Shown here in pieces: positions 1-64,000 of a DNA stretch of 64,000 bases (the first letter of the stretch is position 1; every line of letters starts with the position of its first letter). Source of the stretch: Macrostomum hystrix. Its lineage: Eukaryota > Animalia > Platyhelminthes. The notes beneath the pieces were generated by a model. The model saw only the letters and a list, made by a program, of their open reading frames with translations, was not told the DNA's origin and did no database searches. The DNA is taken from contig CATNEN010000038.1 of NCBI GenBank assembly GCA_950097015.1, forward strand, positions 4,340,001 to 4,404,000, written 5' to 3'. A program made the position numbers and the translations under genes.

Positions 1-717
1 TCCCTAACCTGTCCTCGTCCCTTACCTGTCCTCATCCCTTACCTGTCCTCATCCCTTACCTGTCCTCATCCCTTACCTGTCCTCATCCCTTACCTGTCCT
101 CATCCCTTACCTGTCCTCATCCCTTACCTGTCCTCATCCCTAACCTGTCCTCGTCCCTTACCTGTCCTCATCCCTTACCTGTCCTCATCCCTTACCTGTC
201 CTCATCCCTTACCTGTCCTCATCCCTAACCTGTCCTCGTCCCTTACCTGTCCTCATCCCTTACCTGTCCTCATCCCTTACCTGTCCTCATCCCTTACCTG
301 TCCTCATCCCTTACCTGTCCTCATCCCTTACCTGTCCTCATCCCTTACCTGTCCTCATCCCTAACCTGTCCTCGTCCCTTACCTGTCCTCATCCCTTACC
401 TGTCCTCATCCCTTACCTGTCCTCATCCCTAACCTGTCCTCATCCCTTACCTGTCCTCATCCCTAACCTGTCCTCATCCCTAACCTGTCCTCATCCCTTA
501 CCTGTCCTCATCCCTAACCTGTCCTCATCCCTTACCTGTCCTCATCCCTTACCTGTCCTCATCCCTTACCTGTCCTCATCCCTTACCTGTCCTCATCCCT
601 TACCTGTCCTCATCCCTTACCTGTCCTCATCCCTAACCTGTCCTCATCCCTAACCTGTCCTCATCCCTTACCTGTCCTCATCCCTAACCTGTCCTCATCC
701 CTTACCTGTCCTCATCT
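1..717. repeat. 17-bp minisatellite (CCTTACCTGTCCTCATC)n in AQR intron
   Basis: Tandem array visible from window start. Confidence 0.95.
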
Positions 718-1002
718 CACCTATACTTATCCCACCTGTCCTTACCACCTGTTGACGAGTATTTTAACGCGTTATAAGTTAATTTTATATTGGTATAGAA
801 TGTCCAAAATAATTTTACGGCCTTTCAAAGAGGTTTCGAGTCAATTGAAAATCTTTCAGTGTAAGCTTATCACTGTGCGTCTAAAGAACTAATTTGCACC
901 CATTTTAGTACATGCAATTTATATTAGGGTTGATTAAAACAGTAGTTTGACCATTTCTACGGCAGGCCAACTTCAATCCTTCCGATTCTCACCATTCCAA
1001 AG

Positions 1003-4000
1003 GTTGACCTAGTTCGCGACCAGCTCAAGCGCGTCATCTCACTAGGGATTTGGCGCTGCTTGAGTCCACGGCTGCTGGAACTCACATTGGCCAGTCAGCC
1101 GCGCCACGCCAAACTCTACCGGGCTCTGCTTCGTCGAGACGAGAATATTTCAAAATCTGCATCCCAGGCTGAGCGCGACGCCATGGAATTTGAGTACACC
1201 TTCTTGGCCAACTTTATCGAACGGTTTATTCGAGTCCTGTACTCAGCCAAGCCTTTCACTAGCGACAGTGAGAGCAGGCCTGCTGAGCAGCGGCTCATTG
1301 TTAGCTACTGCGAGCGCTGCCTTCAATTGCTGATTGATTTAGAATCCACCCTGCTGACCAGACGATTCTTCAATCTGCTTCTAGAGGACAGTGGTGTTAT
1401 TGTCCGCTGCAGACTGTCCCCATTGGCTGGAGCATCGGAGACCAATGGCAAGCTGTTCTGTCAGCTGCTGTCCATGCTGGACTTTTATGCCAAATTTGAA
1501 ATTGACGAATTGGAAGGCCAGGCCCTGACAAGCGTGCAGGTGGACAGCCGGCACTGCAGGGATGTTGTTGCACTGCAGAAGTCCGTTTATAAGTTGCACA
1601 GGTGAGGCTTTGAGATGTGTAATCCTACTGAACATATTAGAGCTTAGTGGGCAGCTTGTCCAGTGGTCCATGGACTGAACATATTAGAGCTTATTGGGCA
1701 GCTTGTCCAGTGGTCCATGGACTGAACATATTAGAGCTTATTGGGTAGCTTGTCCCTGGTCCATGGACTGAACATATTAGAGCTTATTGGGCAGCTTGTC
1801 CAGTGGTCCATGGACTGAACATATTAGAGCTTATTGGGCAGCTTGTCCAGTGGTCCATGGACTCAACATATTAGAGCTTATTGGGCAGCTTGTCCAGTGG
1901 TCCATGGACTGAACATATTAGAGCTTATTGGGCAGCTTGTCCAGTGGTCCATGGACTGAACATATTAGAGCTTATTGGGCAGCTTGTCCAGTGGTCCATG
2001 GACTCAACATATTAGAGCTTATTGGGCAGCTTGTCCAGTGGTCCATGGACTGAACATATTAGAGCTTATTGGGCAGCTTGTCCAGTGGTCCATGGACTGA
2101 ACATATTAGAGCTTAGTGGGCAGCTTGTCCAGTGGTCCATGGACTGAACATATTAGAGCTTATTGGGCAGCTTGTCCCTGGTCCATGGACTGAACATAGT
2201 GTAGCTTATTTGATTTCATGAGAATGAACATAAAGTGTGAGGTCATATATCGCACTGAATTTGGTGTCATTTGTGCTTTGTACCAGCTTAGTTTTTAGTT
2301 ACCAGGACTTGAAGTTAACTCAATTTGGCCGCCAACCCTCCGCCAGAGACGACCTGTCCGATCTCCACCGTCGCTTCGTTGTCGCTCACGTGGCAGCACT
2401 CGAAAGCGAGCCGGAGCTGTGCCGATTCCTTGACAAATTCGACCTGGCCGACCTTCTTGACATCGCCGACTGTCTCGGCCTTCGGCTGACCTACTCGGAG
2501 GTGGCCCCTGAAGAGCAGCGTCGATTGGTCACGGCCCTGATGGTGTACAAATTCTGCAAGCGCAAGTCCCAGTTGGACTCCATCAACTCGATGCCGCTCT
2601 ATCCTACCGAGGCGGTTATCTGGGATGAGAACATTGTGCCGGTGGAGCGTTACTATGGCGACGGTTGCCTAGCGCTGCCGAAATTGAATCTGCAATTTTT
2701 AACTTTGCACGATTACTTGATGCGCAATTTTCACCTGTTCCGCTTGGAGAGCACCTACGAGATCCGGCAGGATGTGGAGGATTCCATTGCCAGGATGCGG
2801 CCCTGCCAGGGTGACATGGGCGAGGATGAGGTCGTCTTCTGCGGCTGGTCCCGTATGGCCCTGCCTATCCAGGTGAGTTCGGGGGTTCGATTCCCGACTC
2901 CACTGGAACAATTTGTGCCCTTTAGCAAGACACTTAACTCTGCATTGCTTCAGTTCAGCCAGTTGATAAAATTGTTCACCCAGCATCAGCTGGGATAATT
3001 GAAGGTGGGTGTGGCGTCCCCCCAGTCCATGGACTGAACAGCTGTACGCAGCGTTCAGATGCGCCGCGCAATAGCGAATCTGTGCTGTCGGCTGCACATC
3101 TGACCCGATTGGGGCAGGTGTAATCAATTATTATTATTATTAAGTCATGAAATCAAATGATGACCCTTGAACTATTTATGACCTCACGTCTCTCGCACTC
3201 TATTTAGTCGTTCAGCATAATCGAGGTTGCCAAGCCGTTGCTAGGCTCTAGTCAGCCGTCGAAGGTGCGCGCCGATATTTCAGTGATGCTGCACAATAGG
3301 CAGGATGTTGCTAACGAGTGGGACAGTCTGCGCCGGCACGATCCCTGCTTTCTCATCACAGTGCGGCCGACCTGCCTAAAAGGGACCAAATTCGATTATA
3401 AGGCGCCCTTCGTGCCTCAGGTTGGCCTGACCTGCGTGCGCGGCTGCGAGCTGGAGGGCCTGCTGGACGACGAGGGCAAGGTGAGATTTTTTGACATTCT
3501 ACTGCCGACAGCCGAACTCACTGGAAACTCGATTTCGCACCATCCCACCTGTGCTCATCTTAGCTGTGCTCATCTCACCTGTGCTCATCTCACCTGTCCT
3601 CATCTAACCTGTCCTCATCTCACCTGTCCTCATCTCACCTGTCCTCATCTCACCTGTCCTCATGCCACTTGCAGCTGATTCCCGAGGAGCAGATGAGCCA
3701 GATGCGGCCGCACGGTCGGCATCGCACCTACCGAGTGAGGCTAGACCCCTGCCAGTACCAGACTGACATGGAGCGAGTCAGCGACGGCTCAGGCGAAGAC
3801 GTCTACTCGGGCTTCAACGTGCTGCTGCGTCGAAAGCCGAAGGAGAACAATTTCAAAGCCGTATTGGAGACCATCCGGAATCTGATGAACACAAAATGTG
3901 TTGTTCCCGACTGGCTGTTGGACCTGTTGCTAGGCTACGAAGATCCCGCTTCGGCTAGCTACTATAACCGGCCTGAGGCCTATGTGACTGAGCAGGATTG

Positions 4001-7000
4001 GCGGGACACATTTCTGGGCCCCGACCACCTTGCCGCGTCCTTTCCCCAGTTTGAGCTGGTCTGGCCAGATGGCATCGACGCGCCCGCTAAGGAGCCGCCC
4101 TATCGTTTGATCTTTCCGGCTTTGGATGCCGAAGCTGCCGCCACCGCCGCCGTAGAAGTCGCCGCTGAAGCCGACAACCAAGGATTATCGGAGACTGCAA
4201 AGGCGCCGCTGATTGTTCAGCCGTACAGGCCGGCCCGCCGAGGACCATACAGATCTGCGCAGTATAAGCGGAATGCGGTGCGATTTACACCTACTCAGGT
4301 GAGAGCCTAGGACACTGCCCTGCCCTACTGTGCATTAATGTACGGATTGCTTAGAATCTGAGAGGATTGCTTAGAATCTGAGAGGATTGCTTAGAATCTG
4401 AGAGGATTGCTTAGAATCTGAGAGGATTGCTTAGAATCTGAGAGGATTGCTTAGAATCTGAGAGGATTGCTTAGAATCTGAGAGGATTGCTTAGAATCTG
4501 AGAGGATTGCTTAGAATCTGAGAGGATTGCTTAGAATCTGAGAGGATTGCTTAGAATCTGAGAGGATTGCTTAGAATCTGAGAGGATTGCTTAGAATCTG
4601 AGAGGATTGCTTAGAATCTGAGAGGATTGCTTAGAATCTGAGAGGATTGCTTAGAATCTGAGAGGATTGCTTAGAATCTGAGAGGATTGCTTAGAATCTG
4701 AGAGGATTGCTTAGAATCTGAGAGGATTGCTTAGAATCTGAGAGGATTGCTTAAAATCTGAGAGGATTGCTTAGAATCTGAGAGGATTGCTTAGAATCTG
4801 AGAGGATTGCTTAGAATCTGAGAGGATTGCTTAAAATCTGAGAGGATTGCTTAGAATCTGAGAGGATTGCTTAGAATCTGAGAGGGTTGCTTAGAATCTG
4901 AGAGGATTGCTTACAAACGGAGGGGATTTTTTACAAACTGAAGGGATTGTTCAGAATCTGATAGGATTTTTGAGATCGAATGTGCTATTTGTAAATTGAG
5001 TATCTTATGCTCACATTGCTGCCTATTTCTAGGTGCGCGCCATTCGCAGCGGCATGCAGCCGGGCCTAACTCTGGTTGTCGGGCCACCCGGCAGCGGCAA
5101 AACAGACGTGGCTGTGCAGATTATCGCCAACATCTATCACAATTATCCCAATCAGAGGACTCTGTTAGTCACGCATAGCAACCAGGTTAGTGGGCTAAGC
5201 CTGCTTTGTGTGCTCTTGAATGCTCAATTTTTATCTTAATTTTTACCTCCCTGTTCTACTTTCTTATCTCACTTATCTATTCTCTAACTACTCTTTCATC
5301 TCTCCGATCTATCCAGTCTCTCTTCTCTTTCATCTAAATTCATCTCTGTGATCTCATCGTTCTCTCATCTCTCTGATCTACTATCTCATCTCTCTGATAT
5401 ACTCTCTCATCTCTCTAAACTACTCTCTCATCTCTCTGATCTACTCTCTCATCTCTCTGATCTACTCTCTCATCTTTCTGAGCTACTCTCTCATCTCTCT
5501 AAACTACTCTCTCATCTCTCTGATCTACTCTCTCATCTCTCTAAACTACTCTCTCATCTCTCTAAACTACTCTCTCATCTCTCTGATCTACTCTCTCATC
5601 TCTCTAAACTACTCTCTTATCTCTCTAAACTACTCTCTCATCTCTCTAAACTACTCTCTTATCTCTCTAAACTACTCTCTCATCTCTCTGATCTACTCTC
5701 TCATCTCTCTGATCTACTCTCTCATCTCTCTGATCTACTCTCTCATCTCTCTGATCTACTCTCTCATCTCTCTGATCTACTCTCTCATCTCTCTGATCTA
5801 CTCTCTCATCTCTCTGATCTACTCTCTCATCTCTCTGATCTACTCTCTCATCTCTCTGATCTACTCTCTCATCTCTCTGATCTACTCTCTCATCTCTCTG
5901 ATCTACTCTCTCATCTCTCTGATCTACTCTCTCATCTCTCGGATCTACTCTCTCATCTCTCTGATCTACTCTCTCATCTCTCTAAAATACTCTCTTATCT
6001 CCCTGACCTACTCTGCCAAACCCATCGGTTTTCAACCACATTTCAGGCGCTGAATCAGCTGTTTGAGAAGATCATGGCCCTGGACATCGATCAGCGTCAC
6101 CTGCTGCGTCTGGGCCGCGGTGAGGAGGCCCTGGCCACCGAGGGCGACTTCAGCCGGCACGGCCGAGTGAACTACATCCTGGCCAGGCGCATGCAGCTGC
6201 TGCAGGAGGTTGGCCGCCTAGCCGAGAGTCTGGGCATGCCCCCGGAGCAGGCGGCTGACTCGTGTGAGCAGGCCGAGTACTTCTTCATGTATCACGTACT
6301 GGACAGGTGGGAGGCCTTCTTACACAGGTGAGTGATGGTTTCAATGTTTTGTGTTGACGTATTATTTTCTAAAGTGTCTACTTATATAAGGAATCAGTAG
6401 TATTAAAAACTTTTAACGGAACAATCCCCGCCAGATTTTTTGCCGAAGTTCCCATGTAATAGTTATGGGTATCCCATGAGGTAGTTATGGGAATCCCATG
6501 ATGTAGTTATGGGGAATCCCATGAGTTAGTTATGGGGAATCCCATGAGTTAGTTATGGGGAATCCCATGAGATTTTTATGGGAATCCCATGAGATAGTTA
6601 TGGGGAATCCATCCCATGAGGTAGTTATGGAAATCCTATGAGATTGTTATGGGGAATCCCATGAAGTAGTTATGGGGAATCACATGAGGTAGTTATGAGG
6701 AATCCCATGAGATTGTTATGGGAAATTTGACTAAAATTTAGAGGCAAATCTAACCGAGGTCAAAAGGGATTCTCTGAAAAATTGTTTCAAAATCTCTATA
6801 AGATTGCTAAGAAATTTCCTGCTAAGATTTTGAGCATTTCTCAAATGCTTAAAATATCTCCCAAATGAACATTGGGAAATCTATTTGGCTTATTTAAATT
6901 TGCTGGTCTCATGAATCTCGGACCATTGCAATTTAAAGGATCTCCACTGAAACTGGTGACAAAGACTCAGCCGAGGAGGCCGACGCTGGCAACGGCAGCA

Positions 7001-10000
7001 ACAAAGAGTCTGCTAGCACGGTGCACAAAGACCCGGACGCAGCTCACGCGGCCCTGGTCTCTCAGCATTTTCCATTTCACGGCTTCTTTTCAAACGCAGA
7101 CTATTTGCCATTGTTTCACGGCGAGTCGCTGGAGGCAGACCTGGACTCAGCCAGGGCCTGCTTCCGGCATCTGGAGTCGCTGTTTCAACAGCTCAGCGAA
7201 TCTCGCAGCTTCGAGCACATGCGATCCGGCGTTGAGCGAGCCAATTACCTGCTGGTGCAGGAGGCCAAGATCATTGCGCTGACCTGTACCCACGCCAGCC
7301 TGCGCCGGCAGGATCTGGTTCAGCTGGCCTTTCACTACGACAACATCGTCATGGAGGAGGCCGCCCAGATTCTCGAGATTGAAACCTTCATCCCGCTGCT
7401 GCTGCAGAATCCAGATTATCAGGTTCGTTCGCTGCGTCAGTTGCCACGATATGTTTAGAAAAACTGATGATTCGATTATAAAATATTCAGAGTGTTTCCG
7501 CTTGTCTTTTTGTAAAAGTTCGTGAGTTCGAATCCCTTAGCTAATCCTTATGTTAGTATTTTTTTGTTTAACAAAAAAACATTTTTTTAAATTTATTACA
7601 AAAATAGTTAATCAAACTCTCTTGGCCAATATACATAAAATGTATTTAAATAAACCATTGCCCGATATGTATCGAAAATAGTTAAACGCATGAATTGAAA
7701 ACACCACTGCAGGGCAACTCGACTCTAAAGCGCTGGATTATGATCGGCGATCATCACCAACTGCCTCCAGTTGTGAAAAACATGGCCTTCCAAAAGTACT
7801 CCAACATGGAGCAGTCCCTGTTCACTCGCCTCATCAAGCTTGGCGTTCCGGCTGTTCAACTGGACGCCCAGGGTCGCGCCCGAAGCTCCATAGCCGAGCT
7901 TTACCGCTGGCGATACAAACGCCTGGCCGACCTGCCGCACGTCCTGCTCCAGCCGGAGTTTCGCTACTGCAATCCCGGCTTCGAGTTCGATTATCAACTC
8001 GTTGACGTGCCCGATTTTAACGGCGTTGGCGAGTCGGAGCCGAATCCGCATTTCTTTCAAAACCTTGGTGAAGCCGAATACGCCGTGGCCATCTTCATGT
8101 ACATGCGGCTGATCGGCTGGCCCGCGGAGAAGGTTCGCCAGGCACCACACTTAGAGAACGGGATATGGGATCTGAGGATTAGGATATGGGATCTGAGGAT
8201 TAGGATATGGGATCTGAGGATTAGGATATGGGATCTGAGGATTAGGATATGGGATCTGAGGATTACGATATGGGATCTGAGGATTACGATATGGGATCTG
8301 AGGATTAGGATATGGGATCTGAGGATTACGATATGGGATCTGAGGATTACGATATGGGATCTGAGGATTAGGATATGGAATCTGAGGATTAGGATATGGG
8401 ATCTGAGGATTAGGATATAGGATCTGAGGATTAGGATATGGGATCTGAGGATTAGGATATAGGATCTGAGGATTGGGATATGGGATCTGAGGATTAGGAT
8501 ATGGGATCTGAGGATTAGGATATGGGATCTGAGGATTAGGATATGGGATCTGAGGATTAGGATATGGGATCTGAGGATTAGGATATGGGATCTGAGAATT
8601 AGGATATGGGATCTGATGATTGGGTTAGGAGATCTTAGGATTAGGATAATCGATTTATAGATTTGGATAGGAAAAAAGAAATTGGATTATCTTTGATGAG
8701 GGCCGAATGATAGAGATTTTAGAGTTATGATGTGAGGTCCTCGTATCGGGATATGGGATCCAGCATTACAATTTAGGAAATGATTTTGAATCTGAAATGA
8801 ATCATAAAAATAAAATTAAGAAATACAATCAAGTAACTTGTAATTCCTAAACTATCCCTCCCCAGATCACCATCCTGACCACCTACAACGGCCAGAAGCA
8901 CCTACTGCGGGACATTGTGAACACCAAGTGCGCCGACAATCCACTGCTTGGCCGGCCGTCCAAAGTGACCACCGTTGATCGCTATCAGGGCCAGCAGAAC
9001 GACTTTGTCATCCTGTCACTAGTGCGCACCAGGGCTGTTGGCCACCTTCGGGATATTCGCCGACTCGTTGTGGCCCTGTCTCGCGCCCGCCTAGGCCTGC
9101 TGGTGCTGGCGCGCGAGTCTCTGTTTAGAAACTGCTTCGAATTGCGCCCGGCCTTCGACCTGCTGGCTCAGCGGCCCACGCAGCTCCGCCTGCTGCCGTG
9201 GGAGTCATTTGCGGCGCCGCGGCCCGTCAACACCCGGCCGGCCAGGCAGCCTGTCGCTGTTGTTGACGTTTTCCAGGCCACCAGGCTGGTGCAGGAGCTT
9301 CACAAGGCTCGCCTGCGCACCATGGCGATGGCCCAGCCACCGCAGGCGCCGCAACCGCCGCTGCCCCCACCGATGCCGCCGAGGCTTCCAGTTGCCGCTG
9401 TTCAGGCCTACAGCAGCGGTGCCGACTTGTCTGTCAACGCGCCTAGTTCCAAGACTGCTGGCCAGGAGGATATTGTTGAAGTCCTCGATGCCGACGATGT
9501 TGAGCTGATTGAGGAGGTTGGCGGAGTCGGCGTTGAGACGCAGACTGGCACGGACGAAGCTCCCCTTGCCGAGGGGTCCGCTGATCAAGCGGACGATGAT
9601 GACGAAGACGAATCGCAGAATTCTCAGGCTCAACCGGTCAGGGAATCCCCAACGACCGCCAAGCCAGCGGTCAAAGGAGAATCCCAAGCGGCGAGTGTTG
9701 TCGAAGCGGCATCCCAGGAGGCGCCAGCCAGTGAATCGGAGTCTCAGCTTGCCGCAGCCAGAGGCGCTGAATCCCAGGATACCGGAGTAAGCGAAGAGAT
9801 ATCCCAACAGATGTCAGCCGCCGAAGGAGAATCCCAAGAGATGACAGCAGCAGAAGGAGAATCCCAACAGACGTCAGCCGCTGAAGGGGAATCCCAGGAG
9901 ATCTCAACCGCCGAAGGAGAATCCCAGGAGACGACAGCAGCAGAAGGAGAATCCCAACAGACGTCAGCCGCTGAAGGGGAATCCCAGCAGATGTCAGCCG

Positions 10001-10521
10001 CCGAAGGGGAATCCCAACAAGTTTCAGCCGCCGAAGGAGAATCCCAACAGATGTCAGCCGCCGAAGGGGAATCCCAACAGGTGTCAGCAGCCGAAGGAGA
10101 ATCCCAGCAGATGTCAGCCGCCGAAGGAGAATCCCAACAGATGTCAGCCGCCGAAGGGGAATCCCAGCAGATGTCAGCCGCCGAAGGAGAATCCCAGCAG
10201 ATGTCAGCCGCCGAAGGAGAATCCCAGGAGACGCCAGTCGCCGAAGGAGAATCCCAGGGGACGCCAGTCGCCGAAGGAGAATCCCAGGAGGCGCCAGTCG
10301 CCGAAGGAGAATCCCAGGGGACGCCAGTCGCCGAAGGAGAATCCCAGGAGGCGCCAGTCGCCGAAGGAGAATCCCAGGAGACGCCAGTCGCCGAAGGAGA
10401 ATCCCAGTCGTCTACAACTGCGGATCAAGTGGTGGCGGCAGCGGCAGAGTCAGCTGAAGAGGCCGAAGCGGCCGACCAGCCGCCGGCAAAGAAGCGGAGG
10501 CGGCGCAGACGCCGCTATTGA
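1003..10521 (+). CDS. AQR: Intron-binding spliceosomal RNA helicase Aquarius (SF1/Upf1-like); 5' end lies upstream of the window. Exons 1003-1601, 2347-2872, 3208-3480, 3675-4298, 5033-5185, 6047-6327, 6939-7422, 7713-8132, 8866-10521
   Basis: AQR-typical motifs [34 protein letters not shown], Walker [48 protein letters not shown]; all introns GT-AG with consistent phases. Confidence 0.96.
1627..2198. repeat. 47-bp minisatellite, ~12 copies, AQR intron
   Basis: Unit ACTGAACATATTAGAGCTTATTGGGCAGCTTGTCCAGTGGTCCATGG; starts at 1674 and 1721 give the period. Confidence 0.95.
2879..3142 (+). mobile_element. tRNA-derived CORE-type SINE, 5'-truncated
   Basis: B box GGTTCGATTCC, CORE-like TGTGCCCTTTAGCAAGACACTTAAC, (ATT)n tail; homologous to 48655-48940 and 54850-55110. 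Confidence 0.85.
3541..3663. repeat. 15-bp minisatellite (CACCTGTCCTCATCT)n
   Basis: Tandem array ending just before the acceptor at 3674. Confidence 0.9.
4344..4913. repeat. 20-bp minisatellite (GGATTGCTTAGAATCTGAGA)n
   Basis: Near-perfect tandem array, ~28 copies. Confidence 0.95.
5361..6010. repeat. 21-bp minisatellite (CTCTCTCATCTCTCTGATCTA)n
   Basis: Tandem array in AQR intron. Confidence 0.95.
6450..6725. repeat. ~22-23-bp degenerate minisatellite (GGGAATCCCATGAG.TAGTTATG)n
   Basis: Imperfect tandem array in AQR intron. Confidence 0.85.
8161..8650. repeat. 21-bp minisatellite (GGATATGGGATCTGAGGATTA)n
   Basis: Tandem array in last AQR intron. Confidence 0.95.
9790..10407 (+). repeat. 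Coding 30-bp tandem repeat ([10 protein letters not shown] / [10 protein letters not shown]) in AQR C-terminal tail
   Basis: ~20 in-frame units, synonymous variation, no frameshift. Confidence 0.9.
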
Positions 10522-10570
10522 AAGTTAATTGTTTGTACTTTTGTTTATCTTTTGACAGACATTTTTGTAT

Positions 10571-10576
10571 AATAAA
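10571..10576 (+). terminator. Candidate AQR polyadenylation signal AATAAA
   Basis: AATAAA 50 nt after the stop codon. Confidence 0.5.
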
Positions 10577-10991
10577 TTTTCCTACGTAATTCGCTGCATA
10601 TATTGCAATTATAATATTAAATTTTGGTTTGCGAATGCGCCTTTGTTGTCCAGAAAAATACTCAAAAGTGCTCTCCGGTGCAAACAAATCAATTCAAGTT
10701 GCATTAAAGCAGTTGTCTGCAGTACTGTTTTACTTAAGCTGCCTTTAACTCTCAAATGTTAATTATTAAGTGAAGGTTTTTATAGTACCTGTTGTACTTT
10801 AGTAACATTTCCTTTCTTTCCAGTTTTTTGCGTGTCCATGAAACTCGGAGGGAAATAAAACTTCATTTGGGTGTTCAGGATTCAGGCTGGATCGCCTCAA
10901 AATTGACCGCTATTGCCCATTGTTGTTGGGATAATTTTGTTACCTTTTAGTGGATTTATTACAACTGGCTTTAATTATTTAATAACCTTCA

Positions 10992-11397
10992 GACCCTTCA
11001 CTAGACTCTAACCCAACCCTTCCCTGACCCTTCACTAGACTCTAACCCAACCCTTCCCTGACCCTTCACTAGACTCTAACCCAACCCTTCCCTGACCCTT
11101 CACTAGACTGTAACCCAACCCTTCCCTGACCCTTCACTAGACTCTAACCCAACCCTTCCCTGACCCTTCACTAGACTCTAACCCAACCCTTCCCTGACCC
11201 TTCACTAGACTCTAACCCAACCCTTCCCTGACCCTTCACTAGACTGTAACCCAACCCTTCCCTGACCCTTCACTAGACTCTAACCCAACCCTTCCCTGAC
11301 CCTTCACTAGACTGTAACCCAACCCTTCCCTGACCCTTCACTAGACTGTAACCCAACCCTTCCCTGACCCTTCACTAGACTGTAACCCAACCCTTCC
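10992..11397. repeat. 34-bp minisatellite (ACCCTTCACTAGACTCTAACCCAACCCTTCCCTG)n
   Basis: ~12 tandem copies, intergenic. Confidence 0.95.
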
Positions 11398-12037
11398 GTA
11401 AGGTTTCTTGGAAACGCGTCGAGAACATTTCTTGGACATAGGCAGAAAAATTTCTTAATGACTCCTATGGTATTCTAAGAATGCAAGAATTATTCAAAGC
11501 ACTTACTGATCTAAAAGCGGTTATGTGGCGCAGCTCATTGATTGATCTTTCCCTGAGTAAATAGCGTTGAGAATTTATTGATTTAGTCTATCTCTTTTTT
11601 GTAATCTAGTGTTGCTTGCGAAGAAATGAAGCAACCAAGGTTCTAGGTATTTGTCTTCCGGGTTTCATAGTAGAGCCTTAACCTCATATATTGTACATTG
11701 TAGTCTCATCGCTGGCCTACAATGACTGAGGAATTGAATGACTCAGGAAATTGTGGGATTTGGGAAAACAATAAGGTCTGACTTGATTCTAGAACTGCAG
11801 CAGCATCATCAGCTGCCCGTTGTTTGAGGCGGATTCGTACACTTCCTTTGCAACTACCCTGTTACATTGACGGTTCGCATTTGTACTCATGTAACAGAGC
11901 TGCCTTCGTGTCTGTATGCTGTTCGATTTGCCTAATTAGACTGTAGCCACGTGTTTCGCGACCGTTACTGCCCGATACTGCCTGGGCCTTACTTGCACAA
12001 TTGGCTCACATTCATATAATTCTGTGCTACATAAAAT

Positions 12038-13163
12038 AACCTGTTAGACAGGCCTCTGTAACATGATAGTGAACCTGTTAGACAGGCCTCTGTAACATAA
12101 TAGTGAACCTGTTAGACAGGCCTCTGTAACATAATAGTGAACCTGTTAGACAGGCCTCTGTAACATGATAGTGAACCTGTTAGACAGGCCTCTGTAACAT
12201 GATAGTGAACCTGTTAGACAGGCCTCTGTAACATGATAGTGAACCTGTTAGACAGGCCACTGTAACATGATAGTGAACCTGTTAGACAGGCCTCTGTAAC
12301 ATGATAGTGAACCTGTTAGTCTCCGACTGTGTCCGGCAGCTCAATAACCTGGCCGGTAAGAATACCGTCAGACTTCAGTGGATACCAGGGCACGCCGGTT
12401 TCCCTGGTAACGAGCTTGCTGACCACCTGGCCAAGCAGGGAGGAGCCAGCTCTGCGCCGGGCCCCTCCCCCCCGGCTCCGATTCCGAGCACCGTCATTTA
12501 TTGTCAGATTAATGATTGGACCGCCAACCTCCATCTTACCCGGTGGAGAAGCACCACTAACTGCCGCCAATCCAAAGCGGCAGTTCCAGTGCCATCCGCT
12601 CGGCTCCGGAAGGTCCTTCTGAACCAGACCCGGAAGGACATCCGGGCCCTCACCATGACCCTCACGGGCCATGGCTGCTACGCCAGACACTGTTTCCTCC
12701 AGACACACTCCGGAGGTGGAGACCTCCGGAGTGAGCTGTGCCCTTTCTGCAACCTTGAGGACGAGGATGCCCTGCACTTCGTCTGCCACTGCCCTTTCTT
12801 CACCAGAGAGAGGCTCAATCACCTCGGACCAAACCCATCAATGGACGATGTTTGCAGATCCGAGAACATCCCGCGGCTCGTCCGGTTCCTAAGGGCTACC
12901 AGACGAGCCTCTTTCTTCCCCAGCGAGGAACAAGCTGCAGGAAGGACCGAACACGGACCTCCCTGACTGGCCCCGCGCCATCGGCCGATTGCGGGTCTTT
13001 CAGGGATTAGTGGAATGGGCGACTCCCGCCTCCCCGCTGCGTCCGTCGGACCGCCCTGCAGATAAGTCAAGTAAGTCAAGTTAGACAGGCCTCTGTAACA
13101 TGATAGTGAACCTGTTAGACAGGCCACAGTAGCATGATGGACAACCTGTTAGACAGGCCTCTA
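12038..13163. repeat. 34-bp minisatellite (AACCTGTTAGACAGGCCTCTGTAACATGATAGTG)n interrupted by a retrotransposon
   Basis: Array at 12038-12319 resumes in register at 13080. Confidence 0.9.
12320..13079 (+). mobile_element. 5'-truncated non-LTR retrotransposon (RNase H end + CCHC finger; I-group, R1/LOA-like)
   Basis: WIPGHAGFPGNELADHLAK RNase H motif, LTGHG, CPFC-x8-H-x4-C; stop at 12966; (TAAGTCAAG)2 tail; GTTAG duplicated at 12315-12319 and 13080-13084. Confidence 0.9.
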
Positions 13164-13363
13164 CACGTGCATTGAGAATAAGTTTCAATGGGACGAGCAG
13201 CATACATCTGCGCTCTTACGCATTAAGCGCGCATTAAACGTGAGCTTGAATGGACTGGAGCTGATCGCGTGTGTCTCGCTTCCTATTGGTTCAACGGTCG
13301 GCTTTAAAAACCAGCTCTAAGTCACCAAAGCGGCCGATCTTCTGCGCTTAAAAACGCATTGGA

Positions 13364-16300
13364 ATGACGTCATCAAGACTGTTCGCTTTGTGGCTCATCT
13401 GCTGGAACCCGACGTCGGCGATGCTGTTTGCCTCCGGTGTGAACCACACGGAGATGACGAAGAACATCACGGAGACGCTCAATCGTCTGCTGGACAACTA
13501 CGACAAGAACCTCCGGCCGGACTTTGACGCGGCTCCGGTCACCGTCCGGATCAACATGAATATTCGCAGCGTGGGCCCGATCTCCGAGAAGTCCATGATC
13601 TTCTCATTCGACTGCTACTTTCGCCAGGAGTGGGTCGACACCAGACTCACCTTCCCGACGCATCACAACTTCTCTCACCTGCAGCTCAACGAGAAGATGC
13701 TTCGCGACATCTGGAAGCCGGACACGTACTTTGTGAACGGCATGGGCTCCTACCTGCACAACATCACCTCTCCCAATGTACTTTTCCGCATCAACAGCAC
13801 CGGCCACATCCTGTACTCCATGCGACTCACCATCAAGGCCAACTGTCCCATGGACCTGCTGAAGTTTCCCATGGACACCCAGGTCTGTCCTCTGGTGGTC
13901 AGCAGCCACGGCTACACAGAAGCCGATGTTGTGTACGAGTGGGGCAAGGGCGACCGCTCCATCCAGCTGAACAAAGACCTGCTGCTGTCACAGTTCGACC
14001 TGCGCAGTGAGTGGCTGACTGTGTGTTGACTCTGTGCTGACTGTGTGCTGACTGTGTGCTGACTGTGTGTTGACTGTGTGTTGACTGTGTGCTGACTGTG
14101 TGCTGACTGTGTGCTGACTGTGTGCTGACTGTGTGCTGACTGTGTGCTGACTGTGTGCTGACTGTGTGCTGACTGTGTGCTGACTGTGTGCTGACTGTGT
14201 GCTGACTGTGTGTTGACTGTGTGCTGACTGTGTGCTGACTGTGTGCTGACTGTGTGCTGACTGTGTGCTGACTGTGCGCTGACTGTGTGCTGACTGTGTG
14301 CTGACTGTGTGCTGACTGTGTGCTGACTGTGTGCTGACTGTGTGTTGACTGTGTGTTGACTGTGTGCTGACTGTGTGCTGACTGTGCGCTGACTGTGCTG
14401 ACTGTGTGTTGACTGTGTGTTGACTGTGTGCTGACTGTGTGCTGACTGTGTGCTGACTGTGTGCTGACTGTGTGCTGACTGTGTGCTGACTGTGTGCTGA
14501 CTGTGTGCTGACCGTGTGCTGACTTGTGTGCCGACTGTGTGCTGACTGTGTGCTGACTGTGTGCTGACTGTGTGCTGACTGTGTGCTGACAGTGTGCTGA
14601 CTCTGTGCTGACTGTGTGTTGACTGTGTGCTGACTGTGTGCTGACTGTGTGCTGACTGTGTGCTGACTGTGTGTTGACTGTGCTGACTGTGTGCTGACTG
14701 TGCTGACTGACCTGCTGTGACAGTAGGTCACTCTTAGTTATGCCTGAATTGTGGATTTTTTACCACTGAGATTATTCAGATAATAAGAATGGTTTACATT
14801 TTCTATGAATCCTATCTTCTCAAAACACACATGTCCGCAGACATTCCGATTGGCCGTGCGCGAATGTCTATTGGAAATAGGGGCCAATTCTCTGTGCTGA
14901 AGTGCCACTTCGAGTTGCAGAGACATATGGGGTACTTTCTGCTTCAGGTAAACAGGCTGAGTTTGAAAACATGCTGTCTACATCCTACATGTTACATATT
15001 GTCTACATCCTACATGTTACATATTGTCTACATCCTATCTAACATGTTACATATTGTCTACATCCTATCTAACATGTTACATATTGTCTACATCCTATCT
15101 AACATGTTACATATTGTCTACATCCTGTCTAACATGTTACATCTTGTCTTCATCCTGTCTAACATGTTACATCTTGTCTTCATCCTGTCTAACATGTGAC
15201 ATTCTGTCTAACATGTGTCATTCTGTCTAACATGTGACATTCTGTCTAACATGTGTCATTCTGTCTAACATGTGACATTCTGTCTAACATGTGACATTCT
15301 GTCTAACATGCAACATTCTGTCTAACATGTGACATTCTGTCTAACATGCAACATTCTGTCTAACATGCAACATTCTGTCTAACATGTGACATTCTGTCTA
15401 ACATGCAACATTCTGTCTAACATGTGACATTATGTCTAACATGTGACATTCTGTCTAACATGTGACATTCTGTCTAACATGTGACATTCTGTCTAACATG
15501 TGACATTCTGTCTAACATGTGACATTCTGTCTAACATGCAACATTCTGTCTAACATGTGACATTCTGTCTAACATGTGAGATTCTGTCTAACATGCAACA
15601 TTCTGTCTAACATGCAACATTCTGTCTAACATGTGACATTCTGTCTAACATGTGACATTCTGTCTAACATGTGACACTTCTCGCTTAGGCAGTGCATAAT
15701 AATTTTCATCATAATAATATTAATTTTTTCCCCACACCAAAGCCACACTTGGCCACATAACTAGTGTGCTGAGGCCCTTTAAAATCAGTTATCTGAGAAA
15801 CAGGTTTTGGCTCTCAGAGCAGCTGCTGACCGGTATTTCCTGTGAGTTGCGCAGCTGTTTCACCAATTTCGCAGTCTTAATCGATTTTCTTCATCTTCGC
15901 CGTTTCCCCGGAGACCAGCTGTGGGATTTTCATCCTGCTAAGATAAGAGGTCACGACGTCACAGTAGCCAATGTTCTTTTAAAAGCAGCCTACAGTACTC
16001 AAAATTTCTAGTACTGTAGGCTGCTTTTACTACTCAAAGTCTCTAGATTTGTTCCTTGATTTCCTCGAAAGAAATTTGCACCAGGTCGGATATTTCTGTG
16101 ACAGGTTGAAATTCTGCCGAAAAAATGACTGAGAATTTGCTCCCTCCCCCCAGTTGAGTGCGGTATTCAACTCACTCAACTCAAATTTCTGAGCTATCCA
16201 GCCTCCCTGCCACTTCATCAGCTCAAGTAGCGGTGGTCAGTGGCGCGTCAAATTCGAGTACCCACTCAAATCTAATTTCACACTCTAAACCACTTCTATA

Positions 16301-18676
16301 AAGCTGCTAAATAAAACTATGAGATGAATAAAGTTATATTGAGGAGAACAGTCATTTCCTCAGGTAATGCCAGGTTCATGGTTGAGTCAGGAACTTCTTG
16401 CTGAAAGGTCATGGGTTCAAATCTGAGCTTAAAAGAAAGTGCTATTTCCTTTCTGTCTTATCTATTGGCTATATGCGGCATTTCGGGTGTGTCAGGGAAC
16501 TCTGGCCTCATGCGGAGGTTATTAAATCTCGCTGATCTCAGACAGCAGTGAGTCTGGGTGCGTAAGCCTCATCTAGTATGGTGTCAACTTCAACACGCCC
16601 GGAGACACTCAGAGAGTCAATGATTTTTTTCCTAGTTACCGATTTTCTGTCCAACTCACAAATGCAACTGTCGCCTGTGCGAGCTCTGCTGCGAACCCGA
16701 CAAGAAACAAGAAAGACTTGTTTCAAATGGGAAGACAAGTTCGATTCTATTGAATTTTCCTCAGTTTCAAAGACTTGTACGGGCCAAAATAAAGTTAAGA
16801 GTGATCAGCAACCTTCAACCCTTAACCTGCCTCATCGAATTCTCTCCTGAATCGTGTCTTACCTGCCCCGCCTAACCGTATCTGAATTCAGTGTCTCATC
16901 TCTGCTGTGTCTCATCTCTCCCGTGTCTCATCTCTCACGTGTCTCATCTCTCACGTGTCTCATCTCTCCCGTGTCTCATCTCTCACGTGTCTCATCTCTC
17001 CCGTGTCTCATCTCTCCCGTGTCTCATCTCTCCCGTGTCTCATCTCTCCCGTGTCTCATCTCTCCCGTGTCTCATCTCTCCCGGGTCTCATCTCTCCCGT
17101 GTCTCATCTCTCCTGTGTCTCATCTCTCCCGTGTCTCATCTCTCCCGTGTCTCATCTCTCCCGTGTCTCATCTCTCCCGTGTCTCATCTCTCCTGTGTCT
17201 CATCTCTCACGTGTCTCATCTCTCACGTGTCTCATCTCTCACGTGTCTCATCTCTCACGTGTCTCATCTCTCACGTGTCTCATCTTTCACGTGTCTCATC
17301 TCTCCCGTGTCTCATCTCTCACGTGTCTCATCTCTCACGTGTCTCATCTCTCCCGTGTCTCATCTCTCACGTGTCTCATCTCTCCCGTGTCTCATCTCTC
17401 CCGTGTCTCATCTCTCCCGTGTCTCATCTCTCCCGTGTCTCATCTCTCCCGTGTCTCATCTCTCCCGTGTCTCATCTCTCCCGTGTCTCATCTCTCCCGT
17501 GTCTCATCTCTCACGTGTCTCATCTCTCACGTGTCTCATCTCTCACGTGTCTCATCTCTCACGTGTCTCATCTCTCCCGTGTCTCATCTCTCACGTGTCT
17601 CATCTTTCCCGTGTCTCGTCTTTCCTGTGCCTCATCTCTCTTCCAGAGGAAGGGAAGCCCAGAGGAAAGACGAATTTGAATTATTTTAGGCGTCTTAAAT
17701 GTGCACTTGAGTTTAGCTAGATTATAGACAGACAAGGGAGTCCTGATTTGCAATTCACTTGCCCCCGCCTACCAAAGCAGCGGCAGCAGCAGCTGGCACT
17801 GATTTATTTGCATCTCAAAATTGGTGCCACAGAAGCAAATTATGCCAAACAAGCAGACAGCGAGAGAGAGTGAGAGCTCTAGTCAGTATTCGATAGATAA
17901 ATACATGCCTGTTGAGTCAGTGCAAGCTGAAGATGCTCCTGGGTCCTGATGCCATTCATTAATGACATCCAACTAAATTTGCTCATATTACTACTCAATA
18001 GCTCTGTGGGTAAAAAATATAATTTTTCTGGCCTTAGAAATGAGCTGCAGTCCATATTTTATTAACCATTTGCCAGCTGTACCTGCCCTGCAGCCTGCTG
18101 GTTGTGCTCAGCTGGGTCGGATTCTGGATCAACCGAGAAGCCACATCAGACCGCATTGCCCTTAGCATCACCACCGTGCTCACAATGACCTTCTTGGGCA
18201 TGGACAACCGCCAGGACCTGCCGCGGGTGAGCTACGGAACAGCTCTAGACTGGTACGTCGGCATGTGCTTCGCCCAGATCCTGGCCACCATCATTGAGTT
18301 CGCCTCAGTGCACTACTTCACCAAGCATGGCAGCGGCGAGACCCACGTCACCCTGGAGACAGACGGTGGCTCCGAGAACGGCAGCCTTCGCTACGGCCAG
18401 GCGAGGCCTCGGATGCAGCGGCCTTCGCTGCCGCCACCGCAGCTGACCGACGTCGCCGCCGCATCCGCAGCCGACAAGCTGGGAAAGGACAGCTGCCCGT
18501 ACGCCTTCCTGAACTGCATCAAGGGCAGCTCCAAGTACAAGGAGCTCAAGCTACTGCGCTCAACAAAGACCGTCAACTCCGTCAGCCGCATCGACGAGAT
18601 CTCCAAGGTGCTCTTCCCGGCGATGTTCGCTTTGTTCAACCTCGGCTACTGGACTGTGTACCTGAAGGTGCTCTGA
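13364..18676 (+). CDS. Cys-loop ligand-gated ion channel, GABA-A alpha/GRD-like, copy A. Exons 13364-14006, 14841-14947, 18077-18676
   Basis: Signal peptide, YDKNLRP, DCYFRQEW, IWKPDTYF, Cys loop CPMDLLKFPMDTQVC, M1-M4 with ATSDRIALSITTVLTMT; phase-consistent GT-AG introns. Confidence 0.93.
14014..14710. repeat. 11-bp minisatellite (CTGACTGTGTG)n, intron 1 of copy A
   Basis: Tandem array; inverted counterpart at 22390-22968. Confidence 0.95.
14975..15676. repeat. Compound minisatellite: 30-bp unit grading into 19-bp (ATTCTGTCTAACATGTGAC)n
   Basis: Adjacent arrays share TCTAACATG. Confidence 0.9.
16891..17640. repeat. 16-bp satellite (GTGTCTCATCTCTCCC)n
   Basis: Reverse complement of the 27760-33540 satellite unit. 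Confidence 0.95.
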
Positions 18677-19135
18677 CTGTATACCTGACTGTGTACCTGA
18701 CTGTGTACCTGACTGTGTGCCTGACTGTGTACCTGAATATTGATAAATGATAATTTCGCAGCTGAGTTTCAAGCTGATGACTTAACAAAGTTTTCTGTTA
18801 GACTTCTAAGTTGCTGAGTAGATTTGTAACAAATCATACGATCTGTAGTCTTAGCTGGGCTGCCTGATATAATATTCAATACATTTGCAGTAAGTGAGAG
18901 AACAGTTAGCAGACCTTTATTCTTCTTTGAACAGTCTTTCGCTGATAAATTTTCTTAAACCTTTTTTCAAGCTCAGAATTTTAATGGTAAAATAATGAAG
19001 CAAGCGAACTGTGTAAAAAGGAAATTTTTATTTCAATAATTTAGTGGGATTAACACGACACATTGTTTGAAAACATCCTACACAAAGTATTGTAATCAAA
19101 CAACTATTGATACCAACAGCACAGTCAGAGCAACT

Positions 19136-19810
19136 TCAGGTACACAGTCAGGCACACAGTCAGGTACACAGTCAGGTACACAGTCAGCTACACAGTCAGG
19201 TACACAGTCAGGTACACAGTCAGGTACACAGTCAGGCACACAGTCAGGCACACAGTCAGGTACACATTCAGGTACACAGTCAGGCACACAGTCAGGTACA
19301 CATTCAGGTACACAGTCAGGCACACAGTCAGGCACACAGTCAGGTACACATTCAAGTACACAGTCAGGTACACATTCAGGTACACAGTCAGGTACACAGT
19401 CAGGTACACAGTCAGGTACACAGTCAGGTACACATTCAGGTACACAGTCAGGCACACAGTCAGGCACACAGTCAGGTACACATTCAGGTACACAGTCAGG
19501 CACACAGTCAGATACACAGTCAGGTACACAGTCAGGCACACAGTCAGGTACACAGTCAGGTACACAGTCAGGTACACAGTCAGGTACACAGTCAGGTACA
19601 CAGTCAGGCACACAGTCAGGTACACATTCAGGTACACAGTCAGGTACACATTCAGGTACACAGTCAGGCACACAGTCAGATACACAGTCAGGTACACAGT
19701 CAGGTACACAGTCAGGTACACAGTCAGGTACACAGTCAGGTACACAGTCAGGTACACAGTCAGGCACACAGTCAGGTACACAGTCAGGTACACAGTCAGG
19801 TATACAGTCA
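19136..19810. repeat. 12-bp minisatellite (TCAGGTACACAG)n abutting the stop codon of copy B; ~5-unit inverted copy at 18674-18735
   Basis: Tandem array, ~56 units. Confidence 0.95.
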
Positions 19811-22800
19811 GAGCACCTTCAGGTACACAGTCCAGTAGCCGAGGTTGAACAAAGCGAACATCGCCGGGAAGAGCACCTTGGAGATCTCGTCGATGCGGCT
19901 GACGGAGTTGACGGTCTTTGTTGAGCGCAGTAGCTTGAGCTCCTTGTACTTGGAGCTGCCCTTGATGCAGTTCAGGAAGGCGTACGGGCAGCTGTCCTTT
20001 CCCAGCTTGTCGGCTGCGGATGCGGCGGCGACGTCGGTCAGCTGCGGTGGCGTCAGCGAAGGCCGCTGCATCCGAGGCCTCGCCTGGCCGTAGCGAAGGC
20101 TGCCGTTCTCGGAGCCACCGTCTGTCTCCAGGGTGACGTGGGTCTCGCCGCTGCCATGCTTGGTGAAGTAGTGCACTGAGGCGAACTCAATGATGGTGGC
20201 CAGGATCTGGGCGAAGCACATGCCGACGTACCAGTCTAGAGCTGTTCCGTAGCTCACCCGCGGCAGGTCCTGGCGGTTGTCCATGCCCAAGAAGGTCATT
20301 GTGAGCACGGTGGTGATGCTAAGGGCAATGCGGTCTGATGTGGCTTCTCGGTTGATCCAGAATCCGACCCAGCTGAGCACAACCAGCAGGCTGCAGGGCA
20401 GGTACAGCTGAAAAGGTAGCGAAATGGCTAGTAAGTCCGAGTGTTAACGCTGGAAATATTTCAGAGGCTCATACTACTATAAGTAGAGCGCAACGCGCCA
20501 TCGATTTTCAACTATCAGTTTCTAGGTAAATTTCGGTGACCACTGAAGTCGGAGATGATGCAGGCACATTCGGGTGACATACTAATAGAGTTTGAAGGCC
20601 TGTCAAGGCCGCACTGAGGCGCAGTGCAAATTCGTATATAGGGTTGCACTGCGCCTAAATATAGGGTTGCACAACAAAAAGTTAGCCCGTGTTCTTGAGT
20701 TTCGTGTGATTGCAGAAATAATTGTCAGGGAGGAGTCGCTGTGGTTTCCTGTTCTACTTGTGATTCGGCTAATATAGATGCAACCCATTACTTTAATTGA
20801 CTTGATCATCCGAGTTCTTATTTTCCAAGACACGACCATCTGCTTCTCATTTCGCATGGATTTTGAGGATTTGCAAGGCATTAAGTTAGCCAGTCCATTT
20901 TCAATTCCGAAATCTGCATTTCTCGTCTTCAACCGGGTTCTCTGAAGATTTCATTCTGTCACTGGGTCTGCGCGAACCGCATTTTTCATAGTCCTGATTG
21001 CATGAGTGCTAAGGCATGGTCTTAAAATGTTCCCTGTCTAAGATTTATCTGCGAAACTCGAGTTTTAGAATCTGATCATCTTAATGGACCCTCAAATTAT
21101 TTTTGCAGAACTGAACAAGCTTATTTTTCTTGTCTTTACCATCATGAAGGCAACCAGATAAGCTTTCGTGAACATAGTCATACTGATTCTGGTATCATAT
21201 TTATGTACTTTAATTAATCACTCCTGTGTAGTCTAAAGCATTTCCTCTTTGTGTTCATACTGATCTCTTCTGTGTACTCAAACTGATCCCTTCTGTGTAC
21301 TCAAACTGATCCCTTCTGTGTACTCAAACTGATCCCTTCTGTGTACTCAAACTGATCCCTTGTGTGTACTCAAACTGATCCCTTCTGTGTACTCAAACTG
21401 ATCCCTTCTGTGTACTCAAACTGATACCTTCTGTGTACTCAAACTGATCCCTTCTGTGTACTCAAACTGATACCTTCTGTGTACTCAAACTGATCCCTTC
21501 TGTGTACTCAAACTGATCCCTTCTGTGTACTCAAACTGATCCCTTCTGTGTACTCAAACTGATCCCTTCTGTGTACTCAAACTGATCCCTTCTGTGTACT
21601 CAAACTGATCCCTTCTGTGTACTCAAACTGATCCCTTCTGTGTACTCAAACTGATACCTTCTGTGTACTCAAACTGATCCCTTCTGTGTACTCAAACTGA
21701 TCCCTTCTGTGTACTCAAACTGATCCCTTCTGTGTACTCAAACTGATCCCTTCTGTGTACTCAAACTTAACCCTTCTGTGTACTCAAACTGATCCCTTCT
21801 GTCTACTCAAACTGATTCCTTCTGTGTACTCAAACTGATACCTTCTGTGTACTCAAACTGATCCCTTCTGTGTACTCAAACTGATCCCTTCTGTGTACTC
21901 AAACTGATCCCTTCTGTGTACTCAAACTGATCCCTTCTGTGTACTCAAACTGATCCCTTCTGTGTACTCAAACTGATCCCTTCTGTGTACTCAAACTGAT
22001 CCCTTCTGTCTACTCAAACTGATTCCTTCTGTGTACTCAAACTGATCCCTTCTGTGTACTCAAACTGATCCCTTCTGTGTACTCAAACTGATCCCTTCTG
22101 TGTACTCAAACTGATACCTTCTGTGTACTCAAACTGATCCCTTCACTGTGAAACATCGAAAACACCTGGGACGCACCTGCAGCAGAAAGTATCCCATGTG
22201 TCTTTCAAACTCGAAGTGGCACATCAGCGCCGAGAATTGGCCCCGCCTTCCCATGCGCAAAGTGTCACGACTGATGGGAATTCCTGCACGGTAAGCCAAG
22301 AGTTGGGAAATTACGTGGGATTTGTAATGCATCTCATTGGTAGTTAATGCATTCAGGGCACAGCCGAGAGTGACAACTGTCACAGCAGGTCAGTCAGCAC
22401 TGTCAGCACACAGTCGGCACACAAGTCAGCACACGGTCAGCACACTGTCAGCACACAGTCAGCACACAGTCAGCACACAGTCAGCACACAGTCAGCACAC
22501 AGTCAGCACACTGTCAGCACACAGTCAGCACACAGTCAGCACACTGTCAGCACACAGTCAGCACACAGTCAGCACACAGTCAGCACACAGTCAGCACACA
22601 GTCAGCACACAGTCAGCACACAGTCAGCACACAGTCAGCACACAGTCAGCACACAGTCAGCACACAGTCAGCACACAGTCAGCACACAGTCAGCACACTG
22701 TCAGCACACAGTCAGCACACAGTCAGCACACAGTCAGCACACAGTCAGCACACAGTCAGCACACAGTCAGCACACAGTCAGCACACAGTCAGCACACAGT

Positions 22801-23643
22801 CAGCACACAGTCAGCACACAGTCAGCACACAGTCAGCACACAGTCAGCACACAGTCAGCACACAGTCAGCACACAGTCAGCACACAGTCAACACACAGTC
22901 AACACACAGTCAACACACAGTCAGCACACAGTCAGCACACAGTCAGCACAGAGTCAACACACAGTCAGCCACTCACTGCGCAGGTCGAACTGTGACAGCA
23001 GCAGGTCTTTGTTCAGCTGGATGGAGCGGTCGCCCTTGCCCCATTCGTATACAACATCGGCTTCCGTGTAGCCGTGGCTGCTGACCACCAGAGGACAGAC
23101 CTGGGTGTCCATGGGAAACTTCAGCAGGTCCATGGGACAGTTGGCCTTGATGGTGAGTCGCATGGAGTACAGGATGTGGCCGGTGCTGTTGATGCGGAAA
23201 AGTACATTGGGAGAGGTGATGTTGTGCAGGTAGGAGCCCATGCCGTTCACAAAGTACGTGTCCGGCTTCCAGATGTCGCGAAGCATCTTCTCGTTGAGCT
23301 GCAGGTGAGAGAAGTTGTGATGCGTCGGGAAGGTGAGTCTGGTGTCGACCCACTCCTGGCGAAAGTAGCAGTCGAATGAGAAGATCATGGACTTCTCGGA
23401 GATCGGGCCCACGCTGCGAATATTCATGTTGATCCGGACGGTGACCGGAGCCGCGTCAAAGTCCGGCCGGAGGTTCTTGTCGTAGTTGTCCAGCAGACGA
23501 TTGAGCGTCTCCGTGATGTTCTTCGTCATCTCCGTGTGGTTCACATTGGAGGCAAACAGCATCGCCGACGTCGGGGTCCAGCAGGTGAGCTGATGAGTCC
23601 ATGCCGCGAGCCACAGGAAGACAGCAGTTGAGCTCGATGCCAT
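19808..23643 (-). CDS. Cys-loop ligand-gated ion channel, GABA-A alpha/GRD-like, copy B (inverted paralog). Exons 23643-22977, 22283-22177, 20407-19808
   Basis: Same motifs, exon-2/3 sizes and intron phases as copy A; different signal peptide and exon 2. Confidence 0.93.
20535..20730. mobile_element. Fragment of an unclassified interspersed repeat, homologous to 62875-63140
   Basis: Shared GGAGATGATGCAGGCAC..GAAGGCCTG.CAAGGCCGCACTGAGGCGCAGTGCAAATTCG and CAACAAAAAGTT.GCCCGTGTTCTTGAGTTTCGTGTG. Confidence 0.7.
21258..22144. repeat. 23-bp minisatellite (CTGATCCCTTCTGTGTACTCAAA)n, intron 2 of copy B
   Basis: Tandem array, ~38 copies. Confidence 0.95.
22390..22968. repeat. 11-bp minisatellite (CAGTCAGCACA)n, intron 1 of copy B
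   Basis: Reverse complement of 14014-14710. Confidence 0.95.
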
Positions 23644-24567
23644 TGTAATGCAAAATAGGCAAAGCTTGGCGCCCGCGGAGGCACTGGGACTTATGCGAAT
23701 TCATCCTGTATCGCTAGCCAATCGCAATTCGTTCTGCAAGACAAGAATTTATTCAACTGGCGCGTGACGTACGCATTCAGCTTTAGCGTTCGAGATCATT
23801 TCTTGGCTAGGGTAATTTCAATCGGTCCTATGTATTTCAGTTAAATGAATTAATGACTGAGGATTTGGGACAGAAACTGCTATAGGTTTAAGGCAATTTT
23901 CTCTTTAGTTTTACAACGCGAAATTCGGCGCCATAAAATATTAATATGTGAACGGAAATCAGCGAAAGGAACTGACTTCCCTGGGATTCCAATCTGCAGC
24001 TGCTGCTGCTGGGAGCTGTCGGGGCGCGCTGGGGATGAAATCTAATAAAATCATACCATTGAAGCCTTTCAGTGGACCTCGCTTCAGAAGTCAAGCGTCC
24101 GGCACTGCATATATGTATAAATTCTCAAGTGAACCTGTTATTCAATCGGGTATGATAAACGACTTCAAAGTGCTGAAATCAAATACAAGGAGCACTTCTC
24201 CTAGTTACAGGTTGTTACAGTATGAGCAAATGCCTTCTGATAATAAACCGCGTGTCTGTGTAATTATTGGTCAAGAAAAAAAGATTTTGTTGGTATTGGA
24301 ATAACATTAATATTACAATCATATTTGCCAGAGTTGTGGGCACAGTGGGCATATCTAAGTATATATCTTCTGTGTATCTATAAGTAGAGATAAGTTAGGA
24401 AACACAATTGGGGAAAAACAATTGGGGATTGTACACTGCAAGTAAAAACAACATGACCTATACTACAATTTCTTCGCGATTAGTGTACATAAGTCACTTA
24501 ATTTTAATAAATCACCGCATTAAATTCATAATTTTATTTGCATCTTTATACTAGGAGTCGCACAGTA

Positions 24568-24830
24568 AAGCGGAAGGCCTTTTCGTTTAAGAGATGGAAT
24601 GGCAGCGAAGATCGTGGGATGCATTGCGCGTATATTTATAGAGGGTGATAAAGGGCCCTCGGAGGTTCGAAAAGTGGCGTGACTCAAACGGGGGGAAGCT
24701 TCGAACAACCCCCCGGTTTAGCGAGTCGGCTGGCTGGTTGCACAAAGCCCACCTCAACCTCAGCAAGACTGAAGTTGAGGGGTTTGGAATCTTTGGATTG
24801 CAGCTGCACTAGCGCTGGCCGCTCGCTATA
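24568..24830 (-). mobile_element. Diverged solo LTR related to the 42217-43462 element
   Basis: Colinear similarity: GCGGAAGGCCTTTT, TGGCAGCGAAG, TATATTTATA, TTAGCGAG.CGGCTGGCTGG, GCTGCACT.GCGCTGG. Confidence 0.75.
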
Positions 24831-25284
24831 TTTATAGTATATAATATAATAAAATAAAACTTAAACAGTAAATAATTTCTTCTATTACGTTATAGATTTT
24901 ATCTTTCATATTTTTTGTTCTGCAAACATTGTAAAATTCGCGGCTTTTAAACTTTTTTCTTTTACTGTGAAGAAATTATCGAGGATATATTTTAAGTTTC
25001 GCATATTCAGAGAAATCGGTCATGCGCAGTAGTAAACAGATCGATGCTGCCGGTAAATTCCGGTTCTGATTTGTGCTGACGTGAGCTAGATCTGCGATTT
25101 GTCATATAAATTAGTTTTTCTTTTTTTACTATTTTTTTACTATATTAGTTTTAGTAAAAACGTTTTCCTTTCTCTAAAGCTACAGCTACGTGTTGAAGGG
25201 GATAGTATGTGGCATATTTTTTGGCTGAGGCCAATTTTGTGAACATTAAACTTAATTTTTAGGTTTCTAACTTCAATCCGAAAG

Positions 25285-28200
25285 ATGTCAAATATTTTAA
25301 ACCTAGTAAATCACAGGACAGTTGCTTTAGCCAGCCTTGGCGCTTGTGCATCTATTGCTGCCGCCTACATATATTCGCGCGCGTCATGGTCTCTTAGTAA
25401 AATTGAAGGTAAGTTAGCAGTTTGCTTTTTTGCTTTTTTTCATAAAAATTGTCATAGTACGAAATAATTATTTTACATTAATGTCTATGGTCTGTTTGCT
25501 TGAAAACAATAAAACTAAATGCTATTCATAGAAACTAAGAACTACCTCTACATGTACACAGTTAAAAAGAAACCATTTTCAACTACAATAATTTCACTTA
25601 TTATTTTTTTAAAGCTACAATTAAACATAAATATACATGCCATAAATACTTTTTGTGGTTTCTCATATATAGAAATCTCTACAAGCTTAGTATAAAATAT
25701 GAAACGATAATAATCATATTGTTATATTATTCCTATCTGATGAGTTGAAATGGTTTTCTCTTGGTTTTGCTGGGTTTTTTTTAATATGCTGAAGATAGTT
25801 TAAATTATTTACGAGTATGATAAGAAACTTTAGATTTGTGTGGAATTGTAAGCAAAAATTGATTTAAAATGAGAGTAATGGTGTTATTTGGAATGGCTCA
25901 TAAAAAGTAAAAAATATATGAAAGTAAATTTCTCAAAATATGGTGAATTTTTTATAAGCTTTTATCTATGACACAATATTTTGAATGTTCATTTGAATTT
26001 TATCCAAGTTCTAACAAATTACATGTGAATGAATGTATTCTAAAATAATGTTCAGGTTGCATTGTCTGTCTTGCAAAAATCAAATAAGAAAACATATTTA
26101 TGCAATTTGGATAATTGTTAAAATTCATAATTTACTTGGTTGTTAAAGTATATTAGCTTCTGCAAAACTATGGCTTTGTACCAGGCTAGTAGCTATATAT
26201 ACCAAAAAGTCATACATTTGTATTGCATATTATTTATTGTCGAACTAGTACTTTTAACCTTTGATTCTAAATATAATTCTAGTCATATATTGGCGCGGCG
26301 AAAACTCAGGTTTATTTGTCATTTGGGGGATTATTTGCCTCATACTCACCGTTTTCTATCCCCGAGATTTAGATATCGCTTTGAGGATTAATTATGTGAT
26401 TTCCCATCAGCCTTGGCAGATGCTTTTGTTCCTCATTTCCTCTCGTGTTTCGAAAATTCACCTTGGCTATATGAGCCAAACCCTATCCCGCCTTCATTGG
26501 TCAAGGCGCATTTGATTTGCTTTGACGCGCAAATCCTCTCGATAATGCTGTGGCCCTCGTAACACTCAGGAAATGAGCTGGGCATAGATACGCTTTTGTG
26601 AATTAGCTCAAACAGGATACTAAGGATGAGACTAAATGCCGTACATTCACGCGCTTTGAAGCTATAGTGGGATCCATCAATAGATATGCCTAAGCTTCTA
26701 GATCAGGGGTCGGCAACCTTATATACCCCGCGGGCTAAAGAGAGAATCTTAAAGACGACGGCGGGCCGCATGAAGAAAGGGGAGAGATCAGACAGGTGAG
26801 AGATGAGTGAGACAAGTGAGAGATAAGACGGGGGAGATAAGACGCAAGAGAGATGAGACGGGGGGAGATAAGACGCAAGAGAGATGAGACGGGGGAGATA
26901 AGACGCAAGAGAGATGAGACAGGGGAGAGATGAAAAAGGGGAGAGATGAGACAGGGGAGAGATGAGACTGGGGAGAGATAAGACGCAAGAGAGATGAGAC
27001 GGGGGAGATAAGACGCAAGAGAGATGAGACGGGGGGAGATAAGACGCAAGAGAGATGAGACGGGGGAGATAAGACGCAAGAGAGATGAGACAGGGGAGAG
27101 ATGAAAAAGGGGAGAGATGAGACAGGGAGAGATGAGACTGGGGAGAGATAAGACTGGGGAGAGATGGGATAGGGTGTACTGTAGAGTAGGTGTTAGGAGG
27201 AGCTAAGGGCCAGATTTGGGAGCTTTGAGGGCCGCATCTGGCCCGTGGGCCGGAGGTTGCCGACCCCTGTTCTAGATAGTTGGTAATGAAATTCCTTCAT
27301 TATCCATAGATTATTCTCATATTTTATCAAGTATTATACTTTTTATCTACTGAAGCAAGTCGGAATGAGTAGTATGAATTGTTTTTATATTTTTTACTAA
27401 ATGATAGACGACTTTAATATTGATTTCTTCTTTCTACATATGATGTTAACTAAAGAAAACACATGCAAGTAATTCTATAAGTTCGCAACACAAGAAAAAA
27501 TCTAATAAATTAAACAAACAATTTGTTAGAATTTGAGCTAACAAACCGTGAAAAAATGAGAGAAAATCACGTTTTCAGTACGTGTTTTTGCGCAGACAGT
27601 TCCTGACCTATGGCAGTGTAAAAACAAATTAGCATTCTTTGATAATTATGAGTCTCTACTTCCTGGCAACTGTTTTAACCCAGGTGTCGGCCACGCTACG
27701 TACCTCACAGGCCAAATGGAGAATAAATGACTATAAAGAGAATAGAGAACTAACTGTGTAGAGATAAGACAGGGGGAGAGATGAGGTACTGGAGAGATGA
27801 GACACGGGAGAGATGAGGTACTGGAGAGATGAGACACGTGAAAGATGAGACACGTGAGAGATGAGACACGTGACAGATGAGACACGTGAGAGATGAGACA
27901 CGGGAGAGATGAGACACGGGAGAGATGAGACACGGGAGAGATGAGACACGTGAGAGATGAGACACGGGAGAGATGAGACACGGGAGAGATGAGACACGTG
28001 AGAGATGAGACACGGGAGAGATGAGACACGGGAGAGATGAGACGCGGGAGAGATGAGACACGTGAGAGATGAGACACGTGAGAGATGAGACACGTGAGAG
28101 ATGAGACACGGGAGAGATGAGACACGGGAGAGATGAGACACGGGAGAGATGAGACACGGGAGAGATGAGACACGTGAGAGATGAGACACAGGAGAGATGA

Positions 28201-31200
28201 GACACAGGAGAGATGAGACACGGGAGAGATGAGACACGGGAGAGATGAGACACGGGAGAGATGAGACACGTGAGAGATGAGACACGGGAGAGATGAGACA
28301 CGGGAGAGATGAGACACAGGAGAGATGAGACACGGGAGAGATGAGACACAGGAGAGATGAGACACAGGAGAGATAAGACACGTGAGAGATGAGACACAGG
28401 AGAGATGAGACACGGGAGAGATGAGGCACGGGAGAGATGAGACACGGGAGAGATGAGACACAGGAGAGATGAGACACGGGAGAGATGAGACACGGGAGAG
28501 ATGAGACACAGGAGAGATGAGACACGGGAGAGATGAGACACAGGAGAGATGAGACACGTGAGAGATGAGACACAGGAGAGATGAGACACGGGAGAGATGA
28601 GACACAGGAGAGATGAGACACAGGAGAGATGAGACACGTGAGAGATGAGACACAGGAGAGATGAGACACGGGAGAGATGAGACACGGGAGAGATGAGACA
28701 CGGGAGAGATGAGACACGTGAGAGATGAGACACGGGAGAGATGAGACACGGGAGAGATGAGACACAGGAGAGATGAGACACGGGAGAGATGAGACACAGG
28801 AGAGATGAGACACAGGAGAGATGAGACACAGGAGAGATGAGACACGGGAGAGATGAGACACAGGAGAGATGAGACACGGGAGAGATGAGACACGTGAGAG
28901 ATGAGACACAGGAGAGATGAGACACGGGAGAGATGAGACACGGGAGAGATGAGACACGGGAGAGATGAGACACGGGAGAGATGAGACACGGGAGAGATGA
29001 GACACGGGAGAGATGAGACACGGGAGAGATGAGACACGGGAGAGATGAGACACGGGAGAGATGAGACACGGGAGAGATGAGACACAGGAGAGATGAGACA
29101 CAGGAGAGATGAGACACAGGAGAGATGAGACACGGGAGAGATGAGACACGTGAGAGATGAGACACAGGAGAGATGAGACACAGGAGAGATGAGACACAGG
29201 AGAGATGAGACACGGGAGAGATGAGACACGTGAGAGATGAGACACAGGAGAGATGAGACACAGGAGAGATGAGACACGTGAGAGTTGAGACACAGGAGAG
29301 ATGAGACACGGGAGAGATGAGACACGGGAGAGATGAGACACGGGAGAGATGAGACACGTGAGAGATGAGACACGTGAGAGATGAGACACGTGACAGATGA
29401 GACACGGGAGAGATGAGACACGGGAGAGATGAGACACAGGAGAGATGAGACACGGGAGAGATGAGACACGGGAGAGATGAGACACAGGAGAGATGAGACA
29501 CGGGAGAGATGAGACACGGGAGAGATGAGACACGGGAGAGATGAGACACGGGAGAGATGAGACACAGGAGAGATGAGACACGGGAGAGATGAGACACGGG
29601 AGAGATGAGACACGGGAGAGATGAGACACGGGAGAGATGAGACACAGGAGAGATGAGACACGTGAGAGATGAGACACAGGAGACATGAGACACGGGAGAG
29701 ATGAGACGCGGGAGAGATGAGACACAGGAGAGATGAGACACGGGAGAGATGAGACACGGGAGAGATGAGACACAGGAGAGATGAGACACGGGAGAGATGA
29801 GACACGGGAGAGATGAGACTGGGAGAGATGATACACGGGAGAGATGAGACACGTGAGAGATGAGACACGGGAGAGATGAGGTACTGGAGAGATAAGACAC
29901 GGGAGAGATGAGACACGTGACAGATGAGACACGTGAGAGATGAGACACGGGAGAGATGAGACACGGGAGAGATGAGACACGGGAGAGATGAGACACGTGA
30001 GAGATGAGACACGGGAGAGATGAGACACGGGAGAGATGAGACACGTGAGAGATGAGACACGTGAGAGATGAGACACGTGAGAGATGAGACACGGGAGAGA
30101 TGAGACACGGGAGAGATGAGACACAGGAGAGATGAGACACGTGAGAGATGAGACACAGGAGAGATGAGACACGGGAGAGATGAGACACAGGAGAGATGAG
30201 ACACAGGAGAGATGAGACACGTGAGAGATGAGACACAGGAGAGATGAGACACGGGAGAGATGAGACACGGGAGAGATGAGACACAGGAGAGATGAGACAC
30301 GGGAGAGATGAGACACGGGAAAGATGAGACACGGGAGAGATGAGACACGGGAGAGATGAGACACAGGAGAGATGAGACACGGGAGAGATGAGACACGGGA
30401 GAGATGAGACACGGGAGAGATGAGACACGGGAGAGATGAGACACAGGAGAGATGAGACACAGGAGAGATGAGACACGGGAGAGATGAGACACGTGAGAGA
30501 TGAGACACAGGAGAGATGAGACACAGGAGAGATGAGACACGGGAGAGATGAGACACGGGAGAGATGAGACACGGGAGAGATGAGACACGGGAGAGATGAG
30601 ACACAGGAGAGATGAGACACGGGAGAGATGAGACACAGGAGAGATGAGACACGGGAGAGATGAGACACGGGAGAGATGAGACACGGGAGAGATGAGACAC
30701 GGGAGAGATGAGACACAGGAGAGATGAGACACGGGAGAGATGAGACACGGGAGAGATGAGACACAGGAGAGATGAGACGCGGGAGAGATGAGACACAGGA
30801 GAGATGAGACACGGGAGAGATGAGACACGGGAGAGATGAGACACAGGAGAGATGAGACACGGGAGAGATGAGACACGGGAGAGATGAGACTGGGAGAGAT
30901 GAGACACGTGACAGATGAGACACGTGAGAGATGAGACACGGGAGAGATGAGACACGGGAGAGATGAGACACGGGAGAGATGAGACACGGGAGAGATGAGA
31001 CACGGGAGAGATGAGACACGGGAGAGATGAGACACGTGAGAGATGAGACACGGGAGAGATGAGACACGGGAGAGATGAGACGCGGGAGAGATGAGACACG
31101 TGAGAGATGAGACACGTGAGAGATGAGACACGTGAGAGATGAGACACGGGAGAGATGAGACACGGGAGAGATGAGACACGGGAGAGATGAGACACGGGAG

Positions 31201-34200
31201 AGATGAGACACGGGAGAGATGAGACACGTGAGAGATGAGACACGTGAGAGATGAGACACGGGAGAGATGAGACACGGGAGAGATGAGACACGGGAGAGAT
31301 GAGACACAGGAGAGATGAGACACAGGAGAGATGAGACACGGGAGAGATGAGACACGTGAGAGATGAGACACGGGAGAGATGAGACACGGGAGAGATGAGA
31401 CACAGGAGAGATGAGACACGGGAGAGATGAGACACGGGAGAGATGAGACACAGGAGAGATGAGACACGGGAGAGATGAGACACGGGAGAGATGAGACTGG
31501 GAGAGATGATACACGGGAGAGATATAACACGTGAGAGATGAGACACGGGAGAGATGAGGTACTGGAGAGATAAGACACGGGAGAGATGAGACACGTGACA
31601 GATGAGACACGTGAGAGATGAGACACGGGAGAGATGAGACACGGGAGAGATGAGACACGGGAGAGATGAGACACGTGAGAGATGAGACACGGGAGAGATG
31701 AGACACGGGAGAGATGAGACACAGGAGAGATGAGACACGGGAGAGTTGAGACACGGGAGAGATGAGACTGGGAGAGATGATACACGGGAGAGATATAACA
31801 CGTGAGAGATGAGACACGGGAGAGATGAGGTACTGGAGAGATAAGACACGGGAGAGATGAGACACGTGACAGATGAGACACGTGAGAGATGAGACACGGG
31901 AGAGATGAGACACGGGAGAGATGAGACACGGGAGAGATGAGACACGTGAGAGATGAGACACGGGAGAGATGAGACACGGGAGAGATGAGACACGTGAGAG
32001 ATGAGACACGTGAGAGATGAGACACGTGAGAGATGAGACACGGGAGAGATGAGACACGGGAGAGATGAGACACGTGAGAGATGAGACACGTGAGAGATGA
32101 GACACGTGAGAGATGAGACACGGGAGAGATGAGACACGGGAGAGATGAGACACGGGAGAGATGAGACACGGGAGAGATGAGACACGTGAGAGATGAGACA
32201 CGGGAGAGATGAGACACGGGAGAGATGAGACACGGGAGAGATGAGACACGTGAGAGATGAGACACGTGAGAGATGAGACACGTGAGAGATGAGACACGTG
32301 AGAGATGAGACACGGGAGAGATGAGACACGGGAGAGATGAGACACGTGAGAGATGAGACACGGGAGAGATGAGACACAGGAGAGATGAGACACGTGAGAG
32401 ATGAGACACAGGAGAGATGAGACACGGGAGAGATGAGACACGGGAGAGATGAGACACGTGAGAGATGAGACACGTGAGAGATGAGACACGGGAGAGATGA
32501 GACACGGGAGAGATGAGACACGGGAGAGATGAGACACGGGAGAGATGAGACACGTGAGAGATGAGACACAGGAGAGATGAGACACGGGAGAGATGAGACA
32601 CGGGAGAGATGAGACACGGGAGAGATGAGACACGGGAGAGATGAGACACGGGAGAGATGAGACACGGGAGAGATGAGACACGTGAGAGATGAGACACAGG
32701 AGAGATGAGACACGGGAGAGATGAGACACAGGAGAGATGAGACACGGGAGAGATGAGACACGGGAGAGATGAGACACGTGAGAGATGAGACACGGGAGAG
32801 ATGAGACACGGGAGAGATGAGACACGGGAGAGATGAGACACGTGAGAGATGAGACACGTGAGAGATGAGACACGTGAGAGATGAGACACGTGAGAGATGA
32901 GACACGGGAGAGATGAGACACGGGAGAGATGAGACACGTGAGAGATGAGACACGGGAGAGATGAGACACAGGAGAGATGAGACACGTGAGAGATGAGACA
33001 CAGGAGAGATGAGACACGGGAGAGATGAGACACGGGAGAGATGAGACACGTGAGAGATGAGACACGTGAGAGATGAGACACGGGAGAGATGAGACACGGG
33101 AGAGATGAGACACGGGAGAGATGAGACACGGGAGAGATGAGACACGTGAGAGATGAGACACAGGAGAGATGAGACACGGGAGAGATGAGACACGGGAGAG
33201 ATGAGACACGGGAGAGATGAGACACGGGAGAGATGAGACACGGGAGAGATGAGACACGGGAGAGATGAGACACGTGAGAGATGAGACACAGGAGAGATGA
33301 GACACGGGAGAGATGAGACACAGGAGAGATGAGACACGGGAGAGATGAGACACAGGAGAGATGAGACACGTGAGAGATGAGACACAGGAGAGATGAGACA
33401 CGGGAGAGATGAGACACGGGAGAGATGAGACACAGGAGAGATGAGACACGGGAGAGATGAGACACGGGAGAGATGAGACACGTGAGAGATGAGACACAGG
33501 AGAGATGAGACACGGGAGAGATGTGACTGGGAGAGATAGTATGTGTTAGAGCAAGTGTTGGATGTTTCGAGGGCGTACCAGCCCTCGGGGCCGGAAGTTG
33601 CCGACCCCTTGTTTAATATTTTTGATTTTTTAAATATATTTTAACTACTTAAAGTAGTGTCTTAAAAAGTTGTAGAATTTTAAATATATATAAGAATAGC
33701 ATAGAGAATGAAATTTAAGTAGGCCTAAAAAGGAATGAAAAGTGTTAGGCTCAGGTCAATTTCAACTTCTGCCTTTATCTAGTATTTCTGACTAAACGCT
33801 CAGTGATGAACAAGTTGAAAAATCCTGAAAGGCAGGTGACAGTCAAGCATGGCCGTCGCAATTGTCTCGACCCCTGGTGTAGTAGACCCAGTAAACTGCT
33901 TGAAACGCTGCGTACACGATTGGGAAGATAAACCGACTCCAGTAGTCCAGACTGCGCGATTGACTAAGTCTGCAGCGCCTGTGGACTCGCGGTCGGCTGG
34001 TGCTCACGGCTTGTCTGGTCTCCTCTTGGTTGTTGTCATTAGTTACCTCCGGATTCGGGACTTCGACAGCAGTAGTAGCTTTGTCTGAGTGGATGTGAGA
34101 GCAAAGTATAAAATATGATAGGGATCTGAGATTGGTGAATAACCGACTGCTCAAATCTAGGGATCTGAGATTGGTGAATGACCGACTGCTCAAATCTGGG

Positions 34201-37200
34201 GATCTGAGATTGGTGAATGACCGACTGCTCAAATCTAGGGATCTGAGATTGGTGAATGACCGACTGCTCAAATCTAGGGATCTGAGATTGGTGAATGACC
34301 GACTGCTCAAATCTAGGGATCTGAGATTGGTGAATGATCGACTGCTCAAATCTAGGGATCTGAGATTGGTGAATGACCGACTGCTCAAATCTAGGGATCT
34401 GAGATTGGTGAATGATCGACTGCTCAAATCTGGGGATCTGAGATTGGTGAATGACCGACTGCTCAAATCTAGGGATCTGAGATTGGTGAATGACCGACTG
34501 CTCAAATCTAGGGATCTGAGATTGGTGAATGATCGACTGCTCAAATCTAGGGATCTGAGATTGGTGAATGACCGACTGCTCAAATCTAGGGATCTGAGAT
34601 TGGTGAATGATCGACTGCTCAAATCTAGGGATCTGAGATTGGTGAATGACCGACTGCTCAAATCTAGGGATCTGAGATTGGTGAATGACCGACTGCTCAA
34701 ATCTAGGGATCTGAGATTGGTGAATGACCGACTGCTCAAATCTAGGGATCTGAGATTGGTGAATGACCGACTGCTCAAATCTGGGGATCTGAGATTGGTG
34801 AATGACCGACTGCTCAAATCTAGGGATCTGAGATTGGTGAATAACCGACTGCTCAAATCTAGGGATCTGAGATTGGTGAATGACCGACTGCTCAAATCTG
34901 GGGATCTGAGATTGGTGAATGACCGACTGCTCAAATCTAGGGATCTGAGATTGGTGAATGACCGACTGCTCAAATCTAGGGATCTGAGATTGGTGAATGA
35001 CCGACTGCTCAAATCTAGGGATCTGAGATTGGTGAATGACCGACTGCTCAAATCTAGGGATCTGAGATTGGTGAATGACCGACTGCTCAAATCTGGGGAT
35101 CTGAGATTGGTGAATGACCGACTGCTCAAATCTAGGGATCTGAGATTGGTGAATGACCGACTGCTCAAATCTGGGGATTTGAGATTAGTGAATGACCGAC
35201 TGCTCAAATCTAGGGATCTGAGATTGGTGAATGACCGACTGCTCAAATCTAGGGATCTGAGATTGGTGAATGACCGACTGCTCAAATCTAGGGATCTGAG
35301 ATTGGTGAATGACCGACTGCTCAAATCTAGGGATCTGAGATTGGTGAATGATCGTCTGCTCAAATCTAGGGATCTGAGATTGGTGAATGACCGACTGCTC
35401 AAATCTAGGGATCTGAGATTGGTGAATGATCGACTGCTCAAATCTAGGGATCTGAGATTGGTGAATGACCGACTGCTCAAATCTGGGGATCTGAGATTGG
35501 TGAATGACCGACTGCTCAAATCTAGGGATCTGAGATTGGTGAATGACCGACTGCTCAAATCTAGGGATCTTAGATTGGTGAATGACCGGCGGCTCAAATC
35601 TGGGAATATCCGGATTCGGGGATCTCTAGTTTACCCTGCAATCGGAGTCGCCCCTGACGCCCTCTGCTGTGGTCATCTCGCTTCTTGTCCTTCTGCGTGG
35701 CCAGGTAGCTGGCTGCAGCGAATTCCATCAGCGCCGCGATGACAAACATCAAGCTGGCCATCATGAACAGGTCGATGGCCTTGGCGTAGCTCACCCGCGG
35801 CATGCCATTCATCTGGGCGCCTGCGTTCTGCGTCACCACGGCCAGCACAGTCAGGAAGGCGATGGTCACCCGGGCCGGGGTGGCCCTGGCGTCGATCCAG
35901 AAGCCGACCCAGCTGATGCATACCATCAGAGTGAATGGCGCGTAGGTGTTCATCAGGTAGAATCCAAAGGCTCTGCGCATGCGGATATTGGCCTGGGGAC
36001 ATTCGGGATCAGTTCGGAATCAGTTCGGGATCAGTTCGGGATCAGTTCGGGATTATTTCGGGATCAGTTCGGGATCAGTTCAGGATCAGTTCGGGATTAT
36101 TTCGGGATCAGTTCGGGATCAGTTCAGGATCAGTTCGGGATTATTTCGGGATCAGTTCGGGATCAGTTCAGGATCAGTTCGGGATTATTTCGGGATCAGT
36201 TCGGGATCAGTTCAGGATCAGTTCGGGATCAGACTGAGAAAGCTGCATGTTGGACTAAGAAATGTATATTTTAGTCAGAGAAATCTACCCGTTAGATGTG
36301 CAATCTACCTGTTAGACAAAGCAATCTACCTGTTAGACAAAGCAATCTACCTGTTAGACAAAACAATCTACCTGTTAGACAAAACAATCTACCTGTTAGA
36401 CAAAGCAATCTACCTGTTAGACAGTATTCTTTCCTTAGTCAAGTTCCTTGTTAAGTTAAGCAAACGAACCAAAGGCTTATACTTTTACTCCATTCACAAC
36501 TCCAAGGTCACATAAAAATAGATTTTAGGACACGTCTCATTTTTCTCAGCCTAGTTTTAGCCTCTTAAAAGCGAAAAAATCAATAAGCAATTTTGAGATG
36601 CATCCCGCCTTCACCAAATAATAATGAGTGGAACAAGTGGCCAGCAAGACAATAATGAGCAAATACCATTTTCTTGTAAGAGTATACCTTCTCTCACTCC
36701 AACCTCACAACAGTCACTCGACTTCCCAAATCTCTTAGGTCTTTTTTACTCTGATCCCTAAATCTCCCAGTTTGTCACACTCTAATCCCGAAATCTCCCA
36801 GTCTGTCTCACCAGAATCCCCGAATCTCCCAGTCTGTCTCACCAGAATCCCCGAATCTCCCAGTCTGTCTCACCATAATCCCCAAATCTCCCAGTCTGTC
36901 TCACCATAATCCCCGAATCTCCGAATCTCCCAGTCTGTCTCACCATAATCCCCGAATCTCCCAGTCTGTCTCACCATAATCCCTGAATCCCCCAGTCTGT
37001 CTCATCATAATCCCCGAATCTCCCAGTCTGTCTCACCAGAATCCCCAAATCTCCCAGTCTGTCTCACCAGAATCCCCGAATCTCCCAGTCTGTCTCACCA
37101 TAATCCCCAAATCTCCCAGTCTGTCTCACCATAATCCCTGAATCTCCCAGTCTGTCTCACCATAATCCCCGAATCTCCCAGTCTGTCTCACTATAATCCC

Positions 37201-40200
37201 TAAATATCCCTGTCTGTCTCCATCTGGGGCTCACCCTGAGACACGCGAACTCGCCGGTGACCGAGAAGCTCTTGGTGCAGTTGCGCACGGAGATGCTTGG
37301 CGCCGAGAATTCCGGAATCTGCATGGCGTCCTCCTCGAGAGTCACATTCGTGGTGAACCAGTGAAAGCGGACCTCGCTGACGGAGCTGCCGTAGGCGCCC
37401 ATCTCGATGCGGCAGGTCTGGCAGTCCATGGGGAAATCGCGGAGGTCCATGATGCACCACAGCCGCACCTTCAGCTTCTGTGCGGTCGAGTGGGGATTTC
37501 TTGAATTTCATCCCATCTGGTGTTGCTTCCTTGCCCTGCTTCTCTCTTCCTCTCTCCCTCCCGCCTCCCTCCCACGATAAAGATTAGAAATATCGGCAAA
37601 TTTAAATTAAACGTCTGAGCTTCTTCTTTACCGCGTCAATTCCCAGGATTGGAGGTACTCTCCTCTCTCTCCCTCCTCTCTCCCTTCCTCTCTCCCTTCC
37701 TCTCTCCCTTCCTCTCTGCCTTCCTCTCTGCCTTCCTCTCTCTCTTCCTCTCTCCCTTCCTCTCTCCCTTCCTCTCTCCCTTCCTCTCTCCCTTCTTCTC
37801 TCCCTTCCTCTCTCCCTTCCTCTCTGCCTTCCTCTCCCCCTTCATCTCTCCCTTCCTCTCTCCCTTCCTCTCTCCCTCATCTATGCCTTCCTCTCTCCCT
37901 TCCTCTCTCCCTTATCTCTCCCTTCCTCTCTGCCTTCCTCTCCCCCTTCATCTCTCCCTTCCTCTCACCCTTCCTCTCTCCCTCATCTCTCCCTTCCTAT
38001 CTGCCTTCCTCTCCCCCTTCATCTCTCCCTTCCTCTCACCCTTCCTCTCTCCCTCATCTCTCCCTTCCTCTCTGCCTTCCTCTCCCCCTTCATCTCTCCC
38101 TTCCTCTCTCCCTTCCTCTCTCCCTCATCTCTGCCTTCGTCTCTCCCTTCCTCTCTCCCTTCGTCTCTCCCTTCCTCTCTCCCTTCCTCTCTCCCTTCCT
38201 CTCTCCCTCATCTCTGCCTTCGTCTCTCCCTTCCTCTCTCCCTTCCTCTCTCCCTTCCTCTCTCCCTTCCTCTCTGCCTTCCTCTCCCCCTTCATCTCTC
38301 CCTTCCTCTCTCCCTTCCTCTCTCCCTCATCTCTCCCTTCCTCTCTGCCTTCCTCTCCCCCTTCATCTCTCCCTTCCTCTCTCCCTTCCTCTCTCCCTCA
38401 TCTCTGCCTTCGTCTCTCCCTTCCTCTCTCCCTCATCTCTCCCTTCATCTCTCCCTTCCTCTCTCTTCCTCTTTTTTACGGTTTGTTTGACACAGCCAAT
38501 TATTCGTGGATGTTTAAGTTATCGCAGGCAATCAATAAAGCCCTCGCAGTTAAGACTCCCTTCCTCTCTCCCTTCCTCTCTCCCTCATCTCTCCCTTCCT
38601 CTCTCCCTTCCTCTCTCCCTTCCTCTCTCCCTTCCTCTCTCCCTTCCTCTCTCCCTCATCTCTGCCTTCCTCTCTCCCTTCCTCTCTCCCTTCCTCTCTC
38701 CCTTCCTCTCTCCCTTCCTCTCTCCCTCATCTCTGCCTTCCTCTCTCCCTTCCTCTCTCCCTTCCTCTCTCCCTTCCTCTCTCCCTCATCTCTGCCTTCC
38801 TCTCTCCCTTCCTCTCTCCCTCATCCCTGCCTTCCTCTCTCCCTTCCTCTCTCCCTCATCTCTGCCTTCCTCTCTCCCTTCCTCTCTCCCTCATCTCTGC
38901 CTTCCTCTCTCCCTTCCTCTCTCCCTTCCTCTCTCTCTTACTCTCTCCCTTCCTCTCTCCCTTCCTCTCTCCCTCATCTCTGCCTTCCTCTCTCCCTTCC
39001 TCTCTCCCTCATCCCTGCCTTCCTCTCTCCCTTCCTCTTTCCCTCATCTCTGCCTTCCTCTCTCCCTTCCTCTCTCCCTCATCTCTGCCTTCCTCTCTCC
39101 CTTCCTCTCTCCCTTCCTCTCTCTCTTACTCTCTCCCTTCCTCTCTCTCTTCCTCTTTTTTACTGTTTGTTTGACACAGCCAATTATTCGTGGATGTTTA
39201 AGTTAAGACTCGCAGCTTGCATGTGTGCGAGTCTCTCCTGTCGACTCACCCAAGCGCGGCATACTTTATGTTCTGTAAGCTCGGTATTCTAGCTGAGTTA
39301 TAAAGTGGTTCTTTGAAGGACCTTTTTCAGTCTAAAATGTCTGTCAGGTGGTAGCGAGGCTTTAGCTTCACAATGTCCTCCGAAGGAGGAGTTCAGCACA
39401 TTTTTGTAGTCAATTTCTTGGTGGCTCGAATGCCTAAAATGTCTGCTTGTTTCTTTAACGTCGTTTAGGATAAAATCGCAACAATTTTTTTTCATTTTAA
39501 AACGTCGGCCTTTGAGCAAACAAACGTCCTCTAGTGATTCTATCGAAATTATCCCTTCAGTCAGTTTTTGCTAATCGTGTCTGTTTCTTCAGCTTAAAAC
39601 TATGCATGATATTCTAGCAAAACAGACATTGCTTTAGTTTTAACCCGGGACTTAGGCATAACATATGTATTACTGATAGGTTAACATAACTATTACGAAT
39701 CCTGATTTCAGATTATTTCTCATAATTCTCATCTGTCTCACCATAATCCCCAAATCTCCTAATTAGACTGTTAGACTGTTTGACAATCCTCTCCCCCTCC
39801 GTCTCATCCTCTCCCGCTCCGTCTCATCCTCTCCCGCTCCGTCTCATCCTCTCCCGCTCCGTCTCATCCTCTCCCCTCCGTCTCATCCTCTCCCGCTCCG
39901 TCTCATCCTCTCCCGCTCCGTCTCATCCTCTCCCGCTCCGTCTCATCCTCTCCCCTCCGTCTCATCCTCTCCCGCTCCGTCTCATCCTCTCCCGCTCCGT
40001 CTCATCCTCTCCCCTCCGTCTCATCCTCTCCCCCTCCGTCTTATCCTCTCCCGCTCCGTCTTATCCTCTCCCCCTCCGTCTCATCCTCTCCCCCTCCGTC
40101 TTATCCTCTCCCGCTCCGTCTTATCCTCTCCCCCTCCGTCTCATCCTCTCCCGCTCCGTCTCATCCTCTCCCGCTCCGTCTCATCCTCTCCCGCTCCGTC

Positions 40201-43200
40201 TCATCCTCTCCCCTCCGTCTCATCCTCTCCCGCTCCGTCTCATCCTCTCCCGCTCCGTCTCATCCTCTCCCGCTCCGTCTCATCCTCTCCCCTCCGTCTC
40301 ATCCTCTCCCGCTCCGTCTCATCCTCTCCCGCTCCGTCTCATCCTCTCCCCTCCGTCTCATCCTCTCCCCCTCCGTCTTATCCTCTCCCGCTCCGTCTTA
40401 TCCTCTCCCCCTCCGTCTCATCCTCTCCCCCTCCGTCTTATCCTCTCCCGCTCCGTCTTATCCTCTCCCCCTCCGTCTCATCCTCTCCCGCTCCGTCTCA
40501 TCCTCTCCCGCTCCGTCTCATCCTCTCCCGCTCCGTCTCATCCTCTCCCCTCCGTCTCATCCTCTCCCGCTCCGTCTCATCCTCTCCCGCTCCGTCTCAT
40601 CCTCTCCCCTCCGTCTCATCCTCTCCCGCTCCGTCTCATCCTCTCCCCCTCCGTCTTATCCTCTCCCGCTCCGTCTCATCCTCTCCCGCTCCGTCTCATC
40701 CTCTCCCGCTCCGTCTCATCCTCTCCCGCTCCGTCTCATCCTCTCCCCTCCGTCTCATCCTCTCCCCCTCCGTCTCATCCTCTCCCCCTCCGTCTTATCC
40801 TCTCCCGCTCCGTCTTATCCTCTCCCCCTCCGTCTCATCCTCTCCCCCTCCGTCTCATCCTCTCCCCTCCGTCTCATCCTCTCCCGCTCCGTCTCATCCT
40901 CTCCCCCTCCGTCTTATCCTCTCCCGCTCCGTCTTATCCTCTCCCCCTCCGTCTCATCCTCTCCCCCTCCGTCTCATCCTCTCCCCCTCCGTCTTATCCT
41001 CTCCCGCTCCGTCTTATCCTCTCCCCCTCCGTCTCATCCTCTCCCCCTCCGTCTCATCCTCTCCCGCTCCGTCTCATCCTCTCCCGCTCCGTCTCATCCT
41101 CTCCCCCTCCGTCTCATCCTCTCCCGCTCCGTCTCATCCTCTCCCCCTCCGTCTTATCCTCTCCCGCTCCGTCTCATCCTCTCCCGCTCCGTCTCATCCT
41201 CTCCCCCTCCGTCTTATCCTCTCCCGCTCCGTCTCATCCTCTCCCGCTCCGTCTCATCCTCTCCCCCTCCGTCTTATCCTCTCCCGCTCCGTCTTATCCT
41301 CTCCCCTCCGTCTTATCCTCTCCCCTCCGTCTCATCCTCTCCCCTCTGTCCTATCCTATGCCCGGGCCAGGTGTAGCCTCTCATATTGATATTTAGGCTT
41401 TATTAGAAAACTGCCCAATTAGCAAAACGGTGCCCGAGCTGTTAGCACTCAGCCCGCATAGAAAAGGCGATGACAAAAAGTTTGCTCCCAACTTTCCACA
41501 ATGTCCCATGTCACTCCTCACTCCCATTCTGTCATTCGTGTGTGTTTCTTAGCAAACCAAGAAAACACGAAACTGGGCATAGCTAGCTGCTGGCCTTCCC
41601 TTATTTTCCTGTCTTTTTTACGCACTGCATGTTGCTACCCAGTTGCTGGGCACAGTTCAGTGCAATAAAGCTGTGATTAACCGGCCATGAGTGGCAGGAG
41701 TCTCAGAGGCCTCAGAGAGGCAACGCTGCTATGCAAGGCTGAGTCCAGGACGAGCTGCACCCACAAGATGCATTCCCCCCCAATCCCTGAAACAATATCC
41801 AGCAGTCATTGTGCCCTGGGGCTCACTGCATCTACGCCACAGTTGGTCTTTAGTTATCTGCTGCTGCTGCTGCTGCTGCTGTGGAATAATGCAAACATTT
41901 TTTCTCTGTGTTTGTTATTCTAAGGGACTGTTGGTCCGATTGTTTCAATCAGTGGTTATTTAGAATTTAGTTTTTACTTATCTATAATGAAATAACCAAT
42001 CAGTTAAATAAGCGTGCAAATTACTCGGGTAATCAACTAATCGATAGTTCAATTAGTGAATCAATCAAACGATAAATTAGCCAATTAAACAAACAAACAA
42101 ATCAATAAAAATACAAAAAATCTGGCAATCAATAAATCAATAAATTAATAAATTAATCAATATCAAGCATCAAAGCCCAATAATCAATTAATCAATCAAT
42201 TAATAAATAAACTTATTAAGGCGGAAGGCCTTTTGTTTACGATGTTGGAGTGGCAGCGAAGCTAGTGTGCTGCATGGCACGTATATTTATATTTACAGCA
42301 AACGCGAGAGCGAGATAGAGGGGCCTAGGGAGGTGCGAAATGGTGGCGTGACTTCTCACACCCCGGCTTAGCGAGCCGGCTGGCTGGGTGCACCAACCCC
42401 CACCTCCACTAGACTGAGGTTGAGGGGTTTTGGGTGCGGCTGCACTGGCGCTGGCTGGTCGCGTGTTGACTGTCCGCCACATAGCTTCCCCCAGCACTGA
42501 GCTAGGCCCCGGGTGCTCGGCGAGGCGGAGATGATGCTGAGGAGCGGGCGCTGAAGGCGGTGGGAGCGAGCGCTGAAGGCGGTGGGAGCGAGCGCTGAAG
42601 GCGGTGGGAGCGAGCGCTGAAGGCAATGGGAGCGAGCGCTAAAGGCCGCTGCAGCGAGGGCCGAGGCCGCAAGAGCGGGCGCCGAGACAGCGAGAGCGGG
42701 CGCCGAGACAGCGAGAGCGGGCGCCGAGACAGCGAGAGCGGGCGCCGAGGCAGAAAGAGCGGGCGCCGAGACAGCGCTAAAAGCCTGCAGAGGCACCGAG
42801 CGGGCGCCAAAAGCAGAGGCACCAAGCGTGCGCCGAAAACCGATCCACAGTCAGTTGCCGCCGAGATCCGGGTCGATGCCCCTGCCCACGGGCTGAGGAC
42901 GTAAGGCTAACAACAGCGGTGGTAACCTCGAGTGTGCTGCAGCGTGTGGCGGTGGTTGGTCCACCGCAGGAGCCGAAAGGCGAGACCCCAGGGGCTACCG
43001 GGCGGCGGGCTGGCTATGACTGTGCTGGCTGTGCTGCTGTTCTGCTGTGCTGCTGTTCTGCTGTGCTGCTGTTCTGCTGTGCTGCTGTTCTGCTGTGCTG
43101 CTGTTCTGCTGTTGTCGGCCAAGGCGGTTGGCTGCCAGGACCGCACAGGGCCGACCAGGTAGGCCCAGCGTGTCGCGCTGGGCGTCGGGCTCACCAATAA

Positions 43201-46200
43201 GGCGGAAGGCCTTTTGTTTACGATGTTGGAGTGGCAGCGAAGCTAGTGGGCTGCATGGCACGTATATTTATATTTACAGCAAACGCGAGAGCGAGATAGA
43301 GGGGCCTAGGGAGGTGCGAAATGGTGGCGTGACTTCTCACACCCCGGCTTAGCGAGCCGGCTGGCTGGGTGCACCAACCCCCACCTCAACTAGACTGAGG
43401 TTGAGGGGTTTTGGGTGCGGCTGCACTGGCGCTGGCTGGTCGCGTGTTGACTGTCCGCCACATTATAATAATTTTTGTAAACTAATATTTTTTTTGTTTC
43501 AGATATTTAAAATAATTAGCAGAAACATCGTGTCTCATACGAGCTAACACCAGTAATTAGAATAGAAATTGTCGATTAATAAAAAACAATGCAATCAATT
43601 AATCATTTATTCAATGTATTCAATTGAGCAATGGTTGAGTATATCAATCAATAACTGCAATATAACATGCGCAATAGAAATTGTTACCTGTGAGAAGTAG
43701 ATCATTCCTGACGGATGCAGCTTCACCAGGATGTTCGGTATGGGATCCGCGTGCTTTTCCACCTGTTTGGCGTTGCGAAAGAAAATGTCCGGCAGCCAGA
43801 TCTGCTCCTTCATCGTGTGCAGGCTGATGGACACGTTGGGATTCGAGGCATTGTGAGCCAGTCTCTGATCCTTCCAGATCATTCTCAGGTAGATATTCAC
43901 GGTGAAGTCCATGTTCTGCACGCTCATCGTGCTGAATGAGACAATGTGCAGGTTGACCATGACATCCGTGATGCTGTGCGCAGCTGGTCGGTGGTTCTTG
44001 TTGTACCGCCTCGGGTCCAGGAGCTGGCTCACCAGCTGCTCCTCCAGCACCCCGGCTGTCGCAAACTGCCCCTCCTGACGCTGAGAGCAGCTGCTGGAAT
44101 TGGTCACCGTCGGGCTGGATGCGGCCTGTGCGATCAGTGCCGTCAGGAGCAGATAAAATAGTTCAACAACAAATGACTGTTCAAGTTTCATGTTTGCACA
44201 TACAATGCGCTGACCTGCTTGACTCTCTGAAGGGATCATTGCAATTTTATGCCGATTCCTGAGCTCTGAACTATGATTGGCTCTCCACCAAGTCCTACCA
44301 ATTGGATTTTAGTTATCTTTGGACTTGCTCTACTGTTAGTAGACGAAGTAGTTTTTTTATGCACTGGTGTCAAAGATGACCGACTCTTCAAATTTAGATC
44401 CATAATGAGGACTTTCACGAGAATCGGTCATCCGGTTTCGTGAAAGCAAAGCAATCATTCACCGTCAATCGCTGTTCTCCGCAGAGACCCAACAGCAGGC
44501 TGCAGAGCTTGAAGCCGGCGTAGAAAAGAAGGTCGCCACCATCTCGGCCTGCACAACTGCCAGCAGCGACTCCGGCTTGACTTCGTCGGACGGCGTCTTT
44601 GATTTGCAAGCCTGTCTAGAGGACCTACCGGTGCGGGTCCGGCGAGGTCGCGGCGACAGCGGCATTGTTGATGACAGCGTCGCCATGGAGATGGACGGCA
44701 TGGAGGCAGCGAGAGAGTTGGAGCTGATAGCCGGTGCGGTCTGTCAGGACTCTGCCGAGCCGGTTGCTAAGGACTTTGAGTCCGCCGTGAGGGACTTCGA
44801 AACGGTTGCTAAGGATTTGGAGTCTGTTGGTCGGAGTGTCGAGTCGATCGCAAAGTTAAGTCACTCGGTTGCTATGGAAGCCAATCTGGTTGCCAAGGAA
44901 GCCAATCTGGTTGCTAAGGAAGCCAATCTTGTTATCAAGGACGCTCCGTTGGCGCCGTCGCTAACGCCTCAGTTTATTGAGGCTCGCCTTCGAGTCCTTT
45001 GTAGCGCGCCCGACAATGCCTCCCTTATGCTGGCCGAAGGCGACGCCGACGTGTTGACTAAGCGTCTCGCGTTGCTAGACAACAGCGCCAAGGCTGAAGG
45101 CGCCGACGCCGAGGCGCAGCTCGTCGAGCATCTGCAGCTGATTGGCCGGCTGCTGTTGGCTCAGCAACGGGCCGAGCCTCTGTGCCGCAGCGGCAGCCTG
45201 TACCAGGCGCTGGCCGAGGTGTACGAGCAGCACTCGGCCGGCAGCGTAGAAATCCGTGTTCGCTGCATCCTGGCCCTGACCTCGGCTCGCGCTGCCGCTG
45301 CCTCAAACGCCTGCAGCGGCGGTGGCGGCGTTGACTTGGCAACCGATCTGCGCCTGGCTCCGCTGCTTGCCGACGACGCCGTTGCTTCGGATCGACTTCG
45401 GCCGCACGCCCTGCGGCTGCTCGGCCAGCTCGGCCCGGCCTGCCACCCTGTGCTGACCGGCCGCCTGCCGGCTCTCTTGGGTCGCCTTCGTCGCCTAGGC
45501 AACAGCGACACCGGCACCGCGGCTGACGATGCCGGATTCTGCCTGATCGCCGGCCAGCTGGCTCGAATGCTGACCGACGCCGCCTGCCGAAGGGCGGCCT
45601 TTGCTGCCGACATGCAGCTGGCGTCGGTCGGTGAAGTGGCGCCGCCGTCGATTCGGCGTCTGAAACGCGATCTCGCTGTGCGGACGGCCTGGCTGGACCT
45701 GCTGGCCGCTCTGGCAAGCGAGTCCTCTCGCCAAGAGCTGACGGCCATCTGGTGGCCTCTAGGCATCGTGGCTGCGGGTAAATCTGCCCCGACTTCAGCT
45801 GGCAAGCCGATCGCACTGGCTGCAGCTATTCAAGTGAGGGATTTCTCGCTTTGTGCTCCCAGACCTGTTAGACATCCGATTGTAACCTGTTAGACATGTT
45901 AGACATCAGGATGTAACCTGTTAGATATGTTAGACATCAGGATGTAACCTGTTAGATATGTTAGACATCAGGATGTAGCCTGTTAGACATGTTAGACATC
46001 AGGATGTAACCTGTTAGACATGTTAGACGTCAGGATGTAACCTGTTAGACATGTTAGACATCAGGATGTAGCCTGTTAGACACGTTAGACATCAGGATGT
46101 AGCCTGTTAGACATGTTAGACATGTTAGACATCAGGATGTAACCTGTTAGACATGTTAGACATCAGGATGTAGCCTGTTAGACACGTTAGACATCAGGAT

Positions 46201-46527
46201 GTAGCCTGTTAGACATGTTAGACATCAGGATGTAGCCTGTTAGACATGTTAGACATCAGGATGTAACCTGTTAGACATATTAGACAAGTTTATGCAATCG
46301 TGCAACAGATTCCTATAAGAATATTTCACTTATTACATTACCAAGCCCTGAACGCACCTCAGGCCCAGGTGTCAGACGTGTACAAGCAGGTGAAGAAGCT
46401 GGCAGGCGGTTTGAAGTCCTCGGAGAAGCGCAGCGCCCAGGGTCAGCGTCTGCTAGCCGTGAAGAAGGATGTGAAGGCCCTGAAGCATCTGGCTAAGCAC
46501 AGGCCTAAGCCGGCAAAGAAGAAATAA
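25285..46527 (+). CDS. Putative N-terminal membrane-anchored ARM/helical-repeat protein (ARMC10/ARMCX-like architecture). Predicted exons 25285-25408, 44485-45833, 46363-46527
   Basis: ATG exon with hydrophobic segment (TVALASLGACASIAAAYIY) and G|GTAAGT donor, phase 1; acceptor TTCTCCGCAG at 44484 opens the long 44577 ORF in phase 1; CAA|GTGAGG donor joins the last exon in phase 0. Joining the first two exons and the family name are inference. Confidence 0.6.
26704..27269. mobile_element. Non-autonomous hAT (Charlie-like) MITE with internal GA-rich tandem repeats
   Basis: 16-bp TIR CAGGGGTCGGCAACCT / AGGTTGCCGACCCCTG; perfect 8-bp TSD TTCTAGAT. Confidence 0.92.
27681..33611. mobile_element. 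Degenerate hAT-like MITE enclosing a ~5.8 kb satellite
   Basis: Left end CAGGTGTCGGCCAC, right end GGGCCGGAAGTTGCCGACCCC resemble the 26704-27269 ends; no clear TSD. Confidence 0.65.
27760..33540. repeat. 16-bp satellite (GAGATGAGACACGGGA)n, roughly 360 units, three main variants (CGGG/CGTG/CAGG)
   Basis: Uninterrupted tandem array. Confidence 0.98.
33843..44191 (-). CDS. Cys-loop ligand-gated chloride channel, glycine receptor/GluCl-like. Exons 44191-43688, 37477-37235, 35992-35635, 34084-33843 (upstream in-frame ATG at 44239 possible)
   Basis: Signal peptide, YNKNHRP, IWLPDIFFRN, Cys loop CIMDLRDFPMDCQTC, second Cys pair CTKSFSVTGEFAC, PAR motif before M2, M4 LDYWSRFIFP; phase-consistent splicing. 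Confidence 0.92.
34120..35605. repeat. 39-bp minisatellite (GGATCTGAGATTGGTGAATGACCGACTGCTCAAATCTAG)n filling an intron
   Basis: ~38 near-identical units. Confidence 0.97.
36002..36232. repeat. 11-bp minisatellite (GGGATCAGTTC)n
   Basis: Tandem array next to an acceptor. Confidence 0.9.
36300..36423. repeat. 21-bp minisatellite (CAATCTACCTGTTAGACAAAG)n
   Basis: ~6 copies. Confidence 0.9.
36770..37205. repeat. 31-bp minisatellite (CCATAATCCCCGAATCTCCCAGTCTGTCTCA)n
   Basis: ~13 copies. Confidence 0.9.
37660..39150. repeat. CT-rich 12-bp satellite (CCCTTCCTCTCT)n with a duplicated unique insert
   Basis: Polypyrimidine array. Confidence 0.92.
39785..41345. repeat. 20-bp satellite (CCGTCTCATCCTCTCCCGCT)n
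   Basis: Tandem array with 19/20-bp variants. Confidence 0.95.
42217..43462 (-). mobile_element. Non-autonomous miniature LTR retrotransposon (TRIM-like), 1246 bp
   Basis: Two 265-bp LTRs (42217-42481, 43198-43462) with 2 mismatches seen; 4-bp TSD TTAT; PBS TGGTGAGCCCGACG; PPT GGGGGAAG; no recognisable gag/pol. Confidence 0.92.
45863..46285. repeat. 31-bp minisatellite (GTAACCTGTTAGACATGTTAGACATCAGGAT)n
   Basis: ~13 copies in an intron. Confidence 0.95.
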
Positions 46528-48654
46528 TTTTAGTATTTTTTTCGCAAGACACTACCTTTGTACTTTTTCAGAGTAGTGCAGAGGTGTATTGTCTGGGTTG
46601 ATTCTCAGAACTACAGAAATTTTATGAAAATTTATGAATCTTATTTATAAAAAAATATTATTTTCGCTTAATACTACTAACGATAAGTAGGGTAGCTTTG
46701 GCTTTTCTTGTGCCGCGTCGCAAAAACGAGTATGAGCCTATTTTAATGCTAATGCACTTTTATTTCACGTTTCGCACTCAATCAGGTATAATTTCACCTA
46801 ATTTATTATAAATTAACTGCCAGTGCACAAAAGCTAGTCTTTGTCAGCGAACCATTTTGTTGTAGGTCGTGTCGTCGCCAAAACAGAACTTCATTGCCAT
46901 TTTTTCGATAATTTTCAGTTTTACGTTTCTCAGTTAAAACTTTTTCGCGTCATTGCGCAGAGCTGCGAAAATTGTATCTTGGAGATGGCCTGGATTTCAA
47001 ATTGCGAATCTTTATCGGTAGAAAGACCACACAAACGCCAACATTTTTTCCAGAAAACGGGCTAAAACGTCGGGGTGTTTGGTGGCCAAAAGCTGTGGAC
47101 AGCTTTGAAAATTAGTTTAACGTAAAGAATGGAAAATTTGGATCCATATGGTGGACTTTCACGAAACTCGGTCATTCGGTTTGGGAACTATCGTGAAGTA
47201 GGCAGTGGGTATTTGAGTGTTCTTTCTACTGTTAAGCTTTCAAGTGTGCAACAACGGATCATGTAGTCAAGGAGGCTATATTTAGTTTATGTGCCGCAAA
47301 AAGTTTTGGGGTGGGTGTTGCGACTGGAAATGCGTTTTTTCTCCAGCCAATCAGAGCCCGAAGTGAAATTTTTCTGACAGTCGACTGTACGTACATTCGA
47401 GGCAAATCGATAATCTACGTCCATTCATTCGTCGTTGGCGAGTAAATGGGTGGGTAATCCGGAATAATCGAAAAGAAGCTTGAGTCTGCTAATTCTCTGC
47501 TCTGTACCTATCACAGTTGTTTGTATATAATTTCGTTAATCATTTTCAGCTTTTCGAGCCCCTTAAACTTTTCTGTTCAGCGGTCGATCAGAAGTGAACG
47601 GGTGAGAATCCCGTTTCTGGCACTAAGCACTGCTATTATGCTCCTCTGTTTCATGCAACATTTTTCTTCTATTAACTTTTCTTTTCGCTAATTGTTCATC
47701 GATTTTCTAAGAACCTTTTGTGGAACTTTGTGAATGGATGAAAAACTCGACTTCTTGCCGAGTCCTTGGCTAACAGAGAGAGGACTGTCGCACTGGATGT
47801 TCCGTCGTTGGTTGTCGTCTAGATTCTTGCTAGTCAAAGTTTATCGTTTTTTGTTTTGATGGCTCGTATTTCAATGTTTTTCGTAGAAATTTAGTATCGT
47901 TTCTTTTTTTCTGGTACTTTTTCCAATCGCATGCCATGTATTATATTTTTATACATTTTCTACACAGTCGTCATTCCAAAATTTTGTTTTATTCTTTTTT
48001 GGTGCGTGTACTTTCACTCAACATGTATTGACTAGTGGAAGTAGCTTAACACTTGTGGTCACGTGAATAGGAGTCACGTGACACTTAACAAACTGGATGA
48101 ATCCAAATTATCAAGGCTAGGGGTTAGTGGTGTAGTAAAGCGAACAAAATCTATAAAATCATTGAATTATGTGCCTGATAATCTAGCTCAGTCCTTAATA
48201 TTCTTCTTGGAGGTAGCCAGGTAAATTCATCGCCCAGCTAACCTGTTCATAAAATCGACTACCAAATCTATTTTCAAGGCTTTAAAAAGCAAAGTTTGTA
48301 CTTTAACTGGTCTTTAATGTTCTATTACTAATTTTGTTAATAAACTCTCGCTGTGTCGCTGTGTTGGTTTTGACTTCAGTCGCTTTCATTTTGGTCATAA
48401 ATATCTCTTTTAGAAGCAGCTGTTGTTTATTTAGTGAATTGTTTTTTTCTTTATTTTGATGTGAATGGCCACCGGCCAAGTTTAAAATCGGCCTTCAAAA
48501 TGTGATTGGCTCAGGTTGGTCACTGCCTGACCTTGGGGAGGGTTGACGGAGTTTTCTCTAGATTACTACTAGATTTTGAAAAATAAATTCACTATTTTGA
48601 GGAAATCTCATATCAGTTTTTATTGTTCTCGGCGTAAGTACACATCACCTAATT

Positions 48655-48940
48655 ATTGAACCGATTACACCTGCCCCGATCGGGCCTGATGTGCAGCCGA
48701 CAGCACAGTCGGAACTATTGCGCGGCGCATCTGAAAGCTGCGTACTGCTGTTCAGTCCATGGACTGGGGGCCGCTCAGCCCCAGCTGATGCTGGTGCCCA
48801 TTTAACAACTGGGTGAACTGAAACAATACAGAGTTAAGTGTCTTGCTAAAGGACACAGATTGTTCCAGTGGAGTCAGGAATCGAACCCCCGACCTTCAAG
48901 TCGTATGCAAGACGCTCTAACCACTGGGCCGCAACCTCCT
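48655..48940 (-). mobile_element. Full-length tRNA-derived CORE-type SINE
   Basis: On minus strand: A box CGGCCCAGTGG, B box GGTTCGATTCC, CORE-like block, 3' part shared with the 2879 and 54850 copies. Confidence 0.88.
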
Positions 48941-48984
48941 GGGTATTTTTTTTGGGTTGTGCGAAAGTCTTGTCGGCCTCTCAA

Positions 48985-51894
48985 TCACTTGTCGGCCAGC
49001 ACTTGTCTTAGCTCTGCGTACGTGTTGCGCCTTCTCAGCAGCGCGTGCTTGACACGGTCGAAGTCACTGCCAATCACAGAGCCCAGGGCGCTCTCGTCTC
49101 TGCGGCTACCACCGCCGCTGCCGCTGCCAAGTTGACTTCGGGCCGAAGTCGTCAGCGACCAATCGCCGCTGGGTGTCGTTTGTAGAGCCTCTCTGCTGGA
49201 GTGGTTGATGATTGAGCTGGTATGGTAGTATCGATTGGCCTTCTAAATCTAGTCCTTCTAAACCAGTTGTAACAAAACAGCTATGGAGCGTTGAAATTAA
49301 AGTATTTTTGACTACATTAAAAGTTTACATGGTACTCGTAATTCTTGACAATGCAACCCTCGAGAACATGTTCAGTAACTAGCGGTGGTTTTAGCCCAGT
49401 GGTTCGAGCGTTGCACTACTTGAAGGTCTTTGAAGGTCTTGAAGAAATAACTTGTGCCCTTTATCTTCCCAAATGCTTCCTTACTTGGGCTAAATTCTTC
49501 CCAAATGAATGCGGCTTCGCCGCCACGTGAATTCGAGTTTAAGAAGCTTTTTGTGCGATCAAATTTTCTCAAATTAATATAATTTCAAAGATTTCAGCAG
49601 AAGTTAATCAGCTTATTCGCACCTGCTGGCCGCAGAGTCCACTCGGTCCTGATTGACTAGTGTCCACACAGCAATTTCAATCCGCTGGACGTCACCGTAG
49701 TCTCGCACTGTCACGTGACTCGTGCGCAGCTTCAGCCCGAACCGGATAAGCTCCAGCTTGGCGTCGTTCCGGCTGAGCGTCACCAGCCAGCGGTTGTCCA
49801 TGCCGGAGATCTCGAGCTGACTGGCCAGCGGCAGGAACTGGATGCTGTCGATGTTGTACGGCAGATGAACGGCGTCGCGAAGGCGCGTGGCGATGGCCGC
49901 ACGGACCTCGGCGTGGGTCAGCGATAGGCCTGCAGGATCAGCAGTCAGGGACGCTTAAAATGGGCGATTGGCTCTGAGACATCTTAAAGAATGACGCTGA
50001 CGTACAGTCGACCCGAAGACAGCGAGGAGACAGCCGTGCCACTCCGCTTACCCAGAGCACACAAAGCACACCGGTTTGTACACCTCTCACCCCGACGAAA
50101 CCTCGTCAGGCAGTTGTACACTCCAGAGTCTCGAGGCTGTGGCTATGTGTGTATCAGTGTACACTGCATGACGATGAGAAAGTCAGGGGCTGAAAGATTT
50201 ACACACGTGTGTGGGTGTGAGCCTGAGCCGTTTCGGCTGTACTCTATCATGTGCCCGCATGCAAGTATTTAAAAAACCATGATGATTGTAGACCGATCAC
50301 CTCGAAAAGTGACTAAAGAATAAATGATCTGCTGTACTACCTGGCCTCACCTGCATAGTTGAAACACACGGTGAAGCCGGTTGAGATATGCTTCGGCATC
50401 TCTGTGCACTTCAGGTACACCGGGCGGATCACCCGCTTCATGCCGGGGTCGTTGGACACCAGCTGCCCGATTCGCTTCTTCAGCAGCGGCAGCATGTTCT
50501 GCACCTTCTTCGGGTTCATGCGCTTGCCGCTGGCTCGGATCAGGATCGGCGCCCAGTCGCTCTCAAACTCGACCTCCTCGATGGCACCCTCGTTGGGATC
50601 CAGGCCGTGGTAAACCAGGTGCTTGCCCTTGAACTTGTACTTCTTGTTCAATGGGGAGCGCTTTTTTGACAGAGCGGCGAACTCTTTCAGGTAGCGCTCG
50701 TCCCGGTCCAGAGTGTTGCCGGTGGCGGCCGAGCGGACGACACTGTTTAGTCGGCTGCCTGCGGCGGAGCTGCTGCCGACCTCTGCAGCGTTGGTCGAGG
50801 AAAGATTAGCATCGAAATTCTGCCGAACACGACTATTATACAGGTAAATTGTACAGGCATTTGAGAGGCATTGTGGAGCACGCGTTCTGAGCTGCCTGGG
50901 CATATAATAATAATATTAATTGCAGGAGGGCTGCGGGCAGTGGCACATCATTTGGTGACACTAGACGCGCAGCCAGCGGGGAGGCAATTCTGCCCATTTC
51001 GCTGACTCCTGAGCACACACGCACACAGATACCGTCCGCAGGCACACGCTCACACAGGTGTGTACATCTGCCTTGACTTCTCATCCTCATGCAGGCAGTG
51101 TACACTTCCATTGTGCCTTGGAGGTTGACCCTCGAGAGTGTAAATTGCACGACAAGCCCCAAGCCTTCTCTCCGCGGCTGCCCCAAATGAAAGTGGCCTC
51201 GCCGTGGAATCGAGCTCAGGGACCTTGGCGCGACAGACCGCTCTGCCACCGAACCCCCCCGAACTGCCTAGGCAACTAACAGATTTTTACAAAAACAAAA
51301 CTCAACACTGACACATGGGTGTACGTCCGCCCTGACTTTTTCATTGTCGGGCGGTTTGGACAATGATCTCGTAGGCGCAAGTTGCACAACAAGCCCTGAA
51401 GCCTTCTCTTCGCGACGTGCCCCCAATGAATGTGGCCTCACCACGGATTCGAGCTTAGGGGGCCTTGGTGCAAGAGGTGGATGCGTTAACCACCCGGCCT
51501 CTCACTCCCTACCAGGTTGGGTTAAACATGAGCAGTCAAAGCTGGTCTGAGTTCACTCACTGCTGCCAACGGAGGACCAGGCAGACTTCTTCCTGTGCGA
51601 TCGACGCTTCCGCTTGCCACCGGCGCTACGGGCCGCTCCGCCGTTCGCCGACTCAACGGAGCTGTCGCTGCCGGAACTCAGCTCTTCAAGCTCCTTTCTT
51701 GTCGCCTCGTCGTCGTCTTGCAAATCAAACCCGGCGCCTCGTCTAGGCCCGGCGTCACTCGGATGCCTTCGTGGCACAGCTTCCTGCTCTTCATCATCGA
51801 TGCCGATTTCGTCATCTTGATCTTCGCTGCTGTCCTCGTCGCGTTTGGACAAGTCAGCGTCTTCAACACTGAGAGAGTTTCTACCGCTGGTCAT
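48985..51894 (-). CDS. Uncharacterised protein with acidic N-terminus and C19orf81/DUF4732-like domain. Predicted exons 51894-51559, 50782-50351, 49929-49623, ~49218(or 49197)-48985
   Basis: Phase-consistent splicing of the first three exons; motif IDSIQF...MDNRWLVTL...LIRFGLKLR...VTVRDY recalls C19orf81 from memory; last acceptor uncertain. Confidence 0.6.
51140..51510 (-). mobile_element. Two adjacent copies of a second tRNA-derived SINE family (~51140-51258 and ~51380-51510)
   Basis: Mutually similar; minus strand has A-box-like GGCCGGGTGG / GGTTCGGTGG and B-box-like GCTCGAATCC / GCTCGATTCC. Confidence 0.65.
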
Positions 51895-51928
51895 TTTTAT
51901 CTACTCCTGCTCCGGATAGTATGCTGCC

Positions 51929-52150
51929 GATAGAGTGCTGGATAGAGTGCTGGATAGTGTGCTTGATAGAGTGCTGGATAGAGTGCTGGATAGAGTGCTG
52001 GATAGAGTGCTGGATAGAGTGCTGGATAGAGTGCTGGATAGTAGGCTGGATAGTGTGCTGGATAGTGTGCTGGATAGAGTGCTGGATAGAGTGCTGGATA
52101 GAGTGCTGGATAGAGTGCTTGATAGAGTGCTGGATAGTAGGCTGGATAGT
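51929..52150. repeat. 12-bp minisatellite (GATAGAGTGCTG)n
   Basis: Tandem array. Confidence 0.95.
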
Positions 52151-52741
52151 GGGCTGGGTCGTTGAATAAAGTTATCAAAGCAGCACACAAGTAACCAATG
52201 TCTTGCAAGTGTATATATTCTCTCTCTTCATAATTAAGCAGCATGAATAATCAATTGAGATAATCTTGCTCATGCCTTACGCACGAGTGAACAGCACGAT
52301 TGCTGTTGCCTCACTTCTCAGCTCACTATGCGTCTCCAGTGGCAACAATAGACCATACTGTCGCCAAGGCTAATAAACATGAGAATAGATAACTATAGAC
52401 AGGAACAGGAAGAGGAACAGTTTGAGCACTTCTGTGCGCAGAGCTCAAAGTAAACTCTTTTGTGCTATTCTGAGGTGTCGTATGCCCAATTTTCAATCGT
52501 AAAATGAATGTATTATCCAACAGGACAATATAAGATATTTATTTTTCAAAACAAATAACGAAAAGTTGTCCATCCTTGCACCAGAAAATGTCACTTTCCT
52601 GACATGAAGAGCAAAGTTGCCAATAATTGGTATGCTTTTCATTCTCAACTCGTAAAGGTTTCGCAATTTCATCGCAGAAGCAGGCTAAGATTGGAAAAAA
52701 TTCTAGGCTGTAAGTGATTGATCACGAACCAGTGCAGGCCA

Positions 52742-53353
52742 TCATTTTCCTGTGTCCTTGTTGGTTCCGTCATCGGCTTCAGGCTTCACAGATTCGGCTT
52801 CAGGATCAAGCAAGTCTTTAGTTTCGATAACTCGCACCACCTTGTTCATATTGAACGGCAAGAAGGGCCTGTTTCTGGCGGATGGAACTTTGAGCTTGTT
52901 CGGTGGGTCATACAGATGGCGCAGCGCCAAGGTCTCACGTGTCACTAGTTTGTCCTTCTTAAACGCCGAGTCCTGCTCAAAGCGATGCAGGTGCAGTCGG
53001 CTGATGATCTCGAATTCGCCCTGGAGGAGAGCCTCGCGACGGGCCATGGTTTCAGCATTGCTTGCCGACATCACAGCCGAACGACTGTCAGCAGACGACT
53101 TAGGCCGCCGACGACGGGGTCTAGATGGGACGTTGGAAGACTTGAAAAACAGCGGCTTCAGCGGACTCACACTTCTGACTCCGGCTAGAACGCCCTGCTC
53201 AAACGAGCGGTTCAAATTCCTGCTCACCAGCTGTTTCAGCTCATCCTGGGTTAGTCGCCTGCCGAGGTCGTGTGTCTCCATGGAACGGAAAAAGTTGCCC
53301 TGCTTCATGTAGGCCGGGTCCACAGACGGCGCGCTGTTTTTTTTTTTCGACAT
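52742..53353 (-). CDS. Hypothetical basic 203-aa protein, apparently single coding exon
   Basis: Non-repetitive GC-rich ORF; splice acceptor TTCTTGCCACGCAG 3 nt before the ATG; no family recognised. Confidence 0.6.
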   Translation of the reverse strand: MSKKKNSAPSVDPAYMKQGNFFRSMETHDLGRRLTQDELKQLVSRNLNRSFEQGVLAGVRSVSPLKPLFFKSSNVPSRPRRRRPKSSADSRSAVMSASNAETMARREALLQGEFEIISRLHLHRFEQDSAFKKDKLVTRETLALRHLYDPPNKLKVPSARNRPFLPFNMNKVVRVIETKDLLDPEAESVKPEADDGTNKDTGK

Positions 53354-53615
53354 TGGCTGCGTGGCAAGAATGATCTGATTTTAGGCTGCCTATTATGTAG
53401 AGGTTAATGCACTCGCTTTGCGTCTTCAAAGCTTCGGCAAGCCGAAAAATAAGGCGCAAGCACAAGATGGGGCCATAGACAACACAGTCTTAGTCCTTAT
53501 CGTACTACGGACAATTGATTATACAATGGTTATATGTATTTATAAGTCTAAGTATAAAAAATATTTCGCCGTCTAAATGACCAAAAGTGCATCGAATTTT
53601 TCCGGCGGAATAATA

Positions 53616-54450
53616 TACCTTTTAACATTTTCTTGGACATAAGTGAAGTTTATTTAGTCCTTGGCCAGCTCAGTCCTAAAAAAGTGAGTTTGATTTAGTC
53701 AGCACTCGGAGTTTACCGTAGACAATAGTAAAGAAATGATATCGATTAAGTCAAGTGCCGTATTTTTAAACCGTTCCATGACTTGATTTTAGTCAAAGTG
53801 AATTTTTTTTTGTCATCATGGCGGCAGCTGTAGGCATTCGCAGAGTTACAATCTCTGAGCAGGACCGGCGAAGACTCATCGACGCCTTTTTGGCAGTGTC
53901 GATTGGCAGCAACTAGCGAGACCAGCTAGACATTCCAGTTAGTCTGCCAGAAATGTTATCGTTAAATACGAACAAAGTGGACGCGTTCCGGCATTGAGAC
54001 GAGGTGGAAACAAGCCAAAAGCTTTAACTGAAGCCTAGCTCGACAGCCCTGTTGAACTTGTTGGTGAAACACCCACCATGACGCTCAATGACATGTGGCA
54101 GCTAGGCGACAGGAACGCTGCCAATGCACTTGGCATCAATCTACAAGAACACCGCGCCCGCATTCTTGAGCGCGAACTGGAGGCGAGAATGGCAGCTGTC
54201 ACGCGGCCTCACTGCGAAGCCTGGCATCGTGAGAGCCTTCGGTACATACCCCGCTGCATTGCCATGGAAGACATTGTTGATTAAATTGAAAAGGGGAAGT
54301 GTCGTGACAAAGTTTTTGGTTTGTGTTGTTCTTGTTTAAGCTTTCGTCTCATGGCTATAACGACTGAATAAAATTCACTTTGACCTAATAATTTTTTACT
54401 ACGGACTGAGCTGGCCAAGGACTCTTATGTCCGAAAATTGTTAAAAGGTA
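53616..54450 (+). mobile_element. Internally deleted Tc1/IS630-like DNA transposon
   Basis: TIRs TACCTTTTAACA..GGACATAAG..AGTCCTTGGCCAGCTCAGTCC and its reverse complement; TA on both flanks; broken HTH (ISEQDRRRLIDAF..RRGGNKPKAL) and C-terminal CEAWHRESLRYIPRC. Confidence 0.85.
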
Positions 54451-54849
54451 TATCACCAATAATTTGCTTATTAACGTTGCTGAGTGTGAGTACGGCTGGC
54501 TGGCCTGAGAAAATCGATCGCTCTTGTTAGATTACATCAATCTTGGTCGTTGTATGATCGAAAACGCTATGAAGTGGATAAATACGGGCATCCAGTAGAT
54601 ATGCATAATAAAATTGCATAATACCCAATTGTGCCAAATGTACTGTCACCGCGCACATCGATTGCCCAACACATCCGAAACGCTGCGTACATTTCAGCTT
54701 TCTTCATAGGATATCACGGATTTCAGCAACACTTAAAGACAGGGCGCGACGAATTGGTTTGTGCGCATAATGTCCCTGCAAAAAACGATGACGCACAGCA
54801 TCTAAATGTCCTTTCTCTCTTCAATCGCTCTGCAATAACCTTAAGGGTA

Positions 54850-55110
54850 CTACGACATGAAGGTCGGGGGTTCGATTCCCGACTCCACTAGAACAATTCG
54901 TGTCCTTTAGCAAGACACTTAACTGTGCATTACTTCAGTTCAACCAGCTGTTAAATGGGTACCAGCATCAGCTGGGGTAATTGAGGGTGGGGTGGCGTCC
55001 CCCCAGTCCATGGACTGAACAGCTGTACGCAGTCTTCTGATGCGCCACGCAATAGCTGCGGCTGTGCTGTCGCCTGCACATCTGGCCCAATTGAGGCAGT
55101 TTAATTAAAA
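54850..55110 (+). mobile_element. tRNA-derived CORE-type SINE, 5'-truncated
   Basis: Homologous to 2879-3142 along its length. Confidence 0.85.
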
Positions 55111-56729
55111 AATTACCCTAAATTCACAAATAAGTTATAACTGTTCAGCTAAAAAAACTCGCATGTTAAACAACAAACCGCTTTTAGTTGTTTAACATAC
55201 GACTAAAACACGAGAAGTTTTTGCATTTATTTTCAAAGATATTTTTATTGCAAATAAACGCATTGCTCTACCAATGTTTTAGAACAAAGATGGAATAAAA
55301 ACGCATATTTATGCACTTATTGCTAACAATGGCAGTAATCAAAATAGCTTTCTTGCTATTGTTGATGTGAATAAAAAATTATATTGCGCTATTTCATTTT
55401 ATTCATGGATTATGGAAAATTATGTCCATGGCGCATTTTGGCTTGTTGAGTACCCATCTGAGTACGCTCATTAATACAAGAGACATTGTTAATTATATCT
55501 CGATAATAGTTTTAGATGGTATCAAATACGAAAATTATAAGGAAATTATTTATCATATAAATATAGGTGAGCTTTGCAAGTACAGGAACAATAGGTCTCT
55601 ATTTGTAGAGTTTTGGCGACATTTTACCGCGCGGTAATTACAGCGCAATATACCTTAATGAGTATTATAAGGTGTAGAGTTTCATTGCTTAGTTGGCAAT
55701 AGATGCAAGAGCAAAGCAGGCCTGGTAATACATCAGAAATGGGTACATTGCGAGAAAGGAGCGAGCAGAAACTTCTGGTGTGAGATGCCCGGCCAGCATC
55801 GAAGATGGCGAGACACCACCGGAGGAGATGCAAGAAGGACGGCGCGAGTGAGACGGCAGTGGAATTCATGCTCTAGCTGCGGTAGTTCAGGAGCACATCA
55901 TTTGATATGATGGATGCTTTATATGCAGAAATGAGAGTGACGGGCTGTGCGAGGCATTGTCAAAGCAAATATCCATGCAGACTAATTTGTCCTTACCTTT
56001 GACCGAACCATATGTGTACTTTTATGACCACTCGGGCTGAGGTCAAATTCGTCAAAACCCGTGCAACATTTCCCGCAGAGACTGCGTTGTTGAATCGAAC
56101 TAAGGTTACGAGAGCTAACTATCAGCGACGTGTTTGAGAAAGACTCTGTTTCCAATCATAAATTACTCGAGTATTTTTTTAAGTTATCCATTATCTTTCG
56201 CTATAAATCGATAGACTCGCAGAAACCGCGTCAGAATAGATTGGATTAGCATCGTCGCATGCATTCTATTCGAATAATTTTAATCCAATGCATTTAATCA
56301 CGTCGTTACGCACGCTGAGGACAGACAATTCACTGCAGTAGGCAAGACGGCGCCTTTTATGACAATCGTTGACGCTGTCTTCTCCCTAATCGATTGCATC
56401 GTAGTCTAGCTTGTATAATATCCTGCATGAATTGCAGGTGTAGCGTGTAGTGTGCTTACACTCGAATCTTTCGACATATTTCCAACTTTTTCATTTATCT
56501 CTAAACTATCTTATGGGACAACGATTCGCACAGTCTCCGGATATTCAGAGCTCAAACTATCCTGTACCAGGTTAAAAAGGCACAGCAATTCACACAGCTC
56601 CTTCATCACCTGTCAAAAAATGTTTACATTTTAGTTCCAGAAGACATCAGTCTTCTTTGTTTTCAATCCCAAATAGATAAAACTAAATTCAAATTCATTG
56701 TTATGAGAACATTGCATTGTCCATTTCAG

Positions 56730-57357
56730 CCTGTCAATTGGCACCTGTCAATTGACACCTGTCAATTGGCACCTGTCAATTGGAGCCTGTCAATTGGAGC
56801 CTGTCAATTGGAGCCTCTCAATTGGCACATGTCAATTGGCACCTGTCAATTGGCACCTGTCAATTGGAGCCTGTCAATTGGAGCCTGTCAATTGGAGCCT
56901 GTCAATTGGAGCCTGTCAATTGGAGCCTGTCAATTGGAGCCTGTCAATTGGAGCCTGTCAATTGGAGCCTGTCAATTGGAGCCTGTCAATTGGAGCCTGT
57001 CAATTGGAGCCTGTCAATTGGAGCCTGTCAATTGGAGCCTGTCAATTGGAGCCTGTCAATTGGAGCCTGTCAATTGGAGCCTGTCAATTGGAGCCTGTCA
57101 ATTGGCACCTGTCAATTGGAGCCTGTCAATTGGAGCCTGTCAATTGGAGCCTGTCAATTGGAGCCTGTCAATTGGAGCCTGTCAATTGGAGCCTGTCAAT
57201 TGGAGCCTGTCAATTGGAGCCTGTCAATTGGAGCCTGTCAATTGGAGCCTGTCAATTGGAGCCTCTCAATTGGCACCTGTCAATTGGCACCTGTCAATTG
57301 GAGCCTGTCAATTGGAGCCTGTCAATTGGAGCCTGTCGATTGGAGCCTGTCGATTGG
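56730..57357. repeat. 14-bp minisatellite (GCCTGTCAATTGGA)n
   Basis: ~44 copies. Confidence 0.95.
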
Positions 57358-57935
57358 GGCCCGTTTGGCGTCGTTTTCCAGACACAAAAAAGAAACCAAA
57401 CAGCTGCTTTCTTTTAAAATGAGTAAACTACTTTTATTTATTTTATTATATTATTGTCATTACCTATCTTACTACGTGGGTCAAAGATAGGTTCGTTTGT
57501 GATTGCAATAAAAAGCACGTTTATAGATGAGTTTGCAAAAACACGAAAGAAATGTTACGAAACGAGGAATAATATATACAATGAAAGAAAAAAGTAAAAG
57601 GGGAACAAATATAAATAGGCACGAATTGCTATTCTCTAAAAGACAAAACAAAACGACCTATCAGAGGCAGCGCATCATGCGCTTACAGTACAGTCGTACT
57701 CAGGACTGTTGCTGTGTTTAAGGTGCTTAAATTCTAGATAAAATGCATTCTACTCAAGTCTAGGCAAACTATAAAATATTTTTACTGTACTACTCTCTAG
57801 CCCAGAGTTGAGTAGTTCCAACTAATCGGGAAAATTCAGCATCTTTGCTTCCTCATTAATCATACGGGAAAGCTTTTATCTCTGAATGAGATGCTGCACC
57901 TGTGAGGCTCATTGAAGACGGTCTCATCCTGATGG

Positions 57936-58928
57936 CTAGACTCGAACAAAGAACTCGCCCGGCATGTTGAGCAGCTCGTGAGGCACAGCGGGGAACTTGA
58001 GCAGTTGGCAGACGCCCGGACCGACCAGAACTGCCTGGCAGTCGGCGTTGCAGTTCACGAAGCATTCCACGTCGCTCCTGATTGGCTGCGGGCTGCGGTA
58101 GAACGGTCCGCTGGAGGAGCTCGCATTCAGGTACAGTCGGCCAGTCTGCAGGACGAACGGTGTGCCAACTGGAATGGCATTTCCGTTGTGAGGATCATGT
58201 GTTGCTAGTCACAGGTGCCATTGCCATAACCCAATGCATTGTGTCATTATAACAGTTTATAAAAGTAATAAAAGCTTTAATAATTGATGGCCCCGTTGGC
58301 GCCAGATGTACAGCAGACAACCCAGCCGCAACTATCGCGCGGCGCATTTAAATGCTGCGCACGACTGAATTCAGTCCATGGACTGCTGGGAAGCCCCACC
58401 TTATGTGAAAGTCTTACATTCTTTTGGAAAATAATAGGATAAAGAAATGTACTTTTCAAGAAAAAAGTAAACTTTATAGAATATACTGTATATTAATAGT
58501 ATGCAGACTTGCTCACTCGGACGCAGGTAGAGCAGTCGGTACACAGAGTTGCGATCGCCAGCTCCGCAGATCTGGCTGGCATCTCCAACGCACGGCATGT
58601 TGCAGTCGGAGGCCACAGCAACGCCCTGACTGCCGAAGGAGTTGCCGCAGTAGCAGCCGTCTCCATTCTGGACACCAAAGTAGACAAAGCTGCCGATGCT
58701 GCAGATGGTGCTGCACAACTGCACAGTCATGGAGCTCATAATGACGCATTTATGGACTGTGTTCACGCTGTAGGAACCGATGGTGGACATGCCGGCCAGG
58801 CCGTTGAGGTCCCTGACATGGCCCACGTTATCTACGTAGCAGCCGATGGGACCGAACCCAACGGCCAACACGCAGCGAAGGACCGAGCAGCAGAGCAGGT
58901 GGCGGATGAGAACAGCAAGTGGTCTCAT
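57936..58928 (-). CDS. Secreted WSC-domain protein with C-terminal PAN/apple-like domain. Exons 58928-58517, 58204-57936
   Basis: Signal peptide; WSC motifs IGCYVD, MTVQLCSTIC, YFGVQNGDGCYCGN, CNMPCVGDASQICG; exon 2 has ECFVNCNADCQAV...CQLL; phase-1 intron. Confidence 0.88.
58278..58400 (-). mobile_element. 3' fragment of the CORE-type SINE in the WSC gene intron
   Basis: TTCAGTCCATGGACTG and CGCGGCGCAT match the other copies. Confidence 0.65.
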
Positions 58929-60061
58929 TGTGCAGAGCAGACCTTTGTCTTGTTAAATGAGTTAATTTTACAGTCTCTGTTAGGTTGGAGCGATGCGATC
59001 CAATTTATTTATGATATATATGCCAGACTGAGTTTTATGACATTGAAGAAAAAATTAATTGCAGTCTGAATCGGTTGCTAAGCGATGCTGACAAAGCTGT
59101 TCAGAGCCCTCCGCCGTGCCACTGACGTGTTACGCATTCATCTCTTTCTCTAGCCTACGGAGAGAAAGAGATGAATTCTTTCCCTGCCCTGTCCATTAGG
59201 GGCTCATTAATAATATGGTAGTGGGAATACGGGACTTGAAAATACAACACACGCTGTAGTGCGTGTTGCTATGTAAGCTGGCATAAGCTTTATAGCGAGG
59301 ATAACGTGGATAGAAGGCAGGAAATATTCATTTTGATTTGCGACTGGCCGGATGCTGCCTTGCGCGTGTTCAGAGAAGTTGCCCGCTTCAATTAAAAAAA
59401 GATCTTTGAAAACTGAGATGCAACCATTGAAACAATAACTGTACAATAGTATACCATAATATTGTAACCATAATATAATATTGAATAGCGCAATGCTCTA
59501 CCAACGGGGAAAACAGAAGGAACAACAACGTAGTCAAGAATCGGACCGGAATAAAGAGAAAGGACGTTATTGGGCACTGTAGCTGGGTTCTGTTGCGACA
59601 CAGTTGCGAAGCTGAACCAGATTTACAACTCAGTTTTCCAGAATTGCATTAGCTTAAATTCTAAAAATTACTGTCGATAAAAACGGAGAAATTCGCATTT
59701 GCCCACTGGAGAGAAGCAGTGAAATGAGAGTGACATCAATTGACATCTGATAAAACAGAATGAAAATAGTTTGTTCGGCTCGTCGAAAATGAGCGGCCCG
59801 ATCGCACGGAGAGATTGAGGAAGCAAAAATAAATGAAACCAGCTCAAACATGACCTGCTCACATAGCATGGGAGACGTTGGGTGATGGGAGCTGAGCTGC
59901 ATTTATATGGGTGAGGGAAGCAGCAGGGTAGCGACCTGCACAGGTAGCCAAAACAGAAGCGACAAGCAACTCGGCCATAAATAGAAGCCGCTCAGGTGTG
60001 CCGTAGCTTGTTCTTGCTCATCTGGAAAAGGACCTTCACGAGTTATCATTTGTGAGAAATT

Positions 60062-63000
60062 ATGCTACGATTCTGCCTGCTGTTCGGTAAGTCCACTTTG
60101 CATCGTTTTGTTTGCCGAGGTTAACAAGAAAGACAAGACCATGTTGCCCTCTTTAGCTCTGGGGCCGACTCACTAAATAGGCCTTCATAAGATTCAAGTT
60201 TCCAATTGGCCTGCAGTGTCGCTGGCTCTGCTGCAGTCCCCGCTGGTGGCAGGCCTGCGGGCATTGAATATGTTCAAGGCTTCGAAGCCGGTGCAGCTGA
60301 GCAACGCCAGCAGCAGCGAGCTGATCAGCTTCAGCTCGCCCGGAATGTCGCGCTTGATTTGCGCGAGCCGCTGCACCGGGCTGGATGGCTGCGCCATCAT
60401 CGTCTTCAGCGATGACGCTCGACGGTGCCAAACTCTTCGACTCATGCAGACGCCGGGACCCAATACAAGTCACGTGACCAGACTGCTCGGAGGCGAAGCT
60501 GGCGAAGAATTATGGCTGACGGAGGACTTCCATGAGATGGTTGAGCGGCTGCAGAGCCCCGCAGCTCAAGGTGAGTCCACTTTGGTGCCGAGCTTCGAAG
60601 GGATTCAGCCTCAAAAAAACGTTTGTTGTGTCTCAATTCGCAGTCGATGTCTTCGGGACCGAGTCTGGCTACACGATCGTAAATGGAACCGAGATCAATT
60701 TTCAAAGTAAGACTTTGGATTTTTCTATACTGCTTCATCCATCTTCGCTTTTTAATATGCGACTTAACCTTGGGGAGGCTGAATGCGGGCACAGTGCTCC
60801 CACGGTGCTGATTGTGGGATCATATGATGTAGCTATGCCAGCACCTCTTGCGGATCTTGACTTCATAACTAAAACCTAAGCGCCTATGCAAATATTCGTT
60901 ACTGCAGACAGCGGCACTGGCAGGAACGGCTCGGTCCAGCAGGCCATTGTGTCGGTGTCCGGCTGCTATCGAATCCAGGCTCTCGGAGGCAGCGGGGGCA
61001 TGACCAAGTATTTTACCACTGGCTTGACCAATGCGAAGAGCGGGGCCTCAATGACCGGCAACTTCAGCCTGTCGGCCGGCACCCGGCTGTCTATTGTTGT
61101 TGGGCAGAGCGGAGCAGATGGTGCTAGCAATTCGGGCGGAGGTGGCGGTGGTGGCTCATTCGTGTACCGAACTTCTGACAACTTCCTGTACCTGGCAGCC
61201 GGTGGTGGCGGTGGGGCGTCCGACCCAAAGTCAGGTGAGTTTCAGTGTGCTTTCAGGAAATGCAGGAAGTAATTAATAGGTAATATATAAGTCTGTAGAG
61301 ACCATAAACCAGAAAACCTATGAAGGAGGGGCATAGACTTCTCAGGCTTGATGCTTGTTATAAAGATAATTTATTATTACATTTTCAGCAATGCATGCCT
61401 GTAGCAATGCAAATTATACAATAAGCAGTACGATAAAGTGTGAATAAAAGTAATGCACTATTTGATAATGGCATTTCAAATTTAAAAAATTTGCTGTGAG
61501 AATAATTCGAAAGTGATTACTTAATTACCTATCCTGGTAGTGATGGAGTGCAGGGTTCGCTGATGGTAGGCACATAGTTCCTTGTGGTCGTAGAATGCCA
61601 TAGGCTGCTGAACATTTCTTTATTGACACCTGTGAATCCCCTGCCTTAGGTAGCTAGGATTCTTCCTGAAGACTTTTTAGCCAGGCCATGGCATTCAATA
61701 TATTTGGCTCATTTTATGCCGTTTGACATATGCCGCTTTAACAGACACATTTTCTTCTTGAGCGTAGAGTTCGTATCCTGCGCTGCTTCCACGGAAATCT
61801 TGCGGTAAGAAATGCAGTGAACTGAACAGGTGCGAGACGACTCTGTTGGGTGGAAATCTTTTCGAGAATTGACTCTGCTCCATTTTTCCAAAAGTGCTGG
61901 AGTATTTAGTGGGTAGCGATGAACTGTTACGATGCCCGATGATGGGTTGTGAGCGTATCCACTTCGGCAGCCGAATGCTGAACCATTTTTCAAAGAACAG
62001 CCTTGGAAAGAAGCTGCTAACAAACTGACACTGAAAGGCAACTGACAGACCCTGCTAATACGAGGGTCGTACTGACAGAGGTAGCGGCCCAAGGTACACA
62101 GCAATTGGAGAGCTGTTCCTTACAGCGAATGAGAAATGGGCAGAAACTGCATACCGTGAATTGGCACCTGCCACCTAATTAAGGAGCAAGTGACCAAAGC
62201 TAAAGTAAAGCTATACTTAGCGACTCACTTGCTGCATGGCAGCAATTTCAAGATATTTCCGGATAAGCTCTTTTAAGTCTTCTCTAGCCAGCATCTAGCA
62301 GTTAGCTAGATGGATCCATGACTTCAGTTGCCAAAATTTCAGTTGCCTATACTAAACTTGTTAACGAATCGCGATTCTAGGCTTTTATTTCTTAGTCCCC
62401 TCGGTGACAGTCGTAGCAGACAGGGCCTAAGCATGTACCTTGGCAAATGTATGGGTGCCAATTAAGTGATTGGCCAGCTGTGTTTCAGAGGATGACCAGT
62501 GACTCGAGCTGTGTCAGCCCTTTCGAAATTCAGTTGCTCAGGTCTTGCTCGACAACTGATTAGCAAAGCACTGCCTGTTTCACCGCCAGAGCTAGTTAGC
62601 TCCACAACAATGTCATTAACAGTAGGACTACCAAGCCATTTTGCCGCCCGTTTTTATACCAAGGCCCTGACAATTTTTTGGCAGCGCCCGAATGCTAACA
62701 GCGTTGGGTGGTGACTGATTGGTTGACAGACTAGGCGATGGTGTCCTGTGGTTGAGCTGCGCCCAATATTTTGGCTTGAGCATTGAAATTTGAGAAATTC
62801 GCGTCAGGGTGTCCATAGTAGCTTAGTTCCACCTGTTTTAGCCCTTGAAGGTCCAGCAGTCTGTCTAGATAATGGTAGGTGACCACCGAAGACGGAGATG
62901 ATGCAGGCACACTCGGGTGACATGCTGATAAATTTTGAAGGCCTGGCAAGGCCGCACTGAGGCGCAGTGCAAATTCGTGTATAGGGGTGTGTGAAATACA

Positions 63001-64000
63001 CTAGCTCTTATGGGAAAAATCGGACCTTCGGCCAGAAACATCGAATATCTCGACGGTCTGAAGAGCTGGCGACTTGTTTCTTGTTTCAGAAGATGCGCAA
63101 CAAAAAGTTGGCCCGTGTTCTTGAGTTTCGTGTGCTTGCATTGTTCCGTTCGGGTGCAGCGAAAAAAATTGTCAGGGGGGAAATTCCCCCCCCCCTTGGT
63201 AGTTCTACTGTTAAGGGGTGTCGCAGCAAGTGCTCAGTTGACATGACAGTTCTCAGGCACTTCTCACTATCCGAACTTTGTTCTAAGTGATGCTTATATT
63301 GTCTAGAATAGCTTCAATTATAAAATATTCCACCGATATCAGTGTCATAATATCCGTCTTAATTTGCAGGTTGAATGGAGCTGTTGCTGGTTGCAAGATA
63401 GTGTAGAAAGTTACTATCTTGGTAGAAGGCTGCCAGTTTTATGATAGAAAGGCTAATGGAAAAAATTATTTCATTTTAGTCTCAACCCACTTTGTTACTT
63501 GGCTACTGTAAAAACATCCCCTAAAAACATCCTTTTTAGCTTATCCTGGTGACGCAAGCGAGAACGGCACCTGGCCCTGGCCCAACAGATTCCCTCTTGG
63601 TGGCATTGGCGGTCAGCCAGGAACATCCAACTCTGGCGTTGGCGGGGTCTACGCCGGTCCCGGCGCTGGCTGGCTGAGCGGCTCGAACTCGACGAAGGGT
63701 TGTCCAGGCTGCGGAGAGGGCGGCTTCGGTCGCACCGAGAGCTGGCTCGGTGGAAGCGGATACCAAGGCTCTGACGGCGGCTTCGGAGGCGGTGGCGGCG
63801 GGGCGGGTTCAAGCAGTGGATGCCCGAGTGGATTGTCTAGATGTGCTGGCTCTGGGGGCGGTGGCGGCGGCTTCAGCGGCGGAGCAGCCGCCAGAGCACC
63901 CGGAAACGGAGGCGGCGGCGGTGGCTCCTTCTGCGGTGGCCAAGGCTGCGTCGGAGTCTCCAGGGCCATCACGGGCGACCAAGGGCTCGTGACCCTGCGG
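60062..64000 (+). CDS. Secreted protein: PAN/apple-like domain + ALK/LTK-type glycine-rich domain; runs off the window. Exons 60062-60086, 60217-60570, 60644-60706, 60908-61234, 63540->64000
   Basis: Four phase-1 GT-AG introns; CASRC...C...CQ PAN-like pattern; YRIQALGGSGG, IVVGQSG, GGGGGGSFV, LAAGGGGG, GAGW, GGFGGGGG, GGGGGSF match the ALK glycine-rich module. Confidence 0.85.
61700..61990 (-). pseudogene. Frameshifted THAP zinc-finger remnant (P-element/THAP9-type transposase N-terminus)
   Basis: SAFGC...VHRYP...LLEKW...R..F.P....TCSVH then HF in another frame; first Cys lost. Confidence 0.7.
62875..63215. mobile_element. Unclassified interspersed repeat, probable DNA-transposon end
   Basis: Homologous to 20535-20730; ends in GGGGGGAAATTCCCCCC...GTTAA. 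Confidence 0.6.

Follow-up and report, generated by a model that had tools for sequence, protein, structure and literature searches.

In a 64,000-nucleotide stretch of Macrostomum hystrix DNA (the window) we found two genes for predicted Cys-loop receptor subunits, A and B, that lie as an inverted pair, are nearly identical over exons 1 and 3, and are strongly diverged in the short exon 2 between them. The process that it appears to illustrate, mosaic concerted evolution, is already well known, and the pair adds a clean case. We consider it likely that mosaic conversion of an old inverted pair, with exon 2 escaping mainly as a short island, explains the locus overall. We infer conversion as the mechanism, and likewise the functional difference, if there is one, between the A and B subunits.

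A tail-to-tail pair of predicted GRD-type subunit genes

A and B are convergent three-exon genes arranged tail to tail, A on the plus strand (13364-18676) and B on the minus strand (23643-19808). The exon coordinates and every GT/AG splice site of both genes were recovered as a preliminary description of this DNA had given them (Table 1). The two genes end in near-identical inverted exons about 1 kb apart. When the window was searched by tblastn with both exon 2 peptides, no further exon-2-like copy was found, so that each gene has one exon 2. This rules out a hidden alternative exon 2 inside the introns. Nor is the arrangement one of mutually exclusive alternative exons, in which at least two copies would lie within one gene.

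Table 1. Features of the A/B gene pair, in window coordinates.
Feature	Position	Strand	Description	Evidence
Gene A exon 1	13364..14006	+	signal peptide and most of the ligand-binding domain; phase 1 end at GTGAGT donor	ORF, splice site
Identity block 1, arm A	13393..14750		exon 1 from codon 11 and intron-1 11-bp minisatellite; pairs with 23590-22350	
Intron-1 11-bp minisatellite, gene A	14014-14702		unit GCTGACTGTGT	TRF
Gene A exon 2 (2A)	14841..14947	+	107 nt; beta9-loop C-beta10-preM1	AG/GT boundaries, RNA-like contigs
Gene A intron 2	14948..18076	+	30-, 19- and 16-bp minisatellites; no alignment to B intron 2	
Gene A exon 3	18077..18676	+	M1-M3, intracellular loop, M4, stop; 'ATSDR' before M2 in place of PAR	
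Identity block 3, arm A	18074..18736		pairs with 20410-19748; 663 nt, 1 mismatch; begins at exon 3 acceptor CAG	
Palindrome central spacer	18737..19747		~230 nt unique, then 12-bp minisatellite 19136-19832, ~58 copies, the 3' flank of B	
Gene B exon 3	19808..20407	-	single difference from A exon 3, at the partner of 18431 (Thr vs Pro)	
Gene B intron 2	20408..22176	-	23-bp minisatellite 21255-22144	
Gene B exon 2 (2B)	22177..22283	-	107 nt	
Gene B intron 1	22284..22976	-	11-bp minisatellite 22398-22969	
Gene B exon 1	22977..23643	-	own start codon and signal-peptide start; 7 nt differ from A, from 23590 inward	

Domain and homology searches were run exon by exon on the modelled genes. PF02931, the ligand-binding domain of neurotransmitter-gated channels, was found on exon 1 of A and B (E = 7e-47), and PF02932 on exon 3 (E = 1e-34; M1-M3, intracellular loop and M4 region). 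The exon 1 translations of both genes contain the Cys-loop, two cysteines 13 residues apart (CPMDLLKFPMDTQVC), and the closest solved structures to exon 1 are GABA-A alpha chains. M4 aligns with GRD-type proteins, and matches outside Macrostomum carry the names GABA receptor alpha-like or GRD. Ahead of M2, A and B read REATSDR compared with REATADR in Nasonia and Apis GRD; the PAR motif is absent, as it is from GRD (PMC2064938). We classify A and B by this homology as predicted GRD-type ("GABA receptor alpha-like", non-PAR) Cys-loop subunits. GRD-type subunits are characterized by GABA gating, cation selectivity and formation of heteromers with an LCCH3-like partner.

In solved GABA-A alpha chains the segment aligned with exon 2 is 'SSTGEY...KIGYFVIQ'. 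This supports the earlier assignment of exon 2 to beta9-loop C-beta10, with preM1 included. In GABA-A alpha subunits loop C caps the alpha(+) interface and not the beta(+)/alpha(-) GABA site. By analogy, loop C of A and B, which would belong to an alpha-like subunit, need not cap an agonist site; since the subunit is alpha-like and of predicted GRD type, such capping is only putative.

Near-identical blocks and a diverged exon 2

Over exon 1 from 13393 the two copies differ at 7 of 614 nt. Four differences at the signal-peptide end of the exon (13398, 13407 and 13436/7) are non-synonymous, and the three in the mature part (13918, 13933 and 13939) are all synonymous; our recount thus found the same three synonymous changes that had been claimed past the signal peptide. 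Exon 3 was confirmed to differ at one base in 600 (18431, C/A, Pro/Thr). Between 2A and 2B, 28 of 107 nt and 12 of 36 residues differ, and both these counts and the peptides quoted with them were reproduced exactly. The difference rate in exon 2 departs strongly from that in exons 1 and 3 (Fisher p = 4e-26). Synonymous divergence (dS) between A and B is 0.02 in exon 1, about 0.86 in exon 2 and 0 in exon 3. For comparison, exon 1 of A has a dS of 0.83, comparable to the exon 2 value, against a third paralogue, C, present on contig C7 of the same genome.

Over only 35 codons, exon 2 has a dN/dS of about 0.23; the loop part taken alone gives 0.41 and beta10 gives 0.06. With the dS of 0.86, these values rule out that a recent duplication was followed by rapid positive selection on exon 2. 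The mature A and B subunits are distinguished by 12 residues in beta9-loop C-beta10 and by a single one in the intracellular loop, which bears out the earlier statement that they differ almost only in the loop-C segment. GC3 is 0.60 in 2A and 0.69 in 2B compared with 0.81-0.85 in exons 1 and 3. This contrast is no evidence of biased conversion, because the unconverted paralogue C is also GC3-rich.

We found that identity between the copies extends beyond the exons. It takes in about 700 nt of the intron-1 11-bp minisatellite, whose aligned portions, measured per 100 nt, are 94-99% identical; in the same 100-nt steps the identity of block 1 declines after about 14750. Block 1 was recovered as a 1005-nt inverted repeat at 99%, and by BLAST at 97.5% over 1203 nt; in block 3, identity continues for 60 nt 3' of the stop codon. 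Between the blocks lies an unalignable segment of 1.9-3.4 kb. Alignment of A to B was no better than that of shuffled sequence in the 5' flanks, in the final 100 nt of intron 1 and at either end of intron 2. This leaves intron 2, the 5' flanks and the ~90 nt of intron 1 next to exon 2 unalignable. The earlier observation that signal peptides and non-repeat intron sequence cannot be aligned therefore holds against shuffled sequence.

Since the intronic minisatellite is homogenised too, the identity of the two copies does not come from selection on the protein; purifying selection at the protein level alone is ruled out for exons 1 and 3, as synonymous sites and intron are identical as well. Conversion through an RNA or cDNA intermediate is also ruled out, because the intron-1 minisatellite is homogenised while exon 2 is not.

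Comparison with Macrostomum lignano

Between-species tests were made at the protein level, with the M. lignano pair taken from one protein model, P0151. This model contains a 2B-type exon (2B') identical to M. hystrix 2B at 34 of 35 residues, and it ends in antisense sequence from a partner exon 3 (tblastn E = 4e-45). The partner exon 3 is compatible with the exon 3 of its own species at 147 of 147 codons, compared with 137 of 145 for M. hystrix. Exon 1 is identical at all 187 residues within M. hystrix and at 180-181 of 187 against M. lignano. Exons 1 and 3 are thus alike within species and different between species, which at the level of protein sequence is the pattern of concerted evolution. 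Exon 2 appears to behave in the opposite way: in a comparison of the two M. hystrix exons with the M. lignano protein model, 2B groups with 2B' (34/35) rather than with 2A (24/35). When the 2B' stretch of P0151 was used for a region search, only P0151 itself was returned, with no 2A-type or further 2B-type protein in the database in that length range. No 2A-type exon was seen outside the M. hystrix genome; M. lignano models mostly skip exon 2.

In a second M. lignano model, P0001, the B-type copy is fused to the upstream neighbour gene that it also has in M. hystrix, so that synteny is conserved. Because P0151 combines a 2B-type exon with antisense sequence from a partner exon 3, the inverted pair is probably older than the split between M. 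hystrix and M. lignano. This inverted partner and the exon 2 dS, which is like the distance to paralogue C, agree with the old duplication proposed in the preliminary description.

A different history would be a recent inverted duplication, after which introgression or a diverged third paralogue supplied one copy with a new exon 2 and intron 2. Near-identical outer and inner blocks would then need no long-term conversion, and a third paralogue does exist. However, exon 2 of paralogue C matches 2A and 2B at 21 and 20 of 35 residues, no closer than 2A is to 2B, and a genome-wide search of the 220-Mb assembly found no other DNA copy of 2A or 2B. The signal peptides and 5' flanks are likewise unalignable, M. 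lignano has a 2B exon with an inverted partner, and the species-specific states of exons 1 and 3 are common to both copies of each species. We regard such a replacement as highly improbable.

Transcripts and assembly

Runs were taken as RNA-like when their contigs hold the exon alone. Spliced exon 1-2A-3 contigs, joined as modelled, were found in three RNA-like runs (X2, X3 and X4) of two studies. They match 14841-14947 exactly and then run into the end of exon 1 and the start of exon 3. Two RNA-like contigs end 30 and 27 nt out. A bubble against 2B mRNA would end them at exactly these points, and the ends imply that 2B mRNA is also present. The earlier proposal that both versions of exon 2 are spliced thus stands directly for 2A and, through contig ends, by implication for 2B. 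A and B, each with its own 5' flank, both appear to be transcribed, the expression of B being deduced from the same contig ends.

The assembly was made with canu from PacBio reads, followed by haplotig purging and polishing with Arrow and Pilon. With such a procedure, and with minisatellites surrounding every block, an inverted pair might have been assembled out of two haplotypes or a chimeric palindromic read, or polishing might have homogenised exons 1 and 3. Against this, the middles of the arms are wholly different, so no hairpin-read palindrome is involved, and the assembly comes from the inbred line SR1 (F ~0.998; PMC10468722), so that A and B are not alleles. In a read check that covered one repeat-free stretch, exon 2A, RNA-like contigs branch exactly at A/B difference sites, joining 2A to common exon 1 and exon 3 sequence. 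DNA run X1 has 2A and 2B at equal depth (79 and 72.7). Eight A/B differences outlasted polishing, and M. lignano, an independent assembly, has the same pattern. An artefact of this kind is therefore extremely unlikely. The identity of A and B may be slightly overstated, since short-read Pilon polishing can wipe a few real differences between near-identical copies.

Probable gene conversion and the proposed escape of exon 2

Our preferred reading is that the locus arose as an old tail-to-tail inverted duplication of a gene for a GRD-type pentameric channel subunit. Recurrent gene conversion between the arms, at the DNA level, would keep block 1 (~1.3 kb) and block 3 (663 bp) nearly identical. 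Homology would have been lost between the blocks, and there the 107-nt exon 2 would evolve independently, together with the ~90 nt of intron 1 before it and the whole of intron 2. Exon 2 most likely escapes as a short island between unalignable introns, too short for efficient conversion, and purifying selection would then keep each of its versions. The homogenised synonymous sites and intronic minisatellite, together with an identity that is higher within than between species, sustain the earlier proposal of gene conversion between the arms. The minimal efficient processing segment for conversion is about 200 bp, and conversion falls sharply at about 80% identity (PMC3924818). Since 107 nt is less than this segment, passive escape of exon 2 is possible.

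The same mosaic conversion could be combined with selection that removes events erasing a functional difference in loop C, the 'peak of divergence' of Teshima and Innan and the adaptive version put forward in the preliminary description. Several observations are in keeping with this. 2B is unchanged at 34 of 35 residues across species compared with changes at 8 of 35 positions in paralogue C exon 2 over the M. hystrix-M. lignano span. Both 2A and 2B are intact at a dN/dS of 0.23, with mRNA observed directly for 2A and implied for 2B, and exon 2 lies only ~90 nt from the edge of the actively converting block 1. In a beetle, GRD also diversifies loop C, by splice variants (PMC2064938). However, we did not find a narrow peak with homogenised flanks at exon 2; the intron stretches on both sides are unalignable, and conversion is therefore mechanically blocked there whatever selection does. 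Nor was there an excess of non-synonymous change: over only 35 codons, even the loop part has a dN/dS of just 0.41, and beta10 has one of 0.06. As the flanking introns have diverged too and dN/dS is 0.23 overall, selection acting to diversify loop C is a candidate only. We hold it to be possible, if somewhat doubtful. The earlier claim that loop C escapes conversion thus stands for the divergence of exon 2 and not for a selective cause.

A further suggestion gives the convergent palindrome a function of its own. Read-through could cause transcriptional interference or produce a 600-bp double-stranded RNA, so that each cell settles on one copy. Read-through transcription is hinted at by P0151, which passes out of one exon 3 and into antisense sequence from the other. 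If this suggestion were true, the locus would do between two genes what mutually exclusive splicing does within one, and conversion would let the two copies share the same pore and assembly surfaces. We consider such a device very unlikely.

Discussion

If mosaic conversion with passive escape of exon 2 is the right reading, A and B are an inverted pair that shows mosaic concerted evolution in compact form and with clear boundaries, and that has probably been kept across the split of two Macrostomum species. The pair is also a natural loop-C swap. Because the mature subunits differ only in the loop-C segment and one intracellular-loop residue, whatever preference for agonists, modulators or partners set them apart could be assigned to that segment without chimeras. 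For annotation, the locus is a reminder that gene models skip short exons in minisatellite-rich introns, as three of four M. lignano models did, and that palindromic pairs can end up fused in one model, as in M. lignano.

The primate red and green opsins (Teshima & Innan 2008; reviewed in PMC3924837) resemble A and B in being old duplicates kept near-identical by conversion with one short specificity exon, opsin exon 5, different. In both systems paralogues resemble each other more closely than orthologues do in the converted parts, with the reverse in the escaped exon. However, the opsins are in tandem and their flanking introns are homogenised, which shows selection, whereas A and B are inverted with unalignable flanking introns, so that passive escape is possible.

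Insect RDL exons 6a/6b and the Tribolium GRD loop-C variants (PMC2064938) belong to the same superfamily, and GRD to the same subunit family, and they too place alternative loop-C-region segments on one scaffold. In the insect genes the alternatives lie within one gene and are picked by splicing. In contrast, A and B have one exon 2 per gene and separate 5' flanks, and their scaffold would be kept by conversion.

The arms of the ampliconic palindromes of the human Y chromosome are kept almost identical by intrachromosomal conversion. They share with A and B the inverted arms, the short spacer and, on our preferred reading, long-term arm-to-arm conversion. Whereas the Y-chromosome arms are homogenised over their full length, in A and B only blocks of about 1.3 and 0.66 kb are alike, with 1.9-3.4 kb of unalignable sequence between them.

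The gene pair and its receptor type

The inverted pair at 13364-23643 consists of two convergent (tail-to-tail) Cys-loop receptor genes, A and B, with three coding exons apiece, and all introns are GT/AG with consistent phases. The coding sequences are 1350 nt (A) and 1374 nt (B). Sequence searches were run on each exon separately. In exon 1 the domain hit is to the neurotransmitter-gated channel ligand-binding domain (PF02931, E = 7e-47), in exon 3 to the transmembrane region (PF02932, E = 1e-34). GABA-A alpha subunits are the top relatives among solved structures, and named relatives from outside the flatworms go under "GABA receptor alpha-like" or GRD. The motif that precedes M2, ATSDR, resembles the ATADR of insect GRD and is unlike the PAR of anion channels. 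GRD is without PAR and, together with LCCH3, makes cation channels (PMC2064938).

We found that exon 2 aligns to GABA-A alpha "SSTGEY...HLKRKIGYFVIQ", which comprises loop C, beta10 and pre-M1. This agrees with the preliminary description, which had gone on to state that the segment caps the agonist site. GABA-A subunits of alpha type place loop C on the alpha(+) face, the benzodiazepine-type interface; the GABA site is beta(+)/alpha(-). Thus capping of an agonist site by the loop C of A or B hinges on the stoichiometry of GRD-type subunits.

Positions of features on the stretch, or on the contig named
Feature	Position	Strand	Remark
Gene A, exon 1	13364-14006	+	
Gene A, exon 2 (2A)	14841-14947	+	
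Gene A, exon 3	18077-18676	+	
Gene B, exon 1	23643-22977	-	
Gene B, exon 2 (2B)	22283-22177	-	
Gene B, exon 3	20407-19808	-	
Spacer minisatellite, 12 bp	19136-19832		unit CTGACTGTGTAC (coding strand)
RNase H ORF	12301-12966	+	221 aa
PAR-type gene	33873-44038	-	upstream of B
PAR-type gene, exons	~44038-43649, 37483-37358, 35944-35636, 33950-33873	-	
Skewed stretch	28000-34000		GC skew +0.5, AT skew +0.65
Skewed stretch	37000-42000		GC skew ~-0.6, AT skew ~-0.5
Paralogue C (loci L031-L033)	contig C7, ~2340158-2348860	-	
Close Cys-loop pairs	C41:3253096/3259589, C11:5414190/5432606, C39:12550640/12554966, C7:3447488/3459819	same strand	

Coding divergence is concentrated in one exon

From 13393 onward exon 1 differs between A and B at 7 of 614 nt, with four non-synonymous differences at the end of the signal peptide and three synonymous ones clustered at 13918-13939. 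Exon 3 differs at a single base in 600 (18431, Pro/Thr). Exon 2 differs at 28 of 107 nt and 12 of 36 residues, and the heterogeneity between exon 2 and exons 1 and 3 is strong (Fisher p = 4e-26). We thereby reproduced the earlier counts of three synonymous changes in exon 1, one base in exon 3, and 28 nt and 12 of 36 residues in exon 2. The non-repeat intron sequence had been called non-alignable, and the stretches tested do score like shuffled sequence: no alignment above that level was obtained for the 5' flanks, the last 100 nt of intron 1 or either end of intron 2.

Two findings extend the preliminary description. The block of identity that begins in exon 1 takes in ~700 nt of the 11-bp minisatellite of intron 1; the aligned parts of this array are 94-99% identical, and the identity fades near 14750. 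The second block begins no more than 3 nt from the exon 3 acceptor and runs 60 nt beyond the stop, reaching into the 12-bp minisatellite that occupies most of the 1-kb spacer. The spacer unit echoes the final codons of exon 3 (...ACTGTGTACCTGA..., 18640-18740), and the array looks as if it had grown from the gene's own 3' end. The intron-1 unit, GCTGACTGTGT, closely resembles it.

The assembly derives from the inbred line SR1 (F ~0.998) and was made with canu, Arrow and Pilon (Wiberg et al. 2023, PMC10468722). Run X1, which behaves as DNA, covers 2A at a depth of 79 and 2B at 72.7; since both are equally deep in an inbred line, they are two loci and not alleles. Polishing may have erased a few true differences between the arms. 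It cannot bring a divergence of 26% down to 0-1%, and eight differences in exons 1 and 3 survived it.

A probably old duplication

dS between A and B is 0.02 in exon 1, 0 in exon 3 (M1-M3 part, 85 codons) and ~0.86 in exon 2 (dN/dS 0.23), the last over only 35 codons and with a wide error. The dS of exon 2 is on a par with the 0.83 found between exon 1 of A and that of the nearest other paralogue, C. Identity of paralogue C is 82% for mature exon 1 sequence (77% across the 204 aa compared), and its exon 2 is also 107 nt; its exon 3 equivalent is interrupted by an additional intron ahead of the M4 part, and it is without an inverted partner.

A recent duplication with a replaced middle was also considered. 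No further copy of 2A or 2B was found in the 220-Mb assembly and no additional exon-2-like sequence in the window, and exon 2 of C is no nearer to 2A or 2B than these are to each other. That reading is therefore left without a donor and is very unlikely. GC3 is 0.60 in exon 2A and 0.69 in exon 2B (14843-14947 and 22177-22281; 35 codons only), 0.81-0.85 in exons 1 and 3, and 0.83 in exon 2 of C.

Relatives in Macrostomum lignano

The nearest database proteins to A and B come from M. lignano, with four UniProt models orthologous to A or B (P0001, P0002, P0151, P0152), three of which lack the 107-nt loop-C exon. P0151 carries IPISRDTLRMGRRGSFSALMCHFEFERHMGYFLLQ, identical to 2B at 34 of 35 residues. 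Past "...GYWTLYLKV" the model runs on for another 148 residues, and these align with exon 3 of this window read in antisense (E = 4e-45). Because this tail matches exon 3 antisense, the one gene model suggests that the M. lignano locus also has an inverted partner exon 3 just downstream. P0001 is a B-type copy fused to the orthologue of the PAR-type gene upstream of B, thus synteny is conserved. The skipped exon, the fusion and the antisense read-through are the kind of annotation error to which short exons and palindromic pairs are prone.

Read codon by codon, the antisense tail shows that at 147 of 147 aligned codons the M. lignano partner is compatible with that species' own exon 3, against 137 of 145, with additional gaps, for M. 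hystrix exon 3. Between A and B the mature part of exon 1 is identical at 187/187 aa, between two M. lignano models at 186/187, and between the species (A/B type) at 180-181/187. For exon 2 the values are 24/35 between A and B, 34/35 between 2B and its M. lignano counterpart, and 27/35 for paralogue C between species. At the protein level the converted exons appear to cluster by species and the escaped exon by paralogue, as would be the signature of concerted evolution. A search with the exon-2 segment of P0151 found no 2A orthologue among database proteins of that length range.

Probable conversion and the escape of exon 2

These patterns are best read as the result of recurrent gene conversion between the inverted arms. 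Such conversion would act on DNA, because intron and synonymous sites are homogenised and exon 2 is not; a cDNA route is excluded by the unhomogenised exon 2. The preliminary description had proposed an old duplication with conversion between the arms, and the high exon 2 dS against 0-0.02 elsewhere, the homogenised intron and the M. lignano grouping support this.

Conversion requires ~200 bp of well-matched sequence and drops steeply around 80% identity (PMC3924818). Exons 1 (643 nt) and 3 (600 nt), kept similar by purifying selection, would remain convertible, while the introns would have diverged through minisatellite turnover. Exon 2 is a 107-nt island amid unalignable sequence and would escape passively. 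Given this short island, its unalignable flanks and the homology requirement, passive escape is a sufficient explanation, and it accounts for a second block that begins exactly at the exon border. It is possible that selection instead removes loop-C conversions, as at opsin exon 5 (PMC3924837), and the strong conservation of 2B between M. hystrix and M. lignano is consistent with this. However, we tested for a narrow divergence peak with homogenised flanks and for an excess of non-synonymous change in exon 2, and both were absent. The earlier view that loop C escapes homogenisation holds for exon 2.

Expression of 2A and probable expression of 2B

The stretch 14700-15000 was compared with contigs of X2, X3 and X4, runs from two studies whose contigs behave as RNA. 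These span precisely exon 2A, with 30 nt from the end of exon 1 on one side and 27-30 nt from the start of exon 3 on the other. At 1361 nt, the length of the X3 contig agrees with 619 nt from exon 1, then exon 2A, then 635 nt from exon 3 plus its 3' flank. The RNA-like contigs are direct evidence that a 1-2A-3 mRNA exists.

The X2 contig consists of 30+107+27 nt, and the X4 contig likewise has 27 nt after exon 2A. These ends are each exactly 30 nt away from the first or the last base that differs between 2A and 2B, the final CAG being common to both. A k=31 graph breaks at such points when a 1-2B-3 mRNA is present in the same sample. An exon-skipped mRNA predicts 30 nt behind exon 2A, where 27 are seen. 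From these end positions we infer that 2B is expressed; splicing of both versions had been expected, and for 2A the contigs display it directly. X2 is labelled as another organism than X1 ("organism B", same study), yet its exon 2A contig is at least 99% identical to the window, so that either the label, the sample or a species boundary is at issue.

Neighbouring and other Cys-loop genes

The gene upstream of B also encodes a Cys-loop receptor, more distantly related and carrying a PAR motif ("ATPARVTIAF"). Its introns overlap two strongly skewed stretches, which are probably long, oppositely oriented satellite arrays. The ORF ~400 nt upstream of the gene A start covers the C-terminal portion of an RNase H domain (PF00075, E = 2e-08) and is probably a retrotransposon remnant. 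Elsewhere in the M. hystrix genome, close same-strand Cys-loop pairs have open frames of 330-900 aa and apparently few introns; the family seems to have grown by tandem duplication.

Comparison with known systems

The A/B mosaic brings no new mechanism. Palindromes are well known for conversion between their arms. Mosaic conversion from which a specificity segment escapes is well known too, as in the opsins and RHD/RHCE (PMC3924837). A full-text literature search, which was not exhaustive, returned no report of conversion-maintained Cys-loop receptor pairs. The A/B pair is a tidy natural loop-C swap, worth mentioning in work on Macrostomum or on channel evolution. In Tribolium GRD, which belongs to the same subunit family, loop-C variation is instead made by splicing (PMC2064938).
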